Shown here: piece after piece, positions 1-56,808 of the stretch | Position numbering within the stretch: the first letter of the stretch is position 1 | Layout of the letters: each line of letters starts with the position of its first letter | From: an uncultured virus (IMG/VR IMGVR_UViG_3300038853_000032) | Lineage: Duplodnaviria > Heunggongvirae > Uroviricota > Caudoviricetes | Reading direction: 5' to 3' (one strand) | IMG/VR virus record: IMGVR_UViG_3300038853_000032 | Length of the DNA stretch: 56,808 nucleotides | The notes under the pieces: model-generated | The model's database searches: none | What the model was told of the DNA's origin: nothing | What the model saw: the letters and a program-made list of their open reading frames with translations, nothing else | Program-made: the position numbers and the translations under genes

Positions 1-1
1 C

Positions 2-541
2 GGATTAGAAGTTGTAATTGCTGTTCCTCACAATATTATTGGAGTAGGTCAACGATACACCGATCCATACCGTAATGTAGCAGCAATTATGATTAATAGC
101 ACATATATGAACAATAAAATTTACGTTTATGGGGATGGAGAGCAAAAAAGAAGCTTTAGTGATATATCTGACTGCATTAACGCTTTAGCTCATATGGTGG
201 TGAGCGATAGAAACCTTCACCGAGAAGTTTACAATATTGGCCCAGATAAAAACGAAATCTCTATTCGTGAGTTGGCAGAATCTGTGTCTGAACTTACTAA
301 TAAAGAACCAAAGTTAATATATGTTCCAGATAGGCCGAGAGAAGTTAAAAACGCCTACTGTTCTAGTGATAAAATTAAAAAGGAATTTAACTATAATGCT
401 TCAGTTCCTCTCACAGACACATTAACTAGTATGATAGAATGGATACAAGAACGAAAACCACAACCCTTTAATTACCATCTCCCTATAGAAATCACTAATC
501 GGGCTCACTTACCGCGCACCTGGACAGACAAGCTATTTTAA
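2..541 (+). CDS. NAD-dependent epimerase/dehydratase (extended SDR), 5'-truncated by the window edge
   Basis: Frame is open from position 2 (GLEVVIAVPHNIIGVGQRY...); contains 'IYVYGDGEQKRSFSDISD', 'EVYNIG' and 'DRPREV', typical of the nucleotide-sugar epimerase C-terminal half. Confidence 0.85.
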   Translation, partial: GLEVVIAVPHNIIGVGQRYTDPYRNVAAIMINSTYMNNKIYVYGDGEQKRSFSDISDCINALAHMVVSDRNLHREVYNIGPDKNEISIRELAESVSELTNKEPKLIYVPDRPREVKNAYCSSDKIKKEFNYNASVPLTDTLTSMIEWIQERKPQPFNYHLPIEITNRAHLPRTWTDKLF

Positions 542-928
542 ATGATTACTGCCCCTATTTCGTTTGGAGAATTAGTTGATAAAATTACAATTCTCGAACT
601 TAAAAAGCACTATATTAAAGATGAAAAGAAACAAGAAAGTATTAATCACGAATTAAAACTTTTAATTCTTTTATACGAAAAAGAAAAAAGTATTAATGAA
701 GAAGAAATTGAAGACTATAAATTTAATTTATCGCTACTTAATCATAGTTTATGGATAATCGAAGACGATATTCGAAATAAAGAAAGAAAACAAGAATTTG
801 ACAAAGAATTTATTAAGTTTGCTCGATCAGTTTATCTTAAAAACGATGAAAGAGCCGCCTTAAAAAGAAAACTAAATAAAATAGTTAATTCAGATATTAT
901 CGAAGAAAAATCTTACCAAAAGTACTAA
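542..928 (+). CDS. DUF6165-like protein, often found in glycosylation clusters
   Basis: 'PISFGELVDKITILELK' and 'LWIIEDDIR...F.KFARSVY.KNDERAALKR.LN....S.IIEEKSY' match the family as I recall it. Confidence 0.75.
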   Translation: MITAPISFGELVDKITILELKKHYIKDEKKQESINHELKLLILLYEKEKSINEEEIEDYKFNLSLLNHSLWIIEDDIRNKERKQEFDKEFIKFARSVYLKNDERAALKRKLNKIVNSDIIEEKSYQKY

Positions 929-930
929 AA

Positions 931-1617
931 ATGTACACAATAGTTAAAAATTTTTTAACACATGAACAATGCGATTCCCTAATTAAGCGCTTTGAAACAA
1001 GTACAGAAATCGGAGTTAGAAGCCGAATTCGTGGAAAATTAGCTAACTTTCACCCAAAAGAAAAAGAACCTACACCAGTTTTATACGATAAACACTTACT
1101 AATAGCACACTGTTATGATATACCCTTTGATGATCCAATTACGTCTCTAACCTGGAGTTACATTAAATATTTTAGTTCGCATCATAACTTTAACATAACA
1201 CATCAAGAAGGTTTTATAGTTCATAAGTATGCTAAAAACGGCCATTTTGCGTGGCACACAGATGGCAGTACTTATTCAAACCCCCCACCTTGGTCAAGTT
1301 CCAACCCTGAAATGAGAATAGGTATTTCCGAAACTAAATACGATAAATTAAGTGTTACAATCCAACTTAGTGCCTCTACAGACTATGAAGGAGGTGAACT
1401 TCAATTTGGACAAGATTCAGAAGGCAAAACAGAAAGACCCGTAACAGAAACATATGATGACTTAAAAAAATGGAAAAAGTCTATTAATGCTATTACTACT
1501 ATTTCCCAAGATAAAGGTACTCTCTGTATATTTAACGGTTTTTCGTATCATCGCGTAACCCCCATAACTAAAGGAACCCGATATTCTCTATTAAACTTTT
1601 ATCAAGGACAAAAATAA
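931..1617 (+). CDS. 2OG-Fe(II) oxygenase (prolyl-4-hydroxylase/PKHD-like)
   Basis: HxD (WHTD), 'KLSVTIQLS...YEGGELQF', distal His and Arg in 'HRVTPITKGTRYSL'. Confidence 0.9.
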   Translation: MYTIVKNFLTHEQCDSLIKRFETSTEIGVRSRIRGKLANFHPKEKEPTPVLYDKHLLIAHCYDIPFDDPITSLTWSYIKYFSSHHNFNITHQEGFIVHKYAKNGHFAWHTDGSTYSNPPPWSSSNPEMRIGISETKYDKLSVTIQLSASTDYEGGELQFGQDSEGKTERPVTETYDDLKKWKKSINAITTISQDKGTLCIFNGFSYHRVTPITKGTRYSLLNFYQGQK

Positions 1618-2309
1618 TGCATCATACCATAATTAAAAATTTTTTAAAAGATGATGAATGTGATTATTTAATAAACTATTTTAAAAAAGACTCATCAACA
1701 AAAAAGATGGCATATGCACGTGACGATAGCCTAGTTTATGATACGCAGTTGTTAAAGATGGAATATAGTAACACAGTAGCCTGGAACCGTAAAATAGTAA
1801 AAGGAGAATTTTCCCTATTTAATAACACTAACCTAATAAACAAGAAAATATGGGATGTAATTATACATTATAGTAAACAAAATAATTTTAACATAACAGA
1901 ACAAAGAGGAATTTTCATTCAAAAATACACAAAAAATGGACATTTTACTTGGCACACAGACGGATATGGCTGGACGTATAAACCCCCACACGGACTGCCA
2001 GGAGTTAAAGAAATTGATTACGATAAATTAAGTATTTCAATTCAACTTAGTAATCCTGATGAATATGAAGGAGGCGAGCTTCAATTTGGACAAGATTCAA
2101 AAGGTAATACAAAAAGAGATCCTACGAAAGAACACGATAACTATGAATTACTTCAAAAGTCTATTACTTCCGTGTTTACTGCTCCTAAAAACAGAGGGTC
2201 TTTAGCCCTCCATAATGGATTTTCATATCATCGTGTAACTCCCATAACTAAAGGAGTACGATATTCTTTAGTAAATTTTTATCAAGGACCAAAAAATGCA
2301 ACTAACTAA
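1617..2309 (+). CDS. 2OG-Fe(II) oxygenase, close paralog of 931-1617
   Basis: WHTD, 'KLSISIQLS...YEGGELQFGQDS', 'HRVTPITKGVRYSL'. Confidence 0.9.
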   Translation: MHHTIIKNFLKDDECDYLINYFKKDSSTKKMAYARDDSLVYDTQLLKMEYSNTVAWNRKIVKGEFSLFNNTNLINKKIWDVIIHYSKQNNFNITEQRGIFIQKYTKNGHFTWHTDGYGWTYKPPHGLPGVKEIDYDKLSISIQLSNPDEYEGGELQFGQDSKGNTKRDPTKEHDNYELLQKSITSVFTAPKNRGSLALHNGFSYHRVTPITKGVRYSLVNFYQGPKNATN

Positions 2310-2928
2310 CGATTGGTATTACTTCACAGCAGCCTTGAGTAAAGAAACATGCAATAAAATAAAAAAATTGGGGAAAGGTAACTTTAAAAACGCAACAGTA
2401 AATACAAAAAAAGGTATTACACCAGAAGAAAGAATACACGGTGAAAAAACAGAGTCAGGAATAGACAAAATTGCTAGAACCAGCGATGTTGCGTGGACAA
2501 ACAAACAATGGGTATATAATTTAATCTGGCCATATATGGAAACAGCCAATGAAAAAAGCGGGTGGAAATTTGATATTAAAGCCGCCGAATCTATGCAAAT
2601 AACTCGTTACAAAAAAAGAGAATTTTATAATTTTCATAAAGACGGTAAAAGTGATAGCATATCTGTTTATGATCAACCAAATAATAAATTTTTGCATGGT
2701 CACGTAAGAAAATTAAGTATAACTGTATTGTTAAATGACAAGTATACAGGAGGAGAATTTCAATTTGCTTACTATAAAAATGGAAACTGTGAAATTACAA
2801 CACCAAACTTTACCAAAACTGGATCGATCATAGTATTTCCCTCTTTTATAGAACACAGAGTTCAACCAGTAACTAAAGGTGTAAGATATTCACTTGTTGC
2901 TTGGTTTGTGGGTCCGCCATTTAAATAA
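2296..2928 (+). CDS. 2OG-Fe(II) oxygenase (PKHD-type)
   Basis: FHKD, 'RKLSITVLLN..YTGGEFQF', 'GSIIVFPSFIEHRVQPVTKGVRYSLVAWF'. Confidence 0.92.
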   Translation: MQLTNDWYYFTAALSKETCNKIKKLGKGNFKNATVNTKKGITPEERIHGEKTESGIDKIARTSDVAWTNKQWVYNLIWPYMETANEKSGWKFDIKAAESMQITRYKKREFYNFHKDGKSDSISVYDQPNNKFLHGHVRKLSITVLLNDKYTGGEFQFAYYKNGNCEITTPNFTKTGSIIVFPSFIEHRVQPVTKGVRYSLVAWFVGPPFK

Positions 2929-2939
2929 AAGGATAAAAA

Positions 2940-3104
2940 ATGACAAACTTCATTCAACATAACGAAAAAACAGAGTTATATAAACTCTACCTAGCAGTTA
3001 TTAGGGAAAACGGGCTATTAAAAAACAATATTGTCGAAATGCAAAAACAAATCCATGATTTGCAAATTCGTGTAAAAGAGTTGGTAGATAAATGTTCACA
3101 GTAA
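2940..3104 (+). CDS. small coiled-coil hypothetical protein (54 aa, not in ORF track)
   Basis: MTNFIQHNEKTELYKLYLAVIRENGLLKNNIVEMQKQIHDLQIRVKELVDKCSQ; AAGGA RBS upstream; fills the gap between genes. Confidence 0.6.
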   Translation: MTNFIQHNEKTELYKLYLAVIRENGLLKNNIVEMQKQIHDLQIRVKELVDKCSQ

Positions 3105-3880
3105 TTACACCTTACATTTTTGAAAACGAAATTAAAAACATACAGAGATTAGCTCCTTGGCAATTAGATTGGATCTTTGAAGAAGATATAGGACGCATCG
3201 GACCTGATATGATGTATCAAAAAATGTGGAATGAATGTGATGAAGATATTTTTATATTTCACTCAGATATGGAACCAGTTTCTGGTCATGAAATATGGTG
3301 GGATAAAGTACAACATTACGCAGATTCCTATCCTGAGGCTGGAATTTTAGGCTGTAAACTTCTTTACCCACTATGTAATGAAAATCAAAAATATTATATT
3401 GAATGTGCAGGGGGAAAATTTGAAAATAATAAACCTGATCATTACGGATCAGGTATAGAAATCGGAAGTCGAGTAACTTTTAAAACTCCTGAAGTTGATG
3501 AAGGTCAATATGATTACGTAAGAGAGGTAGCTTGGTATACGTTCGGAGGGATTTTTATTCGAAGACAAGTACTTAATGAAGTAGGAAACTTTGATGCTAC
3601 TTTTGAGTGGAGTTATAATCGTGACGTGGACTTCTGCCTTCGAACAAGAGAACTAGGATGGAAAATTTATCAAATTCCCGTTCCTTTATTCCATTATCAA
3701 AGTAAAGACATAAAAAGAATTAAAACTGAAGAAAACGCGAATGCAGAAGCACGAAACTTAATAAGATTACAAAATAAGTGGCAAAACAGCCCTTTTTATC
3801 AAACTATAGGTAAAAGAATAGAAAAAGAAACTGAATCTCAAAAATTACAAGACGAACCAGAACCAATAATAAATGATTAA
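3092..3880 (+). CDS. glycosyltransferase family 2-like (GT-A)
   Basis: 'IFIFHSD', 'AGILGCKLLYP', 'FIRRQVLNEVGNFD...YNRDVDFCLR..ELGWKIY' match the GT2 C-terminal pattern. Confidence 0.85.
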   Translation: MFTVITPYIFENEIKNIQRLAPWQLDWIFEEDIGRIGPDMMYQKMWNECDEDIFIFHSDMEPVSGHEIWWDKVQHYADSYPEAGILGCKLLYPLCNENQKYYIECAGGKFENNKPDHYGSGIEIGSRVTFKTPEVDEGQYDYVREVAWYTFGGIFIRRQVLNEVGNFDATFEWSYNRDVDFCLRTRELGWKIYQIPVPLFHYQSKDIKRIKTEENANAEARNLIRLQNKWQNSPFYQTIGKRIEKETESQKLQDEPEPIIND

Positions 3881-4064
3881 AGTTGTAATTTTATTAATAT
3901 TTATGGAAGGATTTACAATGCACATAAACGCGGATGAAATGTACGGAATAACAACAATGGAAGAATGTAAGGAAAAAATTTCTATCGTGATAAAAAATTT
4001 TGAAGCAGACCGTGGTAGCTGTATTATGTCGCACGACACACTGCCAGACACACCAAAAATATAA
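3873..4064 (+). CDS. hypothetical protein
   Basis: ORF overlapping the upstream stop; hydrophobic N-terminus, two Cys. Confidence 0.55.
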   Translation: MIKVVILLIFMEGFTMHINADEMYGITTMEECKEKISIVIKNFEADRGSCIMSHDTLPDTPKI

Positions 4065-4075
4065 GGAGAATTATT

Positions 4076-4690
4076 ATGAATCAACAACAAGTTCCTTCTG
4101 TAACTTTTAAAATCCGTGTTCGAGGTACTTCAAACGGTGATTCTAACCAATTCTATTGGGAAGACGTTACCTCACAAAAAATATTTGAAAAGAAAAATGT
4201 GGTTCTTTTTGCGTTACCAGGAGCTTTTACTCCTACTTGTGATACAAATCATCTTCCAGGATATGAAAAACGGTATCATGATTTTAAAAAGCTTGGAATT
4301 GACACAGTAGCCTGTCTTTCTGTTAACGACACTTTTGTAATGAATCAGTGGGGGAAAAGTTTAGGTGTGGAAAACATTGTACTCTTACCTGATGGTAATG
4401 GAGAATTTACTCGCCAAATGGGGATGTTAGTTAGTAAATCCAATCTAGGATTTGGAATGAGAAGTTGGCGGTACTCAATGCTAGTAACTAATGGATTTAT
4501 TAATAAAATGTTTATAGAACCCGGAATTAATGATAATCACGAAGAAGATCCGTTTTTAATCTCCGATGCGGAAACTATGGTCGGTTATGTTTCAAGCATG
4601 AGCAGTTTTTTACCTCCACCCGATCCTAGACCTTGGAAAAAAGAAGAGTCACCTTGGAATAAAAAGGAAAAAAATAATGAAACTACATAA
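4076..4690 (+). CDS. peroxiredoxin, Prx5/PGdx-type redoxin
   Basis: 'LPGAFTPTC...HLPG', 'LSVNDTFVMNQW', 'DGNGEFT..MGMLV.K..LGFGMRSWRYSM'; AAGGAG RBS. Confidence 0.93.
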   Translation: MNQQQVPSVTFKIRVRGTSNGDSNQFYWEDVTSQKIFEKKNVVLFALPGAFTPTCDTNHLPGYEKRYHDFKKLGIDTVACLSVNDTFVMNQWGKSLGVENIVLLPDGNGEFTRQMGMLVSKSNLGFGMRSWRYSMLVTNGFINKMFIEPGINDNHEEDPFLISDAETMVGYVSSMSSFLPPPDPRPWKKEESPWNKKEKNNETT

Positions 4691-4916
4691 GAATATTAGT
4701 GCTAAAGATTTTAATGATAGAATGACAAGACTTAGGCTTAAATATAATATGGAAAATAACATTACCCTTACCGTAACTATTTATTTGTTTACTTTTTTAT
4801 GTTTATTGTTATTCTTTTTTCTGTTGCCTATCATTGCTGCAATTTTCGGACTCTTACTTATCGTTGGACTCCCATTTGCATTTATTGAAGGAATGATTAG
4901 AGGATTTATAAAATGA
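4677..4916 (+). CDS. hypothetical membrane protein
   Basis: Long hydrophobic C-terminal half; overlaps both neighbours. Confidence 0.55.
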   Translation: MKLHKNISAKDFNDRMTRLRLKYNMENNITLTVTIYLFTFLCLLLFFFLLPIIAAIFGLLLIVGLPFAFIEGMIRGFIK

Positions 4917-5758
4917 TTAAAAAATCAGTTATCAGTCTAATTAGTTATGATGCTCGTTATTTACCACAAAGTATCAAAACTTACTATAATTATGTTGACG
5001 AAATTATCTTAGGACTTGATGAAAAACGAATCTCATGGAGTGGTAATAAATTTACTTTTGATGAAGAAAAGCTTTTTAAAGAATTAGAACAAATTGACGG
5101 AGATAGTAAAATTTCCGTTATCGAAGACGATTTTTATCGTGATACCAATAAATATATTGAAAACGATAACTTTGAACGAAACTTCTTAAAATCACATTGT
5201 TCTCATAATTGGGTTATGAGTTTTGATGCTGACGAAGAATTAATTAACGCTCAGCAATTCTTTACCACCTTCTGTCCAATTATCGAAAATTATCACGATA
5301 AATACGATTTTGCCTTTACCTGGTTTCTTCCGTACAAAGAATTTCCCAATGACTACTTAGTAATTGCTAATGAAGACGGTACTTTTATTCGTAGCGAAAG
5401 ACAAGGGTTCGCTACACATAAAACCAACCAATATATTTATGCCCGATGGACTAATCTTACTAAAACTCATCCAAATAGACTTATTTTTACTCCTTTAGCT
5501 ATTAAACATTGGAGTTTATGTCGCCCAAAAGATGAATTACATCAAAAAATTAATAATATTGGACACGCAGATATTACCGAAAGGGGAGATCCTTTTTATG
5601 ATATGTGGCAACAAGTTACCTTAGAAAACTATCACGAAATGAAAAACTTTAAAACCTCAGGTTTAGGGGAAGCATCTCAATGGCCTTCTTTAATAAAAAT
5701 TCCAAAAGACGTTTTTGAATCAGCAATGCGTAAAAATGCAGAAATGGTGTACTCATGA
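4913..5758 (+). CDS. glycosyltransferase, GT-A fold
   Basis: 'YLPQSIKTYYNYVDEIIL', 'ERNFLK..CSHNWVMSFDADEE' (DxD). Confidence 0.75.
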   Translation: MIKKSVISLISYDARYLPQSIKTYYNYVDEIILGLDEKRISWSGNKFTFDEEKLFKELEQIDGDSKISVIEDDFYRDTNKYIENDNFERNFLKSHCSHNWVMSFDADEELINAQQFFTTFCPIIENYHDKYDFAFTWFLPYKEFPNDYLVIANEDGTFIRSERQGFATHKTNQYIYARWTNLTKTHPNRLIFTPLAIKHWSLCRPKDELHQKINNIGHADITERGDPFYDMWQQVTLENYHEMKNFKTSGLGEASQWPSLIKIPKDVFESAMRKNAEMVYS

Positions 5759-6927
5759 AGAAAAATATAGAAATTATTGGTAAATTTTATGATAATCACA
5801 GTTTAGCTATCATTAATCGAGAAGTAGCAATTCGTTTAGGAGACGAAGAAGTATTTCCTAACATCAACTTAACTATTACTCCAGTAGATCAGTTTAATTC
5901 CGTTTATAAAATTAAAAAAGATCATATTAAAAAGTTAAAAGAACTAGAAAGTAAAGAATCAAAACCAGATATTCAAATTCGCCACACTTATCCTCCAATA
6001 TGGCGTTGGCCTGTCTCTGATAAAACTAAAATTGTTTATATCCAACCTTGGGAATACACCAAGATTCCTTTTGAGTGGCAATATAAATTTGAACAGTTTG
6101 CAGATTATTTAATTACTCCGTCTCAATGGTCTATTAATAATTTTCTAGATGCTGGGTTATCCCCTAAAAAAGCAGGAGTCGTGGCTAACGGATATGATCC
6201 TCAGATATTTAATACTGATAGCCGAATTAGAGACCCTCATTATAGTATTAACAACAAATTTACTTTTATTTTTGTTGGAAACGCTCAGTACCGAAAAGGA
6301 TTAGATATTCTTTTAAATGCGTGGCAACAAGCTACTAAACTAAATGATAACGTTAAACTAATTTTTAAAGATAGCCCTCAAATTTACGGAGAAACTGATG
6401 TTCTTAACCGAATTATTCAACTTCAGTATAAAACAGTTTGCGCTGAAATAGAGTATATTGATAAAATTCTTTCTAATCAAGAAATGGCAGATCTTTATAA
6501 ACAGAGCGAAGTGTTGATTCACCCATACCGAGGAGAAGGATTTGGAATGCACGTACAAGAAGCAATGGCAACAGGGTGTATTCCAATGGTCACAGCAGGC
6601 GGTCCAACCGATGATTTCTTAACTAATCAAAACTCCGTTAGAATTAATTCCGCCATGATTCTTCAAGACATTACTGCAGACCATATTTTTGCTATCAAAC
6701 CAGGAGACGCACTAACAATGATGGGAGCACACGGAACTATTCTAGAACCTGATGTTTCAGATTTAGTTAATAAAATAACTCAAATAATTCAGCACCCGCA
6801 AAGGGAAAAAGTAATGAATCAACTCAGAGACGCTGAAAAAACTTTACACACATGGGATAAAGTTGCAATAAGTTATGCCGAATTTATCAAAAAAATCGAC
6901 TGCACAACAAAAAATAGCAGAGACTGA
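5755..6927 (+). CDS. glycosyltransferase family 4 (GT-B)
   Basis: 'FIFVGNAQYRKGLDILL', 'HPYRGEGFGMHVQEAMATG' (E-x7-E). Confidence 0.92.
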   Translation: MKKNIEIIGKFYDNHSLAIINREVAIRLGDEEVFPNINLTITPVDQFNSVYKIKKDHIKKLKELESKESKPDIQIRHTYPPIWRWPVSDKTKIVYIQPWEYTKIPFEWQYKFEQFADYLITPSQWSINNFLDAGLSPKKAGVVANGYDPQIFNTDSRIRDPHYSINNKFTFIFVGNAQYRKGLDILLNAWQQATKLNDNVKLIFKDSPQIYGETDVLNRIIQLQYKTVCAEIEYIDKILSNQEMADLYKQSEVLIHPYRGEGFGMHVQEAMATGCIPMVTAGGPTDDFLTNQNSVRINSAMILQDITADHIFAIKPGDALTMMGAHGTILEPDVSDLVNKITQIIQHPQREKVMNQLRDAEKTLHTWDKVAISYAEFIKKIDCTTKNSRD

Positions 6928-7783
6928 AGCCCTGCTTAAAACTATTGAAATTGCTAATCCTCGATTTGAAGCACACGTTTTAATAGCACACAGTCTTCAA
7001 ATAGATAGATTTACACTTTTGCGTGATCGAGAACGAGTGATAAGCGAAGAAGAAGAATTACGTTTAAATAAAATAGTATCTCGTCGACTCCAATACGAAC
7101 CGATTCCCTATATTTTGAAAAAACAAGAATTTTGGAACTTACCTTTTCAAGTAACTCCAGATGTATTAATTCCCAGACCCTGGAGTGAGGAAATAGTAAT
7201 AAATGTATTAAATGCTATTGAAAATGGACTAAAGGCTGATCGTATTTTAGAATTAGGAGTTGGAAGTGGGTGTTTACTTCTATCTATACTCTCAGAGCTA
7301 CCAGATTCTCAGGGCGTAGGAGTAGATCTCTCCTCTAAAGCCCTAAAAATTGCTGCTATTAATGCCCAAAACCTAGGAATGTCAAAGAGAACTCAGTTTA
7401 TTAAAAGTAACTGGGGTCAAGAAGTTACAGGACTGTTCGATATTATAGTTGCCAATCCTCCTTATTTAACTACTTCAGACTATGATTTCCTTAAAAAGCC
7501 TATGCGTGAATACGAACCTCGTTCTGCTTATATAAGTGGTAAAGACGGTTTATGTGATTATAAAGTTTTAGCACCAGAGATTAAACGTCTTCTGGCACCA
7601 AAAGGCCAAGTCTTTCTTGAAGCTGATGCTTCACGAAAATATTTAATTACCGATGTTTTTAAAAAACATAATTTTACATTAACACATGAGTTTGACAATA
7701 CGATTACTGCTTTTTTAACACTACGGTACTCCGACGTGTCAGCTACCGCTGACAGGAGGCACAATAGCCCCACCAACAAGTAA
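6875..7783 (+). CDS. prmC: release factor N5-glutamine methyltransferase (PrmC/HemK)
   Basis: N-domain 'RRLQYEPIPYI....EFW...F.VTPDVLIPRP', SAM motif 'ILELGVGSG', 'DIIVANPPY', 'EP..A..SGKDGL..Y'. Confidence 0.9.
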   Translation: MPNLSKKSTAQQKIAETEALLKTIEIANPRFEAHVLIAHSLQIDRFTLLRDRERVISEEEELRLNKIVSRRLQYEPIPYILKKQEFWNLPFQVTPDVLIPRPWSEEIVINVLNAIENGLKADRILELGVGSGCLLLSILSELPDSQGVGVDLSSKALKIAAINAQNLGMSKRTQFIKSNWGQEVTGLFDIIVANPPYLTTSDYDFLKKPMREYEPRSAYISGKDGLCDYKVLAPEIKRLLAPKGQVFLEADASRKYLITDVFKKHNFTLTHEFDNTITAFLTLRYSDVSATADRRHNSPTNK

Positions 7784-7904
7784 TAATTTCATTATTACGT
7801 TATGCCACATTATGCAAGCTGAAAAAATTATATGCTATCGCGTTTGCATTATAAGCAAAGTAAATTAATCTTATTAATAGTACTTAAACTTCGTTTAAAA
7901 TAAC

Positions 7905-7933
7905 TTGCTTTTTATGCAAATATATAGTATCAT
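7905..7933 (+). promoter_or_regulatory. sigma70-type promoter
   Basis: TTGCTT-17 bp-TATCAT in intergenic DNA. Confidence 0.6.
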
Positions 7934-7953
7934 AAAAATTAGCAAAACGCAAA

Positions 7954-8343
7954 ATGAAAAATCTAAAAAAGTTCTTTCCACAAGAATCCTCACCAATCAT
8001 AAAACTAATTCTTCGGTTTAAATCATGGATTTATAACGCTCCTGTACCACCTGAGATTAAAACTTCTAAAAATCGAAGTACAGAATTAACTAGTGTAAAA
8101 AGCATTTGTGGTAAGTGTGGAATGGAGATTCCTTGGGTTGAACAAAATAGAAGACAAACTGCTGCTTGGGCATGGAAAATTATCCACCCAATAGAATGGA
8201 AAAATAAAAGATATTATACTTTCTTAACACGAATGGGTGTTTCTGTTTCAAAAGAAAGTTTTAATTGTTTAAATTGCGGAGAAAAACATTACTCTGCATG
8301 GTGGGCACGCGTTGGAAGAATACTATTAATTGTTTGGTTTTAA
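7954..8343 (+). CDS. hypothetical protein with two CxxC pairs (possible Zn ribbon)
   Basis: CGKC and CLNC. Confidence 0.6.
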   Translation: MKNLKKFFPQESSPIIKLILRFKSWIYNAPVPPEIKTSKNRSTELTSVKSICGKCGMEIPWVEQNRRQTAAWAWKIIHPIEWKNKRYYTFLTRMGVSVSKESFNCLNCGEKHYSAWWARVGRILLIVWF

Positions 8344-8357
8344 GAAAGGAGCAATAA

Positions 8358-8453
8358 ATGAAAGAAAATCCAGAAGATGATATAGTGTGGTTACTATTTA
8401 CTTTAATAGGATCAGCCTTACTTATCTCATTCATTATCAATGTTGGAACATAG
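8358..8453 (+). CDS. small single-pass membrane protein (31 aa, not in ORF track)
   Basis: MKENPEDDIVWLLFTLIGSALLISFIINVGT; AAGGAG RBS. Confidence 0.6.
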   Translation: MKENPEDDIVWLLFTLIGSALLISFIINVGT

Positions 8454-8459
8454 CTTTTT

Positions 8460-8729
8460 ATGACAAATTTAATAGTTGTTCACTTTGTATTATGGATTTT
8501 TGTTCCCACACCTTGGGAATATGAAGGAGTAGAGGCTACCATTGGATGGTTTCCTTGGAAAGCTTACGAAACTAAAAGTGCTTGTGAAGATCAAGTAGCA
8601 AGATACATCGCTTCAAAAAATGCATTAGCAGAGTGTCACAAATCCATCTTAACACCAACTATCTATGGTACTAAACCCAATGGTAATGGTGGAAAATTTC
8701 ATCTTAAAAAAATTGGTAAAGTTTTATAA
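8460..8729 (+). CDS. hypothetical protein
   Basis: ORF with hydrophobic N-terminus and a Cys pair, in a run of small genes. Confidence 0.6.
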   Translation: MTNLIVVHFVLWIFVPTPWEYEGVEATIGWFPWKAYETKSACEDQVARYIASKNALAECHKSILTPTIYGTKPNGNGGKFHLKKIGKVL

Positions 8730-8743
8730 ATAAAGGAGTCATT

Positions 8744-8983
8744 ATGTTTTTATTAATATTTTTGTTAATTTTTGGTAGTAGTATAGCTGTTTTTTCCCAA
8801 CAAGAAGGGTATCATCACAGATCGGAACATGGACGATCAGAGTGGGTTTATGTTGGCCCACACGACTGTAAAAGTGGAAAACAGTCCGACGGTTCTTACG
8901 CAATTCCTTTTAATGGAAAAATTTATTTTAAACAAGTTAATAAAGACGGAACCGTAAACAAAGTAACTTGTGATAAGGAGTAA
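8744..8983 (+). CDS. hypothetical exported protein
   Basis: AAGGAG RBS; signal-peptide-like N-terminus; two Cys. Confidence 0.65.
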   Translation: MFLLIFLLIFGSSIAVFSQQEGYHHRSEHGRSEWVYVGPHDCKSGKQSDGSYAIPFNGKIYFKQVNKDGTVNKVTCDKE

Positions 8984-8988
8984 AAATC

Positions 8989-9255
8989 GTGGTTTGGTAT
9001 GAGGCACACCAAAGTCAAAAAGAAGATGGATTTATTATAGGACGCGCACACGGAACAGTAATTGAAACTGAGTATAATGACCAACATGATCCTGTAATTA
9101 AAAAACTAAAAGAAATTTGTAAGGAAAATTGTACTTCTAGCTGGAGTATAGGACATTTTCCAGCTAAACATAAGGGAATTACCTTTAGATTTTTTAATAA
9201 ACACGACATTAATATCTTTAACACTGCTTTAGAACAACTAAATGAGAAGACATAA
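8989..9255 (+). CDS. hypothetical protein
   Basis: GTG start after AAGGAG; TAATG coupling to the next gene. Confidence 0.65.
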   Translation: MVWYEAHQSQKEDGFIIGRAHGTVIETEYNDQHDPVIKKLKEICKENCTSSWSIGHFPAKHKGITFRFFNKHDINIFNTALEQLNEKT

Positions 9256-9527
9256 TGAATTTAGAACTTGGAGAAGCTTACTCTAAACCTAACGGAAACG
9301 TAATAAAAGTTACCCTTAATGAGTTTAATAACATAGTCTATCTTCATATTAGAGAGTATTCACTAGACGGAGATACTGGGTACTGGTTTCCAACTAAGAA
9401 TGGATACGCTTTACTAGCTGACGAAGTCAGCTCTGTGATTCCTCTCCTCCAAACAGCAGAAAAAATAATTAGTCAAAAATACGAACGAAATCCACAAATA
9501 TCGTTTGATTTTGAAAAAGGAAAGTGA
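9255..9527 (+). CDS. PC4/p15-family ssDNA-binding protein (T5-like)
   Basis: 'IKVTLNEFNNIVYLHIREY......W.PTKNG' PC4 motif; lies upstream of the ligase as in T5. Confidence 0.8.
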   Translation: MNLELGEAYSKPNGNVIKVTLNEFNNIVYLHIREYSLDGDTGYWFPTKNGYALLADEVSSVIPLLQTAEKIISQKYERNPQISFDFEKGK

Positions 9528-9533
9528 GTAAAA

Positions 9534-9845
9534 ATGAGCGTAAAAGCCTGGAGCGATGAAGAAGAGGCTAAATTAATTAAACTATACAAAGAAGAAAATC
9601 AGAAAGATGTTAACGAATTAGCTGAACATTTCGGTAAAGGATATCGTTCTGTTATCTCTAAATTAGTTCAATTAAAAATTTATGAAAAACCTCGAAATGA
9701 TGAAACTCGTCAAATTATGACAGTTAAAACCATGCTTCGAGATATAGAAGCTCTTCTCAGCATTAAAATTGATGGGACCAATCTCAATAAAAAGAGTAAC
9801 TTAATTAATTTAGTTACTGCTTTAAAAGAACGCCTTGCAAAATAA
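9534..9845 (+). CDS. putative HTH DNA-binding protein (T5-like)
   Basis: 'WSDEEEAKLIKLY....V.ELAEHFGKGYRSVISKL' Myb/HTH-like, resembling D5 repeats. Confidence 0.65.
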   Translation: MSVKAWSDEEEAKLIKLYKEENQKDVNELAEHFGKGYRSVISKLVQLKIYEKPRNDETRQIMTVKTMLRDIEALLSIKIDGTNLNKKSNLINLVTALKERLAK

Positions 9846-9848
9846 GTC

Positions 9849-9877
9849 TTGTTATATACCTAAATTTAAGTTATAAT
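9849..9877 (+). promoter_or_regulatory. sigma70-type promoter for the ligase
   Basis: TTGTTA-17-TATAAT. Confidence 0.7.
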
Positions 9878-9903
9878 TAAACAAGATAAAAAACGAGGCG
9901 TTA

Positions 9904-11652
9904 ATGAATTATCAGGAACTAAAAGAAACTGTACTAAAACACGGTCATTTTTATTATGATCTTCATCAAACTCAAATCAGTGATGAAGAGTATGATATTT
10001 TGTACAATAAGTTAGAAGCAGTAGAAACAGCTCAGGGATGGGCTGATCCTGATAGTCCAACTATTAGAGTCGGTCATTACGCTGGAAAAGTAAGACATCC
10101 ATTTCCGTTGTTTTCCTTAAAAAAAGTCTATGATATAAAAGAAATAGACAACGAATTTAATGTGGTAACGCCGAAATTAGATGGAACTAATTTAACTGTT
10201 ATTTATCAAAATGGTAAGTTTCAAATGGCGCTAACCAGAGGTAACGGAGAATATGGAGATAATGTCTCACATTTAGTTAAATACTGTAAAGCAGTACCAA
10301 AATCTATTCCTAGTCACTATAACACTTTAATAGTAACAGGTGAGTGTGTAACTGATAACAAAGTAGAAAATTTTAGAAACTACGTTAGCGGTGCGCTCGG
10401 ACTAAAAGATCCTGAAGAATTTAAATCTCGCAATATCAGTTTTATCGCGCATGATTCTTTAGGAACTAAATTAGATTACACTATTAGAATGAATTTAATT
10501 GAAAACTTAGGTTTTCAATCCGTCTTCAATCAAAAACTATGTGAACAATATCCTCAAGACGGTACAGTATATAGAATAGATAAATGGAAACGATGTCAAG
10601 AACTTGGATATACTTCAAAACATCCAAGATTTGCTATCGCTTTAAAAGAAAGAGGAACGCTTACAGCAACCACCTCTTTACAAGACGTGATCTGGGTTAT
10701 TGGTCGCACGGGAATGGTTAACCCCATCGGAGTCATCGATCCTGTGGAGATCGACGGGGCTATCATCGGGAGAGCAACTCTTCACAATATTGGATTTATC
10801 GAACAGCACAAACTTGGGCTTGGTGATATTATCGAGATCGAAAGGTCTGGCGGGGTAATTCCAAAGTTCAACAGAGTTCTAAACCATCTCCATGCCAGTA
10901 CCAGAATTGAACAAAGACATGCCGAAGAGGCCGTTGGATATACTCTTCGAAGGGTCGGCCCAAGACTTTACTGTAGTGACGCATCGCAGCACGACTCGGT
11001 AAAAGGGCTTGAATATTTTATCAGAATCTTAGAAATTAAGGGTCTGGGGCCTAAATCCATAGCCAAGTTACAGCTAACCCATCCTACGGATCTTTATCGG
11101 TCGCAAGAATGGCAGACGCTCGGGGTAAACGGTCAAAAAATACAAGCCGAAATAGAAAGATCTAAAACTAAACCATATCATATGGTATTAGCTGCTTTAG
11201 GGATTCCGGGAGTCGGACGAGGAACCGCGAGACGAATCGTGACTCACCTCCCACAATTCAATCGGCTGCGAGAGATTGAATTGGCACAAATAACAGGGAT
11301 TGGACCTAAGACTGTCGACTCCATTCTCGCGTGGTTAGATGTCAACGAAGAGTGGGTCACCACCCTACCTCTTCAGTTAAAGCAGGATCAGAGCGTTGAC
11401 GCCGTTTTACAGTCCTCCGGCGGTAAAAAATTATGCGTAACCGGAAAATTAGACGTAACACGAGGTGAGTTGACTGAAATTCTTAGTCAATTCAATTATC
11501 AAGTTACTAGCACAGTCACTAAAGACTGCATCGCTTTGATTTCTGCTGACACACAGACCAAAAGTTCAAAAATGACGAAAGCCCAAAAATTCGGAATAAA
11601 AATTATCGACTACTGGGCAAACCGACAGAACATATTGAACGGAAAGCTTTAA
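9904..11652 (+). CDS. ligA: NAD-dependent DNA ligase (single chain, HhH + BRCT)
   Basis: 'YY......ISDEEYD', KLDG, 'ALTRGNG..G', DG.V, OB 'RATLHN', 'ERSGGVIPK', HhH 'ALGIPGVG', BRCT 'CVTGKL...R'. Confidence 0.95.
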   Translation: MNYQELKETVLKHGHFYYDLHQTQISDEEYDILYNKLEAVETAQGWADPDSPTIRVGHYAGKVRHPFPLFSLKKVYDIKEIDNEFNVVTPKLDGTNLTVIYQNGKFQMALTRGNGEYGDNVSHLVKYCKAVPKSIPSHYNTLIVTGECVTDNKVENFRNYVSGALGLKDPEEFKSRNISFIAHDSLGTKLDYTIRMNLIENLGFQSVFNQKLCEQYPQDGTVYRIDKWKRCQELGYTSKHPRFAIALKERGTLTATTSLQDVIWVIGRTGMVNPIGVIDPVEIDGAIIGRATLHNIGFIEQHKLGLGDIIEIERSGGVIPKFNRVLNHLHASTRIEQRHAEEAVGYTLRRVGPRLYCSDASQHDSVKGLEYFIRILEIKGLGPKSIAKLQLTHPTDLYRSQEWQTLGVNGQKIQAEIERSKTKPYHMVLAALGIPGVGRGTARRIVTHLPQFNRLREIELAQITGIGPKTVDSILAWLDVNEEWVTTLPLQLKQDQSVDAVLQSSGGKKLCVTGKLDVTRGELTEILSQFNYQVTSTVTKDCIALISADTQTKSSKMTKAQKFGIKIIDYWANRQNILNGKL

Positions 11653-11680
11653 CTAAATAGGAAATAATTTCACTTTTTTC

Positions 11681-11709
11681 TTGCCTATTTGTAAAGATAA
11701 ATATATAAT
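11681..11709 (+). promoter_or_regulatory. sigma70-type promoter for D5
   Basis: TTGCCT-17-TATAAT. Confidence 0.75.
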
Positions 11710-11772
11710 CAAAGAAGAGTTGGAAAAAACACCAACTGAACAAAAACTAAAACATGAGGGGAATATACTTAA

Positions 11773-12453
11773 ATGAGTAAATTCGAATATACTGATGAGA
11801 TGGTTGCTCGTATGGAGCAAGTATCTTCGTCTGGAGTGACCGAAGAGGTTATCCAGACACTCTGCGACGAGTTTGAGTTCCCACGTCGGTCAGTTACCGC
11901 TAAGTTGCGGAAACTTGGATTTGACGTTCCGAAAAAGCCTGGAGCAGCCCCCGTTTTTTCTCCCGAACAAACGGATGCGCTTCGACAGTTCCTTTCGGAT
12001 AACTCCGGCACGTATACTGCCGAAGAGATTGCTGCAACCTTTGCTGATGGTAACTTTACCGCCCGCCAGATCAATGGAAAGGCGCTCTCGCTCGAAATGA
12101 CTCAGCACGTTAAACCTGCTGAGAAAAAGGTCACTCCGAAGACCTATACGCCTGAAGAGGAATCTACCATTAGCTCAATGGTTTCTGGCGGTTCTTATCT
12201 CGAAGAGATTGCCGACGCAGTTGGCAAGACAGTAGCTTCTGTTCGAGGCAAGCTACTAAGCATGGGCCTTAAAGCACCACAGCGTGACAAGAAGGCTTCT
12301 AAGAGCGATCCTTACGAAGGGATCGAGAACCTGACTGATCAGACCGTAGACCAACTTGCCGAGCATTTTGGTAAGACGGTACGAGGAGTTAAAACGGTTC
12401 TTACACGACGCGGTCTTAGTGCTGCAGATTACACTCCAAAAGCGGCTGAGTAA
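11773..12453 (+). CDS. D5: T5 D5-like multi-HTH DNA-binding protein
   Basis: 'RSVTAKLRKLGFDV', 'YTAEEIAA..ADG.F.A.QI.GK.LSLEMT..VKP', 'RGVKTVLTRRGL.A.DY' match T5 D5 as I recall it; syntenic after the ligase. Confidence 0.88.
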   Translation: MSKFEYTDEMVARMEQVSSSGVTEEVIQTLCDEFEFPRRSVTAKLRKLGFDVPKKPGAAPVFSPEQTDALRQFLSDNSGTYTAEEIAATFADGNFTARQINGKALSLEMTQHVKPAEKKVTPKTYTPEEESTISSMVSGGSYLEEIADAVGKTVASVRGKLLSMGLKAPQRDKKASKSDPYEGIENLTDQTVDQLAEHFGKTVRGVKTVLTRRGLSAADYTPKAAE

Positions 12454-12475
12454 TCTTTTAGAACTCTTAGTAAAG

Positions 12476-12506
12476 AAAGCGGCGGTAGCAACCGTCGCTT
12501 TTTTTT
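12476..12506 (+). terminator. intrinsic terminator after D5
   Basis: AAAGCGGCGGT-AGCA-ACCGTCGCTTT hairpin followed by a T run. Confidence 0.85.
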
Positions 12507-12517
12507 ATTTGGGAAAA

Positions 12518-12823
12518 ATGTTTATGATGAATCTTCACGAAGTTAATGAGGAAACCATTGACTATATATTATCTCTACCCGAACTTGAACGGTTAACTTA
12601 TTACAGTTCGCTAATAAATAAGTTTTACCCAAATATCACTAAAAACACCTTATGTTTTGAAAGACTCTTAAAAGCCTATGAAACTAGTTTTGTTGTTGAA
12701 AAACTATACCGTAATAACAAGTTTTTTAAAGAAGGTTTTACAAATGTTTATACAAAAACTGGATTATTAAGAAATATTATATCTGATCTCTATTTTGCAG
12801 ATGACGATTTAATTACACATTAA
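12518..12823 (+). CDS. hypothetical protein
   Basis: Likely start is the ATG at 12518 (or a nearby ATG), not the TTG at 12356 inside D5. Confidence 0.6.
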   Translation: MFMMNLHEVNEETIDYILSLPELERLTYYSSLINKFYPNITKNTLCFERLLKAYETSFVVEKLYRNNKFFKEGFTNVYTKTGLLRNIISDLYFADDDLITH

Positions 12824-12858
12824 ATCAAGAGTTTATAGCTTTTCCAACAAATTCAATA

Positions 12859-12887
12859 TTGACTAATACTTTTTTATACGTTAGAAT
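12859..12887 (+). promoter_or_regulatory. sigma70-type promoter
   Basis: TTGACT-17-TAGAAT. Confidence 0.65.
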
Positions 12888-12892
12888 ATAGA

Positions 12893-12963
12893 ATGTCTAA
12901 TTTGTAAAAAGACTATATTTTTATTTTAGTTAGACTGATAATTTTTAATTATCAGTTTTTTTT
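12893..12963 (+). ncRNA. candidate ~70-nt small RNA or leader
   Basis: Promoter, then hairpin GTCTAATT...AGTTAGAC, then terminator ACTGATAATT-TTT-AATTATCAGT-T run; no ORF of note. Confidence 0.35.
12934..12963 (+). terminator. intrinsic terminator
   Basis: Perfect 10-bp stem (12934-12943/12947-12956) followed by a T tract. Confidence 0.65.
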
Positions 12964-12987
12964 ATAATTAAATAAGAGGAAAAAATA

Positions 12988-13180
12988 ATGTTAGAAAGTA
13001 GAGAATACCTAGTAATGGCAGCATTTACACACGAAATGAATGAGATTAGTTTTAGACTACAGAACGCTAAAAAAAAATAATAGAGGCTATCCTACCCGCG
13101 AAGCAGAAGACGCCCAATTACTTAGCGCCAAAAAGTATATGCAAGATAGGATTCGAGAATTAAAAAATAAGAGCGGCTAA
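12988..13180 (+). pseudogene. small gene interrupted by a frameshift in an A9 tract
   Basis: GAGGA RBS + ATG; stop directly after A9 (13069-13077); with A8 the frame reads 63 aa to TAA at 13180. Confidence 0.55.
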
Positions 13181-13193
13181 AACCATATTTAAT

Positions 13194-13223
13194 TTGACTA
13201 CTCCTCCTTTTGTAATATATAAT
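13194..13223 (+). promoter_or_regulatory. sigma70-type promoter for the helicase operon
   Basis: TTGACT-18-TATAAT. Confidence 0.65.
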
Positions 13224-13231
13224 ATATATAA

Positions 13232-14020
13232 GTGAAAAATATGACAAAAATTAAACACGATATACCTGAATCCAAAATTAGACAAGCTATTTGGATGCTA
13301 AAAATAGATAAAACGAAAAAAGCTATCTGTACACATTTAGGAATAGCTTATAATACAAAACGACTAGAAAGCATTATTACCGAATTTAAAGAAAAAGAAA
13401 AAAGAATCCAAACACTAAAAAAAGAAGCCCAAGCCAAGCCTATTTCTGAAGATACGGAACAACATATTATTTCCGAGTATCAAAACGGAAACAGTTTAAA
13501 CGCACTTGCTACAAACCTTTATATAACCTCATATCGAGTCAAAAATGTTTTATTAAAAAACGGGGTTCCTTTCCGCGCCAGAAAAAAGAAAGGAAAAGCA
13601 AATGTAAGTCATATCAAACAGAATTTAGATATTAAATTTAATATCGAAGATAAAGTATTTATTGCTCCAACCAGTGAGTTTGGGATAATTAAGCATGTAT
13701 ACGATGAAAAATGGATAGAATATCATAGTGAAAGTTATCACTCACGATATGTTGCACTTCCGCCTCTTAAAAAAGCAAGAAAAAAGTATGGCGAAGATTA
13801 CGAAGGAATAGAAGATGTACATTGGAATATTTACTGGGATTACGATAATGGAGAATCATGGAAGTCTTACGCTATAAAACAAGAACTTAAAAGACAACAA
13901 AATAACCTTATTCAATACGGAATAGAATCCTATGACTTATACGTTTTAGGAGAACAGGGACACTGGAGCGAGCGTCCCAGATACCAACTTTTTCCGGTTG
14001 TAAACGGCAACAGTAATTAA
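13232..14020 (+). CDS. hypothetical protein, possible HTH DNA-binding
   Basis: 'IISEYQNGNSLNALATNLYITSYRVKNVLLKNGV' is HTH-like; TAATG-coupled to the helicase. Confidence 0.65.
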   Translation: MKNMTKIKHDIPESKIRQAIWMLKIDKTKKAICTHLGIAYNTKRLESIITEFKEKEKRIQTLKKEAQAKPISEDTEQHIISEYQNGNSLNALATNLYITSYRVKNVLLKNGVPFRARKKKGKANVSHIKQNLDIKFNIEDKVFIAPTSEFGIIKHVYDEKWIEYHSESYHSRYVALPPLKKARKKYGEDYEGIEDVHWNIYWDYDNGESWKSYAIKQELKRQQNNLIQYGIESYDLYVLGEQGHWSERPRYQLFPVVNGNSN

Positions 14021-15396
14021 TGGCACTAGACTTACAAAAAGTTACTCTAAGAAAACTTCTTGAGTCGCAAAATCACGATTTTTTTACAAAATTAGTTCCT
14101 CAATTTTTTAGTGGAACTAATATTATTTTATACTCAAAAATAGAAAATTTTTATAAAGCTCATTTAAAGTTACCATCTGTTCAAGAAATGGTAATGCTAA
14201 ATAAAGATGAAGCAGTTCAAGAATACCTTGAAATTCAAATTCTAAGTGAAGACAATAACGTTCCTCATATAGAAGATGATTTTTTAGTAAGCCAACTTCA
14301 AGACTATTTTATCAGAGAAGAAACCATTTCTTTTTTAGATAAGTTTATTGATAACTTAGAAGACTTAGAAAAAATAGAAATAGTTGATCAATTCCAAGAT
14401 CACTTACTAAGTATGAATAACGCAATTCCAACATCAGACGAACTTTATGATGTTGCAGATTTAGAGTTCTTCCCAGGAGTTCAAGATTTTCGTTTATTTC
14501 CCTCTGGTTTAAGTGCCGAGTACGATGCTGTAAATGGCGGATTTGCAACTCAAGAACTTGTTTTACTAGGAGGAAGACGTGGGTCGGGAAAATCTATCAT
14601 TAGTCTAAATTGCGCTATTGAAAGATTTATGCAAGGAAACACAGTTGCGTTCTTTACAATTGAAATGAGATATAAAGAAGTTCACGATAGACTTTTAAGT
14701 ATCATTAGTGATGTACCTTTTTTAGATATTTATAAAAATAGGTTATCAGCAACACAAAAAATTCAAATGGCAGAAAGTAAATGTAGAACTTTCTATGAAA
14801 AAAGCGAATTTGTAGATAACAAACTAAAAAAATTAAAAGACGATTTAAATTTTAAACATTTTGAAGAATCATTTAAAATCAATAAACCTAAAATGTTAGA
14901 TCGTAGGTTTTTTATTATAGATGATGCAGCAATTTCTATTAATAGAATTGACCATTATTGTAATATGTTTCATACAAAATACAATAATTTTACAATGGGA
15001 GTAGTAGATTATATTAATATCGTTAAGTACGAAGATCAAAAAGACTGGAAATCTCAAATTGCAATTGCCGAATCATTAAAATTAATGAGTAGAAAATATG
15101 ATATAACTATGTTTAGTCCGTATCAAATTGACGCAGGAGGGGAAGCAAGATTTGCAAAAGGCATATTAGACAGTGCAGATAGGGGATTTAATTTCTTTCC
15201 ACCTAATCCAGATGACGACGCCAATCGTATCGTAGTTCATACTACTAAAATCAGAAATGGACGAGCTATGAACTTTGATATTGGAATGAATTGGGAATGT
15301 ACTAAAGTAATATCAACAGATAGCCAGTTAATTAATGAAAAACCACTAGGAGTAGCCAAATACGGCTCAGAATCAGAAAATGACCTTAAAAACTAA
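14020..15396 (+). CDS. DnaB-like replicative helicase (T5 D6-like)
   Basis: Walker A 'GGRRGSGKS', 'FFTIEM', Walker B 'VVDYIN', 'SPYQID..GEARFAKGILD'. Confidence 0.9.
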   Translation: MALDLQKVTLRKLLESQNHDFFTKLVPQFFSGTNIILYSKIENFYKAHLKLPSVQEMVMLNKDEAVQEYLEIQILSEDNNVPHIEDDFLVSQLQDYFIREETISFLDKFIDNLEDLEKIEIVDQFQDHLLSMNNAIPTSDELYDVADLEFFPGVQDFRLFPSGLSAEYDAVNGGFATQELVLLGGRRGSGKSIISLNCAIERFMQGNTVAFFTIEMRYKEVHDRLLSIISDVPFLDIYKNRLSATQKIQMAESKCRTFYEKSEFVDNKLKKLKDDLNFKHFEESFKINKPKMLDRRFFIIDDAAISINRIDHYCNMFHTKYNNFTMGVVDYINIVKYEDQKDWKSQIAIAESLKLMSRKYDITMFSPYQIDAGGEARFAKGILDSADRGFNFFPPNPDDDANRIVVHTTKIRNGRAMNFDIGMNWECTKVISTDSQLINEKPLGVAKYGSESENDLKN

Positions 15397-15814
15397 CCAA
15401 CACAAAACATTTAACGAAACGCCTTTCGCCCGTGAAGAAAACAGAATTTTTAAAAAAACTGAATACTGTATAGTTCTTTATGATAAATATCCAGTATGTG
15501 AAAATCATCTTTTATTTATTCCTAAACAAAAATATGATTATTATATCTGTAAAGCTTTTGAAGAAGCTTTTGAAGAAGGAGAAAGTCAAGTAGAAAATAA
15601 AAAAATTGATGGATATCATTTAGGTATTAATATGTATGTGGCAGGAGGGCAAAGTATTATGTGGCCGCATGTTCATTTTATTCCCAGACATTATGACGAT
15701 AGTGACGGTCCTTACATTGGAAGCGTTCGATTAGCTAGAGTAGGCGGTAGAATACCCATGTCTTACGAAAATCACCCAGAACACTATTCTTGGAAAAAAG
15801 CACTAGGACTATGA
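15380..15814 (+). CDS. HIT-family hydrolase
   Basis: 'DKYPV..NHLLFIPK', 'GYHLGIN...AGGQSIMWPHVHFIPR' (first triad His replaced by Trp). Confidence 0.85.
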   Translation: MTLKTNQHKTFNETPFAREENRIFKKTEYCIVLYDKYPVCENHLLFIPKQKYDYYICKAFEEAFEEGESQVENKKIDGYHLGINMYVAGGQSIMWPHVHFIPRHYDDSDGPYIGSVRLARVGGRIPMSYENHPEHYSWKKALGL

Positions 15815-16068
15815 AAGAAATTTGGCTTATTATTGCAATCTGGTCTGGAGGAGACGGGAATGATTGGTTTCATTTTCCTAGCCCCATATTTGAAAACCAT
15901 AGTATTTGTACTCGATACGTGCTTGAAAATTACTGGGATTTAAACTCTAACGTAAACGAAGCTTATCTAAAAAAACCGTTTAAAACTAAAAACTTTTTTT
16001 TCTGTATAGAAGAAAACGAGTGGAACTATATACGTAAAAAGTATCCAAACCCTTGGGAAACGTACTAA
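15790..16068 (+). CDS. hypothetical protein
   Basis: ORF in operon; start probably at ATG 15811. Confidence 0.6.
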   Translation: MEKSTRTMKEIWLIIAIWSGGDGNDWFHFPSPIFENHSICTRYVLENYWDLNSNVNEAYLKKPFKTKNFFFCIEENEWNYIRKKYPNPWETY

Positions 16069-16274
16069 TGACAAAATTTAAAAAAATGCATGCTTGGGAA
16101 TATGCTCACGGTCAAAGAGACTTATTTTTAAAAACCCTACTTAAAGCGGAAAAACTTGCTGAAAAAGGATTTATTAATTCTCAAAGAGAAGTACATCACA
16201 ATTTTGATCGAGGATATAATGATATTTTTAACCAACAACTTAATATTATTAAAAAGGTATTAAAAGATGTATGA
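16053..16274 (+). CDS. hypothetical protein, paralog of 16267-16461
   Basis: Shares KLAEKG and IF.(Q/E)QLNIIKKVL with the next ORF; start probably at ATG 16068. Confidence 0.65.
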   Translation: MGNVLMTKFKKMHAWEYAHGQRDLFLKTLLKAEKLAEKGFINSQREVHHNFDRGYNDIFNQQLNIIKKVLKDV

Positions 16275-16461
16275 AACGGAAACCTTAATTAAAATACAAA
16301 AACTTGCGGAAAAAGGTATAGAGCATATTATGAAACATGCACATCCTAATCCTGGAGATGGAAGATTACTAATACATACATTTGTATCTTATGATGCGGA
16401 AAAGACAGCACAGATATTCCAAGAACAACTTAATATAATTAAAAAAGTATTAAACGTATGA
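16267..16461 (+). CDS. hypothetical protein, paralog of 16053-16274
   Basis: KLAEKG ... IFQEQLNIIKKVL. Confidence 0.65.
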   Translation: MYETETLIKIQKLAEKGIEHIMKHAHPNPGDGRLLIHTFVSYDAEKTAQIFQEQLNIIKKVLNV

Positions 16462-17078
16462 AAATAAAAATATGTAATAAAGACCCCGTATTTCCGTTCC
16501 TCCTAGTAGACAATTGGTACACTAAAAAAGAACTAGAAAAAATTTGGAAAGAATTAAGTTTTTATACTGATTATGAAACAATGCCAAATGCAGCAGAAGG
16601 ACTAGCAGCAAAAGACGAAGAAGGTAACTCTAAAGCCGATTGTTATAGACTATACCCAGATGAAGTTTATACCCAAAAAGGCAGAAACACAAGCTATATT
16701 TTAAGATTTCAGCAACCAAAAATATTTTCTAATAAAATAAAACAAGCATTTCAAAAAACTAGTCCTGTGTACAGAAATTGGCAATCCTGCGACAAAGATA
16801 ACACGATAATTAGTTATTATGAGAACAATCACCATTACCATGCTCATTACGATAGCGCACAAGTAACAGCCTTAATATGGTTATACATAAAACCAAAAGC
16901 GTTTAGCGGGGGAAATCTCACTTTCACCGACAGTAATATAAAAGTGAGATGTAGATATAACCGTATGGTAATGTTTCCAGGTTTTTATGAACATCAAGTA
17001 GACCCCATAACTTTAAAAAAGAAAAAAGCAGGATTAGGAAGGTACTGCATTACCCACTTTTACAGCAATACTCGGTAA
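16458..17078 (+). CDS. 2OG-Fe(II) oxygenase
   Basis: 'YHAHYD', 'PKAFSGGNLTF', 'NRMVMFPG..EHQVDP....GRYCITHF'. Confidence 0.9.
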   Translation: MKIKICNKDPVFPFLLVDNWYTKKELEKIWKELSFYTDYETMPNAAEGLAAKDEEGNSKADCYRLYPDEVYTQKGRNTSYILRFQQPKIFSNKIKQAFQKTSPVYRNWQSCDKDNTIISYYENNHHYHAHYDSAQVTALIWLYIKPKAFSGGNLTFTDSNIKVRCRYNRMVMFPGFYEHQVDPITLKKKKAGLGRYCITHFYSNTR

Positions 17079-17082
17079 AACA

Positions 17083-17613
17083 ATGAACAAAAAAATTACT
17101 AAAATACTTACAGTTACTATTCTGATTCTTTCTTCTAATAACATCAATGCAAAGGAAGATCAATCAAACCTTATCTTTAACGCAGACGGTATTATAAAAT
17201 TATTTGAAAAGAATCACTTAAAAAATATCGAAAAAAGAAAAATATGGTGGGAACGAATGGTTCGTGGTGAAGTAGGAAAACATAGATTCTATATTCTATG
17301 TTCGATGAAAGATGGAGAATGGAAACGACTAGATGATGTACGAAATTATATAGATTTCAAGAGCACTATACCGGGTGTTTACACAACTGCATCCTTAATG
17401 ACCATGTTTGAACTTATGAGAGCTCAAAGAGTTCCTAAGACACCTTATTATAAACCAAAGCTAAAAACAGAAGGAGAAGGTTGGATACAGAAAAGTCGTG
17501 ATACTGAACCGTATGGTGTAAACACGAAATGGAGAATACATCCAGACGTACTTCCGTTTCTGTATCTACTCCTACTTAGCTGTCCAGAAGACAATAGCTG
17601 TGAGATTAAATAA
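17083..17613 (+). CDS. hypothetical exported protein
   Basis: Signal-peptide-like N-terminus; no recognised motif. Confidence 0.6.
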   Translation: MNKKITKILTVTILILSSNNINAKEDQSNLIFNADGIIKLFEKNHLKNIEKRKIWWERMVRGEVGKHRFYILCSMKDGEWKRLDDVRNYIDFKSTIPGVYTTASLMTMFELMRAQRVPKTPYYKPKLKTEGEGWIQKSRDTEPYGVNTKWRIHPDVLPFLYLLLLSCPEDNSCEIK

Positions 17614-17884
17614 AGTGACATTTAGTGATTTTTTTGGGGTTTTTATAGTTATAGGTTTGTATGTTTTGTATGAAGTATATCGTTGGAAAAAACATGAGAA
17701 AAAGATGGAAAACTATGAAATAGAATATTTTACCCCTAGTTCTTATACTAATGCGGTAATTGAAACAGATAACCCATATATAAAATGCGATAATGATCAT
17801 CCAATAGTCTATTATGAAATGGGAGATGAAGGTTTCGTAAATTGCGGATATTGCAATACAAGATATGTGTATAAAAATGACTAA
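17600..17884 (+). CDS. zf-CHCC zinc-finger protein with N-terminal TM segment
   Basis: 'IKC...DHPIVY.......V.CGYC..RY'. Confidence 0.75.
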   Translation: MRLNKVTFSDFFGVFIVIGLYVLYEVYRWKKHEKKMENYEIEYFTPSSYTNAVIETDNPYIKCDNDHPIVYYEMGDEGFVNCGYCNTRYVYKND

Positions 17885-18746
17885 TTTAACTGAAATTTTA
17901 GAAGAAAAACACGTTTTTTACAAAAAAACCAATAATCCAGTAGAAATTTTAATTAAATGCACTCATGGCACACATACGGACGAGAATCCAAGTCTAAGTT
18001 ATAACCTAGAAAATAATATATTCCATTGTTGGAGTTGTGGATTCAGTGGAGGAAAAGAAAAATTTCTTAAAAGTATAGGAATTCAAACTAAACTAACATT
18101 TGATAACAAACAGCCTTATAAGATACAAAAAATTAAGCACAAAATAAGAAAGTTATTAGAAAAAAATACCATAGAGTTACCCACTAAGTACCAAACAGCT
18201 AAAGGAATGTGGAAAAACATTTCAACTAAGACTATAACAGAGTTTAAAACATTTTTTACTGAAGAATACGGTTTAAACGACTACATTTGTATTCCTATTT
18301 ACCAATTCCACAAGTTAAGATTTATTGAAGCTCGACATAGATTTGGTGGAAAAAGTAAACCCAAGTACTTACGTAGACCCGCAGGTGCTTCTGTATTAAA
18401 TGTATTATTTCCTTTAGACAAACTTGCTCCTACTTCAGAAGTTATTATAGTAGAAGGATTATTTGATATGCTAAACTTATGGCAACACGGCTATCGCAAT
18501 ACACTATGCACTTTTGGAACTCAGAGTTTCGGAGAAAAAAAAGTTCGTCTTTTAGACGAGTTAGGAGTAACCTCAGTTCAAATAATGATGGATGGAGACT
18601 CGGCGGGGTCTTTAGCTGCTAAAAAAATTAAAAGGTTGTTGGAAAAAAATGACTTTCAAACTAATATAATTCAACTTGCTCAATATCACGATCCAGGAGA
18701 TTTAAGCCCAGATGAAATTAAATATTACTTGTCAAATTCTAACTAA
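17877..18746 (+). CDS. DNA primase (Zn finger + TOPRIM)
   Basis: C..H.D.NPS...FHCWSCG; 'IIVEGLFDML'; 'MMDGDSAG'; DPGD. Confidence 0.92.
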   Translation: MTNLTEILEEKHVFYKKTNNPVEILIKCTHGTHTDENPSLSYNLENNIFHCWSCGFSGGKEKFLKSIGIQTKLTFDNKQPYKIQKIKHKIRKLLEKNTIELPTKYQTAKGMWKNISTKTITEFKTFFTEEYGLNDYICIPIYQFHKLRFIEARHRFGGKSKPKYLRRPAGASVLNVLFPLDKLAPTSEVIIVEGLFDMLNLWQHGYRNTLCTFGTQSFGEKKVRLLDELGVTSVQIMMDGDSAGSLAAKKIKRLLEKNDFQTNIIQLAQYHDPGDLSPDEIKYYLSNSN

Positions 18747-18757
18747 AAGAGTATAAT
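18729..18757 (+). promoter_or_regulatory. sigma70-type promoter directly before the polymerase ATG
   Basis: TTGTCA-17-TATAAT; ATG starts 7 nt after the -10 box. Confidence 0.7.
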
Positions 18758-18763
18758 GAAAAT

Positions 18764-21007
18764 ATGAATAATTCAATCGCCTTTGTTTTTGCTTCAGCAT
18801 CAGAAACCAATCCTACTAGAACGTTAGCCGAATATGATAAAAAGATAGGAGCATATGACGTTCATTTTTTATGCTCTAAAGAAAAAGAAAAAATTCTTAA
18901 AAAAGATATAGACCTAGACTTTTCAGTATTTACTGATTATAAAGTTATTTGTCCTGTAGGGGCTGAAGCATTAAAATATGTTACAGGGTTAACAGGGATT
19001 ACTAAATATAACGCTCATTTTATAGAAAAACGCTATATTCCTGTTATTCATCCTAATCTTACAGTTTTCAAACCCCAATACAAAGATGAAATTAAAAAAG
19101 CATTCTCTAAAATTGAAAAAGTAATAACAGGAGAAATAGATTCAACACAACATGACAAAAACTACAAAACTATTGATAACTCTGAAGATTTTAAAAAGTA
19201 TTTAGTAATACTTCAAAACAGTTCAAAAATCGTTGTTGACATTGAAACAACTTCCTTATCACCTAGAAAAGGAAGTGTACTAGGAATCGCTTTAAGCACG
19301 CAAGAACACGAAGGATTATACGTAACTGCAGAAATAGCAGAAATCTTTATAGAAGAACTTGATAAACTTTTCAAAGAAAAAATTTGTATATTCCATAACT
19401 CCAAGTTTGACATGAGCTTTTTAGAATATGAATTTGGATTTGAGTTTCCTCACTTTGAAGACACTATGTTGCTTCACTACTGTTTAGAAGAAGCTGTTGG
19501 AACTCATGGTTTAAAAAAATTAGCTATGAGATTTACAGATCTAGGAGACTACGAAAAAGAGTTAGACGACTACAAAAAAGCTTTTGCCAGAAAAAAGAAA
19601 ATAAAATTAGAAAATTTTAATTACGGAATGTTACCTGTAGAAATACTAGCTCCATATGCATGTAAAGATGCTGATGGCACATTTCAACTCTACAACAAAT
19701 TTTACCCATTAGTTAATGAAAATGAAAAATTCAACACACTCTATGAAACCATTCTCAAACCCGCAACATTAGCGTTAGCTAAACTGGAATACAACGGAGG
19801 ACCAATTAGTGTTGATCACGCATTAAGTTTACAACATAATTATGAAATTGACATAGAAGAATGTATTAATGAAATTTCTCTAGATGAAAGTGTACAAGAG
19901 TTCGAACGTTTACATGAAAAAACATTCAACCCAAACAGTACAGTTCAGCTAAGAGAAGTTTTTTTTCATATCTTAAAGCTTAAATCGACAAAAAAGACCG
20001 CTACTGGGGCTGAATCTACTGACAAAGAAGTTTTAGCAGAACTAAAACACCCTGTAGCTGAAGCGATATTAGATTTGCGAGAAAAAACCAAATTAAGTAA
20101 TACCTACATAAAAAATATTTTAGAAGGCTTAGATAGAGATAAACGACTACGCTCATCTTTTAATGTCCACGGAACTACGAGTGGAAGATTAAGTAGTTCA
20201 GGTACTTTAAATTACCAGAATATACCAAGAGATAATAAAGACATTAAAAAGCTTTTTAGAGCAAAAGAAAACTGTAAAATAATTCAGTGTGATCTTCAAA
20301 CAGCCGAAGTTTATTATGCTGCCGCACTAAGTAACGATACCTTTCTACAACGAGCTTTTATTGATAAACTCGACTTTCATTCATATGTAGCAAAACAGAT
20401 TTTTAATCTTCCTTGTGCTATTAGTAAGGTAAAAACTCAGTTTCCTAACCAAAGACAATATGCAAAAGCAATTACTTTTGGAATAATGTATCAAGCAGGA
20501 CCAGCTAAAGTAGCTCAAACAGCTAATATATCCTTTCCGCAAGCAAGACAGTTTATTTCTAAATATTTTAGAGAAGCAAGTGCTCTTAAAATATGGATTG
20601 AACGATCTAACTTATTTATTGAGAATCACGCATATATTTATAGCTATTTTGGACGCAAACGCAGACTGCCGGAAAGTCGAAGTCCCAATAAAGGAGTTTC
20701 CCAACATGCGGTTAGAAGTGGAGTAAACTTTTTAGTTCAAAGTGTTGCCAGCGATATTAATGTTTTAGGATTAATTGACACAGTTAACTGGATAGAAAAA
20801 AACAAGTATCAAAAAGTAATGCTTCCCTTTACAGTTGTTCATGACTCTATTGTTGCAGAAGTTCAAGATAACTACGTTGAGGAATGGGTTACAAACGTTA
20901 AACAATTTTTGCAAACTCCACGAGGAATAGAAATTCCAAACTGTCCAATAGGTGTAGATTTTGAAATCGGTTCAAGTTGGGGAGAATTAGAAAGATATGA
21001 CATATAA
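18764..21007 (+). CDS. pol: family A DNA polymerase, T5-like (UDG-like N-domain, 3'-5' exonuclease, polymerase)
   Basis: Exo 'DIET', 'HNSKFD', 'YACKDAD'; 'TTSGRLSS...NYQNIP'; motif A 'CDLQTAEV'; motif B 'RQYAKAITFGIMY'; motif C 'VHDS'. Confidence 0.97.
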   Translation: MNNSIAFVFASASETNPTRTLAEYDKKIGAYDVHFLCSKEKEKILKKDIDLDFSVFTDYKVICPVGAEALKYVTGLTGITKYNAHFIEKRYIPVIHPNLTVFKPQYKDEIKKAFSKIEKVITGEIDSTQHDKNYKTIDNSEDFKKYLVILQNSSKIVVDIETTSLSPRKGSVLGIALSTQEHEGLYVTAEIAEIFIEELDKLFKEKICIFHNSKFDMSFLEYEFGFEFPHFEDTMLLHYCLEEAVGTHGLKKLAMRFTDLGDYEKELDDYKKAFARKKKIKLENFNYGMLPVEILAPYACKDADGTFQLYNKFYPLVNENEKFNTLYETILKPATLALAKLEYNGGPISVDHALSLQHNYEIDIEECINEISLDESVQEFERLHEKTFNPNSTVQLREVFFHILKLKSTKKTATGAESTDKEVLAELKHPVAEAILDLREKTKLSNTYIKNILEGLDRDKRLRSSFNVHGTTSGRLSSSGTLNYQNIPRDNKDIKKLFRAKENCKIIQCDLQTAEVYYAAALSNDTFLQRAFIDKLDFHSYVAKQIFNLPCAISKVKTQFPNQRQYAKAITFGIMYQAGPAKVAQTANISFPQARQFISKYFREASALKIWIERSNLFIENHAYIYSYFGRKRRLPESRSPNKGVSQHAVRSGVNFLVQSVASDINVLGLIDTVNWIEKNKYQKVMLPFTVVHDSIVAEVQDNYVEEWVTNVKQFLQTPRGIEIPNCPIGVDFEIGSSWGELERYDI

Positions 21008-21532
21008 ATGAATACTAAATTTAGTTGTATTCGATTTCCATTTTTTGGACTTAAAACAAAGCCCTACCGTATTCATTACGACACTAAGAACTCACAAATT
21101 AAAGTAACTAAAGTTAAGAATGGAAAAATTTATGTACTTGACGGTTTTAACTTAAATGACAATACCTACCCCGAAAGATTACTAAACTTAGATAAAATGC
21201 ACCCGCAATCACGAATTGTTTTTGATTTTACGTTTAGTAGATTATCGCAGTTAATTAAGTCTATTGATAAAGTGAAGTGGGGAGTAGACTCAGAAGGATC
21301 ACATATTAATTTAAGTAAAAAAGAAAAATTTAAAGCCAAAATAGCTAGAGTTGAAAAGAAAACTGATCAATTACTATGGCTTGAAAAAGTTTCTTATCCT
21401 TTTGAATTACCCCATCCTGTTAAAAATTTTAAATCTAAAGATTTATACGCACTACTCGTTAGTGTAGACAATACTTGGTATATAAAAGATTTTACTCACG
21501 AAAAAGATTATATCACTGAAGTTAACCTATAA
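21008..21532 (+). CDS. hypothetical protein between pol and D10, as in T5
   Basis: ORF and synteny. Confidence 0.7.
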   Translation: MNTKFSCIRFPFFGLKTKPYRIHYDTKNSQIKVTKVKNGKIYVLDGFNLNDNTYPERLLNLDKMHPQSRIVFDFTFSRLSQLIKSIDKVKWGVDSEGSHINLSKKEKFKAKIARVEKKTDQLLWLEKVSYPFELPHPVKNFKSKDLYALLVSVDNTWYIKDFTHEKDYITEVNL

Positions 21533-21535
21533 ACA

Positions 21536-22831
21536 ATGCTACCCAAAATTAAAGTTAAAAACGCTATTTTACAGGATAAAATATATATCTATAAAAAAGA
21601 TATAGATGATTCTGCAGTTTTTGAATCGAGATTTCGGACTATATTAGATAAAGATATTTTTGAGTGGTTTCAATACGATTATGAAACTGAGCTTTATACT
21701 ATTCCTAGTAACGCTTACCATAAGCTCGAAATAGATAAGTATACTGATAACAGACAATTTATAGAGGCGAAAATTCCGTTTCATTTTAGTGGTAAGCTAA
21801 GACCAGAACAACAAAAAGTATCAGATGCATTTTTTAGTCGTAAAAACCGTATTACCAGTGGTTTATTTCAAGCACCTTGTGGATGGGGTAAGACTTATGT
21901 AGGGTGTCATCTTATTGCAAAAGCTCATTTACCTACCCTTATTTTAGTCCATACCAAACTATTGTTTAAACAATGGCAAGAAGAGTTAAAAAAACAAATT
22001 CCTAACACTCCTATAGGAACTGTTGGAGACGGAGAGTTCAATATTCAAGAACTTACAGTTGGAATTTATAAAAGCGTGTACAATAACTTACCTTATTTAA
22101 ACAACACTTTTAGTATGGTTATAGTAGATGAAGCGCACTTATGTCCAGCAGAAATGTTTTCTACTGCCCTTAATAACATTAATTGTAAAATAAAAATTGC
22201 AATCACAGCAACTCCTAAAAGAAAAGACGGCAAACATCTTGTTCTATCTGACTATTTTACTCCTTTTAAAATTTGTGCCGAAGATCCTAATAAAAAAGAA
22301 AATCCAAGCGTAAAGTTTGTAATAACAGACATTCCATTTACAGTATTTGATCCAAAAAAAGATTGGGGTAAACAACTAACTAAATTAGGAGAGCTAACAG
22401 AATATATTAATTTAATTAGCGAAATTGCTAACCGAGATATCGCCAACGGAAGGTGCCCCCTAATTTTATCAGATAGGGTAGGGATGTTGAAAAAATTACA
22501 CACGCTTATTAATAAAAGCGCGCTTTTAATTGGAGAAACAAAAGAGGAACAAAGAAAGGATATACTTCAAAATGCAGGAACAAAATATAAAGCTATCTTA
22601 TCAACTAAAATCTTTGATGAAGGAATTAGTTGTCATCGTTTAGATACACTTTACTTAACCTGCCCAAGCAATAATCCCATTAAATTAGAACAACGAATCG
22701 GGAGAATATTACGACAACATCCCGAAAAAAAACATCCAGTAATTAGAGATTTTCAGTTTAATGGGGCCATAGTCCATAATCAACAAATGAACCGATTAAA
22801 ATGGTATCGAGAGAAAGAATTTACAATATGA
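21536..22831 (+). CDS. D10: SF2 helicase, T5 D10/UvsW-like
   Basis: 'APCGWGKT', DEAH, 'TATP.RKDG', 'EGIS', 'QRIGRILR'. Confidence 0.92.
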   Translation: MLPKIKVKNAILQDKIYIYKKDIDDSAVFESRFRTILDKDIFEWFQYDYETELYTIPSNAYHKLEIDKYTDNRQFIEAKIPFHFSGKLRPEQQKVSDAFFSRKNRITSGLFQAPCGWGKTYVGCHLIAKAHLPTLILVHTKLLFKQWQEELKKQIPNTPIGTVGDGEFNIQELTVGIYKSVYNNLPYLNNTFSMVIVDEAHLCPAEMFSTALNNINCKIKIAITATPKRKDGKHLVLSDYFTPFKICAEDPNKKENPSVKFVITDIPFTVFDPKKDWGKQLTKLGELTEYINLISEIANRDIANGRCPLILSDRVGMLKKLHTLINKSALLIGETKEEQRKDILQNAGTKYKAILSTKIFDEGISCHRLDTLYLTCPSNNPIKLEQRIGRILRQHPEKKHPVIRDFQFNGAIVHNQQMNRLKWYREKEFTI

Positions 22832-23217
22832 CAGACCTATTTCAATCAATAAACTTTACATCTCACGCTGGCTTACCATTAACTTGGAAAATCGAAATGG
22901 ATGCTTTATCAGACCCAGAATGGGAATGCATTGCTAAAATGATAATAAGTTACGAACACCGATCGTTCTTTAAATGTGTAGGAATTCCAACAGGAGGAAC
23001 AAAACTAGCCTGCATTTTAAATAATCATGCTACACAAAATCCTAAAGACCCTATACTTATTGTAGATGATGTTTTAACAACAGGAACTTCTATGGAAAAA
23101 ACTAAATCCTATGAAAAAAGCTTCCGCTTTGTTCCTAACGTTTTTGGGTGGGTGGTATTTGCTCGTTTTACTTGTCCTGACTGGGTAACTCCTTTATTTC
23201 AGATGCCAACATCATGA
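22828..23217 (+). CDS. phosphoribosyltransferase, orotate PRTase (PyrE)-like, short
   Basis: 'FTSHAGLPLTWKIEMDAL', 'GIPTGG', PRPP loop 'LIVDDVLTTGTS'. Confidence 0.8.
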   Translation: MTDLFQSINFTSHAGLPLTWKIEMDALSDPEWECIAKMIISYEHRSFFKCVGIPTGGTKLACILNNHATQNPKDPILIVDDVLTTGTSMEKTKSYEKSFRFVPNVFGWVVFARFTCPDWVTPLFQMPTS

Positions 23218-23567
23218 ATTTTTACCTCAAACTCCCAAATTATTCTTGGTACTCAGAAGAAGAGTTAGTAAAAGGAGTCAGACCTATCTATGAAAAAAAC
23301 GATGTAGTTATTGGACACCTTTACAAACAAAATAAAATATGGTATGTTCATCTTAAAGATAAATACTACTTTCACGCTGAAAAAACAAAAAAGTGTGGAA
23401 TAGTGGGAACTTCAGTAATGGGTTTTGACTCATTTAAAAGTGCTAAGAACTGGTTAGAGAATCCAAAAGTAGGTAAAATAACTGTAAGATTTAACGAACT
23501 TAGTAAAACAGTAGGCTGCTGTACAGCAACTGCTCTAGGAGCTGTGATGTTTCATGAAAAAGTATAG
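23214..23567 (+). CDS. hypothetical protein
   Basis: ATGA-coupled ORF. Confidence 0.55.
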   Translation: MNFYLKLPNYSWYSEEELVKGVRPIYEKNDVVIGHLYKQNKIWYVHLKDKYYFHAEKTKKCGIVGTSVMGFDSFKSAKNWLENPKVGKITVRFNELSKTVGCCTATALGAVMFHEKV

Positions 23568-23778
23568 AGTAATAACCTTTCTTCGGAAGTCTATTAAGGA
23601 TAATCAGGGTGAAGCTATTAGAAGTGCATGTAATACTTTTGGTTTAGGAGAAATTATAGAGATACGTTCTGGTCAATGTCATTTTATAGAGTGTAGTGAT
23701 GATACAGACGTTGAGGGTTTATGTAAAAAGTTGTTAGCTAATCCAGTAATGGAAGATTATATTATAGAAGAGGAGTAA
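23554..23778 (+). CDS. purS: FGAM synthase subunit PurS
   Basis: 'L...IKDNQGEAI', 'EIRSG', 'CKKLLANPVMEDY'. Confidence 0.88.
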   Translation: MKKYRVITFLRKSIKDNQGEAIRSACNTFGLGEIIEIRSGQCHFIECSDDTDVEGLCKKLLANPVMEDYIIEEE

Positions 23779-23784
23779 AAATCG

Positions 23785-23895
23785 ATGTTTGATGATATAC
23801 TATGGTTGATAATTGCACTTTTGGGGTCTGCATTAGCGACACTACTTTTTGTTAAGTTATCAAATCCAGAACTTATTCAAGGAGCATGGATGTAA
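23785..23895 (+). CDS. small membrane protein (36 aa, not in ORF track)
   Basis: MFDDILWLIIALLGSALATLLFVKLSNPELIQGAWM; AGGAG RBS. Confidence 0.6.
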   Translation: MFDDILWLIIALLGSALATLLFVKLSNPELIQGAWM

Positions 23896-23925
23896 AAATT
23901 TTATATAATAGAAAGGGTAAAAACG

Positions 23926-24339
23926 ATGAGCGAAGTTGGAATAATAATGGGTAGTGCGTCTGATCTGGAAATGATGACGCATTGTTCAGATAAGTTAGAT
24001 GAATTAAATATTACAAATGAGACTATTGTTGCGTCTGCGCATAGAACACCGGAAAAAGTAAGAGAATGGACTACTGGTGCGATTAGCAAGGGAATGAAAG
24101 TAATTATCGCAGCCGCCGGCATGTCTGCTGCACTACCTGGAGTAGTTGCAGCATATACGACTTTACCAGTAATAGGTGTTCCAATGAAGTCTGACTTATT
24201 AGGATTAGATAGTTTATTAAGCATATCACAAATGCCTAAAGGTGTACCTGTTGCATGTATGTCGATAGGAAAACACGGCGCAATTAATGCAGCATTATTT
24301 GCAGAACGTGTAATCAAGGGTAGCTATAGAATACCTTAG
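23926..24339 (+). CDS. purE: N5-CAIR mutase PurE
   Basis: 'IIMGSASD', 'SAHRTP', '[24 protein letters not shown]', '[16 protein letters not shown]'. Confidence 0.95.
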
Positions 24340-24344
24340 GAAAA

Positions 24345-24779
24345 ATGTACTATTTTAATTGGACAGAACTATGGGCACAAAGTAATGGGGAACCCGAATC
24401 AATCTTAATATTGACATATGGTCTTACAATGGGATATAATAATATTATTGCAAAGTCGGGAAATCACTTAATAAAAAAACTTTATATTAATAAAATTAAT
24501 TTCCGTCTTTTTCGCACTAAACAATTAAAATCGTTAAAAAATCATCTGATTATTAACAATTACAAATGTAAAGATATACAAAGCTATTTTAAAAATAAAA
24601 GCTTTTTAACTTCAACTGTAAATCCAGTATTAAAAGTGGAATATCTATACATACTAAGCAAACGTTCAATTGCTAACCACAACCACTACATTCCAAAAAA
24701 CTATGTATCTTCCGCACATTGGAAAAATACATTCGTCAAAGAACGACCAGATATATTGGAATTCACTTTAGAAAAATAG
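24345..24779 (+). CDS. hypothetical protein upstream of D11, as in T5
   Basis: ORF and synteny. Confidence 0.65.
   Translation: MYYFNWTELWAQSNGEPESILILTYGLTMGYNNIIAKSGNHLIKKLYINKINFRLFRTKQLKSLKNHLIINNYKCKDIQSYFKNKSFLTSTVNPVLKVEYLYILSKRSIANHNHYIPKNYVSSAHWKNTFVKERPDILEFTLEK
24411..24440 (+). promoter_or_regulatory. intragenic sigma70 promoter, probably driving D11 onward
   Basis: Consensus TTGACA-18-TATAAT. Confidence 0.6.
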
Positions 24780-24789
24780 GAGAAATACT

Positions 24790-25446
24790 ATGATAGCTTG
24801 GGACAAAGCTAAAGTACCTCAACAAGGAGGAGGAGAACGCCGTGAGATTAAACGACTTAGCCTTCCAATTGGCGACACAAAAATTAGATTAATCGGAGAA
24901 GTAATGCCCCGATATGTCTACTGGATTACTACTACCGAAGGAAAACGAATGCCTCTAGAGTGTTTACGTTTTGTTCGAGAGCAAGAAAAATTCATTGATT
25001 CTAACGAAGACCCTTTTAAAGAGTTACCACCTGATGTTTTTAGTGATAAACCTCAATTTGCGTATATCTGTAATGTATTAGACAGGCGTGACGGTCAAAT
25101 TAAAATTTTTGACCTTAAAAGTACTATCTATCGACAAATTGTCGATTTTGCCGGAAACAAAGAATACGGAAATCCAGCCGATCCTAAAACAGGGTATGAC
25201 ATTACAGTTAAAAAGGAAAAAACAGGACCGCTTCCTCAAAACGTAAAATATACCTGTCTCCCAGCTCGAGCAAGCACGGAGCTAACTGAAGAAGAACAGA
25301 AAGCAGATCTTTTTGATCTTCACAGAATTTTTAAACGACAAACCTATGACGATCAAAAGAAATGGATGCTAGAAAATACTGCGCTATTTGCATCAACTAC
25401 TAGTGATGAGTTTGTTCCTCAAGAAAACGCCGAGGACTTAGACTAA
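24790..25446 (+). CDS. D11: T5 D11-like ssDNA-binding protein
   Basis: 'IRLIG.V.PRYVYW', 'P.ECL.F', 'DP.TGYDI..KKEKTGPLPQNV.Y'; acidic C-tail. Confidence 0.82.
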   Translation: MIAWDKAKVPQQGGGERREIKRLSLPIGDTKIRLIGEVMPRYVYWITTTEGKRMPLECLRFVREQEKFIDSNEDPFKELPPDVFSDKPQFAYICNVLDRRDGQIKIFDLKSTIYRQIVDFAGNKEYGNPADPKTGYDITVKKEKTGPLPQNVKYTCLPARASTELTEEEQKADLFDLHRIFKRQTYDDQKKWMLENTALFASTTSDEFVPQENAEDLD

Positions 25447-26322
25447 ATGAAAAAATATAAGCTTAATGAGTTAGTGAAAACTACTGATCAGGCTCAACAA
25501 ATAGGGGAGGTTGGCGCCTCCCCTAATGTTGCACCTATCAAAGTAACGCAAGCTCACCCAGGAGGAGCCTTCAGAAAAGTAGAGGGTGACCAAGTAGTCA
25601 TTGATATGGAAGTAGTAAGAAAAAATAATGTTTTCTTTGCTACCCCTTGTTATGGAGGTCTTGTTACAGACCAGTATTTTTTGAGTATGTTTAGACTTAC
25701 TCAAGAATTAATTAAATACAACGTTAATTTTAGAATTACTACTTTAAGAAACGAAAGTTTAGTACCGCGTGCTAGAAATATTCTAAACGCAATGTTTTTA
25801 GAAGCCAAAGAATGTACTCACTTAATGTTTATTGACGCAGATATTGAATTTGATCCTGAAGCTGTTATTAGAATGATTGCGATGGATAAAGACTTAATTA
25901 CGGGAGCATACCCTAAGAAAACTCTTCCTGTTGATTACGCAATTAACTTAAAATTTGCTGACCAACAAAAACAACAAGTAAGAGTGGATTTAGGAGCTGT
26001 TGAAGTTTTAGATGCTAGTACAGGTTTTTGGTTAATGAAACGCAGTGTAGTGGAAAAAATGATTAAAGCATATCCTGAACTTTATTATGTTAATGACAGT
26101 AGTATTGATCCTAAATTTAACCAATATTGTTATTCTTTCTTTGACACCATTCACGATCCTGATGATAATAGGTATCTATCAGAAGACTATACTTTTTGTC
26201 GAAGATGGCAAAAAATTGGAGGAAAAATTTGGCTTGACCCGAACACCAAACTCAACCATATCGGAAGCTACACATTTGAAGGAAATGTTAATAAAATATT
26301 TAATTGGGACGCTACAAAGTAA
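25447..26322 (+). CDS. glycosyltransferase-like protein (GT-A)
   Basis: 'ATPCYGG', 'ESLVPRARN', 'THLMFIDADI', 'GAYPKK', 'TGF.L.KR', 'YLSEDYTFCRRW...GGKIW.DP...L.H.G'. Confidence 0.8.
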   Translation: MKKYKLNELVKTTDQAQQIGEVGASPNVAPIKVTQAHPGGAFRKVEGDQVVIDMEVVRKNNVFFATPCYGGLVTDQYFLSMFRLTQELIKYNVNFRITTLRNESLVPRARNILNAMFLEAKECTHLMFIDADIEFDPEAVIRMIAMDKDLITGAYPKKTLPVDYAINLKFADQQKQQVRVDLGAVEVLDASTGFWLMKRSVVEKMIKAYPELYYVNDSSIDPKFNQYCYSFFDTIHDPDDNRYLSEDYTFCRRWQKIGGKIWLDPNTKLNHIGSYTFEGNVNKIFNWDATK

Positions 26323-27054
26323 ATGGCTAACTTGGAAGAATATCAAAAAAAGGTGTTTTCTCAATTCGGAGAAGACGGAATCACAGAATATATTTTTAGT
26401 AAGATTCAAACTCAAAACAAGTACTTTGTAGAAATAGGAACCCAAGACGGAAGCGAATGTAATACTCGCCATTTAAGAGAAAATTTAGGGTGGACAGGAC
26501 TACAAATCGATGCTAAGTATGAAAATCCTTTAATTAACCTCAAAAAGCATATGATAACGAAAGAAAATGTTATTCAAATTCTTAGGGAATACAAAACCCC
26601 ACAAGAATTTGATTTCTTTTCTCTTGATATCGACGGCGTTGATTGGTATATACTTCAACGAGTACTAGATACCTACACTCTTAGAGCATTTGTATGTGAG
26701 TACAATGCTTGTTTAGGAGTTAAAAGAGATCAAGTTGTAGAGTATGACCCATATTTTTGGGACGCAGGTCCTTACAACATTTACCACGGCGCAAGCCTTA
26801 AAGCGTTCCATCAGTTAGCTAATTTCTATGACTATTCATTAATCTACAGTAATGGAGTTAACGCTTTCTTTATTAATAATAAGTATTGGACTAACGACAC
26901 TGATTTTCCTAATACTAATAACTTAGAAATACTTTGGAAAGATTACCCAGAATTTTTAGGTTATCGATTTGTTCACGATCACTCTACCCATGAACACGGA
27001 AATTTTGACACGTCTAAGCTTCTATTAGAATTTGAAAAATGTAAGTTATTTTAA
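26323..27054 (+). CDS. FkbM-like SAM-dependent methyltransferase
   Basis: 'SQFGEDG', 'FVEIG..DG.ECNT', 'FSLDIDGVDW', 'EYN', 'GASL.A'. Confidence 0.7.
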   Translation: MANLEEYQKKVFSQFGEDGITEYIFSKIQTQNKYFVEIGTQDGSECNTRHLRENLGWTGLQIDAKYENPLINLKKHMITKENVIQILREYKTPQEFDFFSLDIDGVDWYILQRVLDTYTLRAFVCEYNACLGVKRDQVVEYDPYFWDAGPYNIYHGASLKAFHQLANFYDYSLIYSNGVNAFFINNKYWTNDTDFPNTNNLEILWKDYPEFLGYRFVHDHSTHEHGNFDTSKLLLEFEKCKLF

Positions 27055-27058
27055 AATA

Positions 27059-28015
27059 ATGAAAATCTTATTATCCGCCGACTGGCACATTGCTCTTCAT
27101 AAAAAGAAAATACCAAATCAATGGCAAGCCAACAGATTTCGGTTGTTTTATGAAAAACTAGAATTATTTGAAAAAGAATGTGATATTCACATTATTGCAG
27201 GGGATATTTTTGATAAAAAACCAGAACCAGACGAAATCTGTTTATTTTTAAGATACATTAACTCTGTATCTATTCCAACCTATATTATTCCTGGCAATCA
27301 CGAAGCTACCAAAAAAGGGCGAACATTCTTTACCCATTTTCACGAAGATAAAGCCATTAAGAATCCCCATATAGAGATTATTACACAAAATAAGCATAAA
27401 GAAATTCTTAATCAAGGATTTCAATTTTTTCCATATGGAGAAATGCAGCTAAACAATTTACCCACACCGATTAAAAATGATATATTAGTTACTCACATTA
27501 GGGGAGAAGTACCTCCTCACATAACCCCCGAATATGATTTTGAAAAACTTCGACCTTGGAAATTAATACTTTTAGGAGATTTACATTTTAACCACCGGTA
27601 CTTAGACTATCCTGCATACTATCCTGGAAGTCCTTTAAATGTTTCCTTTGATCGCGATGAATCACGACAATACGGTATTAACATTGTAAATTTTAACCAT
27701 ATAGAAGATTATAGTGTTCAGTTTAAGCCCTTAAATCTTCCAAAATTAATCAGAAAAACGATTAAAGCTGGAGATCCTATTACTAAGGATACTTACCACC
27801 ATGTAGTTTATGAAGTAACAGGAAGCATAGACGAACTATCAAAAATTTCTAATCACGACCAATTAGATAAGAAAATTGCATTTAAACCCGAAGAATCTTC
27901 CAAATTACAACTAAAAGACATGACTCTTATTGAAGAATTAAAAGCTTATCTAAAATATATAAAAGTTGAAGATACAGACAGTGTAATAAACGAGTTTCAA
28001 GGACTTAATATATAA
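27059..28015 (+). CDS. D12: Mre11/SbcD-like nuclease (T5 D12)
   Basis: ADWH, AGDIFD, PGNHE, THIRG, GDLH, YPGSP. Confidence 0.92.
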   Translation: MKILLSADWHIALHKKKIPNQWQANRFRLFYEKLELFEKECDIHIIAGDIFDKKPEPDEICLFLRYINSVSIPTYIIPGNHEATKKGRTFFTHFHEDKAIKNPHIEIITQNKHKEILNQGFQFFPYGEMQLNNLPTPIKNDILVTHIRGEVPPHITPEYDFEKLRPWKLILLGDLHFNHRYLDYPAYYPGSPLNVSFDRDESRQYGINIVNFNHIEDYSVQFKPLNLPKLIRKTIKAGDPITKDTYHHVVYEVTGSIDELSKISNHDQLDKKIAFKPEESSKLQLKDMTLIEELKAYLKYIKVEDTDSVINEFQGLNI

Positions 28016-29853
28016 TGATTAAGCTTAATAAACTCACAATTAATAATATGTTTAGTTACGGAAATTCCAACGAACTAAATTTAAGCTCTAACAGAATTAC
28101 CCAACTGACGGCCCCCAACGGCAGTGGAAAGTCAACCATTGCTCTTATATTACAAGAACTTTTATACAGTAAAAATATTAAAAGCATTAAAAAAGCAGAT
28201 ATTCTTAATCGATATTCTAAAAAAGATACATGGTCAGGAAAACTCGAATTTAGTGTGAACGAAAAAGTTTTTAATGTTGAAATTAAAAGAACCAAAAACC
28301 AAAGTAAAGTAAAATTCTATCAACAAGTCGGTCCTAATGTAATCGACTTAACAGAACATAAAATTCCAGATACCTATAAAAAAATCCAAGAAATATTGGG
28401 TCTTGATTTTGAAATATTTTCTCAATTAACTTATCAAAGCAGTACTGATCTTTTAGAATTCTTAAAAGCTACCGATACTAACAGAAAAAAATTCTTAATT
28501 AAACTTTTTAATTTAGAAAAGTATCCAAATATTGGTGAAGTTATAAAACTAAAACTATCAGAGTCAGAAAAACTACTTTACAAATTAGATGGAGAAATGA
28601 AAAGTATTAAAGATTTTTTAGTAACCACAGTTATCGCAGATAAAAAAGAATTAACCCATGTTCCATCAGTGGACGAAACAAAACGACAAGAACTAGCTAA
28701 AGCAGAAAACAAAATAATAGAATACGAAACTGTTTGTAAAAAGATTGATAAAAATAATCTTTATATTAAAGAACGAAATAATCTTAAATTTGATATTTCT
28801 ATGGGAGAACCCGACAGGAACTTTCAACTCGATGATCAATACTCTAACTTAAAACAAGAATTAACTGAACTTAATATCAACCGTAGAAATATTACTAATG
28901 CAATAGGCAACCTTAACACAGCAAATACTTGTTATACCTGTGGACAAGCCATAGATAACTCTCAATCTATTACTTTACAAGATAATTTAGAAGAAGATCT
29001 GCACACTACAGTTAATAGTATTACTAAAAAAGATCTAGAGTTAACTTCTCTAAGAGAAAAACTTAATATTTACGAAAATAAACTTAGAGACTGGACTAAC
29101 AATCAAAGAACTATTGAAAAGTTTGAACAACTAAGTCAATTTATCGACTCTTCAATTCCAAATCAGTATCCTGATTTTAATGAGTTAAAACAGGAAGTCA
29201 AAAGTTTAAAGACTGAGTTATGGGATCAAGAAAAAAGAAAAAATGACGCTACCGAACACAACGAAAAAATTAAAATTCACAATACTAAAACAGATGCTCT
29301 AATTGAGCAAAAACGATATTTTTTAGCTCGACAAGAACTCTTGAATAATGATATACTAAATCTTAAATTAAAGATTAAAAATCTTAATATACTAAGAAAA
29401 GCGTTTAGTACTACAGGTATAGTAGCATATAAACTCGAAAACTTAACCAAAGAACTCGAAACTGTCATTAACAACTACTTATCAGAATTATCAGATGGAC
29501 AGTTTCAAGTTGTTTTTCGTTTAACTGGTGAAAAACTAAACATTATTGTTATTAATAATGGACAAGAATCACCTATTGAAACAGTGTCAGGTGGAGAATT
29601 TAGCAGAATTCAAACTGCTATTTTATTAGCAATTCGTAATATTTTATCTAAAATTGGAGGAAATTATATTAACCTCTTATTTTTAGATGAAATTACAGGA
29701 GTTTTAGATGAAGCAGGTAAAGAAAAATTAATTGAACTTCTTCAAAACGAAGAAAACTTAAATATTTTTCTTATTTCACATGATTTTACCCACCCATTAA
29801 TTGACAAACTTTCTATTTATAAAGAAAACAATATCAGCACTATTGAAAGATGA
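28015..29853 (+). CDS. D13: Rad50/SbcC-like ATPase (T5 D13)
   Basis: 'NGSGKS', coiled coil with CYTCGQ hook, 'SGGE', 'LFLDE', 'ISH'. Confidence 0.93.
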   Translation: MIKLNKLTINNMFSYGNSNELNLSSNRITQLTAPNGSGKSTIALILQELLYSKNIKSIKKADILNRYSKKDTWSGKLEFSVNEKVFNVEIKRTKNQSKVKFYQQVGPNVIDLTEHKIPDTYKKIQEILGLDFEIFSQLTYQSSTDLLEFLKATDTNRKKFLIKLFNLEKYPNIGEVIKLKLSESEKLLYKLDGEMKSIKDFLVTTVIADKKELTHVPSVDETKRQELAKAENKIIEYETVCKKIDKNNLYIKERNNLKFDISMGEPDRNFQLDDQYSNLKQELTELNINRRNITNAIGNLNTANTCYTCGQAIDNSQSITLQDNLEEDLHTTVNSITKKDLELTSLREKLNIYENKLRDWTNNQRTIEKFEQLSQFIDSSIPNQYPDFNELKQEVKSLKTELWDQEKRKNDATEHNEKIKIHNTKTDALIEQKRYFLARQELLNNDILNLKLKIKNLNILRKAFSTTGIVAYKLENLTKELETVINNYLSELSDGQFQVVFRLTGEKLNIIVINNGQESPIETVSGGEFSRIQTAILLAIRNILSKIGGNYINLLFLDEITGVLDEAGKEKLIELLQNEENLNIFLISHDFTHPLIDKLSIYKENNISTIER

Positions 29854-29896
29854 GTCTAAAATAGTAAACTAATCGAGATTAGGAGAAAAAAAGATA

Positions 29897-32020
29897 ATGT
29901 TAGCACCAGGTAGATTTCCTATTGCATTTCATTTAAGAAGAGAATTTAAAGAAAAATTACAAAATACTCCTGTTAATTGGGAGTTTAAAGGTTTATCAGA
30001 ATTTACATATTATAGATCGTATGCTCGTAAAAAGTCAAACAATGGTTTGGAATCATGGGCAGATTGCGTCATTCGAGTAATCGAAGGCGTTTTTTCTATC
30101 CTTAAAACCTACTCTATATCAAGCCATGTTACTTGGAATGAAAAACATGCTCACAGAATAGCCCAAGAAGCGGCAGAACGAATGTTTGCTTTTAAATGGC
30201 TTCCCCCCGGACGAGGATTGTGGATGATGGGAACTTCTTTTATCTGGGAAAAAGGCGGAGCGTCTTTAAATAATTGTGCTTTTGTTTCTACTGAAGATAT
30301 AGATGCAGAATTATCTAAGCCCTTCGCTTTTTTAATGGACATGTCAATGTTAGGAGTCGGAGTAGGTTTTGATACTAAAGGTGCAGGTAAAATTTTGGTT
30401 ACAGAACCACAAGGAGAGCCGGAACTTGTTACAGTAGAAGATAGCAGAGAAGGTTGGGTCGAAGCTATTTCTTGTATTATTGATTCTTACTTAGATGAAG
30501 ATTCCTTACCAGTTACTCTTGATATTTCACTAGTCCGACCCTATGGGACACCGATACTAGGATTTGGTGGCGTTGCTTCAGGCCCTGAACCTTTAGTACA
30601 AGGGTTTAACGGTATTAAAGATATTCTTCGGAAACGTGCTCAACACGAAAATTCACTTTTAACTTCTGTTGACATCGTTGATATTGCTAATATTATTGGT
30701 AAAATCGTAATTGCTGGTAATGTTAGAAGAACTGCTGAAATTGCGTTTGCTGATCCAGGTGATAAAGAATTCCAAAAAATGAAAAATTGGGAAACTGCAG
30801 GCGTAGAAACAGGGTCAATAGCACCCACAGAACTAAAAGAAGAATCCTTACATGATTACGAAACGTATACTTCATCAGGAGATGAGCGGCCAAAAATTGC
30901 TAAAAAATATGGAAACCGAGAATGGGCATATAAATTTGGGGGATGGCGTTGGGCCTCTAATAACTCCATTTTTGCGCGTGTCGGGCAAGACTACACCGAA
31001 TTAGAAAAGTCCATAGCAACAGCAGGAGAACCAGGATTTGCTTGGCTAGAAAATATGCAAAAATATAGCCGAATGAAAGACCCTGCTAACTGGAAAGATA
31101 GAAGAGTAAAAGGTGGAAATCCGTGCTTAGAACAATCTTTAGAAACTTACGAACTGTGTTGTTTAGTAGAAACTTTTCCAGCTAAACACGAAGATTACTG
31201 GGACTTTCAACGAACTTTAAAGTTTGCTTACCTATATGCTAAAGCGGTAACGTTAATGGCAACTCATTGGAACGAAACTAATGATGTTATTAAGCGCAAT
31301 AGAAGAATTGGGTGTTCTCAAAGTGGGATTCAAGAAGCAATCCAAAAATTTAGTCGCCGTCAATATCTAGACAAATTCTGTGACCAAGCATATACTTATA
31401 TTCAATACATTGATAGAAAATATTCTGAATGGATGGGGGTTCCTCTGTCCAGAAAAACAACATCAGTTAAACCATCAGGAACCGTAAGTTTAGTAGCAGG
31501 CGCGTTACCAGGAATTCATTATGCTGAATCTGATGCGTACTATCGAACAGTAAGATTGGCTACCATCTCACCGTTAATTAAAATTTTAGAACAAGCTAGG
31601 TATAAAATAGAGCCAGCAGCTTCTGACCCAATTAGAACAAGAGTAGTGTACTTTCCAGTTCTTCACCATCCACAAACCATTTCTAAACATGATATTTCAA
31701 TTTGGGAACAATTCACTAACGCAACTGATTTACAATATTATTGGGCTGATAACCAGGTCTCTATTACAATTACTTTTAAACCTTCAGAAGCTGACCAAAT
31801 TGCTAGAGCTTTAAGCTGTTTCGACTCTCGACTAAAAGGAGTTTCGCTACTACCGTTAGCAGAACACGGTTACGCTCAAGCTCCTTACATTAGTGCACCC
31901 AGAAAAGAAATAGAAGAATACGAGAACCAACTACAACCATTAGATTTTTCTTCTCTTAATACCGAAGGAGAAGATGCTGATGCTAATAAATTCTGTGATT
32001 CTGATGGGTGTGAGGTTTAA
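29897..32020 (+). CDS. nrdJ: class II (AdoCbl-dependent) ribonucleotide reductase, monomeric RTPR type
   Basis: 'LPPGRGLW', 'LNNCAF', 'MLGVGVGF', 'GNVRRTAEI', 'NPCLEQ..E..ELCCLVE', 'VKPSGT', 'W.DNQVS.T', C-terminal CDSDGC. Confidence 0.95.
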   Translation: MLAPGRFPIAFHLRREFKEKLQNTPVNWEFKGLSEFTYYRSYARKKSNNGLESWADCVIRVIEGVFSILKTYSISSHVTWNEKHAHRIAQEAAERMFAFKWLPPGRGLWMMGTSFIWEKGGASLNNCAFVSTEDIDAELSKPFAFLMDMSMLGVGVGFDTKGAGKILVTEPQGEPELVTVEDSREGWVEAISCIIDSYLDEDSLPVTLDISLVRPYGTPILGFGGVASGPEPLVQGFNGIKDILRKRAQHENSLLTSVDIVDIANIIGKIVIAGNVRRTAEIAFADPGDKEFQKMKNWETAGVETGSIAPTELKEESLHDYETYTSSGDERPKIAKKYGNREWAYKFGGWRWASNNSIFARVGQDYTELEKSIATAGEPGFAWLENMQKYSRMKDPANWKDRRVKGGNPCLEQSLETYELCCLVETFPAKHEDYWDFQRTLKFAYLYAKAVTLMATHWNETNDVIKRNRRIGCSQSGIQEAIQKFSRRQYLDKFCDQAYTYIQYIDRKYSEWMGVPLSRKTTSVKPSGTVSLVAGALPGIHYAESDAYYRTVRLATISPLIKILEQARYKIEPAASDPIRTRVVYFPVLHHPQTISKHDISIWEQFTNATDLQYYWADNQVSITITFKPSEADQIARALSCFDSRLKGVSLLPLAEHGYAQAPYISAPRKEIEEYENQLQPLDFSSLNTEGEDADANKFCDSDGCEV

Positions 32021-32021
32021 A

Positions 32022-32369
32022 ATGGCGCATTTTTATGACAGTTGGGACTCAATAGGAGAAGTAGTTAAGGAAGATGAGCGATATAAAGTACTTGATAATA
32101 CACAATTAAACCACTTAGTAGTAAGCACTACGGTTCTTCAAGGTCATCAAAATACTACTGGGCATAGACATAAAGGACAAGAAGAAGTTTATATTTTTAT
32201 TTTAGGATCAGGAAAAATGGAAATTGAACAAAACGGAAAAACAAGTACTGAAAAAATTCATGCTGGAAGCGTAGTATTAATTGAAGATAATGATTTTCAT
32301 AAAGTCTATAATACCGAAAAAGGATCTTTAGAATTTATTTGCGTTTTCGAAGGTAAAAGGACACATTAA
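32022..32369 (+). CDS. cupin-domain protein
   Basis: 'GHRH..QEEVYIFI.G.G', 'G.VVLI....FHKVYN'. Confidence 0.85.
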   Translation: MAHFYDSWDSIGEVVKEDERYKVLDNTQLNHLVVSTTVLQGHQNTTGHRHKGQEEVYIFILGSGKMEIEQNGKTSTEKIHAGSVVLIEDNDFHKVYNTEKGSLEFICVFEGKRTH

Positions 32370-32370
32370 A

Positions 32371-32625
32371 ATGAGAGCTATAGTTTATAGTAAAATTCTC
32401 TGTCCCTATTGTGAGATGGCAAAGAAACTCCTTCAAAAAAAAGGAGTTTCATACGAAGAATTAATCATTGATGTAGATATTTCTTTACAAAAAGCTTTTG
32501 GGGAGATTGGAACTTCCTTTAAAAGTGTACCCCAAATAGTTCTTGACGGAACCCATATTCCAGGGTATAATGCTCTTGTAGAATATTTTAAGAAAAAAGA
32601 GCAAAACAATGGGGAACCCAAGTAA
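32371..32625 (+). CDS. grx: glutaredoxin
   Basis: CPYC, 'SVPQI', 'HIPGY'. Confidence 0.9.
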   Translation: MRAIVYSKILCPYCEMAKKLLQKKGVSYEELIIDVDISLQKAFGEIGTSFKSVPQIVLDGTHIPGYNALVEYFKKKEQNNGEPK

Positions 32626-33052
32626 AATTAAAGGTTGTGCTTACGAAGCAAAAATACGAGATTTATTAACAAACGAACTAAAAATTGAATTTAAAAGGAT
32701 GCCACTCAGTGGATCATTGGAGTATCTAAAAGGCGATCTTTGGACTCCGTTTGATACTGCTGGGTGGCCTTATTGTATTGAGTGCAAACACTACAAAGAA
32801 GTAAACTGGAATAATTTATTAACTGCAAAATCTTCTGATTTATATAAGTTTTGGAATCAAACCCAACGAGAAGCAAAAGTAATGAAAAAAAAGCCACTAC
32901 TAATCTATCGGTGGAACAGATCTAAAGACTATATATGCTGGAATGATGATATAAAATTAAAACATCAAATAGAAGTTAACTGTTTTGACCACCATTTTTA
33001 CATGGGAATTTTAACCGATTGGATTACCAAATACAGAGAGACCCTGGCATGA
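32609..33052 (+). CDS. D14: Holliday junction resolvase-like PD-(D/E)xK nuclease (T5 D14)
   Basis: 'SK.KG..YE', 'R.PLSG', 'KGD', 'IECKHYK', 'W.Q..RE'. Confidence 0.85.
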   Translation: MGNPSKIKGCAYEAKIRDLLTNELKIEFKRMPLSGSLEYLKGDLWTPFDTAGWPYCIECKHYKEVNWNNLLTAKSSDLYKFWNQTQREAKVMKKKPLLIYRWNRSKDYICWNDDIKLKHQIEVNCFDHHFYMGILTDWITKYRETLA

Positions 33053-33675
33053 AATACTACGAAATAAAAATTAACGGCTACGGCGGAGAGTTAGTTAACG
33101 GAAAAGTAACTAAAGAACAATACGAGTTTTGGGTTGAACAAAACGAAGAAACACTTTCTCATCACGTTTTTTATGATCCCTACGACGAAACAAAAGAAAA
33201 TTTAATACACGATGATAAAGACCCTCGCTTCTTAGGTTATTGGCATGATCTAGATGATATTATACACGAAAATGGGGCTGACCTCGGTAGTGCTTATATT
33301 GAAATTAACGAAGTAAACAAATCAAACGCGCGTTTAAAAGATGTTGTTGAAAACACAGAGTTACAACCATTACTCAAAGAAGGTCAAAACTTATGTACTA
33401 CAAAGTCAATTGATTTAGATGACTATGCCACTTATGACGGACATAACTATATTTTTCAGGGTATGAGCATAGAAAAAGGTCTTTTCTTTCACACTATTCT
33501 TGAGTTACCAGACAATGAAAAATTTGATTTTAATAAACTAGAGTTTATGGTTACAGAGTGTCCTATTGGGGATGAGATAGTTTATTGTACCGCCTACGAC
33601 AACCATAGTCTTGACAATACTATGGGAGGTGACACTATAGGCAAAGGAATTAGTATGGAAGTATTTGATTATTAA
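33049..33675 (+). CDS. acidic hypothetical protein
   Basis: ATGA-coupled ORF; no motif recognised. Confidence 0.65.
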   Translation: MKYYEIKINGYGGELVNGKVTKEQYEFWVEQNEETLSHHVFYDPYDETKENLIHDDKDPRFLGYWHDLDDIIHENGADLGSAYIEINEVNKSNARLKDVVENTELQPLLKEGQNLCTTKSIDLDDYATYDGHNYIFQGMSIEKGLFFHTILELPDNEKFDFNKLEFMVTECPIGDEIVYCTAYDNHSLDNTMGGDTIGKGISMEVFDY

Positions 33676-33698
33676 AACTCAAACATAGAGGTGGAAAA

Positions 33699-34142
33699 AT
33701 GAACATAGAGAAATTAAGAAGAGATTTAGAATACGACGAAGGCGTGATCAATTCGATATATAAAGATCACCTGGGATATCCAACTTTTGGCATTGGTCAT
33801 TTGATAACTAAAAATGATAGGGAATATGGTCAAGAAGTAGGTACTCTTGTTCCCGAATGGAGAAGTCGTGCAGTTTTTGAGACAGATATTGAGATAGTTT
33901 TAAAAGACTGCGTTAAGCTTTATGATGACTTTTATGACTTACCCGAAGAAGCACAATTAGTTATTGCTAATATGATGTTTAATCTTGGTTATACTAGATT
34001 TAGTAAGTTTAAAGGTATGAAGGCAGGTGTAGACTCAAGAGATTGGAACAAAGCTGCTGATGAGATGATAGATTCTCGTTGGTACCGCCAAGTCACAAAC
34101 AGAGCCAATAGACTTGTAGAAAGAATCAAAGCTTTAGTATAA
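33699..34142 (+). CDS. GH24 (T4-type) lysozyme / endolysin
   Basis: 'DEG....IYKDHLGYPTFGIGHL' (E-x8-D-x5-T), 'NMMFNLG', 'AADEM.DSRWYRQ..NRA.RL'. Confidence 0.92.
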   Translation: MNIEKLRRDLEYDEGVINSIYKDHLGYPTFGIGHLITKNDREYGQEVGTLVPEWRSRAVFETDIEIVLKDCVKLYDDFYDLPEEAQLVIANMMFNLGYTRFSKFKGMKAGVDSRDWNKAADEMIDSRWYRQVTNRANRLVERIKALV

Positions 34143-34216
34143 ATTTTTTAATGGAAACTATTGCAAAAAAAATGAAAAAACTAAATACCTTATAAGATTA
34201 ATTCGTTAAATGAATC

Positions 34217-34245
34217 TTGATAAAACCTTTAAAAAATGCTATAAT
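34217..34245 (+). promoter_or_regulatory. sigma70-type promoter for D15
   Basis: TTGATA-17-TATAAT with TG extended -10. Confidence 0.75.
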
Positions 34246-34270
34246 ACAAAAATGAAAGGTTATCAACATA

Positions 34271-35119
34271 ATGACTGATATAAAAGGATGGAATGATCTT
34301 GCCGCTGTGCAAGATCAACTAGGAGAAAAAAATAATCTTCTTATTATTGATGGTAATAATTTAGCGTATCGCTGGATACAAAGAAAAAATTACAATCATT
34401 TTGAAGAAGACTACCACCGAACCATCGAAAGTTTAGGCAAAAGCTATAAAGCAGATAAAATTATTATTTGTTTTGATTTTGGAAAAAGTTATTACCGAAT
34501 AGAGTTAGCAGACGGTTATAAAAGCACTCGTAAAAAACCAAAAGATGAAGATGAGTTAAAGAAATACCAAGAATTTTTTGATTGTTTAAATGCTATTTAT
34601 GAAGATTTACCTTATGATAAACACAAGTATCGAGGAGTAGAAGCAGATGATTTAATGACTTTTTTTACTATAAAATTGTCAGGCAATTATGAGCATACGT
34701 GGATTATCTCAAGTGACCGAGACTTATACCAGTTATTAAAAGATAATGTAAGCATATTTAATATTTTTTCTCGAAGAGAAGTTAACACTGATTACTTATT
34801 AGAAAATTTTGGAACTACTCCTTCCGAGTATTTACTTTCTCGCTATCTTGAAGGAGATAAAAGTGATGCTATTGATGGAGTACCTGGAATCGGGCCAAAA
34901 AGAGCACAAACACTTGCTCTTAAATACCATGAACTAGAGCCTTTATTAAAGGCATTACCTTTAAAAGGGCGAAGCCAATATATTAAAAACCTAAATCAAA
35001 GTAAAGAATTACTTTTACGAAATGAAAGAATGATTAATTTAACAAAGTACAATCGTCAAGCAATTGAAGCAGGCAAAGAAGGCAACGAAGTTTGGAAAGG
35101 ACTTAACCAGTATGTCTAA
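34271..35119 (+). CDS. D15: 5'-3' exonuclease / flap endonuclease (T5 D15)
   Basis: 'IIDGNNLAYR', 'FDFGKSYYR....GYK..R', 'GVEADD', 'SSDRD..QL', 'GDKSD.I.GV.GIGPKRA'. Confidence 0.94.
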   Translation: MTDIKGWNDLAAVQDQLGEKNNLLIIDGNNLAYRWIQRKNYNHFEEDYHRTIESLGKSYKADKIIICFDFGKSYYRIELADGYKSTRKKPKDEDELKKYQEFFDCLNAIYEDLPYDKHKYRGVEADDLMTFFTIKLSGNYEHTWIISSDRDLYQLLKDNVSIFNIFSRREVNTDYLLENFGTTPSEYLLSRYLEGDKSDAIDGVPGIGPKRAQTLALKYHELEPLLKALPLKGRSQYIKNLNQSKELLLRNERMINLTKYNRQAIEAGKEGNEVWKGLNQYV

Positions 35120-35654
35120 CTTAGAAGTTAATATACAAAAAACGTTAGAAGCCAAGGATTTAGAAAAAAGACTAAATATTAAATGGGACTTAATGCAGCA
35201 ATTTCCCTATGACGCAGGATTTGATCTGCGTGCGTGCATACCTAGTCCTCTTAGACTTCTACCAACGGGACATACAACAGTTCCTACCGGACTTCATTTT
35301 GAACTAGGTAATCCTAATTGGGAAATTCAAATTCGCCCACGAAGTGGCCTAGCAGCCAATTATGGAATTACTGTTCTTAATAGTCCTGGAACTGTCGATT
35401 TTGGATATAGAAAAGAAGTAAAAATAATTTTATATAATTGTGATGTGTATAACGACTTTCTCATTAGTCCGGGCGATCGTATTGCACAAGCTTGTTTTAG
35501 AGAAATACCTGAAATTAAATTTACCTATGTAGATCAAATTTCTCAAGTTATTAACGTTAAACAGCAACAAAAAAAAGCTGTCTCCTTAGCTGAAGAAATG
35601 AAAAACAAACTTCTTCAAAAAAGAGGTGGCTTTGGAAGTACAGGCGCACAATAA
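35112..35654 (+). CDS. dut: trimeric dUTPase
   Basis: AGFDL, RPRSGLA, PGTVD.GYR, GDRIAQ, RGGFGSTG. Confidence 0.94.
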   Translation: MSNLEVNIQKTLEAKDLEKRLNIKWDLMQQFPYDAGFDLRACIPSPLRLLPTGHTTVPTGLHFELGNPNWEIQIRPRSGLAANYGITVLNSPGTVDFGYRKEVKIILYNCDVYNDFLISPGDRIAQACFREIPEIKFTYVDQISQVINVKQQQKKAVSLAEEMKNKLLQKRGGFGSTGAQ

Positions 35655-35881
35655 TGAAACACCTAATTTTACTCATGCTACCTATATTTCTTATAGGTTG
35701 CGAAACTTATGAACCCTTAATCGACCTTAAAGCAAGCGAAGATGACAAAGCTAAACACGCACAAGAAGATCACATGGAATGTGAATGGTTAATAAATCGT
35801 TATGTTCAAGGTTGGTTTATTGATGAAAACGAGATGATAAGAAAATGCTTACACGGACGCGGACACTCTGTTCTCAATTAA
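35654..35881 (+). CDS. small lipoprotein
   Basis: Lipobox LIGC; C-terminal 'CLHGRGHSVLN'. Confidence 0.75.
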   Translation: MKHLILLMLPIFLIGCETYEPLIDLKASEDDKAKHAQEDHMECEWLINRYVQGWFIDENEMIRKCLHGRGHSVLN

Positions 35882-36327
35882 TTCTTAGTACGATGTTACT
35901 CGGTTGTACAACCAGTGACTTTGAAGATTTCAGATGGTGGCACACAAAAAAAGCAGAAGTAGATTTAGCAACTGTTTCTGATCCTTCTCAGTACCAAAGA
36001 GATTATGCAGAGTGTTATTCATGGTCAAGTGCTCACGTACAAGGACACGCTAATATTGCTACCGATACCGGAAAAGGAATAATTCAAAGCGGAACTACTA
36101 ACTACGCAATAAATTCCATATTCCCTGATCCTACGTTAGCTATGTCCACCACTGTAATAAATGGAGCCGCAGGAGGAGCAATAGGTGGATTTATGTGGTC
36201 TTCGTGGACAAGTAATTTTAAAATAAATTTTTATACCGCAAAATGTTTAATAGGAAGAGGTTATATTCTTTTAGACCACGAATGGTGGGATAAAAAAGCA
36301 GAAACAAGATTTTCTGGTATACTGTAA
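35845..36327 (+). CDS. glycine-zipper lipoprotein
   Basis: Lipobox LLGC; 'GAAGGAIGG'; 'CLIGRGYILL'. Confidence 0.7.
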   Translation: MLTRTRTLCSQLILSTMLLGCTTSDFEDFRWWHTKKAEVDLATVSDPSQYQRDYAECYSWSSAHVQGHANIATDTGKGIIQSGTTNYAINSIFPDPTLAMSTTVINGAAGGAIGGFMWSSWTSNFKINFYTAKCLIGRGYILLDHEWWDKKAETRFSGIL

Positions 36328-36353
36328 AAAAGCCCCTTTATGGGGCTTTTTTT
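36326..36353. terminator. bidirectional intrinsic terminator where the two arms converge
   Basis: AAAAAAGCCCC-TTTAT-GGGGCTTTTTTT. Confidence 0.9.
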
Positions 36354-36364
36354 ATACAAAATAC

Positions 36365-36451
36365 TGGCTCCGAGGGCTGGATTCGAACCAGCACGCTCTT
36401 TCAAGCACTAGCTAAACAGGCTAGCATGTCTCCCATTTCCATCACCCCGGA
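36365..36451 (-). tRNA. 87-nt tRNA, anticodon GTT (Asn), non-canonical Leu-type body with long variable arm; CCA encoded
   Basis: TCCGGGG TG ATGGAAATGGGAGACAT G CTAGC CTGTTTA GCTAG TGCTTGAAAGAGCGT GCTGG TTCGAAT CCAGC CCTCGGA G CCA; all stems pair. Confidence 0.9.
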
Positions 36452-36461
36452 TCAATCAGTA

Positions 36462-37340
36462 TTAGTGAACAGTTGCACCGTTATAAAATTCGTATGCCCT
36501 CAATAACCGTGTTATTCCAATTCCTCCTCCCACTCTAGGAATGAAATCATGATTCAAAAACTCATTCAATTCTTTCTCTACGCGTTCTTTGCTGAATTGG
36601 TTAAACAATAATTCTGCGTATTTTCCATCACTTATTGTATGAAACATATGACGCATTTCTTCAGTATCACTACTACGCTCTGCTGACCCTATTGTTTCTT
36701 GTCCAGCTATAATCACGTCTATCTTAGCAGCAGTTCCATTACCGTTTTGTTTCATATTCCAAAAAGGACTAGTATAATTAGGAAAGTTTTTTATCATACA
36801 TACTTTACCTTTCCACTTATCATGCATCGATTCTTCCTCAGCATTAGTAAGTTCTTTTACACCAAACTCATCTGTCCAATCTTCATAATCTTTAGAAATT
36901 ATTTCATTTTGAGTACTAAAATTTAAATAATCTACTAACTCTTTTTCCATAATTTCAAGTTCTACAAACGTACCGGGAAACTCAAATTCAAACATAGGAA
37001 ATATAAGTTCATGTCTTCCTTCTACTGGATTTGGTTCTTGTCTGTATGACGTAGAGATACAAAAAAACCCCTTCGAAGAGGGGCGGGTAAGTAATTCATA
37101 TTCTAACCACATCTGGCCAGTTTGCGGAAGAGGCCAAATATTGCCTGCGTAATTATAAGTGCTGACGGTAGAAGGGTCTTCACAAGCCGCCAATATACTT
37201 AATCTATTCTGGGTATGAACTTCGTGAAAACCTTTGTCCAAAAAAAATGACCTCAATAGGCCATTAATTAACGTAAAACGTTCGGGGTTAATTAGTTGTG
37301 TCATAATCTTTCCTTCCAAATTTAAAGTTTGCTTTTGCAT
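36462..37340 (-). CDS. class IIb aaRS catalytic-core protein (AsnRS-like / asparagine synthetase AS-AR-like) with no anticodon-binding domain
   Basis: Motif 1 region 'LRSFFLDKGFHEV', 'QTGQMWLE', motif 2 'SYRQE....GRH...F.MFEFE', 'PFWNMK', 'ETIGSAER', motif 3 'GGGIGITRL'; alternative start ATG 37304. Confidence 0.88.
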   Translation of the reverse strand: MQKQTLNLEGKIMTQLINPERFTLINGLLRSFFLDKGFHEVHTQNRLSILAACEDPSTVSTYNYAGNIWPLPQTGQMWLEYELLTRPSSKGFFCISTSYRQEPNPVEGRHELIFPMFEFEFPGTFVELEIMEKELVDYLNFSTQNEIISKDYEDWTDEFGVKELTNAEEESMHDKWKGKVCMIKNFPNYTSPFWNMKQNGNGTAAKIDVIIAGQETIGSAERSSDTEEMRHMFHTISDGKYAELLFNQFSKERVEKELNEFLNHDFIPRVGGGIGITRLLRAYEFYNGATVH

Positions 37341-37741
37341 TATTTTGCTACTTTCTCAACTGCTGCTCTTTCTCGTTTTTCCATTCCCCGAGTCCATGCG
37401 CTAGCCCCTAAAATCGCTCCAAAAGCAATATGAAATAAACCGCCCCCTTGCAAAGTTAAACTCTCCCAAGAGCGCGGAGTAGTTAAAGTATTTAAAGCTT
37501 GAGCTTGTTGATCTGAAGGCATTTGTAAAATATAAGTAAAGATTTCAGATAAACTTGTCATCTCGACCTGAATAAACCAAGGCGCAATAACAAAATCAAA
37601 TAAACATATAAAAAGATATATAAGTGCAGCACACGGTCGCCACATAGAACGAACCCATTTAGCCACAGGCCCTTGAGCGTCATGATTACCATTAACAGGA
37701 CTTACTTGGAGCTGATAGCTAGTTGTAACCTCTTCAGCCAT
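37340..37741 (-). CDS. holin (3TM / GTA-holin-like)
   Basis: 'WRPCAALIYLFICLFDFVIAP', 'FHIAFGAILGASAWTRGMEK'. Confidence 0.7.
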   Translation of the reverse strand: MAEEVTTSYQLQVSPVNGNHDAQGPVAKWVRSMWRPCAALIYLFICLFDFVIAPWFIQVEMTSLSEIFTYILQMPSDQQAQALNTLTTPRSWESLTLQGGGLFHIAFGAILGASAWTRGMEKRERAAVEKVAK

Positions 37742-38169
37742 TACTTTACCTTTCCTCGCTTAAGTAACCACTCTCTATTAGCAAGATGTTCTGTCCTAAT
37801 TAAATCTTTATTTTGTCCAAAATATCGTACTCCATAATGTTCGGTAATTAAATATTCTACTAAACTAAAAGGTGCTTTAGTACCTTTATAAATCATTTCA
37901 AAGTCGCCCAATATTCGTCCAAATTTTCCTTTTTCATCTTTAAAAGTAACTAAAATACACGAATCATAGTTTAAAAGTTCCTTTACTTTCGCTTTTGCTA
38001 TTAATCCAAACTTTTTTTCTTCTAAATCGCGAGTACGAGATTCGGGCGTATCAATACCCGCTAAACGAATTCTTTCTTTTTTTAACCAAACACCAAAACC
38101 TAAATCAATGTCAACGTCAACAGTGTCACCATCTATTACTTTAACCAAGTTAAACCTATATCTATACAT
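37741..38169 (-). CDS. thermonuclease (SNase-like)
   Basis: 'KVIDGDTV', 'IRLAGIDTPE', 'GKFGRILG'. Confidence 0.9.
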   Translation of the reverse strand: MYRYRFNLVKVIDGDTVDVDIDLGFGVWLKKERIRLAGIDTPESRTRDLEEKKFGLIAKAKVKELLNYDSCILVTFKDEKGKFGRILGDFEMIYKGTKAPFSLVEYLITEHYGVRYFGQNKDLIRTEHLANREWLLKRGKVK

Positions 38170-38603
38170 TATTTGTTTTCCATTTTATCTATGCGTTTCT
38201 TGTTTTCGTTAATCCATTTAGTTTGACCTTTATCAATTAAATCTTGAAGCTTTTTAGCTTTTTCACTTTCCGAATCTATATGCAAATCAGAATTAATAAT
38301 TTTTTCTAGCTTCAAATACGGTATTCTTTCGTTAGGAACATAACGCCAAACATATCCTCTACTGTTCATGATACCAAAAACAGTTGCAGCAGTCCCAATC
38401 TTAACAATATTGGCAAACTCCCCATCAAGATAGACGTCATCACCTTCTTGAAAAGCAGGATTAATCCTAAATTTTAATCCTTGCATAAATTTAGTTGCAA
38501 AATCTTTCAACCATAGAGCACCAATTAAAGAAATTAAAACTGTTAACCACGGCATTAATAAATTTGTTAATTTTATGCTTTCACTAGTTAACAACTCGTT
38601 CAT
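38169..38603 (-). CDS. membrane protein with MscS-like TM3/beta domain
   Basis: 'LKDFATKFMQGL.....FQEGDDVYLDG....IVKIG...T........RYVPN'. Confidence 0.6.
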   Translation of the reverse strand: MNELLTSESIKLTNLLMPWLTVLISLIGALWLKDFATKFMQGLKFRINPAFQEGDDVYLDGEFANIVKIGTAATVFGIMNSRGYVWRYVPNERIPYLKLEKIINSDLHIDSESEKAKKLQDLIDKGQTKWINENKKRIDKMENK

Positions 38604-38920
38604 TCTTTCACCCGTTTATCTAACTCATCAAGTTTTATTTCCAATTCTGCTATTCTTTTTTCACGTTCTTTTCTTACTAACCTGTCTAATTCATCCAATT
38701 TTGCTTCTGATTCTGTTAACCTCTTTTTTAGATGAGGAAACTTTTTAAGTCTTTTTTCTTCGTCCGTCAACATCTTTAACCCATACCGGTGATTAGCCCA
38801 GGTATAGAATTGATCCATTTTTTTATAAAACCAAATTCCTAACTTTGTTTCTCTAAACCATGAATCAGTAGCTCCTCCTATAATAGAACCTGCGATGGCA
38901 GAAAGTAACCAAAACCACAT
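38600..38920 (-). CDS. membrane-anchored coiled-coil protein
   Basis: Hydrophobic N-terminus; duplicated 'KR..E.E.KLDELD..V' segment. Confidence 0.65.
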   Translation of the reverse strand: MWFWLLSAIAGSIIGGATDSWFRETKLGIWFYKKMDQFYTWANHRYGLKMLTDEEKRLKKFPHLKKRLTESEAKLDELDRLVRKEREKRIAELEIKLDELDKRVKE

Positions 38921-39690
38921 TATTTAGAAATCCTTTCTAACTTTTGATAATAAAGCGTAACGCTATGGTCAAAAATACCGTCAAATAACTGAAACTTACT
39001 TAACGCTCTTACTCTGCCTCTAAACTGGTCTTTAATCTTTTGCCAAGGAGTTAAAGGTCTAATATTACCATAATAATTAATATAATTTAAATCTCCAGAA
39101 TGACGAAATCCTAAAAACCAAAAAGGAACCTTTGTAACAGCATCGTTATTATTAACAAATCTATGATGTTCAAAAGTACAACTTTCTATAAACTTTTTAT
39201 TACCTACCCTGGGACATCCAAAAGTGTAAACCGTTGGAACACAGGTTCCTTTATTAAGTCGAGAAGCTGCAAGAGTAGCCATTGCGGCACCAAGACTGTG
39301 CCCAGTTACATACAGTCTTCTATCTTTAAAAATAGGCCAACACTCTTTTATATCAGACCAAATCTTATTTAACTCTTTCTTAAACCCATAATGTACTCTA
39401 CCATCAACCTGAGACTCAGTTTTCCATACTTTCATATCCGCAAAAACATCACTTAATTGTGTCGGCTCAGTTCCTCTAAAAGCTATCACATACACCTGTT
39501 TATTCCAAAAAGCATATGCCTGAGCACCGTCATTGTTAAATACCTGATAATCAGTGTATTTAATTACCGCATTATCACCTTTCCAATCTGTATAAGTATA
39601 TTCAGATTCTTCAACGTATTTTTTAATTTCATCTTCGTCTTTGTAAGCTAACATAGACAAATACGCAAAATGATTCGATGATATTCCCAT
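38920..39690 (-). CDS. class 3 lipase
   Basis: 'IAFRGTE', 'VHYGF', GHSLG, 'TFGCPRVGN', 'RFVNNNDAVTKVP', 'DH'. Confidence 0.92.
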   Translation of the reverse strand: MGISSNHFAYLSMLAYKDEDEIKKYVEESEYTYTDWKGDNAVIKYTDYQVFNNDGAQAYAFWNKQVYVIAFRGTEPTQLSDVFADMKVWKTESQVDGRVHYGFKKELNKIWSDIKECWPIFKDRRLYVTGHSLGAAMATLAASRLNKGTCVPTVYTFGCPRVGNKKFIESCTFEHHRFVNNNDAVTKVPFWFLGFRHSGDLNYINYYGNIRPLTPWQKIKDQFRGRVRALSKFQLFDGIFDHSVTLYYQKLERISK

Positions 39691-39706
39691 TCTATTTATC
39701 CTTTAC

Positions 39707-39741
39707 AAAAAATAAGCTCCTATAACTTTTAAGGAGCTTAT
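39707..39741 (-). terminator. intrinsic terminator closing the basic-protein cluster
   Basis: ATAAGCTCCT...AGGAGCTTAT stem followed by a T run on the - strand. Confidence 0.7.
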
Positions 39742-39759
39742 GTAGGTAAATATAACAAA

Positions 39760-39921
39760 TTATTTCTTCTTACGGATATAATTTCTTTTTCTTTTTTTTC
39801 TTGGTTTTGGAGCATTAGCAACTCCAAAGCTCCACCCCGCTGAAATCGTATTTTGTTTGCGTAATTTTTTTAATTTACTTGGTTTTTGACTTCTCTGAAA
39901 AAATTCAGAAACAATACTCAT
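39760..39921 (-). CDS. small very basic protein (53 aa, not in ORF track)
   Basis: MSIVSEFFQRSQKPSKLKKLRKQNTISAGWSFGVANAPKPRKKRKRNYIRKKK; TAATG-coupled. Confidence 0.65.
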   Translation of the reverse strand: MSIVSEFFQRSQKPSKLKKLRKQNTISAGWSFGVANAPKPRKKRKRNYIRKKK

Positions 39922-40196
39922 TATAATAACTTGTTAGATTGTTTATTTCGATTTAGTTTTACTAAATCCTTTACATGAGGAGATCCTTTATAATCCCCTT
40001 TTTTAAGTGTTTCATAGTAGCAACTCTGTTTTTCGTATTGCCTAGTTAGCTGCTGCTTTTGGCTTAAAGATAAAGAATTTTCAGTAAAACCTTGAACTTC
40101 ACCGCCAATACGAACAACGTTGCCTCCCCTCATTTTTTCTTGTTGATCTAATCTCTGCCATAGAGGAGGACGAGATTTTGTAGTGCGATCAACCAT
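39921..40196 (-). CDS. small basic protein
   Basis: Shares 'G.V..IG...QGF.E..L' with 40198-40554. Confidence 0.7.
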   Translation of the reverse strand: MVDRTTKSRPPLWQRLDQQEKMRGGNVVRIGGEVQGFTENSLSLSQKQQLTRQYEKQSCYYETLKKGDYKGSPHVKDLVKLNRNKQSNKLL

Positions 40197-40197
40197 T

Positions 40198-40554
40198 TTA
40201 GTAGGTAGTTCCGGTGGATTTACTCTTACGTGGACCTAATTTTCCTGAAGGGGAACTTACAGCTTTTCCGCTGGCGGATGTAAAATGAGCAACAGGATCA
40301 GCTTGTTCATTAACTCGCGCCCTGTTTGCTTCACGTGACAACTCTTCGTACTGAAAACGCGCCATCTTGCGAGAATCACTAAAAGTCGTCAAAGCATCTT
40401 CTACAAAGCCTTGAGCAATAGAACCAATTTTCATAATAACGCCGTCCCCACGCGCTTTCTTTAGCTGAGCCGCTCGTTGCTTATCAGTTAGATGAGCTGG
40501 CCCTGCATAGCGGTGAGGAGTAAAGCGTTGATGTTGAAAAATCCAACCAGCCAT
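40198..40554 (-). CDS. small basic protein
   Basis: K/R-rich; paralogous core with 39921-40196. Confidence 0.7.
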   Translation of the reverse strand: MAGWIFQHQRFTPHRYAGPAHLTDKQRAAQLKKARGDGVIMKIGSIAQGFVEDALTTFSDSRKMARFQYEELSREANRARVNEQADPVAHFTSASGKAVSSPSGKLGPRKSKSTGTTY

Positions 40555-40862
40555 TAACTCATTGACCCCTTAGCTGTAGTACCAGCCCAAGGATGTGAAC
40601 CAGAAAGTTTCTTCGCTTTCGTTGGCCCCTTGGAAACACCGTCAATTGGTTGCAATGCCGGTCCCCAAACTTTCGGGCCATCATTAATAAGACCAGGTGC
40701 TGGTTTTAGCAACTTATTAGAATTAATCGGATGAGTCCCACCACGAGGTCCTTTTGAAGTTCCTCCTGCGGGAGTCTGATCATACTCACCCATTAGGTCT
40801 GTTCCCTTTCCAGGAACTGTAAGAATACGCCGTGAAGGTGCATCTACTCCTTTTTTCGCCAT
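40554..40862 (-). CDS. small basic G/K/P-rich protein
   Basis: AAGGAG RBS, own promoter. Confidence 0.75.
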   Translation of the reverse strand: MAKKGVDAPSRRILTVPGKGTDLMGEYDQTPAGGTSKGPRGGTHPINSNKLLKPAPGLINDGPKVWGPALQPIDGVSKGPTKAKKLSGSHPWAGTTAKGSMS

Positions 40863-40910
40863 TTACTTTCTCCTTTAAAGAGGTATAAAAATAACCTCAT
40901 TAATACATTA

Positions 40911-40939
40911 ATATTACAGTGATTTTAATGAGTTGTCAA
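40911..40939 (-). promoter_or_regulatory. sigma70-type promoter
   Basis: TTGACA-17-TAATAT with AT-rich upstream element. Confidence 0.7.
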
Positions 40940-40963
40940 AATTTAAATTTTTCATCTTGCGAA

Positions 40964-41233
40964 TTAACGCCTCTTTCGTTTTATTTCTGCAATTCGTTTT
41001 AAATCAGTAGTCCCATAAAGCATTTTATAAGCTCGATCTTTAATTTTCTTGCGATCTGCAGCCGAAAGACCTTTTGCTTGCGGCAATCGCGCTAAAGCAT
41101 TGCGAGCATGGGCCTTATCAGGCATTGGAAAACGATAACGAGTTCTTCCTCCACGAGGTCCTTTTATCTTTTGAACAATCGTAGCAGTCGCTTTTCTACT
41201 CTTAGTGGATATCGTTTTTTGCTTTTCTGGCAT
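40964..41233 (-). CDS. basic protein with DUF6582-like motif
   Basis: 'RFPMPDKAHARNALARLPQ..GLS......I..RA'. Confidence 0.7.
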   Translation of the reverse strand: MPEKQKTISTKSRKATATIVQKIKGPRGGRTRYRFPMPDKAHARNALARLPQAKGLSAADRKKIKDRAYKMLYGTTDLKRIAEIKRKRR

Positions 41234-41431
41234 TTACTTACCCTTTTTCTTCTTAAACCCATATGAACCTTTAGGTTTACGAGTTCCTTTTGCAATATCA
41301 CGACGACCCTTAAGGCTTATTTTCTTACCGGATTCCTTACCACGTTTTGCAGCAAGCTGCTCGTCTTTACGATCATTATAACCTTGTTTATAACCAGCCT
41401 TATAATCTGCTGACTTTGTATTATGCGCCAT
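41234..41431 (-). CDS. small very basic protein
   Basis: AAGGAG RBS; K/R/G-rich. Confidence 0.7.
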   Translation of the reverse strand: MAHNTKSADYKAGYKQGYNDRKDEQLAAKRGKESGKKISLKGRRDIAKGTRKPKGSYGFKKKKGK

Positions 41432-41442
41432 TATTTTCTCCT

Positions 41443-41928
41443 TTATGAATATTCAACAGATAACTGGCCTTTAGCACCCTGTTGAGTAGCAGTATCTGTA
41501 CCATAAATATGAATAGTTACAGCAGTAGGACCTTCACTGTTCGTAAAAATAGTCCAAGGAACAGTTTGATTAGTTTTAACTTCTTTAGTTATATCATGAT
41601 TATCCCAATCGGTTTGGACTCTAATTTTCCAGGTTGAATCTTCTAAAGCATTTCCTATCTTAAACGTACACTTATAAGTGTAGCCCGCAGTATAAGGTGA
41701 TTGCCAAATCCTCTCCCAAACCATATCTACATCATTACTTAGTTCAAAAGGAGTATCCACCGTATCTTTTGTTATTTCTCCTGTTACCACTTCTCCCGTA
41801 AAAATTTCTACTTTCGGCCCCAAATCAACCACTTTCTTTACAACTTTTGGTTTTACAACCCGTTTTACTGCTGACTGTTTTACAGGTCTTTTTACAGATG
41901 GTTTCTTTCCAACTATTCCTCTAGCCAT
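41443..41928 (-). CDS. protein with K/V/P-rich histone-H1-like N-tail and a beta-rich C-domain
   Basis: 'KKPSVKRPVKQSAVKRVVKPKVVKKVV'; AAGGAG RBS. Confidence 0.7.
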   Translation of the reverse strand: MARGIVGKKPSVKRPVKQSAVKRVVKPKVVKKVVDLGPKVEIFTGEVVTGEITKDTVDTPFELSNDVDMVWERIWQSPYTAGYTYKCTFKIGNALEDSTWKIRVQTDWDNHDITKEVKTNQTVPWTIFTNSEGPTAVTIHIYGTDTATQQGAKGQLSVEYS

Positions 41929-41971
41929 AATTACTCCTTTTTATTACCTTCTCCTCGATACGTTATAGGCA

Positions 41972-42121
41972 TTACTTCTTTTTCTTAGGCCCAGGTTTTT
42001 TCTTCTTACCCGCCATGTCTAAAGCAATAGCAGTAGCCTGTTTTATAGTATACCCTTCTTTCCGTAACTTTTTAATATTACTATAAATAACAGCTTGACC
42101 TTTTCCCTTTTTAAGCGGCAT
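41972..42121 (-). CDS. small basic MPLKKG-family protein (49 aa, not in ORF track)
   Basis: MPLKKGKGQAVIYSNIKKLRKEGYTIKQATAIALDMAGKKKKPGPKKKK. Confidence 0.75.
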   Translation of the reverse strand: MPLKKGKGQAVIYSNIKKLRKEGYTIKQATAIALDMAGKKKKPGPKKKK

Positions 42122-42280
42122 TTATACTTTCCTTTTTTTCTTTCTTTTTTTAGGCTTTTTCGCTCTCCACGCGGTATCAAGAGCAATCGCAATAGCTTGC
42201 CGCTGTGAATAACCCTCTTCTTTTAATTTTTTAATATTACCAGATATTACTTTTTTATTCTTTCCTTTTTTAAGGGGCAT
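42122..42280 (-). CDS. small basic MPLKKG-family protein, tandem paralog (52 aa, not in ORF track)
   Basis: MPLKKGKNKKVISGNIKKLKEEGYSQRQAIAIALDTAWRAKKPKKRKKKRKV. Confidence 0.75.
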   Translation of the reverse strand: MPLKKGKNKKVISGNIKKLKEEGYSQRQAIAIALDTAWRAKKPKKRKKKRKV

Positions 42281-42284
42281 CCCC

Positions 42285-42398
42285 CTAATCCTTTATTACT
42301 GTACACTCGCAGCAACCACTATCTGGTATGCACGAAGTGCATTCACACGGATCACAAGAACACTCAGGAGTAGAACAAGTCATAGAATTTCCAGACAT
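42285..42398 (-). CDS. metallothionein-like Cys-rich peptide (37 aa, not in ORF track)
   Basis: MSGNSMTCSTPECSCDPCECTSCIPDSGCCECTVIKD (9 Cys); AGGAGGTG RBS; first gene after a promoter. Confidence 0.7.
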   Translation of the reverse strand: MSGNSMTCSTPECSCDPCECTSCIPDSGCCECTVIKD

Positions 42399-42422
42399 CA
42401 AAACACCTCCTATTCTTATTAA

Positions 42423-42451
42423 ATTATACTCTATTTTTTTACAATAGGCAA
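42423..42451 (-). promoter_or_regulatory. sigma70-type promoter
   Basis: TTGCCT-17-TATAAT. Confidence 0.75.
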
Positions 42452-42466
42452 TCTTAAATTTTTAAA

Positions 42467-43717
42467 TTATAACTTCCCAACCACTGAATTAATTTTTTTA
42501 ATTCCTAATTCATCCGAAGACTCCAACGCTCTGCCAACAACAGCAAAAATATTCTTAGTTTCTGCAGCAATAGCAATACCTGGTTGAGAACTTGCCACCA
42601 ATCTTTGGCCCTTTATTACCTTTCCTACTACCTTTACAGGAACTTTTCCAGCCAAAGCTACATAAGGATGTGTTTCATCAGTACCCCCCAAGGAATTCAT
42701 TCCATACGCTGGACTCGCAGAAATTACTCCAAACACTTCTGGAGTACTCTCTTTGTCGGTTTTAGTAATTTCTTTTTCTCCTCCTAACATTACTACATCT
42801 CCTGCTTCTAATAACGAATCGGCTTCAAAACGTTCTGCCAAGTCAGCGTAAAGAGCGCTAGTAGCAGTTCCATAAAAATTAACCGCATGTATACCACGCC
42901 ACTTATGAACCAACCCACCCAGATCTTGAGCATTATTAGAAGTGGGATAAATACCGCCTGTATTAGCTAAAGCCCTCTGAACTCCTGCTGTAGCAATTCC
43001 TATAGAATCAGCAGCATTACTAAATAACCCAGTGTTAGGATCGTTATCAAAAGTGTAGCTTGGCTTAGCAGCCGTTCCTACGTGCGCCCGTATAGGTTGT
43101 ACAAATGCTCCACCTATATATACATCATTTATTTGGTTTGCAACGTTACCTATATTTTGAACAAGATTTCCTTTAACAAAAATATTTGCCATAGTAGTAT
43201 TTTGATAAATTGGAACTGGGTCATCCCAATTTAATTTTGCTACTCCAATAGAAGCGTCAGGAGGAATACTAACATCAGCAATTCCATTAACAGCATTAGC
43301 TGTTCTTAAATACAAACGATTATTCGCTGATCCGGCAGAATTACCCACAGTACAAATTAACTCACCAACTTCAATAGCAGAAAACTTAGCATGACCAGTA
43401 CCCGCAAGAGTAGCGGCTACAGCTAGAGTAGAAACTATTCTGGTTCCTATCCCCACCCGAGTAAAATTTCCAGTTACATGCCCGCTTTGCCCTTTAAAAG
43501 CATTAGAATCTCTAATAAAAACTACTCCATTAGCAGAGTCGCGATACCACATTCCATTAACCAACCCGGTGGTTCCTTCTCGGTTAACGTCTGCCGCCAC
43601 AGGTAAAGAAGTTCCATAGTAACTTTGTATAAGCGCTGTTAAACTACTGTTATAGTTGCTTCGTGAAACAGCTAAGGTTTGTGAAGCTGGGGGTAAAATA
43701 AAGTCAAAAGTTGACAT
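42467..43717 (-). CDS. tail fibre/spike with C-terminal autocleaving intramolecular chaperone (peptidase G2-like)
   Basis: 'GTAAKPSYTF..D.NTGLF....DSIGIATAG' fibre repeat; 'YADLAERFEAD...GDVV', 'VALAGKVPVKV.G....G.RLV.S..PG'. Confidence 0.8.
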   Translation of the reverse strand: MSTFDFILPPASQTLAVSRSNYNSSLTALIQSYYGTSLPVAADVNREGTTGLVNGMWYRDSANGVVFIRDSNAFKGQSGHVTGNFTRVGIGTRIVSTLAVAATLAGTGHAKFSAIEVGELICTVGNSAGSANNRLYLRTANAVNGIADVSIPPDASIGVAKLNWDDPVPIYQNTTMANIFVKGNLVQNIGNVANQINDVYIGGAFVQPIRAHVGTAAKPSYTFDNDPNTGLFSNAADSIGIATAGVQRALANTGGIYPTSNNAQDLGGLVHKWRGIHAVNFYGTATSALYADLAERFEADSLLEAGDVVMLGGEKEITKTDKESTPEVFGVISASPAYGMNSLGGTDETHPYVALAGKVPVKVVGKVIKGQRLVASSQPGIAIAAETKNIFAVVGRALESSDELGIKKINSVVGKL

Positions 43718-43733
43718 TTTTTATATTCTCCTT

Positions 43734-45488
43734 CTAAATTCCTACCGCATCTAAAGTAACAACAGGTATCTTCCCGCTTACTTTTCCAGGGTAATTTTTA
43801 CTCGTAACTGCAACACCATTAGCAGCGAAATAACAATTAATCACAGAAGTACTTGTGCCAATACTACTTACAATAGCTAATACCGCGGTATCCGTATTAC
43901 TCACCGTTACTGATATGCTTGGTTCTCTTTTAAAATCTTTTGAACTATAATCATAAGATACATTAGTAGCTTGAATTAACTGTTTTTTTCTAAACGTCTT
44001 ATCCAACAAATCAACAGTATAGTTAAGCTTATCTAAAAGATAATCATTTTCGACAGGGTTATTATTCTTTACTCTTAATCTAACCTGAAAATATCTAAAT
44101 TCTTGGTCTGTAGAAAGAGCTTGCATAAAGCCACTTGCTACATTGAAATTAACAAACTTTTCAACATTAACATTTCCGTGAGATGTGACATCCGAAAATA
44201 AATCCTTAGATAAAAAGACGTTCGACTTAGAAAAACGAAAATCTACATTCTGAGATATCGCTGAAGGATCGCCTTGAAAAGTTTTATCAGTTATATCTAC
44301 GTACTGAGTTAAATTAACAATAGTATAAGTAGCAGCATTTTGAGTAACATTAGGCATAGCATTAGCAGTAATATGATACCGACTAAAAACGTTATCAAGC
44401 GGGGGTCCACGATTTGTAGCTACGTATGTATTTCCTAACTCAATTGCTACTGAGTTAATTACATTAGCAATTAAAGCAAAAGAATTAGCGTTAGCAGTGT
44501 CTCCGGCAAATTGACCCTCGTTCCAAATCGCATAAACATTTCCAGAAAATATCTTAGCTTCAGGTAACGTGCTAACACCGCCACTAAGATCAGTAGCATT
44601 AGAAGTCAAACTTTTAGTAACAAAATTATCAAAAGCAATGGTTTCTGCAGAAGTAATAACGTTATTAAACAGGTACGCCCCGATTCCAACAGGATTGCCT
44701 CCTGCTCCTAAAACAATAGCCTTATCTATTAAAACATTTGCCCCCGGAACCCCAGGTCTACCTTTTTGAACATCACTTGTACCCGACCCAACCTTTCCAC
44801 CAAATCTCGTAGCACTGGACCACGTATCGGTAGTATCAACGCTACCTGCGACACTTACAATAACCTTTCCCGTAACATTAGAACCTATATCTCTTACTTG
44901 TGTTACATAATCGGCATCAGAAGTTGCAACTAAGTCATCAGGATCAGTAGTAGAACTCCAACCAGAAGAAGAAGCATTAGCATTATCAACAGGAGTACTT
45001 CGTCCAGGAACGCTTACCAATCGACTCCCATAAACCAATCCGTCAGTTACAGTATTAGCAAAACTAGCCCAATGATAATCACCAGAGTTATCATTAGTAA
45101 TATCTTCTCCAACAGCACTTGTAGCAAATGGAGTTTTAGGATCTCCCTCACTATACGCCTTGAATACATCAAGATCAGCAGGTCTTGTAGCCTGAAACTG
45201 AAAACCTATAAACTGAGAACTTCTATTACCGCTAGTATCAGTAGTAGAAACAATATAGGTATTTAGATTAAAATCAGGAATAGGTGTTACAGCGCTTGTG
45301 CCTGGCGCAGAAACTAATGCAATTTGAGGAGAGCGATTAAAAGCCGCAGCCAAAGCACTTTGATCTGCTAAATCAATAGCTCCCGCAGTAAACCTGATTT
45401 CAATATTTTCTAAATCTGGATCTATTAAAGTTCCATCTGGTTTAGTAGGAAGAGCCCAGTTAAAAACTAAGTTAGCCATTACTATCAT
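43734..45488 (-). CDS. tail tip protein, C-terminal part of a J-like central fibre
   Basis: Starts with the second half of an FnIII-like domain (LVFNW...DLENIEIR...YIVSTTDTSGNRS); 'FRYFQVRL'. Confidence 0.65.
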   Translation of the reverse strand: MIVMANLVFNWALPTKPDGTLIDPDLENIEIRFTAGAIDLADQSALAAAFNRSPQIALVSAPGTSAVTPIPDFNLNTYIVSTTDTSGNRSSQFIGFQFQATRPADLDVFKAYSEGDPKTPFATSAVGEDITNDNSGDYHWASFANTVTDGLVYGSRLVSVPGRSTPVDNANASSSGWSSTTDPDDLVATSDADYVTQVRDIGSNVTGKVIVSVAGSVDTTDTWSSATRFGGKVGSGTSDVQKGRPGVPGANVLIDKAIVLGAGGNPVGIGAYLFNNVITSAETIAFDNFVTKSLTSNATDLSGGVSTLPEAKIFSGNVYAIWNEGQFAGDTANANSFALIANVINSVAIELGNTYVATNRGPPLDNVFSRYHITANAMPNVTQNAATYTIVNLTQYVDITDKTFQGDPSAISQNVDFRFSKSNVFLSKDLFSDVTSHGNVNVEKFVNFNVASGFMQALSTDQEFRYFQVRLRVKNNNPVENDYLLDKLNYTVDLLDKTFRKKQLIQATNVSYDYSSKDFKREPSISVTVSNTDTAVLAIVSSIGTSTSVINCYFAANGVAVTSKNYPGKVSGKIPVVTLDAVGI

Positions 45489-45500
45489 TTTCCTTTTTCA

Positions 45501-47210
45501 TTAGTTTGTACCTACAATAAAGCCGCTAACATTACTCGGAGGCTCTGTTTTTCCAATTATAATCTGTGAAACTTCCGCAGGGATTCCGCGTAATTGTCTA
45601 TTTAAAGGCGTAACTCTTACAAGTAAAGTTACGTTAGTTCCAGTAAGACGGGTTACGTTTTGAATTGTATATCTAATTCTTCCATCACTTCCAACTCCGA
45701 GCCGGTCTACTTTAACCGTATTAAAAGATGCTATCGGAGTAAACTGATTAACACCCCCTATAAGCTGCGTTCCTGAAATTTTATATGAAATTTCATAATC
45801 AGTTACATTTTGATCAGTAATATCATCAAAAGAAATAGTAGCACGAGTAGATAATCCCCTAACCGTATCTATAAAGAAACTTTCAGTAATCTCTAAATTT
45901 CTCACTCTTCTAATTGGAATTTGTCTAACAAAAAGAGACCGACTAGTAAACTTACTCAATCGACCTGCAGAATTTTTATTACGAGCACGTACAGCATTTA
46001 AACCGAAAGGAACATTAGGAATGGTTTTTCTTGTTGTTTCTCCAAGAAAAATTTGTTCAAACTCTAACTGACTCGCTAACGAGTATATTTGGTTATTAGC
46101 TAGATTCCAGTTCCCAGGAAAAGTAGAAGCATTATAATCAAAACTAAATGTATTTGCTGGTTGAATAACATTACCAATAAAACCTGAAGGATTAGGAGTA
46201 ACGTTAAGAATAGTGCGTCCTCCCACATTAGCTTTTAAAGACTCTCCTAAAGTGATTCGATAAATAGTGTTAGCAGTTATCCTAGCGTTATAATCAGTAG
46301 CAAAAGCCGGATCGTAACTTACATTCGAGACAGCATATGTATTACCTGTAAAAAGAGTTATATTATCGCCTTTTTCAACTGCAGGAACAGTATAGTAAGT
46401 AGCCTCAGTTCTTGTTTTTCGTTGTGCCCCAGCAACCGATCCAAAATCAAAAGTTATAGTATCACTATCTAAAGTAAACGTATAAGAATCATCTTCTTGT
46501 TGAATCCCATCCACAAAAAATTTAATAAAATTTTTAGACTTAACATCTACTCCTAAAGGTAAAGTTTTAGCTCCTGTAAATCCAGAAACATTGTTCTCTA
46601 AAATTAACGTCTTTGTTGAGCCTGCTATATAAACATTACCAGCTTTTGGAGTGTTAGGTCTCCAACCAGAGGTAGTTGACGTGGTAGCCCCCTTTAAATG
46701 ATCTTTATCAATCAACTGTTGAAAAGTAACATAAAATGGAGGATCTTTTAATTTTAAAAATAAAGTTTTTGCCCCGGAATGATCGTTAACAATTTTTACG
46801 GTATTTGTAATAATATCAGATCCTACAATGTTATAAGTTAGTTCTGTAACAGTACCTCCAATTGATCCAGGAAAATCTGGCTGAGTAATATCAGTAGTTT
46901 TATCAATTACTGGAACAGTAACGTAATCATCACCTTTTATAGTTCCGCTAGCAGCTTTAAAAGTCTTGTCGTTAACCGCTAAAACGTGTTTATCAAAATT
47001 GTAATCATGTAACTGGTTAAATCCTACCAAAGTAAATTTAATATTACCATTTGGCCTCTTAATCGGGTCTTCATCCACTACGCTAACAGCATTAGCTAAA
47101 AGGGGAATGGAACCAAAAATAGTTTGAAAATTATTCTTTCCCAATAACACTGCAACTTGGTTATTAGAAAACTGACTAGTATTAGATGCTTTAAAATTTA
47201 AAGTCGCCAT
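45501..47210 (-). CDS. tail tip protein, middle part of a J-like fibre with FnIII-like domains
   Basis: 'VRARNKNSAGRLS', 'DYEISYK', 'VRVTPLN...RG', ends 'GKTEPPSNVSGF'. Confidence 0.65.
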   Translation of the reverse strand: MATLNFKASNTSQFSNNQVAVLLGKNNFQTIFGSIPLLANAVSVVDEDPIKRPNGNIKFTLVGFNQLHDYNFDKHVLAVNDKTFKAASGTIKGDDYVTVPVIDKTTDITQPDFPGSIGGTVTELTYNIVGSDIITNTVKIVNDHSGAKTLFLKLKDPPFYVTFQQLIDKDHLKGATTSTTSGWRPNTPKAGNVYIAGSTKTLILENNVSGFTGAKTLPLGVDVKSKNFIKFFVDGIQQEDDSYTFTLDSDTITFDFGSVAGAQRKTRTEATYYTVPAVEKGDNITLFTGNTYAVSNVSYDPAFATDYNARITANTIYRITLGESLKANVGGRTILNVTPNPSGFIGNVIQPANTFSFDYNASTFPGNWNLANNQIYSLASQLEFEQIFLGETTRKTIPNVPFGLNAVRARNKNSAGRLSKFTSRSLFVRQIPIRRVRNLEITESFFIDTVRGLSTRATISFDDITDQNVTDYEISYKISGTQLIGGVNQFTPIASFNTVKVDRLGVGSDGRIRYTIQNVTRLTGTNVTLLVRVTPLNRQLRGIPAEVSQIIIGKTEPPSNVSGFIVGTN

Positions 47211-50188
47211 TATGGATTCACCGTTAAAATGTCAGAGACTGCACTTGGTACAGCATATTCGTAAATAGTCTTAATTGCAATAGGATAGTTAGTAACATCC
47301 GTACTATCAGAAATATCAATATCAGTTACCACTCCTCCGTCTGGAAGCTGTCGAGGATTAGGTGTTAATATAAATTGCGGAGCTGGTGGCGCAACCAGAG
47401 GACTATAAGTATCTACATAACGAACTGGAGTATAATTAATAGCAGTATCTGAGTCAATATAAACATTAGCAATATACTCAGCTGCCGTAACTGTAACTTT
47501 CTCATCCTCGTCTCGTTGAACGTCGCTAACTTTAAACAACTTATCTGTAGTGTCACGGTAAAAATTGTCAGGATTAACCTCTCCTAAATTCCACATATCT
47601 CCACGAGCAGGTACGGTATTAGCTGTCCATGCAAAATTGACATTCCAAGTTCGAGTCTTTAAATCATAATATTCCAAAGCCTTAACCGTAACTGAATCTG
47701 AACCCCCACTTACGTTAGACGTTCCGTCTGCTTTAGTACCAGTACTCGTTATATCGTAATGATTATTACTAACAATATATAATCTCATATCATCATTACG
47801 ATTATTAAAAATCCGCATTCCTACTGGAAAAGTATTAGCCGTAAATACGGCGGAAGTAATAGCCGGAGCAGTAAAATGCTCTAAAAATACATTGGAAGTT
47901 TGAACAGTGTGAGTATTACTCGACCCTCTTAAAGCTGAATTTGCCCTTACTCGCCCTCCAAAACCCCAAGCAGTTCCTGCCAACCGTTGCTGAACTGCAA
48001 TCAAGTCTCCTGGTACTAAAGATAAAGCTGACGTATCAGTTTCAAACCCAATCTTTCGTCTTACAAACTTACTCGCGGCAATCATATATTGAGCGTATCT
48101 TACTGCTTGACTACGTCGTGTTACTCCAGGTAAATCCAAATTTTTAATATTTTCAATCTGGTTAAGAGTATCCACCGAGGTGGGATCATCAACCCTAATC
48201 GTTTCTCTTTTATAGTGGTTAGCTACATTAACGTAATTAACATCGCATCCTGTAATAATCTCACTTTCACTAATACCACTAATCTGTACTGAATCAGGTT
48301 TCATATTGCTTTCATTAAAAATCATAATAGGTATTTCATCAGGCATATCAATCTGTAAAGATAATTTTCCTCCGCTATATATAATGATAGCTCGAATAGT
48401 ACCACAAATCTGATTTATTAAATCAAAAGCTTGTTGCTGGTCAGCTAATAACAAGTCTAAAATAAAACGTCTTTCTTTTATATTAATACCTTCATTTATT
48501 CCTATTAAAGTTTCTCGAACTGTCCCAAACTTACCTTGAGGTTTATGCCGAAAAGTGCCATCAGAGATTCCATCTACCCCAACCCATTTTCCTGTTGCTG
48601 CATCAACTCCGTCACAGTATTGGGCTACCTTATAAAACTGAAATATGTCAATATTACCATCCGGTATTCCTAGACCATAAGTACTGTTAGTTAAGATGTC
48701 GTAAATTATCCAAGCAGGATTTTGCGTCCAAGAAAAAGTGAAGCTACCATCCCACACTCCTTTGTAAATTTGAGGATTAAGATCAGTTTTTAAAGTACCT
48801 GTTCCTGAACTTTGAAGTCGATACCCGTTTGTAGTGTAACCATTAACTCCTGTCTCGGGCAACTCCAACTCTCTCCAATCAACCTCTCCAGTAGACAATA
48901 TTGGTTGGTTATAATTACTAGGAACTTTTACTAACAAACCTTTTACCACACTGGTAAAAGTCGGTACCCCTCCTACGTGCTCATTAAAAGCTAATAAAGA
49001 ATACCCGATTACCGCCGTTCGAGGATAAGCAGAAACCTCATCCTTAACTTCTAACCATGTCTGGAAACTAATGGAATCTTGAATACGAGAAGAGTCTGAA
49101 TCGTTAGATATTTTTTTAATAGTAAATTTATAACCAGCCCTACTACGATTTGCTTTAGGAATAGGATACTGAATTTGAAACTGAAAAGGAACATTTGTTT
49201 TATTATTAAACTCACGTACTACTTTCTCTCCCAATACAGTAGTTCCCGTGCGATCAAAAACTTCAATCTGTATATTCAAATCTTTGTTAAAAATATTTCC
49301 TTGCTCATCTACTCTGGTAAGAGCCTGAATCTCAAAAGTAAAAATTAATTCTGAGTAATCATCAATACTAGTATTCTGAAGTATAACTTCCGATTTAGGA
49401 ATTCCCTCTACATTACCCTTTCTTAAAAAAACCCTACTTGCCAATTGTTGTGGAATTGCGGTTCTTTGCCCAAAAACTGGCATTTCTACCTGAGTTAAAG
49501 TTCCAGTACGAGTAATAGTTTTAAAAACATCCGTATTTTCCTGCCCATCTCCATCCAAATTAATTAAATCATCAATAGTTCCCTCGTTAATTTCAATATC
49601 TTGAGGCCCTAAAGGATTAACTCTATAAATGGGTCCTTCTCCTAGAGCGATAGTAGCAAAAACAATATCCGTCGAAAATAAATTATTTGGCTCTTCAGTA
49701 GGAGCAGGCGCAGGTGAACCTCCTCCTTTACCTCCTCCTTTATTATGAACTCGAAAACCATCGGCAAAAAATGTATGATAATCCTGAACAGTTATTATAT
49801 AAACAACTTGTTTAGGAATAGAGTTAATATACAAAATCTTTTGAGATTCGCCTTTTAAATCAACTAAGTAATCCCCAACCTCAAAGTTAAAGGCATAATC
49901 GTACTGTCCTGATGCTTTTAATACCCAATGATTCGGAGTTAATACTAAGTTAGCTGTTCCAAAAACAAACTCTATTAAATCTTGCTTCGCATGTGTTTCT
50001 ACCTCAGTAATGGGACGAGACATCACCTCTCCATCCGGAGTGTAACATAAAACTTTGTCTCCTATCTGACAGTCTTGGATAGGTGTACTGCCAGAAGGTG
50101 TTAATACTGAAGTATCTGCAGGAAAACAACCGCCTTTAGCACCCCAAATTTGAGGGGCTGCGTATGGAGTTATATATTCAATATGCAT
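47210..50188 (-). CDS. tail tip attachment protein J (lambda gpJ-like) with N-terminal Hint domain
   Basis: 'LGEGPI', 'YPRTA', 'KGLLVKVPSNY', 'Y.GVWDGSF...WTQNPAWIIYDILTN..YGLG', 'FYKVAQYCD', 'GVTRRSQAVR', 'PGDLIAV'. Confidence 0.92.
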   Translation of the reverse strand: MHIEYITPYAAPQIWGAKGGCFPADTSVLTPSGSTPIQDCQIGDKVLCYTPDGEVMSRPITEVETHAKQDLIEFVFGTANLVLTPNHWVLKASGQYDYAFNFEVGDYLVDLKGESQKILYINSIPKQVVYIITVQDYHTFFADGFRVHNKGGGKGGGSPAPAPTEEPNNLFSTDIVFATIALGEGPIYRVNPLGPQDIEINEGTIDDLINLDGDGQENTDVFKTITRTGTLTQVEMPVFGQRTAIPQQLASRVFLRKGNVEGIPKSEVILQNTSIDDYSELIFTFEIQALTRVDEQGNIFNKDLNIQIEVFDRTGTTVLGEKVVREFNNKTNVPFQFQIQYPIPKANRSRAGYKFTIKKISNDSDSSRIQDSISFQTWLEVKDEVSAYPRTAVIGYSLLAFNEHVGGVPTFTSVVKGLLVKVPSNYNQPILSTGEVDWRELELPETGVNGYTTNGYRLQSSGTGTLKTDLNPQIYKGVWDGSFTFSWTQNPAWIIYDILTNSTYGLGIPDGNIDIFQFYKVAQYCDGVDAATGKWVGVDGISDGTFRHKPQGKFGTVRETLIGINEGINIKERRFILDLLLADQQQAFDLINQICGTIRAIIIYSGGKLSLQIDMPDEIPIMIFNESNMKPDSVQISGISESEIITGCDVNYVNVANHYKRETIRVDDPTSVDTLNQIENIKNLDLPGVTRRSQAVRYAQYMIAASKFVRRKIGFETDTSALSLVPGDLIAVQQRLAGTAWGFGGRVRANSALRGSSNTHTVQTSNVFLEHFTAPAITSAVFTANTFPVGMRIFNNRNDDMRLYIVSNNHYDITSTGTKADGTSNVSGGSDSVTVKALEYYDLKTRTWNVNFAWTANTVPARGDMWNLGEVNPDNFYRDTTDKLFKVSDVQRDEDEKVTVTAAEYIANVYIDSDTAINYTPVRYVDTYSPLVAPPAPQFILTPNPRQLPDGGVVTDIDISDSTDVTNYPIAIKTIYEYAVPSAVSDILTVNP
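49742..50128 (-). other. Hint (intein-like/BIL) domain, 129 aa, inside J
   Basis: Block A 'CFPADTSV', block B 'LTPNHWV', block F 'VYIITV..YHTFFADG', block G 'VHN'; +1 residue is Lys; no endonuclease. Confidence 0.9.
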
Positions 50189-50191
50189 TAT

Positions 50192-50941
50192 CTAACTTGC
50201 TCCTGTTGGAAATTGAGTTGCTACTCTTATTGTTTCATTTCTTCCGTGCTGAAGACTTCTAATTTCTCCGCTTATAAATTGACCTGCTACCCGCGTTCTT
50301 CCGTAAATCATAGCCACCGGAGTTTGAGAAGCAGTTGTATTAGTTAAAGCTGTGAAAATTTTATTTTCTCTTCGAGCTTCAGTCTCGGTCGTTTGCTGTC
50401 CCTGCACTTTGGGTTTAGAAGGTTCCATAAAAAACCCTAAAACTCCTTGAAAAATCTGACTTATCCCAGCAAGAAATAAAGAACCAGGAGTAATACCTAA
50501 AAATCCTAAAGCCCCGGCCCCGATACCGCCAACTCCTGGCGACAGAATACCCGCTCCGACTCCCCAAATATTCGGAGCAGCAAAAAGAAACGCTGGGGGA
50601 TTAAGAGCAATAGCAATTAAAGCTACCCCAAAAAGAATTTGTCCTACTCTACCTCCCCCAATAAACAAGGGGACAATGTAAAACTCAGTATCATCTTCCG
50701 TTAAACGATTTAAAAAATAATCTTCAGTATCTAAAAGCCTTCTGCGTTTATTAGCCAAAGCCATATTTTCTAACTTAATATCCCCACTCCGAATCCGTTT
50801 CATATGGATACCCAAAGCAGGAAATAAATAACTTATAGAATTACGAACATCAATTAAGTCATTAACCTCAACAGTATGTTCTTTAACTCCGTTAGTATAC
50901 TTATGAAAATTAGGATGAAACTTAAGAGTAACAGCAGCCAT
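50192..50941 (-). CDS. tail assembly protein I (ubiquitin-like N-domain), copy 2
   Basis: 'IVPLFIGGG', hydrophobic Gly-rich middle, 'NTT....PVAMIYGRTRVAGQFIS'. Confidence 0.85.
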   Translation of the reverse strand: MAAVTLKFHPNFHKYTNGVKEHTVEVNDLIDVRNSISYLFPALGIHMKRIRSGDIKLENMALANKRRRLLDTEDYFLNRLTEDDTEFYIVPLFIGGGRVGQILFGVALIAIALNPPAFLFAAPNIWGVGAGILSPGVGGIGAGALGFLGITPGSLFLAGISQIFQGVLGFFMEPSKPKVQGQQTTETEARRENKIFTALTNTTASQTPVAMIYGRTRVAGQFISGEIRSLQHGRNETIRVATQFPTGAS

Positions 50942-51652
50942 TTACGTTGCTCCTACCGGAAAAGAGTCTGAGACTCTAACACTTTCGTTTCTCCCATGCT
51001 GAAAACTTCTAATTTCCCCGCTTATAAACTGACCGCCTACACGAGTTCTTCCATATACCATAGGGATTGGAGTATTAGAAGTTATCGTATTAGTTAAACC
51101 ACTAAAAATTTTATTATCCCGTCGAGCCTCTGTATCACTAGTCTGTTGTCCTTGAAAATCAGGTTTAGAAGGTTTCATAATATAACCTAAAATTCCAGAA
51201 AAAATTAAACTTATCCCTGCCAAATAAAAAGATCCTTGAGTCAATTCTAAAAAACCCAAAGCCCCACCAGGACCTAAAACACCTGAAGCTCCGAAAAGAA
51301 ACTGTGGTTGCCAAATCGCAATAGCAATTAACGCAGCTCCGATAATAAGTTTTCCTGCCTTGCCACCTCCAATAAAAAGAGGAACCACACTCAATTCTGT
51401 ATCGTCTTTTTTTAAATAATTTAGATTATAATCATCTCTTTGTAAAATTCTTCTATTCTTACCCACCAAAGCTATATTTTCTATTTTATTCGCTCCAGAA
51501 CGAATTCGTCTCATATGAAAACCCAAAGTAGGGAATAAAGTCTCTAATGCACTACGAACATCGACTAAGTCTTTTACCTCAACAGTATGTTGAGCAACCC
51601 CATCAGTGTATTTCTGAATATTGGGATGAAATTTAAGAGTCACTAAGGACAT
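50942..51652 (-). CDS. tail assembly protein I (ubiquitin-like N-domain), copy 1
   Basis: 'VVPLFIGGG', 'NTPIPMVYGRTRVGGQFIS'; closely similar to the adjacent copy. Confidence 0.85.
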   Translation of the reverse strand: MSLVTLKFHPNIQKYTDGVAQHTVEVKDLVDVRSALETLFPTLGFHMRRIRSGANKIENIALVGKNRRILQRDDYNLNYLKKDDTELSVVPLFIGGGKAGKLIIGAALIAIAIWQPQFLFGASGVLGPGGALGFLELTQGSFYLAGISLIFSGILGYIMKPSKPDFQGQQTSDTEARRDNKIFSGLTNTITSNTPIPMVYGRTRVGGQFISGEIRSFQHGRNESVRVSDSFPVGAT

Positions 51653-52020
51653 AGGTGTTTCTCAGTAAACTTTTTAAATCTTAATGAATCTATACTCCTA
51701 TCATACCAATATAAATAAAATTTTTCCTTCCACCCGACTACAAACCGATATTGTTCAAATGAGGTACTAGCAATATCATTTTCGCTAGGTAAAGGATTAG
51801 CTTGTCCAGGATGAGAATGGAATATTCCCCAACAATCATCGGGATGATCTACAAAAGCCATCGGATCTAAAGCAAAAAAGTTCTCAGGATCGGACGACAA
51901 ATTATCGTAAGGAACATACGAAAAATCTGTAGTAATAATGCCGCAACACTCTTTCGGATTCTCTTTCTCAGCATGCTGTTGCATACTCTTAATTAAATTT
52001 TCATATGTACCGGATTCCAT
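51643..52020 (-). CDS. stand-alone JAB/MPN+ metalloprotease (gpK N-domain)
   Basis: 'PKECCG', 'IFHSHP......PSEND'; likely start ATG 52020 (track ORF extends to 52074). Confidence 0.9.
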   Translation of the reverse strand: MESGTYENLIKSMQQHAEKENPKECCGIITTDFSYVPYDNLSSDPENFFALDPMAFVDHPDDCWGIFHSHPGQANPLPSENDIASTSFEQYRFVVGWKEKFYLYWYDRSIDSLRFKKFTEKHLCP

Positions 52021-52439
52021 TTGTAAGTTCCTATTGTGTATTGTTTGTAATAACGCCCATAAGGAGCAATCCAAGAAGAGTGATTTAACATGGTTTGTAA
52101 CATTTTATTTTTATCTACATAGATAGAACAGTGATTGGCACAATTCGTAGATCCAATAGTCATTATAATAAGACCGTATATTTCAGGAACATCAGTCTTT
52201 TCCCAACCATATCTCAAAGTTGCTCCTTTTTCAAAAGGTCTATCATGAGTTTTGTTATACCATTGTTCATCTAAAATATCACAAAAATCACTTGTATCAT
52301 AAGGAATATCAATACTCAGTTCTTGTCTATAAACTAAACGTACTAAATTAAAACAGTCTATCCCCTCATGAATGTCGTTCCCTAAATGTAAATAAGGAAA
52401 CCCAACATATTTTTCATACCACTTTTCGTCTGTAGACAC
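51993..52439 (-). CDS. NlpC/P60 protein (gpK C-domain-like)
   Basis: 'YVGFPY..G.....GIDCFNLVRLVY', 'NHCSIY'. Confidence 0.85.
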   Translation of the reverse strand: MSTDEKWYEKYVGFPYLHLGNDIHEGIDCFNLVRLVYRQELSIDIPYDTSDFCDILDEQWYNKTHDRPFEKGATLRYGWEKTDVPEIYGLIIMTIGSTNCANHCSIYVDKNKMLQTMLNHSSWIAPYGRYYKQYTIGTYKWNPVHMKI

Positions 52440-52836
52440 CGTAAATTTTTTCTCTCCAATCTTGATTTAACATATCAATTCGAGAATAGGACTTCTCTTC
52501 TATATGAATCATCATATTTTGCCCTATGTACATGCCGAAATGTAGCGGACTGCTCTTTTCACTCTTAAACATAATAACATCATACTCTTGTAACTGCGTA
52601 ATATCTTTTACTTCTGTAGCATACTCTTTAGTACACTCTAATAACCTTTGTAAAGTATAAATCTTCCACCAACGACTTTTTTGTTCAGGATGACCTTCTT
52701 TAATCTCTAAATAATCCCAAATCTTTTTAAAATCATCTCTTTGTAATTCTTCCTGATAAATGTCTGCAATTAAGGTAATACAATTAGTATTAAAATAATC
52801 GTGCTGACGACCTAAATATTTGCGATATTTTTGCAT
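52414..52836 (-). CDS. second NlpC/P60 protein
   Basis: 'NCITLIADIY', 'DVIMF', 'HFGMYIGQNMMIH'. Confidence 0.8.
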   Translation of the reverse strand: MQKYRKYLGRQHDYFNTNCITLIADIYQEELQRDDFKKIWDYLEIKEGHPEQKSRWWKIYTLQRLLECTKEYATEVKDITQLQEYDVIMFKSEKSSPLHFGMYIGQNMMIHIEEKSYSRIDMLNQDWREKIYGVYRRKVV

Positions 52837-54938
52837 TAACCTTGAGGAATAGTTCTACCTGTACCAATAAATCCACCAAAATGAATCTGATTATTTCTTA
52901 ACTTACAAGCAACAAAACTTTTTGCACAAACATCGTTAGCTTTAACAGTATCAACAGAAACATTTTTATCAGTAAAGAAACCGTTAGCTCTAAAAACAGT
53001 TTCTCCAGAGGTTCCAGGAATTAACCCTGTTCCATCTGAGGGATATTGACATTCTTCTCCTTTATAAATCCAAGGGCAGGTATTCTTATAATATTTACGT
53101 CGAGGAAAACTAAGCTTAAAATATTGTAACCAACTAGTTAAGTTAAATTCTGCAAATGCCCCATTCAAACTTTGAAGCTGATCGACTTTAAAAACATCTT
53201 CCACATAAGCATCTGTATCAGCGTCTGGATTTACAATAAATAGAGGAGTCCCCAAACCAACATTAGAAAATGGTACGCTAGTTTCAATAAAGTTACCGAC
53301 AATATTTACTACATTAGCATGATTTCCCCGAGACCCCTTAATCGTAACATTATCTCCAATTCGATAAGGAGCTGTGCTGTAAAGTTCTACCACATTACCA
53401 TTTAAAGAAAGAATACTACTGTACTCAGGCCAATAATCTAAAAAGTTTGCAAAAGTAGATTTAATTCTAACTACACCACCTAACAGATCCCTTGAATCAG
53501 CTTTTCCAGGAACCCATGTCCCACCAATAGTAGAACAACGGTCATAAGTAATAGCAGCATTAACAGTGCCAGCGTAATCACTATCTACCACATCCTGATC
53601 AAAAAGAGCATTAGTAGGAATAGTATAAGGATCAAGATTGCCTAAAATCTCAAAATTAACTGTTCCATAAGCAGCATTAGCGCAATTACCAACTAAAAAA
53701 GGGTCTTCTACAATTTGAGCAATTAGCGAATCGAAGTTAGCAATTTTTACACTAGTTTGATTAACCTCTCCACTTTGAGATAGGCCGATGCCTCCAGAAT
53801 CTATGGGATAACATAGATAAGAATCACCATCATAATAAGCCCTGTAAGAAATATCAGAAATAGTATCCCCACGAACCTCTGCAAAACGATAAGGAAAACC
53901 AAAAGGCCACGCCAACCCATCTCCTTCCCCTGTCGGGTTTCCAGCTCCGTTAGCAGGAAACCATTCTCCAGGATAGAAAATATCATATAACCTTACTAAA
54001 GGAGGTTGTTCAAAAGCATTTTTAATACGGACGAACCCAGAAGTATCTAAACGTAAAAGTTTAGTGACCGCAATTGTATTTTGTTCTGAAAATACAGGAG
54101 CGTTGTAGGGAACAGACTCGGTATTACCACTAACAATTCTAACCGACAAATTAGCATCTTTACTTTGAGGAAAAGTGGCAACAGTAACAAAATTATTATT
54201 AACATTACGAACTGCTACATCAAATGTTTCAGTCGCAAAGCCTGGAAGTTGTTGTCCTTTACTACCTGTTCTTATTCGTCCACTCCTATCCCGATTTACA
54301 GGAACCTGTCGTTCTCTCTGTTCAAAAGCCTCAATAAACTTTTGTTGTGTATTAGCAGCATCAACAATTTGACCGTTAGGGCCAACCCCTCGTCCTTCTG
54401 AATCAGTTTTAATAGATATCAAACCCTCTCCAGGTTCAAAAATAAAAGGAACAATATCAAATCCAGCCCGTCCTAAACCGTTAAGAGCATTAGTACTGGG
54501 ATAAATAATTAAATCTTTTCTTAATGGAATCCCATCCACTTTAACAGTGATCTCTGACGCATTTAAATTAGCAAAGTCAGTTGCGCTTTCTCCATCATCA
54601 GTCGTGGTAGGAAGAGCAAAAGTATTAGTTGCCCCATTAATAATAAAGTTATTTCCATTAACAGTCGTGGTCGCAGCATTAGAGTAAAACTGAATAGCTG
54701 AAAAAGGAACTCCCGCTGCAGTAGTACCAGTAGTTTGAATCACATTACAATGAACAAATTCCCCCACTTCATATTCATTGACAAGGTTATTAACTTTGAC
54801 TTTTAAAAGATTATTAGCCAAATCTTGAAAAATAATCTCTCCAGAAGTTTCAGAAGTATTACCAATTGCTTGTAGCCCAACAGTAAAATTTTGAGCTGCT
54901 TTAAGAAATAGCTTATAATCATAAGTGCGAGTAGACAT
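52836..54938 (-). CDS. enlarged minor tail protein L (gpL-like)
   Basis: C-terminal 'CPWIYKGEECQY...DVCAKSFVACKLR....HFGGF' four-Cys (Fe-S) motif. Confidence 0.85.
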   Translation of the reverse strand: MSTRTYDYKLFLKAAQNFTVGLQAIGNTSETSGEIIFQDLANNLLKVKVNNLVNEYEVGEFVHCNVIQTTGTTAAGVPFSAIQFYSNAATTTVNGNNFIINGATNTFALPTTTDDGESATDFANLNASEITVKVDGIPLRKDLIIYPSTNALNGLGRAGFDIVPFIFEPGEGLISIKTDSEGRGVGPNGQIVDAANTQQKFIEAFEQRERQVPVNRDRSGRIRTGSKGQQLPGFATETFDVAVRNVNNNFVTVATFPQSKDANLSVRIVSGNTESVPYNAPVFSEQNTIAVTKLLRLDTSGFVRIKNAFEQPPLVRLYDIFYPGEWFPANGAGNPTGEGDGLAWPFGFPYRFAEVRGDTISDISYRAYYDGDSYLCYPIDSGGIGLSQSGEVNQTSVKIANFDSLIAQIVEDPFLVGNCANAAYGTVNFEILGNLDPYTIPTNALFDQDVVDSDYAGTVNAAITYDRCSTIGGTWVPGKADSRDLLGGVVRIKSTFANFLDYWPEYSSILSLNGNVVELYSTAPYRIGDNVTIKGSRGNHANVVNIVGNFIETSVPFSNVGLGTPLFIVNPDADTDAYVEDVFKVDQLQSLNGAFAEFNLTSWLQYFKLSFPRRKYYKNTCPWIYKGEECQYPSDGTGLIPGTSGETVFRANGFFTDKNVSVDTVKANDVCAKSFVACKLRNNQIHFGGFIGTGRTIPQG

Positions 54939-55945
54939 TAGTCAAATACTTCTTTTAAAGCGAAGCTAACTTTATAAAAGTTATTTTGTTTAGTAGAGTC
55001 TAAAGAGTAATCATGACTAATATCCAAAGGCCCTTCAAACCTAGTAATTACAGTCCCCAATTGATTAACGTGAGTGAGATCAAAAAAGAACGCTTCAAAA
55101 GTACCCTTACGAGCATCGTAAAAACCTTCAATTGCCTCCTTTTCTAACCCGCTCACATTAGTATATTCTAAACTAAAATCTCTTTTTGGTCGGCGACTAC
55201 GTAATCGTCTCTTTTCGTAACCAGCTTGTGAGGCAAAAGTAATAACATCAAATGTTTTATTAGTTTCAATGCCTCGATCAGGTTTTCTATCGGCCATCGA
55301 ACTCAAAAAGTCTTTAGTAATATTACTAACAAATGCTCGAATTGTTAAAACGTCAATTTCAGCAGCAGTAAAAGCATTAGCTACCGAAGCAGCTAAACTT
55401 GTACTCGTAGGATTAGCAATACGCACAGTAACATCAGAAAGAGCCGCGTTACCGCTGGGATAAATAAAAGCAGTAGTAGGCTGTGCCACACCCTGAATCA
55501 CCACCTCTAACGCATCCTCATTAGCAATATCTTCTGCTCCTACAGGAATACGGAAATCTACAGTTTTACCGTTAATAACAAAAGTATTACTGTCTACAAT
55601 GTTATTAGCATCACTACTATTATCGTTATATTCTACAACTAAAGTAGTAGGAAAACTACGAATAGTAGTAAAACGGTCAGGTAAAGTAACAGAAGTAAGT
55701 TTAACCTTAACACCGTTAGCCGGAGGAGAAAAGAAATTAATGGTACTAAAATTATTACTAATACTATATGAAGTAGGAGCCTGAATAATCCCACTTAACT
55801 GAACAATAGCTTCTCCTTTAAACTTAACTGGTTCAGCTAAATTATAGTCAGTTCGACTTCCGTTAGCTGTGTAACTAGCAATTCCAGTAGATGAAAAACT
55901 TAGAGCATTAAGAGTAGCGTCAGCAGGATAAGTTGCAGTAGCCAT
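54938..55945 (-). CDS. distal tail protein (gpM/DUF2460-like) with N-terminal extra domains
   Basis: 'AGYEKRR', 'IEGFYDARKG.FEAFFF', 'F.LKEVF'; directly follows the tape measure. Confidence 0.8.
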   Translation of the reverse strand: MATATYPADATLNALSFSSTGIASYTANGSRTDYNLAEPVKFKGEAIVQLSGIIQAPTSYSISNNFSTINFFSPPANGVKVKLTSVTLPDRFTTIRSFPTTLVVEYNDNSSDANNIVDSNTFVINGKTVDFRIPVGAEDIANEDALEVVIQGVAQPTTAFIYPSGNAALSDVTVRIANPTSTSLAASVANAFTAAEIDVLTIRAFVSNITKDFLSSMADRKPDRGIETNKTFDVITFASQAGYEKRRLRSRRPKRDFSLEYTNVSGLEKEAIEGFYDARKGTFEAFFFDLTHVNQLGTVITRFEGPLDISHDYSLDSTKQNNFYKVSFALKEVFD

Positions 55946-56808
55946 TAGCGTCTCCCGGTACCAGACCGCATTGACTGTTTAATCGGCCCATTATTACGCA
56001 AATCTTTCAAAACAATATCAACAACAAACTCTTTCGGATCGAAAGAAGGCTGAACACTGGCATCTCCTTGTTTCGGTGTTCCTTCATTTTTTACATTAAC
56101 ACTTATTTCAGGCATTCCTCCACCACCAGCGCCAGTTGCATTCATTCTTTCAAGCGCAGGTCCGCCAATTTGTCGAGCAATCGGTTTGCGGATAACAAAC
56201 TCTCCTGGTTCCAGCAGAGCTGGAACACGGTCTCTGTAAGCCACTGATCCGCCACTTTGAAGTCTTTGAACACCCATAACATCCATATGTTTTCCAATTA
56301 AGCCACCAGAAGCAGCAAAACTAAAACTACTGGCAAACGATTGAGCTATAATTTGGGTAAAAATCTGAATAAAAGTACTAAGTAACGCGGTTCCAAAATC
56401 ACCCGTCGCAGCCAAAATTCCGCCAAAAGTAAGAGCAGCCGTAGCCCCAACTTGACCGAGATTAATACCGGACTCTTGTAATGCAACATTAAGGTCGCTT
56501 AAAACAGTAGGCATTTCAGAAATAGTACTCTTTACGCTTCCCAACTCCGTATAAAAGTCTCGTGTATTTTGGGTAAGAAGAGGCGCAGTAACCGAAATCG
56601 GGTCCAGCAGGAGCGCTCCTCCTAAGTCTCTTATTCTACCACCACTACCAGGACCGCCATCTCTTCGAGTATTGAAACCACCTGTATCCGGTCTACCGCC
56701 ACCCACTATTTTAACTCTGAAAGCGTTGCCGTCTTGGACGGTTTTCAAAACAGCAGTGTTATTAGCTATTTGCATCTCAAGAGGATCATCAAGGCCAAAT
56801 ATATCCCT
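55945..56808 (-). CDS. tape measure protein, C-terminal part (truncated by the window edge)
   Basis: Frame open to the window end; 'ASGG', 'DRVPALLEPGEFVIRK', 'LERMN' are typical TMP C-terminal motifs; precedes gpM/gpL. Confidence 0.85.
   Translation of the reverse strand, partial: RDIFGLDDPLEMQIANNTAVLKTVQDGNAFRVKIVGGGRPDTGGFNTRRDGGPGSGGRIRDLGGALLLDPISVTAPLLTQNTRDFYTELGSVKSTISEMPTVLSDLNVALQESGINLGQVGATAALTFGGILAATGDFGTALLSTFIQIFTQIIAQSFASSFSFAASGGLIGKHMDVMGVQRLQSGGSVAYRDRVPALLEPGEFVIRKPIARQIGGPALERMNATGAGGGGMPEISVNVKNEGTPKQGDASVQPSFDPKEFVVDIVLKDLRNNGPIKQSMRSGTGRR

What the first reader, a model, noticed from the sequence alone, without database searches (positions are those of the whole stretch)
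36326..37340. Candidate orthogonal pair: anticodon-domain-less AsnRS-like enzyme co-transcribed with the long-arm tRNA-Asn
Seen: a 280-292 aa class IIb synthetase core with motifs 1-3 but no N-terminal OB anticodon-binding domain. Its stop codon is followed after only 10 nt by the only tRNA I found in the window, which has the matching Asn anticodon but a class II body, and then by the terminator. Known: long-arm tRNAs can be recognised without the anticodon (SerRS, largely LeuRS). Truncated aaRS paralogs have other jobs: archaeal AsnRS-like AS-AR makes free Asn, GluQ/YadB glutamylates queuosine-34 of tRNA-Asp, and EpmA lysylates EF-P. Inference: (a) a minimal synthetase charges its own tRNA via acceptor stem and variable arm, giving a host-independent Asn route in a genome rich in AAY codons; or (b) it is an Asn synthetase feeding that tRNA; or (c) it aminoacylates Q34 or a protein. 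I know of no description of this pairing, but could not search for one.
Basis: partly seen in the sequence, partly recalled or inferred. Interest (0 to 1): 0.9.

Follow-up and report, generated by a model that had tools for sequence, protein, structure and literature searches.

The report
Phage AsnRS-like enzyme with captive chimeric tRNA
A marine phage carries a stripped-down asparagine-tRNA-synthetase-like enzyme welded to an odd hybrid tRNA, a cassette shared by hundreds of ocean phages, and relatives of the enzyme in bacteria are instead wired to pyrimidine synthesis, so its job is probably not simple tRNA charging.

Summary
A 292-aa (or 280-aa) class IIb synthetase core with no anticodon-binding domain ends 10 nt before an 87-nt long-arm tRNA(GUU), which is followed by a terminator.

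The pairing is not chance. 70 of 83 phage loci found through the enzyme carry the tRNA directly downstream. 77 of 77 real tRNAs found through a tRNA pattern have the enzyme upstream.

The tRNA is a chimera: the acceptor stem, G73 and GUU anticodon of tRNA-Asn sit on a tRNA-Leu core. Position 33 varies and position 37 is U.

New and against a simple orthogonal pair:
- The same enzyme family, with identical active-site residues, is chromosomal in Patescibacteria and Bacteroidota without such a tRNA.
- It is repeatedly fused or adjacent to dihydroorotate dehydrogenase and PyrE/PyrF.
- Carriers tested lacked CarB (6 of 6) and PyrB (7 of 7) but had canonical AsnRS (5 of 5).

Best reading: an asparagine-activating enzyme with a metabolic, pyrimidine-linked role of its own. 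In one phage clade a dependent tRNA has attached to it. Whether the enzyme charges that tRNA is open (about 40%).

I found no description in eight literature searches. Interest is high.

The parts
36462..37340 (-). Enzyme X: stand-alone class IIb (AsnRS-like) catalytic core, 292 aa (alternative start at 37304 gives 280 aa); no anticodon-binding domain
   Evidence: PF00152 only. (phrog_29758, E 1e-115, 'unknown function'). (profile versus PDB: best hit AsnRS 2xti, E 8e-16). (AF2 pLDDT 94; Foldseek top hits are human, Brugia and P. horikoshii AsnRS). (hhalign versus E. coli AsnRS, probability 96.6%).
36452..36461 (-). 10-nt spacer between the stop codon of X and the tRNA 5' end. No promoter-like site was found here, so co-transcription is inferred.
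   Evidence: The same spacing (mostly 5-11 nt) is seen in 70 related loci.
36365..36451 (-). Chimeric tRNA, 87 nt. It has the tRNA-Asn acceptor stem (U1-A72, C2-G71, C3-G70), G73, an encoded CCA, and the anticodon loop C-U-G-U-U-U-A (GUU, U37). The body is tRNA-Leu-type: a 3-bp D stem and D loop, and a 4-bp variable arm with a GAAA loop.
   Evidence: Covariation in 20 of 24 pairs across 36 homologues. Chimeric nature from the alignment with real tRNA-Leu, tRNA-Ser and tRNA-Asn. The best covariance-model hits in cellular genomes are tRNA-Leu.
36325..36353 (.). Bidirectional intrinsic-terminator-like hairpin (GCCCC TTTAT GGGGC with A and T runs). It lies between the cassette and the convergent gene 35845..36327.
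   Evidence: Read from the sequence. Rfam partial matches to terminator hairpins of leader RNAs at 36289-36361. Not listed by the consensus scan.

Best explanation
This is a two-gene, co-transcribed asparagine cassette with one-way dependence: the tRNA depends on the enzyme, and the enzyme does not depend on the tRNA.

Shown:
- X is an AsnRS-derived catalytic core with intact ATP and adenylate motifs and an AsnRS-type side-chain pocket.
- Its active-site residues are the same whether it sits in phages with the tRNA, in phages without it, in Patescibacteria or in Bacteroidota.
- The tRNA is a chimera of the tRNA-Asn acceptor stem and anticodon on a tRNA-Leu core.

Inferred mechanism:
- X binds Asn and ATP and forms Asn-AMP.
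- Family-wide, that activated Asn feeds a metabolic route coupled to dihydroorotate dehydrogenase. This would be a carbamoyl-phosphate-independent entry into pyrimidine synthesis, and I put it at about 55%.
- In the marine-phage clade X also serves as the loader of the adjacent tRNA, read through its tRNA-Asn acceptor stem (U1-A72, G73) rather than the anticodon. The tRNA's U37, non-U33 and long arm should make it a poor substrate for host AsnRS. I put tRNA charging by X at about 40%.

The result for the phage would be a host-independent supply of Asn-tRNA and/or pyrimidine precursor during infection of AT-rich, Asn-codon-rich genomes.
For: Pairing:
- 70 of 83 enzyme-anchored phage loci have the tRNA directly downstream.
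- In the reciprocal scan anchored on the tRNA, 77 of 78 loci with at least 400 nt upstream have X. The single exception is a chance match inside an ORF with no tRNA.
- P-SSM2's only tRNA is this one. In P-SSM7 it stays next to X rather than joining the tRNA array.

Enzyme:
- PF00152 core only.
- Nearest solved relatives are AsnRS by profile and by fold. hhalign versus E. coli AsnRS gives E 7e-10, versus E. coli AsnA probability 0.9%.
- The 'QTGQMWLE' segment aligns with AsnRS 'QSGQLYLE', not AspRS 'QSPQLFKQ'.
- 39 signature positions are 86-100% identical across all four contexts.

tRNA:
- U1 57/57, A72 55/56, G73 56/56, G34 57/57, U35 57/57, U36 55/57, U37 53/57. Position 33 is U in only 33 of 57.
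- The acceptor stem equals that of real tRNA-Asn and the D arm equals that of real tRNA-Leu.

Metabolic link:
- 9 PyrD-X fusion clusters and 1 X-PyrF fusion.
- [PyrE-PyrF][PyrD][X] clusters in 4 Bacteroidota MAGs, plus a fifth locus (L126) with PyrE-PyrF beside X.
- A mini-DHOD sits next to X in phage contigs that also carry the tRNA.
- CarB 0 of 6, PyrB 0 of 5 and OTCace_N 0 of 5 carriers, against 14 of 14 controls.
- In one order, all 3 X carriers fall among the 15 of 101 genomes lacking PyrB.
Against: - No direct evidence shows that X touches any tRNA.
- X has no RNA-binding appendage. Phage X is very acidic (mean net charge -18) and has gained no conserved Lys/Arg relative to cellular homologues.
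- Three loci (L030, L031, L048) carry a GUC (Asp) anticodon on the same acceptor stem next to an unchanged X. An anticodon-blind AsnRS would then put Asn at Asp codons. Invariant G34 and U35 fit charging by host anticodon-reading AsnRS or AspRS.
- 13 of 83 phage loci lack the tRNA, with no remnant found in the five of them (L009, L027, L044, L049, L050) rescanned with filters off. One tRNA (L052) has no long arm.
- The complete Saccharibacteria genome G002 has X but no PyrD or PyrF, so the pyrimidine role cannot hold everywhere.
- 12 PyrB-less genomes in the sampled order lack X.
- The tRNA-never-without-X asymmetry could come from tight linkage plus X simply being the more valuable gene.
- MAG incompleteness and the first-look filter of the genome search limit every 'absent' call. 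That filter missed known long-arm tRNAs.
Confidence: 0.4

Rival explanations
1. X is purely a metabolic enzyme, an auxiliary pyrimidine-synthesis gene that makes dihydroorotate or its precursor from Asn or Asp, and it never touches tRNA. The tRNA is an ordinary, if odd, decoding tRNA charged by host AsnRS, or by AspRS in the GUC variants. It stays next to X through tight physical linkage or because both serve the Asn/Asp economy of an AT-rich phage. Its changes at positions 33 and 37 are escape from host anticodon-loop nucleases or modification enzymes.
For: - PyrD/PyrF fusions and clusters, and missing CarB and PyrB in carriers.
- Active-site residues are identical in phage and cellular X, with only 2 clade-diagnostic positions.
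- X occurs without the tRNA in cells, in huge phages and in 13 of 83 phage loci.
- The full anticodon plus G73 set is kept, and the GUU-to-GUC switch occurs beside an unchanged X.
- Recalled, not read here: a published finding that phage tRNAs carry anticodon-loop changes that evade anticodon nucleases.
Against: - The match between the tRNA's Asn identity and X's nearest synthetase family (about 1 in 20 by chance) needs an Asn link.
- The tRNA was never seen away from X (77 of 77). It stays beside X even in phages that have tRNA arrays.
- 24 of 57 unique tRNAs lack U33 and 56 of 57 lack A37 (U 53, G 3), which is unusual for an efficient decoder.
- A long variable arm on a class IIb substrate has no precedent that I know of (recalled).
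- G002 has X but no PyrD or PyrF.
Confidence: 0.33
2. The tRNA is a non-decoding carrier or cofactor for X. Asn is loaded on the dedicated tRNA, by X or by host AsnRS, and is converted there or from there into the pyrimidine precursor. The tRNA is kept off the ribosome by its non-U33, U37 and long arm. This would be analogous to the non-proteinogenic tRNA-Gly of staphylococcal cell-wall synthesis (recalled).
For: - It combines the one-way dependence of the tRNA on X with the relaxed or unusual anticodon loop and the PyrD link.
- Phage contigs L077, L078, L089 and L097 carry mini-DHOD, X and the tRNA together.
- There is precedent for aminoacyl-tRNA used outside translation by a phage enzyme: Mom uses Gly-tRNA (abstract of PMC13219725).
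Against: - Cellular X works without a dedicated tRNA.
- The chemistry gives no obvious reason for a tRNA ester, because dihydroorotate keeps the free alpha-carboxylate.
- G34, U35, U36 and U37 are conserved, so something reads the anticodon.
- No direct evidence exists.
Confidence: 0.1
3. X is an asparagine synthetase of the AsnA/AS-AR kind (Asp + NH3 + ATP gives Asn) that feeds free Asn to host AsnRS and to the extra tRNA-Asn.
For: - The precedent of an archaeal AsnRS-like core without an anticodon domain (AS-AR, PDB 3p8t) appears among the profile hits.
- The best NCBIfam hit, weak as it is, is 'asparagine synthetase A' (27 bits).
- This would fit an Asn-supply cassette.
Against: - All AsnA/AS-AR models score far below cut-off (27 versus 389 bits).
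- 3p8t matches only residues 61-162 at E 3e-7, against AsnRS at 8e-16 over 16-227.
- hhalign versus E. coli AsnA gives probability 0.9%.
- The Lys that binds the Asp side chain in AspRS is Leu here.
- 0 of 17 Patescibacteria carriers have a canonical AsnRS to use free Asn.
- 4 of 6 Bacteroidota carriers already have AsnB.
- This reading does not explain the PyrD fusions.
Confidence: 0.08
4. X aminoacylates something other than the 3' end of a tRNA: queuosine-34 of the tRNA (GluQRS-like) or a protein such as EF-P (EpmA-like).
For: Truncated synthetase paralogues of this kind exist. EpmA structures appear at the bottom of the profile hits (3a5y and 3g1z, E about 1e-3 to 3e-4).
Against: - The EpmA model scores 21.6 bits against a cut-off of 264.
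- 24 of 57 tRNAs lack U33. As I recall, U33 is part of the U33-G34-U35 element needed by the queuine-inserting enzyme, so Q34 is unlikely on many of them.
- No conserved protein partner appears next to X in phages.
- This reading does not explain the PyrD fusions.
Confidence: 0.03

Closest known systems
Canonical asparaginyl-tRNA synthetase (class IIb; e.g. PDB 1x54, 2xti, 8tc7)
   Same: Best match by sequence profile and by fold. Motifs 1-3 are present. The 'SGQ..LE' segment is of the AsnRS type rather than the AspRS 'SPQ..KQ' type.
   Different: X has no N-terminal OB anticodon-binding domain or hinge. It scores 22.6 bits against the 342.6 cut-off of TIGR00457. It sits on a very long stem branch in the tree. 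It has its own conserved insert, F233..L258, before motif 3. It co-exists with a canonical AsnRS in Bacteroidota.
Archaeal asparagine synthetase AS-AR (AsnRS2, PDB 3p8t/1nnh) and bacterial AsnA
   Same: Free-standing class II core of about 290-330 aa without an anticodon domain. It acts, or may act, on Asp/Asn as a small-molecule ligase.
   Different: Sequence relation is only weak (E 3e-7 over 100 residues; E. coli AsnA probability 0.9%). The gene context differs: a tRNA in phages and PyrD/PyrEF in bacteria.
Phage- and giant-virus-encoded synthetase plus tRNA sets; natural mistranslating pairs such as ProRSx/tRNAProX of Streptomyces (recalled, not read here)
   Same: A mobile element or accessory locus carries a synthetase-like gene beside a non-standard tRNA of matching identity.
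   Different: Here the enzyme lacks any anticodon-binding part. The tRNA is a class II-bodied chimera with non-U33 and U37. The enzyme family has a separate, pyrimidine-linked life in cells.
Class II (long-arm) tRNAs: tRNA-Leu, tRNA-Ser, bacterial tRNA-Tyr; 'allo-tRNAs' with odd anticodons (recalled)
   Same: 3-bp D stem and a long helical variable arm. The D arm is nearly identical to that of real tRNA-Leu. The covariance model built on the phage tRNA finds tRNA-Leu first in cellular genomes.
   Different: The discriminator is G73 rather than the A73 of tRNA-Leu (seen in the five tRNA-Leu that extend that far). The acceptor stem is that of tRNA-Asn. The anticodon is GUU.
Canonical de novo pyrimidine entry (CarAB, PyrB, PyrC)
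   Same: Genome context places X just upstream of PyrD, PyrE and PyrF, where dihydroorotate must be supplied.
   Different: X is a class II adenylate-forming fold, not a transcarbamoylase or amidohydrolase. Carriers lack CarB and PyrB. The reaction is unknown.

Membership tests
Asparaginyl-tRNA synthetase (AsnRS) | Class IIb catalytic core with motifs 1-3 | tested here: met
   PF00152 E 5e-15. Motif 2 and motif 3 Arg are conserved. Foldseek top hits are AsnRS.
Asparaginyl-tRNA synthetase (AsnRS) | N-terminal OB-fold anticodon-binding domain and hinge | tested here: not met
   The protein starts at the motif-1 helix. No other Pfam domain is found. The alignment with E. coli and Patescibacteria AsnRS shows about 110-140 N-terminal residues missing.
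Asparaginyl-tRNA synthetase (AsnRS) | Reaches the curated equivalog score | tested here: not met
   TIGR00457 22.6 bits versus 342.6; NF003037 24.2 versus 414.
Asparaginyl-tRNA synthetase (AsnRS) | Asn-type rather than Asp-type side-chain pocket | tested here: inconclusive
   Leu79 sits where AspRS has Lys, and the 'TGQ' segment resembles AsnRS 'SGQ'. The role of these residues is recalled from AspRS/AsnRS structures, not tested.
Asparaginyl-tRNA synthetase (AsnRS) | Aminoacylates tRNA-Asn | not testable with these tools
   Needs an aminoacylation assay.
Asparagine synthetase A / AS-AR | Reaches the curated model score, or is profile-similar to AsnA | tested here: not met
   NF005055 27.1 bits versus 389. 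3p8t E 3e-7 over residues 61-162 only. E. coli AsnA hhalign probability 0.9%.
EF-P lysine ligase EpmA | Reaches the curated model score | tested here: not met
   NF006828 21.6 bits versus 264.
PHROG phrog_29758 (function unknown) | Full-length profile match | tested here: met
   E 1.1e-115, residues 13-283 on profile positions 1-265 of 267.
Canonical bacterial tRNA-Asn | GUU anticodon, U1-A72, G73 | tested here: met
   The acceptor stem matches the real tRNA-Asn of a Saccharibacteria genome (L183).
Canonical bacterial tRNA-Asn | Class I body (4-5-nt variable loop), U33, purine-37 | tested here: not met
   The variable region is 13-38 nt in 56 of 57. U33 is present in 33 of 57. Position 37 is U in 53 of 57.
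tRNA-Leu | Class II body with a Leu-type D arm | tested here: met
   Alignment A6. Top covariance-model hits in 11 cellular genomes are tRNA-Leu.
tRNA-Leu | A73 discriminator and a Leu anticodon | tested here: not met
   G73 in 56 of 56. Anticodon is GUU, or GUC in 2 of 57.

The most novel reading that the evidence does not exclude
X defines a previously unrecognised, carbamoyl-phosphate-independent route into pyrimidine synthesis. An AsnRS-derived core activates asparagine. The activated Asn (Asn-AMP, or Asn on a tRNA) takes up CO2 and closes to dihydroorotate, for example through an N-carboxyanhydride whose carbamate carbon is attacked by the side-chain amide. The dihydroorotate is handed to a fused or adjacent dihydroorotate dehydrogenase. 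Marine phages would carry this bypass of the host's feedback-controlled CarAB/PyrB step together with a dedicated chimeric tRNA that only X can load.
Probability: 0.2. Interest if true: 0.95.

Novelty: new variant of a known kind. Interest (0 to 1): 0.82.

Why it matters
Three points would matter if confirmed.

1. The cassette would be a natural example of a tRNA rebuilt from parts of two identities and tied to an anticodon-blind synthetase core. That bears on how new tRNA/synthetase pairs arise and on orthogonal-pair engineering.

2. It is common, not a curiosity. At least 597 IMG/VR contigs encode the enzyme. They include the model cyanophages P-SSM2, P-SSM5 and P-SSM7, where it has sat annotated as 'tRNA ligase' since 2005-2010.

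3. The enzyme's fusion to dihydroorotate dehydrogenase, in genomes with no carbamoyl-phosphate synthetase or aspartate transcarbamoylase, points to a missing step of pyrimidine synthesis. That step can be tested directly with one purified protein and standard E. coli auxotrophs.

Tried and rejected
- The genome search on the window's own assembly: not held.
- The search for related loci with alignment A3: no conserved stretch, so I repeated it with the single protein.
- megablast of 15 kb of the window against GenBank phages: no match.
- Single-sequence phmmer versus PDB: no hit. Only the profile search worked.
- ESM Atlas: returned only the family's own viral clusters.
- An over-strict acceptor/T-arm pattern in Bacteroidota genomes found nothing and is uninformative.
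- RNA evidence: only assembled contigs were available. One 281-nt contig from a metatranscriptomic library covers 37120-37400 with no differences, but DNA carry-over cannot be excluded. Nothing can be said about transcript ends, processing or the tRNA.
- Patescibacteria phylogenetic profile: 0 of 17 carriers have canonical AsnRS, but only 34 of 301 sampled genomes do. The absence is therefore not significant (about 13% by chance).
- Conserved protein neighbours in phage loci are only lineage-specific genes: MoxR-type ATPase in 18 loci, then SNase, lipase, gp5 and DnaB.
- A variable-arm reader on X: no extra domain exists. Arm length runs from 6 to 38 nt, and one tRNA (L052) has no arm beside an unchanged X. 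I do not claim arm recognition.
- Host AsnRS, AsnB and GatCAB status of Prochlorococcus: no handle could be obtained and the paper search gave nothing.
Full report
**1. What is in the window**

On the minus strand, ORF 36462..37340 encodes 292 aa. A second Met at 37304 gives the 280-aa form, which exists as a database protein. Pfam sees only the class II Asp/Lys/Asn synthetase catalytic domain (residues 25-280, E 5e-15) and no anticodon-binding domain. NCBIfam equivalogs for AsnRS, AspRS, LysRS, EpmA and archaeal-type asparagine synthetase A all match a fragment at 18-27 bits, against cut-offs of 264-468. PHROGs files the protein as phrog_29758, function unknown (E 1e-115).

Ten nucleotides after the stop codon lies the only tRNA of the window: 36365..36451, 87 nt, anticodon GTT (Rfam tRNA 43.3 bits). 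A GC hairpin with flanking A and T runs at 36325-36353 follows. The window is from a siphovirus-like marine phage with lambda-type tail genes, DNA polymerase, primase/helicase and ribonucleotide reductase. It has 34.6% GC and 6.07% Asn codons.

**2. The pairing is conserved and one-sided**

tblastn finds homologues at about 60% identity in Prochlorococcus phages P-SSM2, P-SSM5 and P-SSM7, annotated 'tRNA ligase'. Homologues at 45-48% occur in two uncultured huge phages. A 2010 comparative paper merely lists the gene in a table of sporadic host-like genes (passages of PMC3037559). IMG/VR holds at least 597 contigs with a relative.

A covariance model built from 36 of the tRNAs was run over the 5 GenBank and 80 IMG/VR loci. 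Of these, 83 contain the end of the gene and 70 have the tRNA immediately downstream, usually 5-11 nt after the stop. In L073 the tRNA overlaps the ORF end.

The 13 without the tRNA are L004 and L005 (huge phages), L009/L010, L022-L025 and L027, L043/L044, L049 and L050. A filter-free scan of five of them (L009, L027, L044, L049, L050) found no remnant. The huge phages carry only ordinary 74-77-nt tRNA-Asn genes elsewhere.

For the reciprocal test I scanned IMG/VR with a pattern that specifies only tRNA features: a Leu-type D loop, a GTTT anticodon loop and the T loop. It hit at least 119 places, of which 80 were fetched and about 18 lie on contigs already seen. 78 have at least 400 nt upstream, and 77 of those have the enzyme upstream (76 on the same strand). 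The one exception lies inside a 494-aa ORF and is not a tRNA by ARAGORN.

The tRNA was therefore never seen without the enzyme, while the enzyme is seen without the tRNA. P-SSM2's complete genome has this tRNA as its only tRNA.

**3. The tRNA is a chimera with an abnormal anticodon loop**

RNAalifold supports a cloverleaf with a fifth helix, and 20 of 24 pairs show compensatory changes. Among 57 distinct full-length sequences:
- U1 57/57, A72 55/56, G73 56/56.
- G34 57/57, U35 57/57, U36 55/57 (C in two).
- Position 37 is U in 53, G in 3 and A in 1.
- Position 33 is U in only 33, A in 15, C in 8 and G in 1.
- CCA is encoded in 48 of 56.
- Total length runs from 74 to 109 nt. The variable region is 13-38 nt, except for one tRNA (L052) with 6 nt.

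I aligned the phage tRNAs with real tRNAs fetched from Patescibacteria, Bacteroidota and huge-phage genomes. The acceptor stem and discriminator are those of tRNA-Asn (UCCGGNG...CNCCGGA-G). The D arm (GUGGCGGAAUUGGUAGACGC), anticodon stem and variable arm are those of tRNA-Leu. In line with this, the model's best hits in five Patescibacteria and six Bacteroidota genomes are all ordinary tRNA-Leu, and no long-arm GUU tRNA exists there. The tRNA-Asn of a complete Saccharibacteria chromosome that carries the enzyme is a normal 73-nt tRNA.

Three points below rest on my recollection of the literature, not on tests here. U33 and a purine at 37 (t6A37 in tRNA-Asn) are near-universal in decoding tRNAs. 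The anticodon plus G73 are the identity set of E. coli AsnRS. U1-A72 is the GatCAB determinant. A preprint read here argues that t6A37 matters for AsnRS in S. pneumoniae (passages of PMC12632869).

**4. The enzyme: nearest to AsnRS, but a family of its own**

A phmmer scan of 1.84 billion representatives gives 662 clusters at E <= 1e-3, mostly of 260-310 aa. A 67-sequence profile hits solved structures in this order:
- AsnRS of Brugia, human and P. horikoshii: E 8e-16 to 2e-12.
- Archaeal-type AspRS: E 9e-15.
- AS-AR: E 3e-7, over only 100 residues.
- LysRS and EpmA: E about 1e-4 to 1e-3.

The AlphaFold model (pLDDT 94) finds AsnRS chains first. hhalign gives 96.6% probability against E. coli AsnRS and 0.9% against E. 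coli AsnA.

I aligned X with labelled AsnRS, non-discriminating AspRS, bacterial AspRS and LysRS (labels). X has 'PQTGQMWLE' where AsnRS has 'SQSGQLYLE' or 'VSGQLNGE' and AspRS has 'QSPQ.(Y/F)KQ'. The Lys that AspRS uses for the side-chain carboxylate (role recalled) is Leu in X. The motif 2 and motif 3 arginines are kept. X also has its own strongly conserved segment, F233...L258, before motif 3. In a tree the family sits on a very long stem away from AsnRS and AspRS.

**5. The enzyme lives in cells without the tRNA, next to pyrimidine genes**

A scan of one genome per prokaryotic species found 256 relatives at 54-74% identity. Most are in Patescibacteria on long chromosomal contigs, flanked by housekeeping genes: Dus upstream in 14 loci and dnaX downstream in 13. 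The family is sporadic there: 6 of 301 genomes of the phylum and 13 of 201 of one order. The 301-genome samples include one genome, G159, that is flagged as unpublished. It contributes only to these denominators.

None of 17 Patescibacteria carriers has a canonical AsnRS, and GatB is present in 5 of 5. Because only 34 of 301 Patescibacteria have AsnRS at all, the absence in carriers is not significant.

Bacteroidota give the unexpected result:
- In four MAGs the gene order is [PyrE-PyrF fusion][PyrD][X]. A fifth locus (L126) has the PyrE-PyrF fusion beside X.
- The X-adjacent PyrD is the only full-length dihydroorotate dehydrogenase in three of the five genomes. The other two have only a second, partial match.
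- A search for longer relatives returned 12 proteins: 9 PyrD-X fusions (584-661 aa, several with multiple members and contigs), one X-PyrF fusion, one GIY-YIG-X fusion and one with an unknown N-terminus.
- A short DHOD-like protein with the class-1 'NISCPN' motif lies next to X in L077, L078, L089, L097, L091 and L157. The first four also carry the long-arm tRNA.
- The carriers have a canonical AsnRS (5 of 5) and AsnB (4 of 6).
- The carriers have no aspartate carbamoyltransferase (0 of 5 at 1e-10), no transcarbamoylase N-domain at all (0 of 5 at 1e-3) and no CarB (0 of 6 at 1e-30). All 14 control genomes have each of these.
- PyrC-like proteins are present but score below the cut-off.

In a sample of 101 genomes of one carrier's order, 86 have PyrB. 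All 3 X carriers are among the 15 that lack it. The hypergeometric probability is 455/166,650 = 0.003, or 0.018 if the seed genome is left out. On the other side, 12 PyrB-less genomes have no X. The complete Saccharibacteria genome G002 has X but neither PyrD nor PyrF. P-SSM2, P-SSM7 and the huge phages have no PyrD.

**6. One function in all contexts**

39 active-site and family-signature positions are 86-100% identical in tRNA-linked phage X, tRNA-less phage X, Patescibacteria X and Bacteroidota X. Only two positions distinguish the phage clade from the cellular clade. Phage X has not gained conserved basic residues and is more acidic, with mean net charge -18 against -9.5. The tRNA-less phage loci nest inside the tRNA-bearing phage clade. 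X beside the GUC-anticodon tRNAs (L031, L048) is unchanged.

**7. Reading**

Shown:
- The cassette is real, widespread and under selection as a unit.
- The tRNA is a structured chimera with Asn acceptor and anticodon features.
- X is an AsnRS-derived adenylate-forming core.
- The X family is independently linked to dihydroorotate dehydrogenase in genomes that lack the carbamoyl-phosphate entry to pyrimidines.

Inferred:
- X binds Asn. The evidence is the pocket signature and the fact that the captive tRNA is of Asn identity, a 1-in-20 coincidence otherwise.
- X forms Asn-AMP.
- The activated Asn has a metabolic fate tied to dihydroorotate (about 55%).
- In phages X also, or instead, loads the adjacent tRNA through its acceptor stem (about 40%).

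Dihydroorotate is formally asparagine with a carbonyl bridging its two nitrogens. An Asn-plus-CO2-plus-ATP route is therefore chemically conceivable, but it is my speculation.

The main rival (33%) is that X never touches tRNA and the tRNA is charged by host AsnRS or AspRS. The GUC variants, the invariant G34-U35 and the acidic, appendage-free enzyme favour this. The abnormal positions 33 and 37 and the strict co-occurrence speak against it. The data do not decide between the two, and a few bench assays would.

**8. Novelty**

Eight full-text searches and one that returned nothing found no description of the cassette, of a long-arm tRNA-Asn, or of a function for this enzyme family. NCBI names the Patescibacteria protein 'amino acid--tRNA ligase-related protein'. 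Subscription-only papers and bioRxiv supplements were not searchable, so prior description cannot be excluded.

Noticed in passing
L001 (P-SSM2, NC_006883.2) 3819-3906 = record 162083-162168: The RefSeq tRNA-Asn feature PSSM2_199 is annotated at 164094-164179, inside CDS PSSM2_205, about 2 kb from the real tRNA. ARAGORN, the covariance model and Rfam all place the real tRNA directly after the 'tRNA ligase' gene. The locus-tag order (198, 199, 200) fits the real position.
   Followed up: yes
L054-L069, L077, L078, L082-L084 (tRNAs of 98-109 nt): A subfamily of the chimeric tRNA has a much longer variable arm, with a conserved A/T-rich insert of about 25-30 nt of the type AAUGUACUGCAAUAUAUUU. 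Its meaning is unknown.
   Followed up: no
L030, L031, L048 (anticodon GTC, G37); L058 (GTT, G37); L015 (GTT, A37); L052 (no long arm, 78 nt): Rare variants of the captive tRNA: an Asp anticodon on the same Asn-type acceptor stem, a purine at 37, or loss of the variable arm. All sit beside an unchanged enzyme.
   Followed up: partly
L077 1280-1966, L078 998-1678, L089 1276-1965, L097 4843-5526: Marine viral contigs encode a short (about 229-aa) class-1-like dihydroorotate dehydrogenase homologue with the 'NISCPN' motif close to the enzyme and tRNA cassette.
   Followed up: partly
window 37067-37084 (- strand), inside the enzyme ORF: A terminator-like hairpin (GCCCCTCTTCGAAGGGGT followed by a T run) lies within the coding sequence of X. 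It could be chance or an attenuating element.
   Followed up: no
window 931-2928 and 16458-17078: Three tandem 2OG-Fe(II) oxygenase paralogues plus a fourth copy elsewhere. The same window also holds a peroxiredoxin (4076-4690), a glycosyltransferase and an NAD-dependent DNA ligase, an unusual load of auxiliary genes for a siphovirus-like phage.
   Followed up: no
P0307 (614 aa, metagenomic): A GIY-YIG/NUMOD3 homing-endonuclease module is fused to the N-terminus of the enzyme. This is consistent with the cassette being moved by mobile elements.
   Followed up: no
L218 (LR756501.1, about 194.3-194.9 kb) and L224 (about 186 kb): The 735-kb huge phage has an array of five tRNA-Leu genes and a block with three tRNA-Asn, three tRNA-Asp and three tRNA-Ile genes, all of canonical length.
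   Followed up: no
G505-G509, G534, G545 (Bacteroidota genomes reached through L103, L118, L143, L147, L126): Free-living-size (3-7 Mb) Bacteroidota genomes with no detectable CarB, PyrB or any transcarbamoylase domain, yet with PyrD and PyrE-PyrF. In all, 15 of 101 genomes of one order lack PyrB.
   Followed up: partly

Follow-up and report, generated by a model that had tools for sequence, protein, structure and literature searches.

The role of gpK and of its JAB domain in the assembly of lambda-type tails is a long-standing question. For the lambda-type module, cleavage by JAB after the terminal Gly of gpI has been proposed (Iyer, Burroughs and Aravind 2006, PMC1779556), and a bacterial JAB protease cleaves Val-Ala-Gly-Ala after the Gly (10.1101/2023.09.26.559546). 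The N-terminus of the F-pyocin plug is removed by proteolysis; in lambda virions, the resolved part of gpI begins only at residue 134/135, and that of gpJ at residue 1 (PMC12617516). Among self-processing Hint domains, type-A BILs cleave and can ligate through an alpha-amine, with cleavage dominating according to the consulted sections of PMC4031507; one review describes them as unable to ligate (PMC7765530). BIL2 makes Lys isopeptides without ATP, as stated in the consulted part of its description (PMC8616854). The literature searched yielded no description of a Hint domain at the N-terminus of J, and in the phiCbK and CBB papers Hint domains come up solely in connection with terminase and other inteins.

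A Hint domain in tail-tip protein J

The window, that is, the whole stretch of 56,808 nucleotides analyzed here, belongs to an uncultured marine phage whose J protein carries, judging from its sequence, an intact small intein-like domain. Reading of the ORF 50188..47210 bore out the anatomy given in the initial annotation: a 20-aa leader ending in GAKGG is followed by Cys21 (Cys1 of the Hint), TPNH (Hint positions 64-67), VHN ending at Asn149 (Hint Asn129), and KGGGKGGG, with Lys at +1 and KGG on both flanks (Table 1). The range 49730-50188 assigned there to the domain does enclose it, but the Hint proper covers 50128..49742, the rest being leader and half of the Lys/Gly tract, whose coding DNA consists of two tandem 12-bp copies. 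The key residues are Cys1, His46, Thr64, His67, His128, and Asn129, with Ile111 at block-F position 4. By Cys1, the block-B Thr/His pair, the terminal His-Asn without a +1 nucleophile, and the lack of an endonuclease, we classify the domain as a type-A BIL. Standard splicing is indeed impossible with Lys at +1, but the combination earlier termed "non-canonical" is the ordinary type-A BIL pattern, as laid out in the consulted sections of PMC4031507.

Table 1. Features of the J locus and the adjacent tail genes (window coordinates).
Feature	Coordinates	Strand	Remarks
J ORF, 992 aa	50188..47210	minus	leader, Hint, Lys/Gly tract, J body
J leader Met1-Gly16, ending P-Q-I-W-G	50141..50188	minus	ubiquitin-like C-terminal strand mimic; predicted JAB cut site after Gly16
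Ala17-Lys18-Gly19-Gly20	50129..50140	minus	short N-extein that would remain after a JAB cut, read from the sequence
Type-A BIL Hint, 129 aa, J residues 21-149, without endonuclease	49742..50128	minus	
KGGGKGGG tract, Lys150-Gly157	49718..49741	minus	+1 residue, predicted mature N-terminus
Lambda-type tail-tip/hub J body	47210..49717	minus	phrog_31 E 1e-97; PF24801, PF13550; lambda gpJ E 1e-27
Tail assembly protein I, second paralogue, 249 aa	50192..50941	minus	phrog_32; ubiquitin-like domain ending Pro91-x-x-x-Gly95
Tail assembly protein I, first paralogue, 236 aa	50942..51652	minus	phrog_32; ubiquitin-like domain ending Pro91-x-x-x-Gly95
Stand-alone JAB/MPN metalloprotease (gpK N-terminal half)	51643..52020	minus	Prok-JAB 42.7 bits, cut-off 25
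Two NlpC/P60 genes, gpK C-terminal half equivalents	51993-52439, 52414-52836	minus	NLPC_P60 above cut-off, both
Enlarged minor tail protein L	52836..54938	minus	Pfam Phage_tail_L; phrog_18

The domain matched Pfam PT-HINT with 34.5 bits (cut-off 27.7), and Pfam Hint only over profile positions 13-94 of 213, below the cut-off. Its best sequence match in the PDB was the Clostridium thermocellum BIL 2LWY (E 9e-8; fold E 1e-9), and an AlphaFold model (pLDDT 81.7) matched Hint folds, best of all BIL2 (6y75; E 7e-12); residues 1-20 of J have no fold in the model. Chance or an assembly error is ruled out by Hint junctions that are identical in 17/17 close viral loci and by the occurrence of at least half of the words of the stretch in runs from 13 marine or aquatic studies, the possible source study not counted; two low-share runs labelled as RNA were not taken as evidence of expression. 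Contigs of four runs over 49000-51000 contained no Hint-skipping joint, although contigs drop rare variants and two of the runs were patchily covered. When the window was scanned by pattern for Hint termini, no further intein-like candidate emerged. GC and GC3 are 0.357 and 0.24 in the Hint versus 0.370 and 0.23 in the J body, and the dS of the Hint matches that of J; on these three measures, a recent horizontal arrival was rejected. Hint identity tracks J identity (Spearman 0.64), which, with the matching dS, indicates that the Hint is old and mostly co-inherited with J.

J stands in a lambda-type Ubl/JAB tail module, with L, K (JAB and NlpC/P60), and I as its neighbors. The JAB sequence has the Glu and the His-x-His...Ser-x-x-Asp motif and found no sequence match in the PDB. 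The two gpI paralogues are 61% identical, and Pro91 and Gly95 are invariant in 20/20 gpI proteins; a model of gpI residues 1-105 matched CysO, MoaD/MOCS2A, SAMP1, and ubiquitin with a probability of ~1, but with a best E-value of 3e-3 (none ≤1e-3). The P-x-I-x-Gly16 of the J leader matches the end of the ubiquitin-like domain in both adjacent gpI proteins and persists in Hint-less J. The leader motif P-x-[IV]-x-G-[AGSE] occurs in 38/38 clade relatives and a similar pattern in 51/63 Hint-less distant J proteins, against a background of 106/5150 windows, and the leader is also found in the cultured phages ANB28, HK639, and RHph_TM16. Gly16 is the likely cut site of the adjacent JAB protease; a complex prediction of JAB with J residues 1-60 and zinc scored 0.26 (mark 0.34) and speaks neither for nor against such a cut. 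The Gly-Gly ahead of Cys1, which the initial annotation had treated as a ubiquitin-like element, did not hold up: Gly19-Gly20 was rejected as a ubiquitin-type C-terminus, the conserved motif common to gpI (Pro91/Gly95) being P-x-x-x-Gly16. The data point to a second JAB substrate, namely, a J leader that copies the ubiquitin-like tail of gpI, with or without a Hint.

Conservation and patchy distribution of the Hint cassette

The Hint cassette is present in 103 of 120 matches. Across these J-Hints, which are all 129-134 aa long and free of a homing endonuclease, Cys1, Thr64, His67, and Asn129 are invariant, and His128 and the Gly at -1 are each kept in 102. His46 is likewise invariant (103/103; 61/61 representatives), as against 69/186 non-J Hints. 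The dN/dS of the Hint is similar to that of the J body and indicates purifying selection. Block-F position 4 is Asn in 95/103 J-Hints but Ile in the window Hint, which may weaken its N-terminal chemistry. One Hint without Cys1 (P0231) was left out because, compared with P0270, it probably has a frameshift.

At +1, 59 of 61 diverse representatives have a residue without a side-chain nucleophile (Gly, Ala, or Gln); Gly or Ala predominates outside the clade of this phage, and Thr occurs in only 2/103 J-Hints. Within the clade, Lys+1 is fixed (38/38) and Lys+5 nearly so (35/38), whereas the -2/-1 pair is Gly-Gly in ~23/38 with Lys at -2 in 15/38; strain variants of KGGGKGGG have two Gly changed and both Lys kept. 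In 45/59 diverse J-Hints (corrected by eye), a second [IV]-x-G-[AS] site lies downstream of the Hint, so that JAB alone should free J and self-release would be needless; the catalytic residues are nonetheless fixed. Where this site is present, the Hint has a dN/dS of 0.07. There, 64 of 65 J-Hints retain the upstream leader and no dead Hint was seen among the 65; the two leader copies co-vary, Lys standing behind the site in each copy of 4 pairs and in neither copy of 40 (n=44). Hints occur in tandem in 3 J proteins and in up to 4 copies in bacterial Tim44-domain proteins, and related Hints also follow the Ubl motif in one gpI and occur in two tape-measure-like proteins.

The survey of J homologues with and without the insert, suggested in the initial annotation, recovered both kinds, intermixed at 88-99% J identity. 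Four Hint-less alleles (P0043, P0087, P0042, and L066) read directly across the insertion site, a variable Gly tract in an otherwise conserved protein, and L066 resembles a clean loss between two Gly tracts. Presence or absence changed at least 3 times on each of two trees, and 9 times, at least 3 of them forced, in one population. All 63 more distant J proteins examined lack the Hint, and nearly all of these also lack the Gly/Lys tract; the tract is, however, found in Hint-less J and in lambda too. Neither the window query nor the clade-B query recovered a cultured phage with a Hint-bearing J at 80% coverage among 50,697 records, the sole partial match being AUS531phi, in which the leader is present and the Hint absent. 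The J Hint is optional, dispensable, and widespread.

Possible fates of the Hint domain

The explanation that we favor, with confidence that is about evenly balanced, is that the Hint excises itself during tail assembly and leaves a normal J N-terminus. J would be synthesized as a leader-Hint-J precursor, from which the type-A BIL Hint would remove itself in cis: Cys21 would form a thioester with Gly20, the predicted thioester carbon, and cyclization of Asn149 would free Lys150. The thioester would then either be hydrolyzed, in which case J would begin at Lys150, or be attacked by the freed alpha-amine, yielding a leader-J fusion with the sequence of the Hint-less alleles. The adjacent JAB would cut the leader behind Gly16, in the way that has been proposed for gpI at Gly95. 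Both routes would produce a short Gly/Lys N-terminus resembling that of lambda gpJ, and the Hint module could serve as an optional timer, or as a steric cap, at a position where cleavage would occur in any case as the tail tip matures. The prevalence of +1 residues without a nucleophile fits such a side-chain-independent route. Exposure of the mature J N-terminus by autoprocessing, as first suggested for this locus, is compatible by analogy with lambda gpJ, which starts where the post-Hint Lys/Gly tract starts, its residue 3 aligning to Lys154 of the window J at the beginning of the alignment. Simple self-removal fails to explain the low Hint dN/dS and the retained leader of J proteins that have the second site.

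Linear ligation through the freed alpha-amine is a third type-A BIL route that was absent from the initial annotation. The near-fixed Lys+1 and Lys+5 in the clade of this phage count against self-excision, as do the Ile at block-F position 4 of the window Hint and the view that type-A BILs do not ligate (PMC7765530).

A doubtful alternative is ATP-free tagging of the BUBL kind, whereby the Gly20 thioester would transfer the leader, or Ala-Lys-Gly-Gly once JAB has cut, onto a lysine epsilon-amine; the acceptor could lie in J itself (Lys150 or Lys154) or in a different tip protein. The Hint would take the place of E1/E2, and the product would be a branched protein trimmed by JAB. BIL2, which has this activity, is the top fold match; the zinc ligand His48 of BIL2 has the invariant His46 as its aligned counterpart; J-Hints in which the second site makes Cys1 and the upstream leader redundant retain both; the leader copies co-vary; and Lys+1 and Lys+5 prevail in the clade. 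On the other hand, J-Hints have Asn, Thr, or Ile at the position of BIL2 His125; Hint-less J and lambda also possess the Lys/Gly tract; near-identical J proteins do without the cassette; and, since the J-Hints are related, His46 and the co-varying cases may stem from one inheritance. The earlier proposal of an ATP-free Lys isopeptide hence retains a precedent in the nearest structure, but ligation to the adjacent Lys is not a general mechanism, because Lys+1 is clade-specific (38/103 J-Hints; 2/61 representatives at 50% identity). It is unlikely, though conceivable, that lambda-type tail tips are the seat of a minimal ATP-free ubiquitin-like cycle, with the leader as Ubl tail, the Hint as E1/E2 substitute, and JAB as trimming enzyme; if so, a branched or capped tip protein could time assembly or block host Bil-type conjugation. 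Covalent cross-linking of J subunits was rejected by reasoning, the thioester bearing only the detached leader.

It is rather improbable that the Hint is a passenger without benefit, which would have entered the Gly tract by recombination, be tolerated through self-cutting at a trimmed site, and undergo random gain, loss, and duplication; the conservation of its residues would then reflect only the block that a dead copy imposes on J. The mixture of Hint-bearing and Hint-less alleles in one population, the apparent clean loss in L066, the tandem Hints, and the absence of the Hint from all distant J proteins agree with this explanation. Against it, there is no homing endonuclease, the Hint is old and mostly co-inherited, and a dead Hint should be harmless beside a second JAB-type site, yet none was found among 65.

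A tie between the cassette and host Bil defence appears very unlikely. The consulted part of one preprint (10.1101/2023.09.04.556158) reports that Bil targets the central tail fibre and offers, as its authors' speculation, that tail DUBs act as anti-defence; presence/absence polymorphism combined with purifying selection is a pattern of accessory conflict modules. However, that part does not give the acceptor site on the fibre, and the polymorphism fits other readings equally well. That the Hint escapes processing and serves a structural or binding role on virion J is highly improbable: Ile at block-F position 4, where a polar residue is usual, would suit it, but no other catalytic residue varies, gpJ in the lambda tip shows order from residue 1 onward, and near-identical J proteins lack the domain.

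Returning to self-excision, if the Hint only cuts itself out, it represents known chemistry at a new, optional location. The J Hint is a compact, strongly conserved type-A BIL with a natural +1 Gly, Ala, or Lys and, if it ligates efficiently, could provide a traceless protein-ligation tool without a requirement for Cys/Ser/Thr. If Lys isopeptides are formed, this would be viral ATP-free ubiquitin-like conjugation on the protein attacked by the bacterial Bil defence.

Comparison with known systems

The window Hint resembles type-A BILs (C. thermocellum BIL, PDB 2LWY; PF07591) in being short and endonuclease-free, with Cys1, Thr-x-x-His, His-Asn, and no +1 nucleophile. Whereas described BILs reside in variable bacterial proteins, this one has a constant position within a conserved virion protein, preceded by a protease-like motif, and carries the invariant extra His46. 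Like BIL2 of the Tetrahymena thermophila BUBL1 polyubiquitin locus (6Y75, 6TMM), it lacks canonical splicing and follows a ubiquitin-type element, and its His46 aligns without gaps to the zinc ligand His48. The other zinc ligand of BIL2, His125, is replaced (Ile in the window Hint; Asn in 95/103 and Thr in 7/103 J-Hints), so that the His48-His125 zinc site of BUBL is missing, and the N-extein is a 20-residue leader rather than folded ubiquitin, although the gpI relative P0244 does have Ubl followed by Hint, as in BUBL. Class 1 mini-inteins (gp41-1, Mtu RecA) share the fold and the N-terminal chemistry, and the Hint-less alleles match precise excision; however, without Cys/Ser/Thr at +1, the branched-intermediate route is unavailable to the window Hint. 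The Hedgehog autoprocessing domain (1AT0; fold E 2e-7) shares the Hint fold with a Cys1 thioester but differs in that J directly follows the window Hint, with no sterol-recognition region. Equating His46 with Hedgehog Asp46 was unsupported: in a pairwise alignment, Asp46 corresponds to Glu44, two residues before. Compared with the lambda/T1-type L-K-I-J module, the gene set and order are the same, including a beta-grasp-like gpI domain ending in P-x-x-x-G, but gpK is split into three genes, gpI is duplicated, and J has both a gpI-like leader and a Hint, neither of which is found in lambda J. The chemistry of the Hint is already known; its placement on the tail-tip protein J was absent from the literature searched.

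A Hint domain at the N-terminus of J

The tail-tip protein J of the window carries an intein-like Hint domain, beyond which the ORF is a lambda-type J; the leader, Cys, His-Asn and Lys/Gly flank described in the initial annotation proved exact for this ORF. The domain scores 34.5 bits against Pfam PT-HINT, above the cut-off of 27.7, and its best PDB sequence match is the Clostridium thermocellum bacterial intein-like (BIL) domain 2LWY (E 9e-8). For an AlphaFold model built from 27 sequences (pLDDT 81.7), the closest fold match is BIL2 from the Tetrahymena BUBL1 locus (E 7e-12), with 2LWY second. By its sequence the domain qualifies as a type-A BIL, whereas it does not fit the definitions of class 1 inteins, BUBL or Hedgehog. 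The AAGGAGG units of the Lys/Gly tract, with no in-frame start downstream, probably reflect codon bias.

Coordinates of features in the window and in relative loci (L-numbers)
Feature	Coordinates	Strand	Remarks
Tail-tip J ORF	50188..47210	minus	992 aa; begins with 20-residue leader ending GAKGG
Hint domain	50128..49742	minus	Cys21-Asn149, 129 residues; KGGGKGGG directly after
Lys/Gly tract	49718-49741		Two identical 12-bp units, each with Shine-Dalgarno-like AAGGAGG
gpI duplication	50192-51652		Also in L012, L098-L111
Hydrophobic plug region, second gpI	50470-50640		Strain differences concentrated here
2OG-Fe(II) oxygenase genes	931-2928, 16458-17078		Four genes, three in tandem; near the next two features
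Peroxiredoxin	4076-4690		
Glycosyltransferase	5755-6927		
292-aa ORF	36462-37340		phrog_29758 (function not annotated)
Lipase/esterase gene	38920-39690		phrog_21992
Small, very basic ORFs	39921-41431		Run past the tail genes
222-aa ORF between L and K	L039:3947-4618, L069:3950-4618		Additional ORF in two Hint-less second-clade loci
Tandem-Hint membrane protein	L159:744-3660		

Among the best 120 of 129 matches to J residues 1-230, we found 103 complete Hints at the same site (pattern-based), 1 Ser variant, 14 Hint-less proteins, 1 N-truncated protein and 1 unrelated alpha-2-macroglobulin. Since this query is biased toward Hint carriers, the search was rerun with the J body only: the top 57 matches comprised 46 with a Hint (42 by script, 4 by eye), 8 complete and Hint-less, and 3 N-truncated, and the 63 matches that followed had none (0/63), nearly all of them also being without the Gly/Lys tract. 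In a profile search, 61 complete Hints stood immediately before a J domain among the 150 top-scoring representatives. The comparison of J homologues with and without the insert, proposed in the initial annotation, recovered both kinds, some of them in near-identical J. The cassette occurs in phage-like tail operons of named bacterial genomes (for example, Castellaniella, Oxalobacter and a Betaproteobacteria bin) and in 0 of 50,697 cultured-phage records. Full-text literature searches, whose results were judged mostly by title and abstract opening, turned up no description of a J protein with a Hint. We conclude that the Hint in J is real, of a known, type-A BIL-like kind, in a placement for which we found no literature precedent.

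Just before the Hint, position -1 holds Gly in 102 of 103 J-Hints; the residue following the Hint (+1) is Ala in 56, Lys in 38, Gly in 7 and Thr in 2, and among the 61 representatives Gly in 54, Ala in 4, Lys in 2 and Gln in 1. The window's clade, split out by the +1 residue in agreement with the J tree, has Lys+1 in 38/38 members and Lys+5 in 35; on these counts, with few Lys among representatives, Lys+1 is a sequence mark of the clade. Close strains vary at Gly152 and Gly155 and retain both Lys. Related bacterial Hints carry Lys+1 in 145/186 cases, a count biased upward by a profile that included the flanks, and include proteins with a Tim44 domain in which as many as four Hints are spaced by KG or KGG.

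Cys1 (Cys21 of J), Thr64, His67 and Asn129 are invariant in 103/103 J-Hints, and His128 is present in 102. Median dN/dS for the Hint and for the first 300 J codons is 0.19 and 0.18 over 19 pairs, 0.07 and 0.06 over 275 pairs, and 0.21 and 0.17 over 7 pairs, from non-independent pairs kept at dS 0.1-1.5, with similar dS in Hint and J. His46, outside the standard blocks, is found in 103/103 J-Hints and 61/61 representatives, versus 69/186 non-J Hints, and aligns gap-free to BIL2 His48, a zinc ligand (PMC8616854); the position of the other BIL2 zinc ligand is Asn in 95 J-Hints, Thr in 7 and Ile in the window phage. In the second Hint-J clade, the best 80 of 602 loci comprised 59 with Hint, 20 without (J identity 88-99%) and 1 that could not be assigned. 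Labelling Hint loss takes 9 changes, at least 3 of them forced, on the tree of this clade (68 loci; 7 short or unanchored and 5 duplicate loci omitted), and 4 changes, at least 3 forced, on that of the window's clade (53 rows); at one locus, L066, the Hint looks to have been cleanly lost from between two Gly tracts. The J Hint is intact, old and optional.

The leader, the gpI motif and the second site

The window's J leader ends P-Q-I-W-G16-A-K, and the first domain of both copies of the tail assembly protein gpI ends P91-L-F-I-G95, with Pro91 and Gly95 invariant in 20/20 gpI. The match is imperfect, as in this phage the glycine is followed by Gly in gpI and by Ala in J. The modelled first domain of gpI resembles CysO, MoaD, SAMP1 and ubiquitin, at E 3e-3 only. 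The leader motif is present in 38/38 clade members and 51/63 distant Hint-less J, versus 106/5150 background windows; in the cultured phages ANB28 and HK639, both gpI and the J leader carry x-G-[AS]-K, and RHph_TM16 has it in the J leader. Because the motif is shared with gpI and kept in Hint-less J, we assign the putative ubiquitin-like glycine to Gly16 and take the leader to predate the Hint and to be independent of it.

Iyer et al. (PMC1779556) propose that the JAB metalloprotease cuts gpI at this same glycine, and another JAB, of bacterial origin, cleaves Val95-Ala96-Gly97|Ala98 (10.1101/2023.09.26.559546). Structural reports describe a lambda gpI whose first resolved residue is 134 or 135 (PMC12617516, PMC10721106), an F-pyocin plug whose N-terminus is lost by proteolysis, the mechanism not being established there (10.64898/2026.02.24.707460), and T1 gp33 modelled from residue 13 (PMC11945409).

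With tandem and truncated ones omitted, the representatives with a single Hint number 59: 14 share the window's layout, with one site before the Hint, and in 45 a second site, [IV]-x-G-[AS], lies past it; the upstream site is kept in 57 (three rows corrected by eye). Lys after the site co-varies, occurring in both copies in 4/44 script rows and in neither in 40/44, possibly reflecting one shared origin. At one locus, L067, both copies read G-A-S-T, yet differ at five synonymous positions. Judged from these motifs, JAB alone should free J where a second site exists, yet the Hint and first leader remain under selection, which is our main unexplained result.

Readings of the Hint domain

The reading we place first, at about an even chance, is that the Hint would excise itself and leave a normal J N-terminus, by a chemistry that we infer throughout. 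In its favour, the +1 residue of most J-Hints lacks a nucleophilic side chain, the reading frame of Hint-less alleles continues across the site, lambda gpJ begins at the equivalent tract, and related Hints lie behind the ubiquitin-like motif of a gpI (P0244) and within proteins of tape-measure type (P0246, P0254). Type-A BILs form an N-terminal thioester, cleave at Asn and can ligate by way of the alpha-amine so released, though cleavage prevails (PMC4031507); another review describes them as unable to ligate (PMC7765530).

Tagging of lysines by the Hint, its chemistry likewise inferred, is unlikely; BIL2 forms a Lys isopeptide without ATP (PMC8616854). A Hint carried as a passenger of no benefit is more doubtful still. 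A role in countering Bil, a defence aimed at the central tail fibre (10.1101/2023.09.04.556158), is improbable, and an unprocessed Hint very improbable.

Genomic setting and related Hints

Upstream of J come L, a pair of NlpC/P60 genes, a stand-alone JAB protease and the two paralogues of gpI (61% identity). One contig of run X9 skips 750 bases in the gpI duplication, with just 30 bases on one side, probably a repeat artefact. The left arm holds a replication module (D5-like regulator, NAD ligase, SbcCD, primase, helicases, polymerase) that we take to be T5-like, and the 292-aa ORF has motifs presumably resembling an Asp/Asn-type class II tRNA synthetase catalytic domain. Runs that contain half or more of the window's sequence words belong to 13 marine or aquatic studies, a possible source study not counted.

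P0121, P0124, P0130 and L159 are membrane proteins of bacteria that start with a signal-like segment and carry three or four tandem Hints with KG/KGG spacers; a Tim44-like domain follows in the three scanned, all P proteins. Arrays of this kind would discriminate sharply between ligation and cleavage. Three J proteins (P0123, P0137, P0156) have two tandem Hints, the Gly run between them ending Lys-Gly or Lys-Gly-Gly. In the alpha-2-macroglobulin P0111, an insert of the form Gly-Gly-Gly|Hint|x-Lys-Gly separates the bait-region domain from the A2M domain; the flanks in L130, L133, L137, L141, L142, L149 and L151 are similar. In P0246 and P0254, weak tape-measure matches, the Hint immediately precedes the motif Ala-x-Gly-Gly; in lambda, gpH is cleaved close to a Gly-rich stretch by a protease yet to be named (PMC12617516).

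Proteins of ~300 aa from Bdellovibrionales and Patescibacteria bins (L114, L119, L121, L126) contain a J-like Hint that keeps His46 and on whose flanks the motif P-x-A-x-A-D is repeated, together with a Gly/Asp tail; they equal the J-Hints in their duplicated-site layout but differ in motif. P0244 is a gpI with a Hint right after the motif of its ubiquitin-like domain and a Gly run and, like BUBL, is a true Ubl-Hint fusion.
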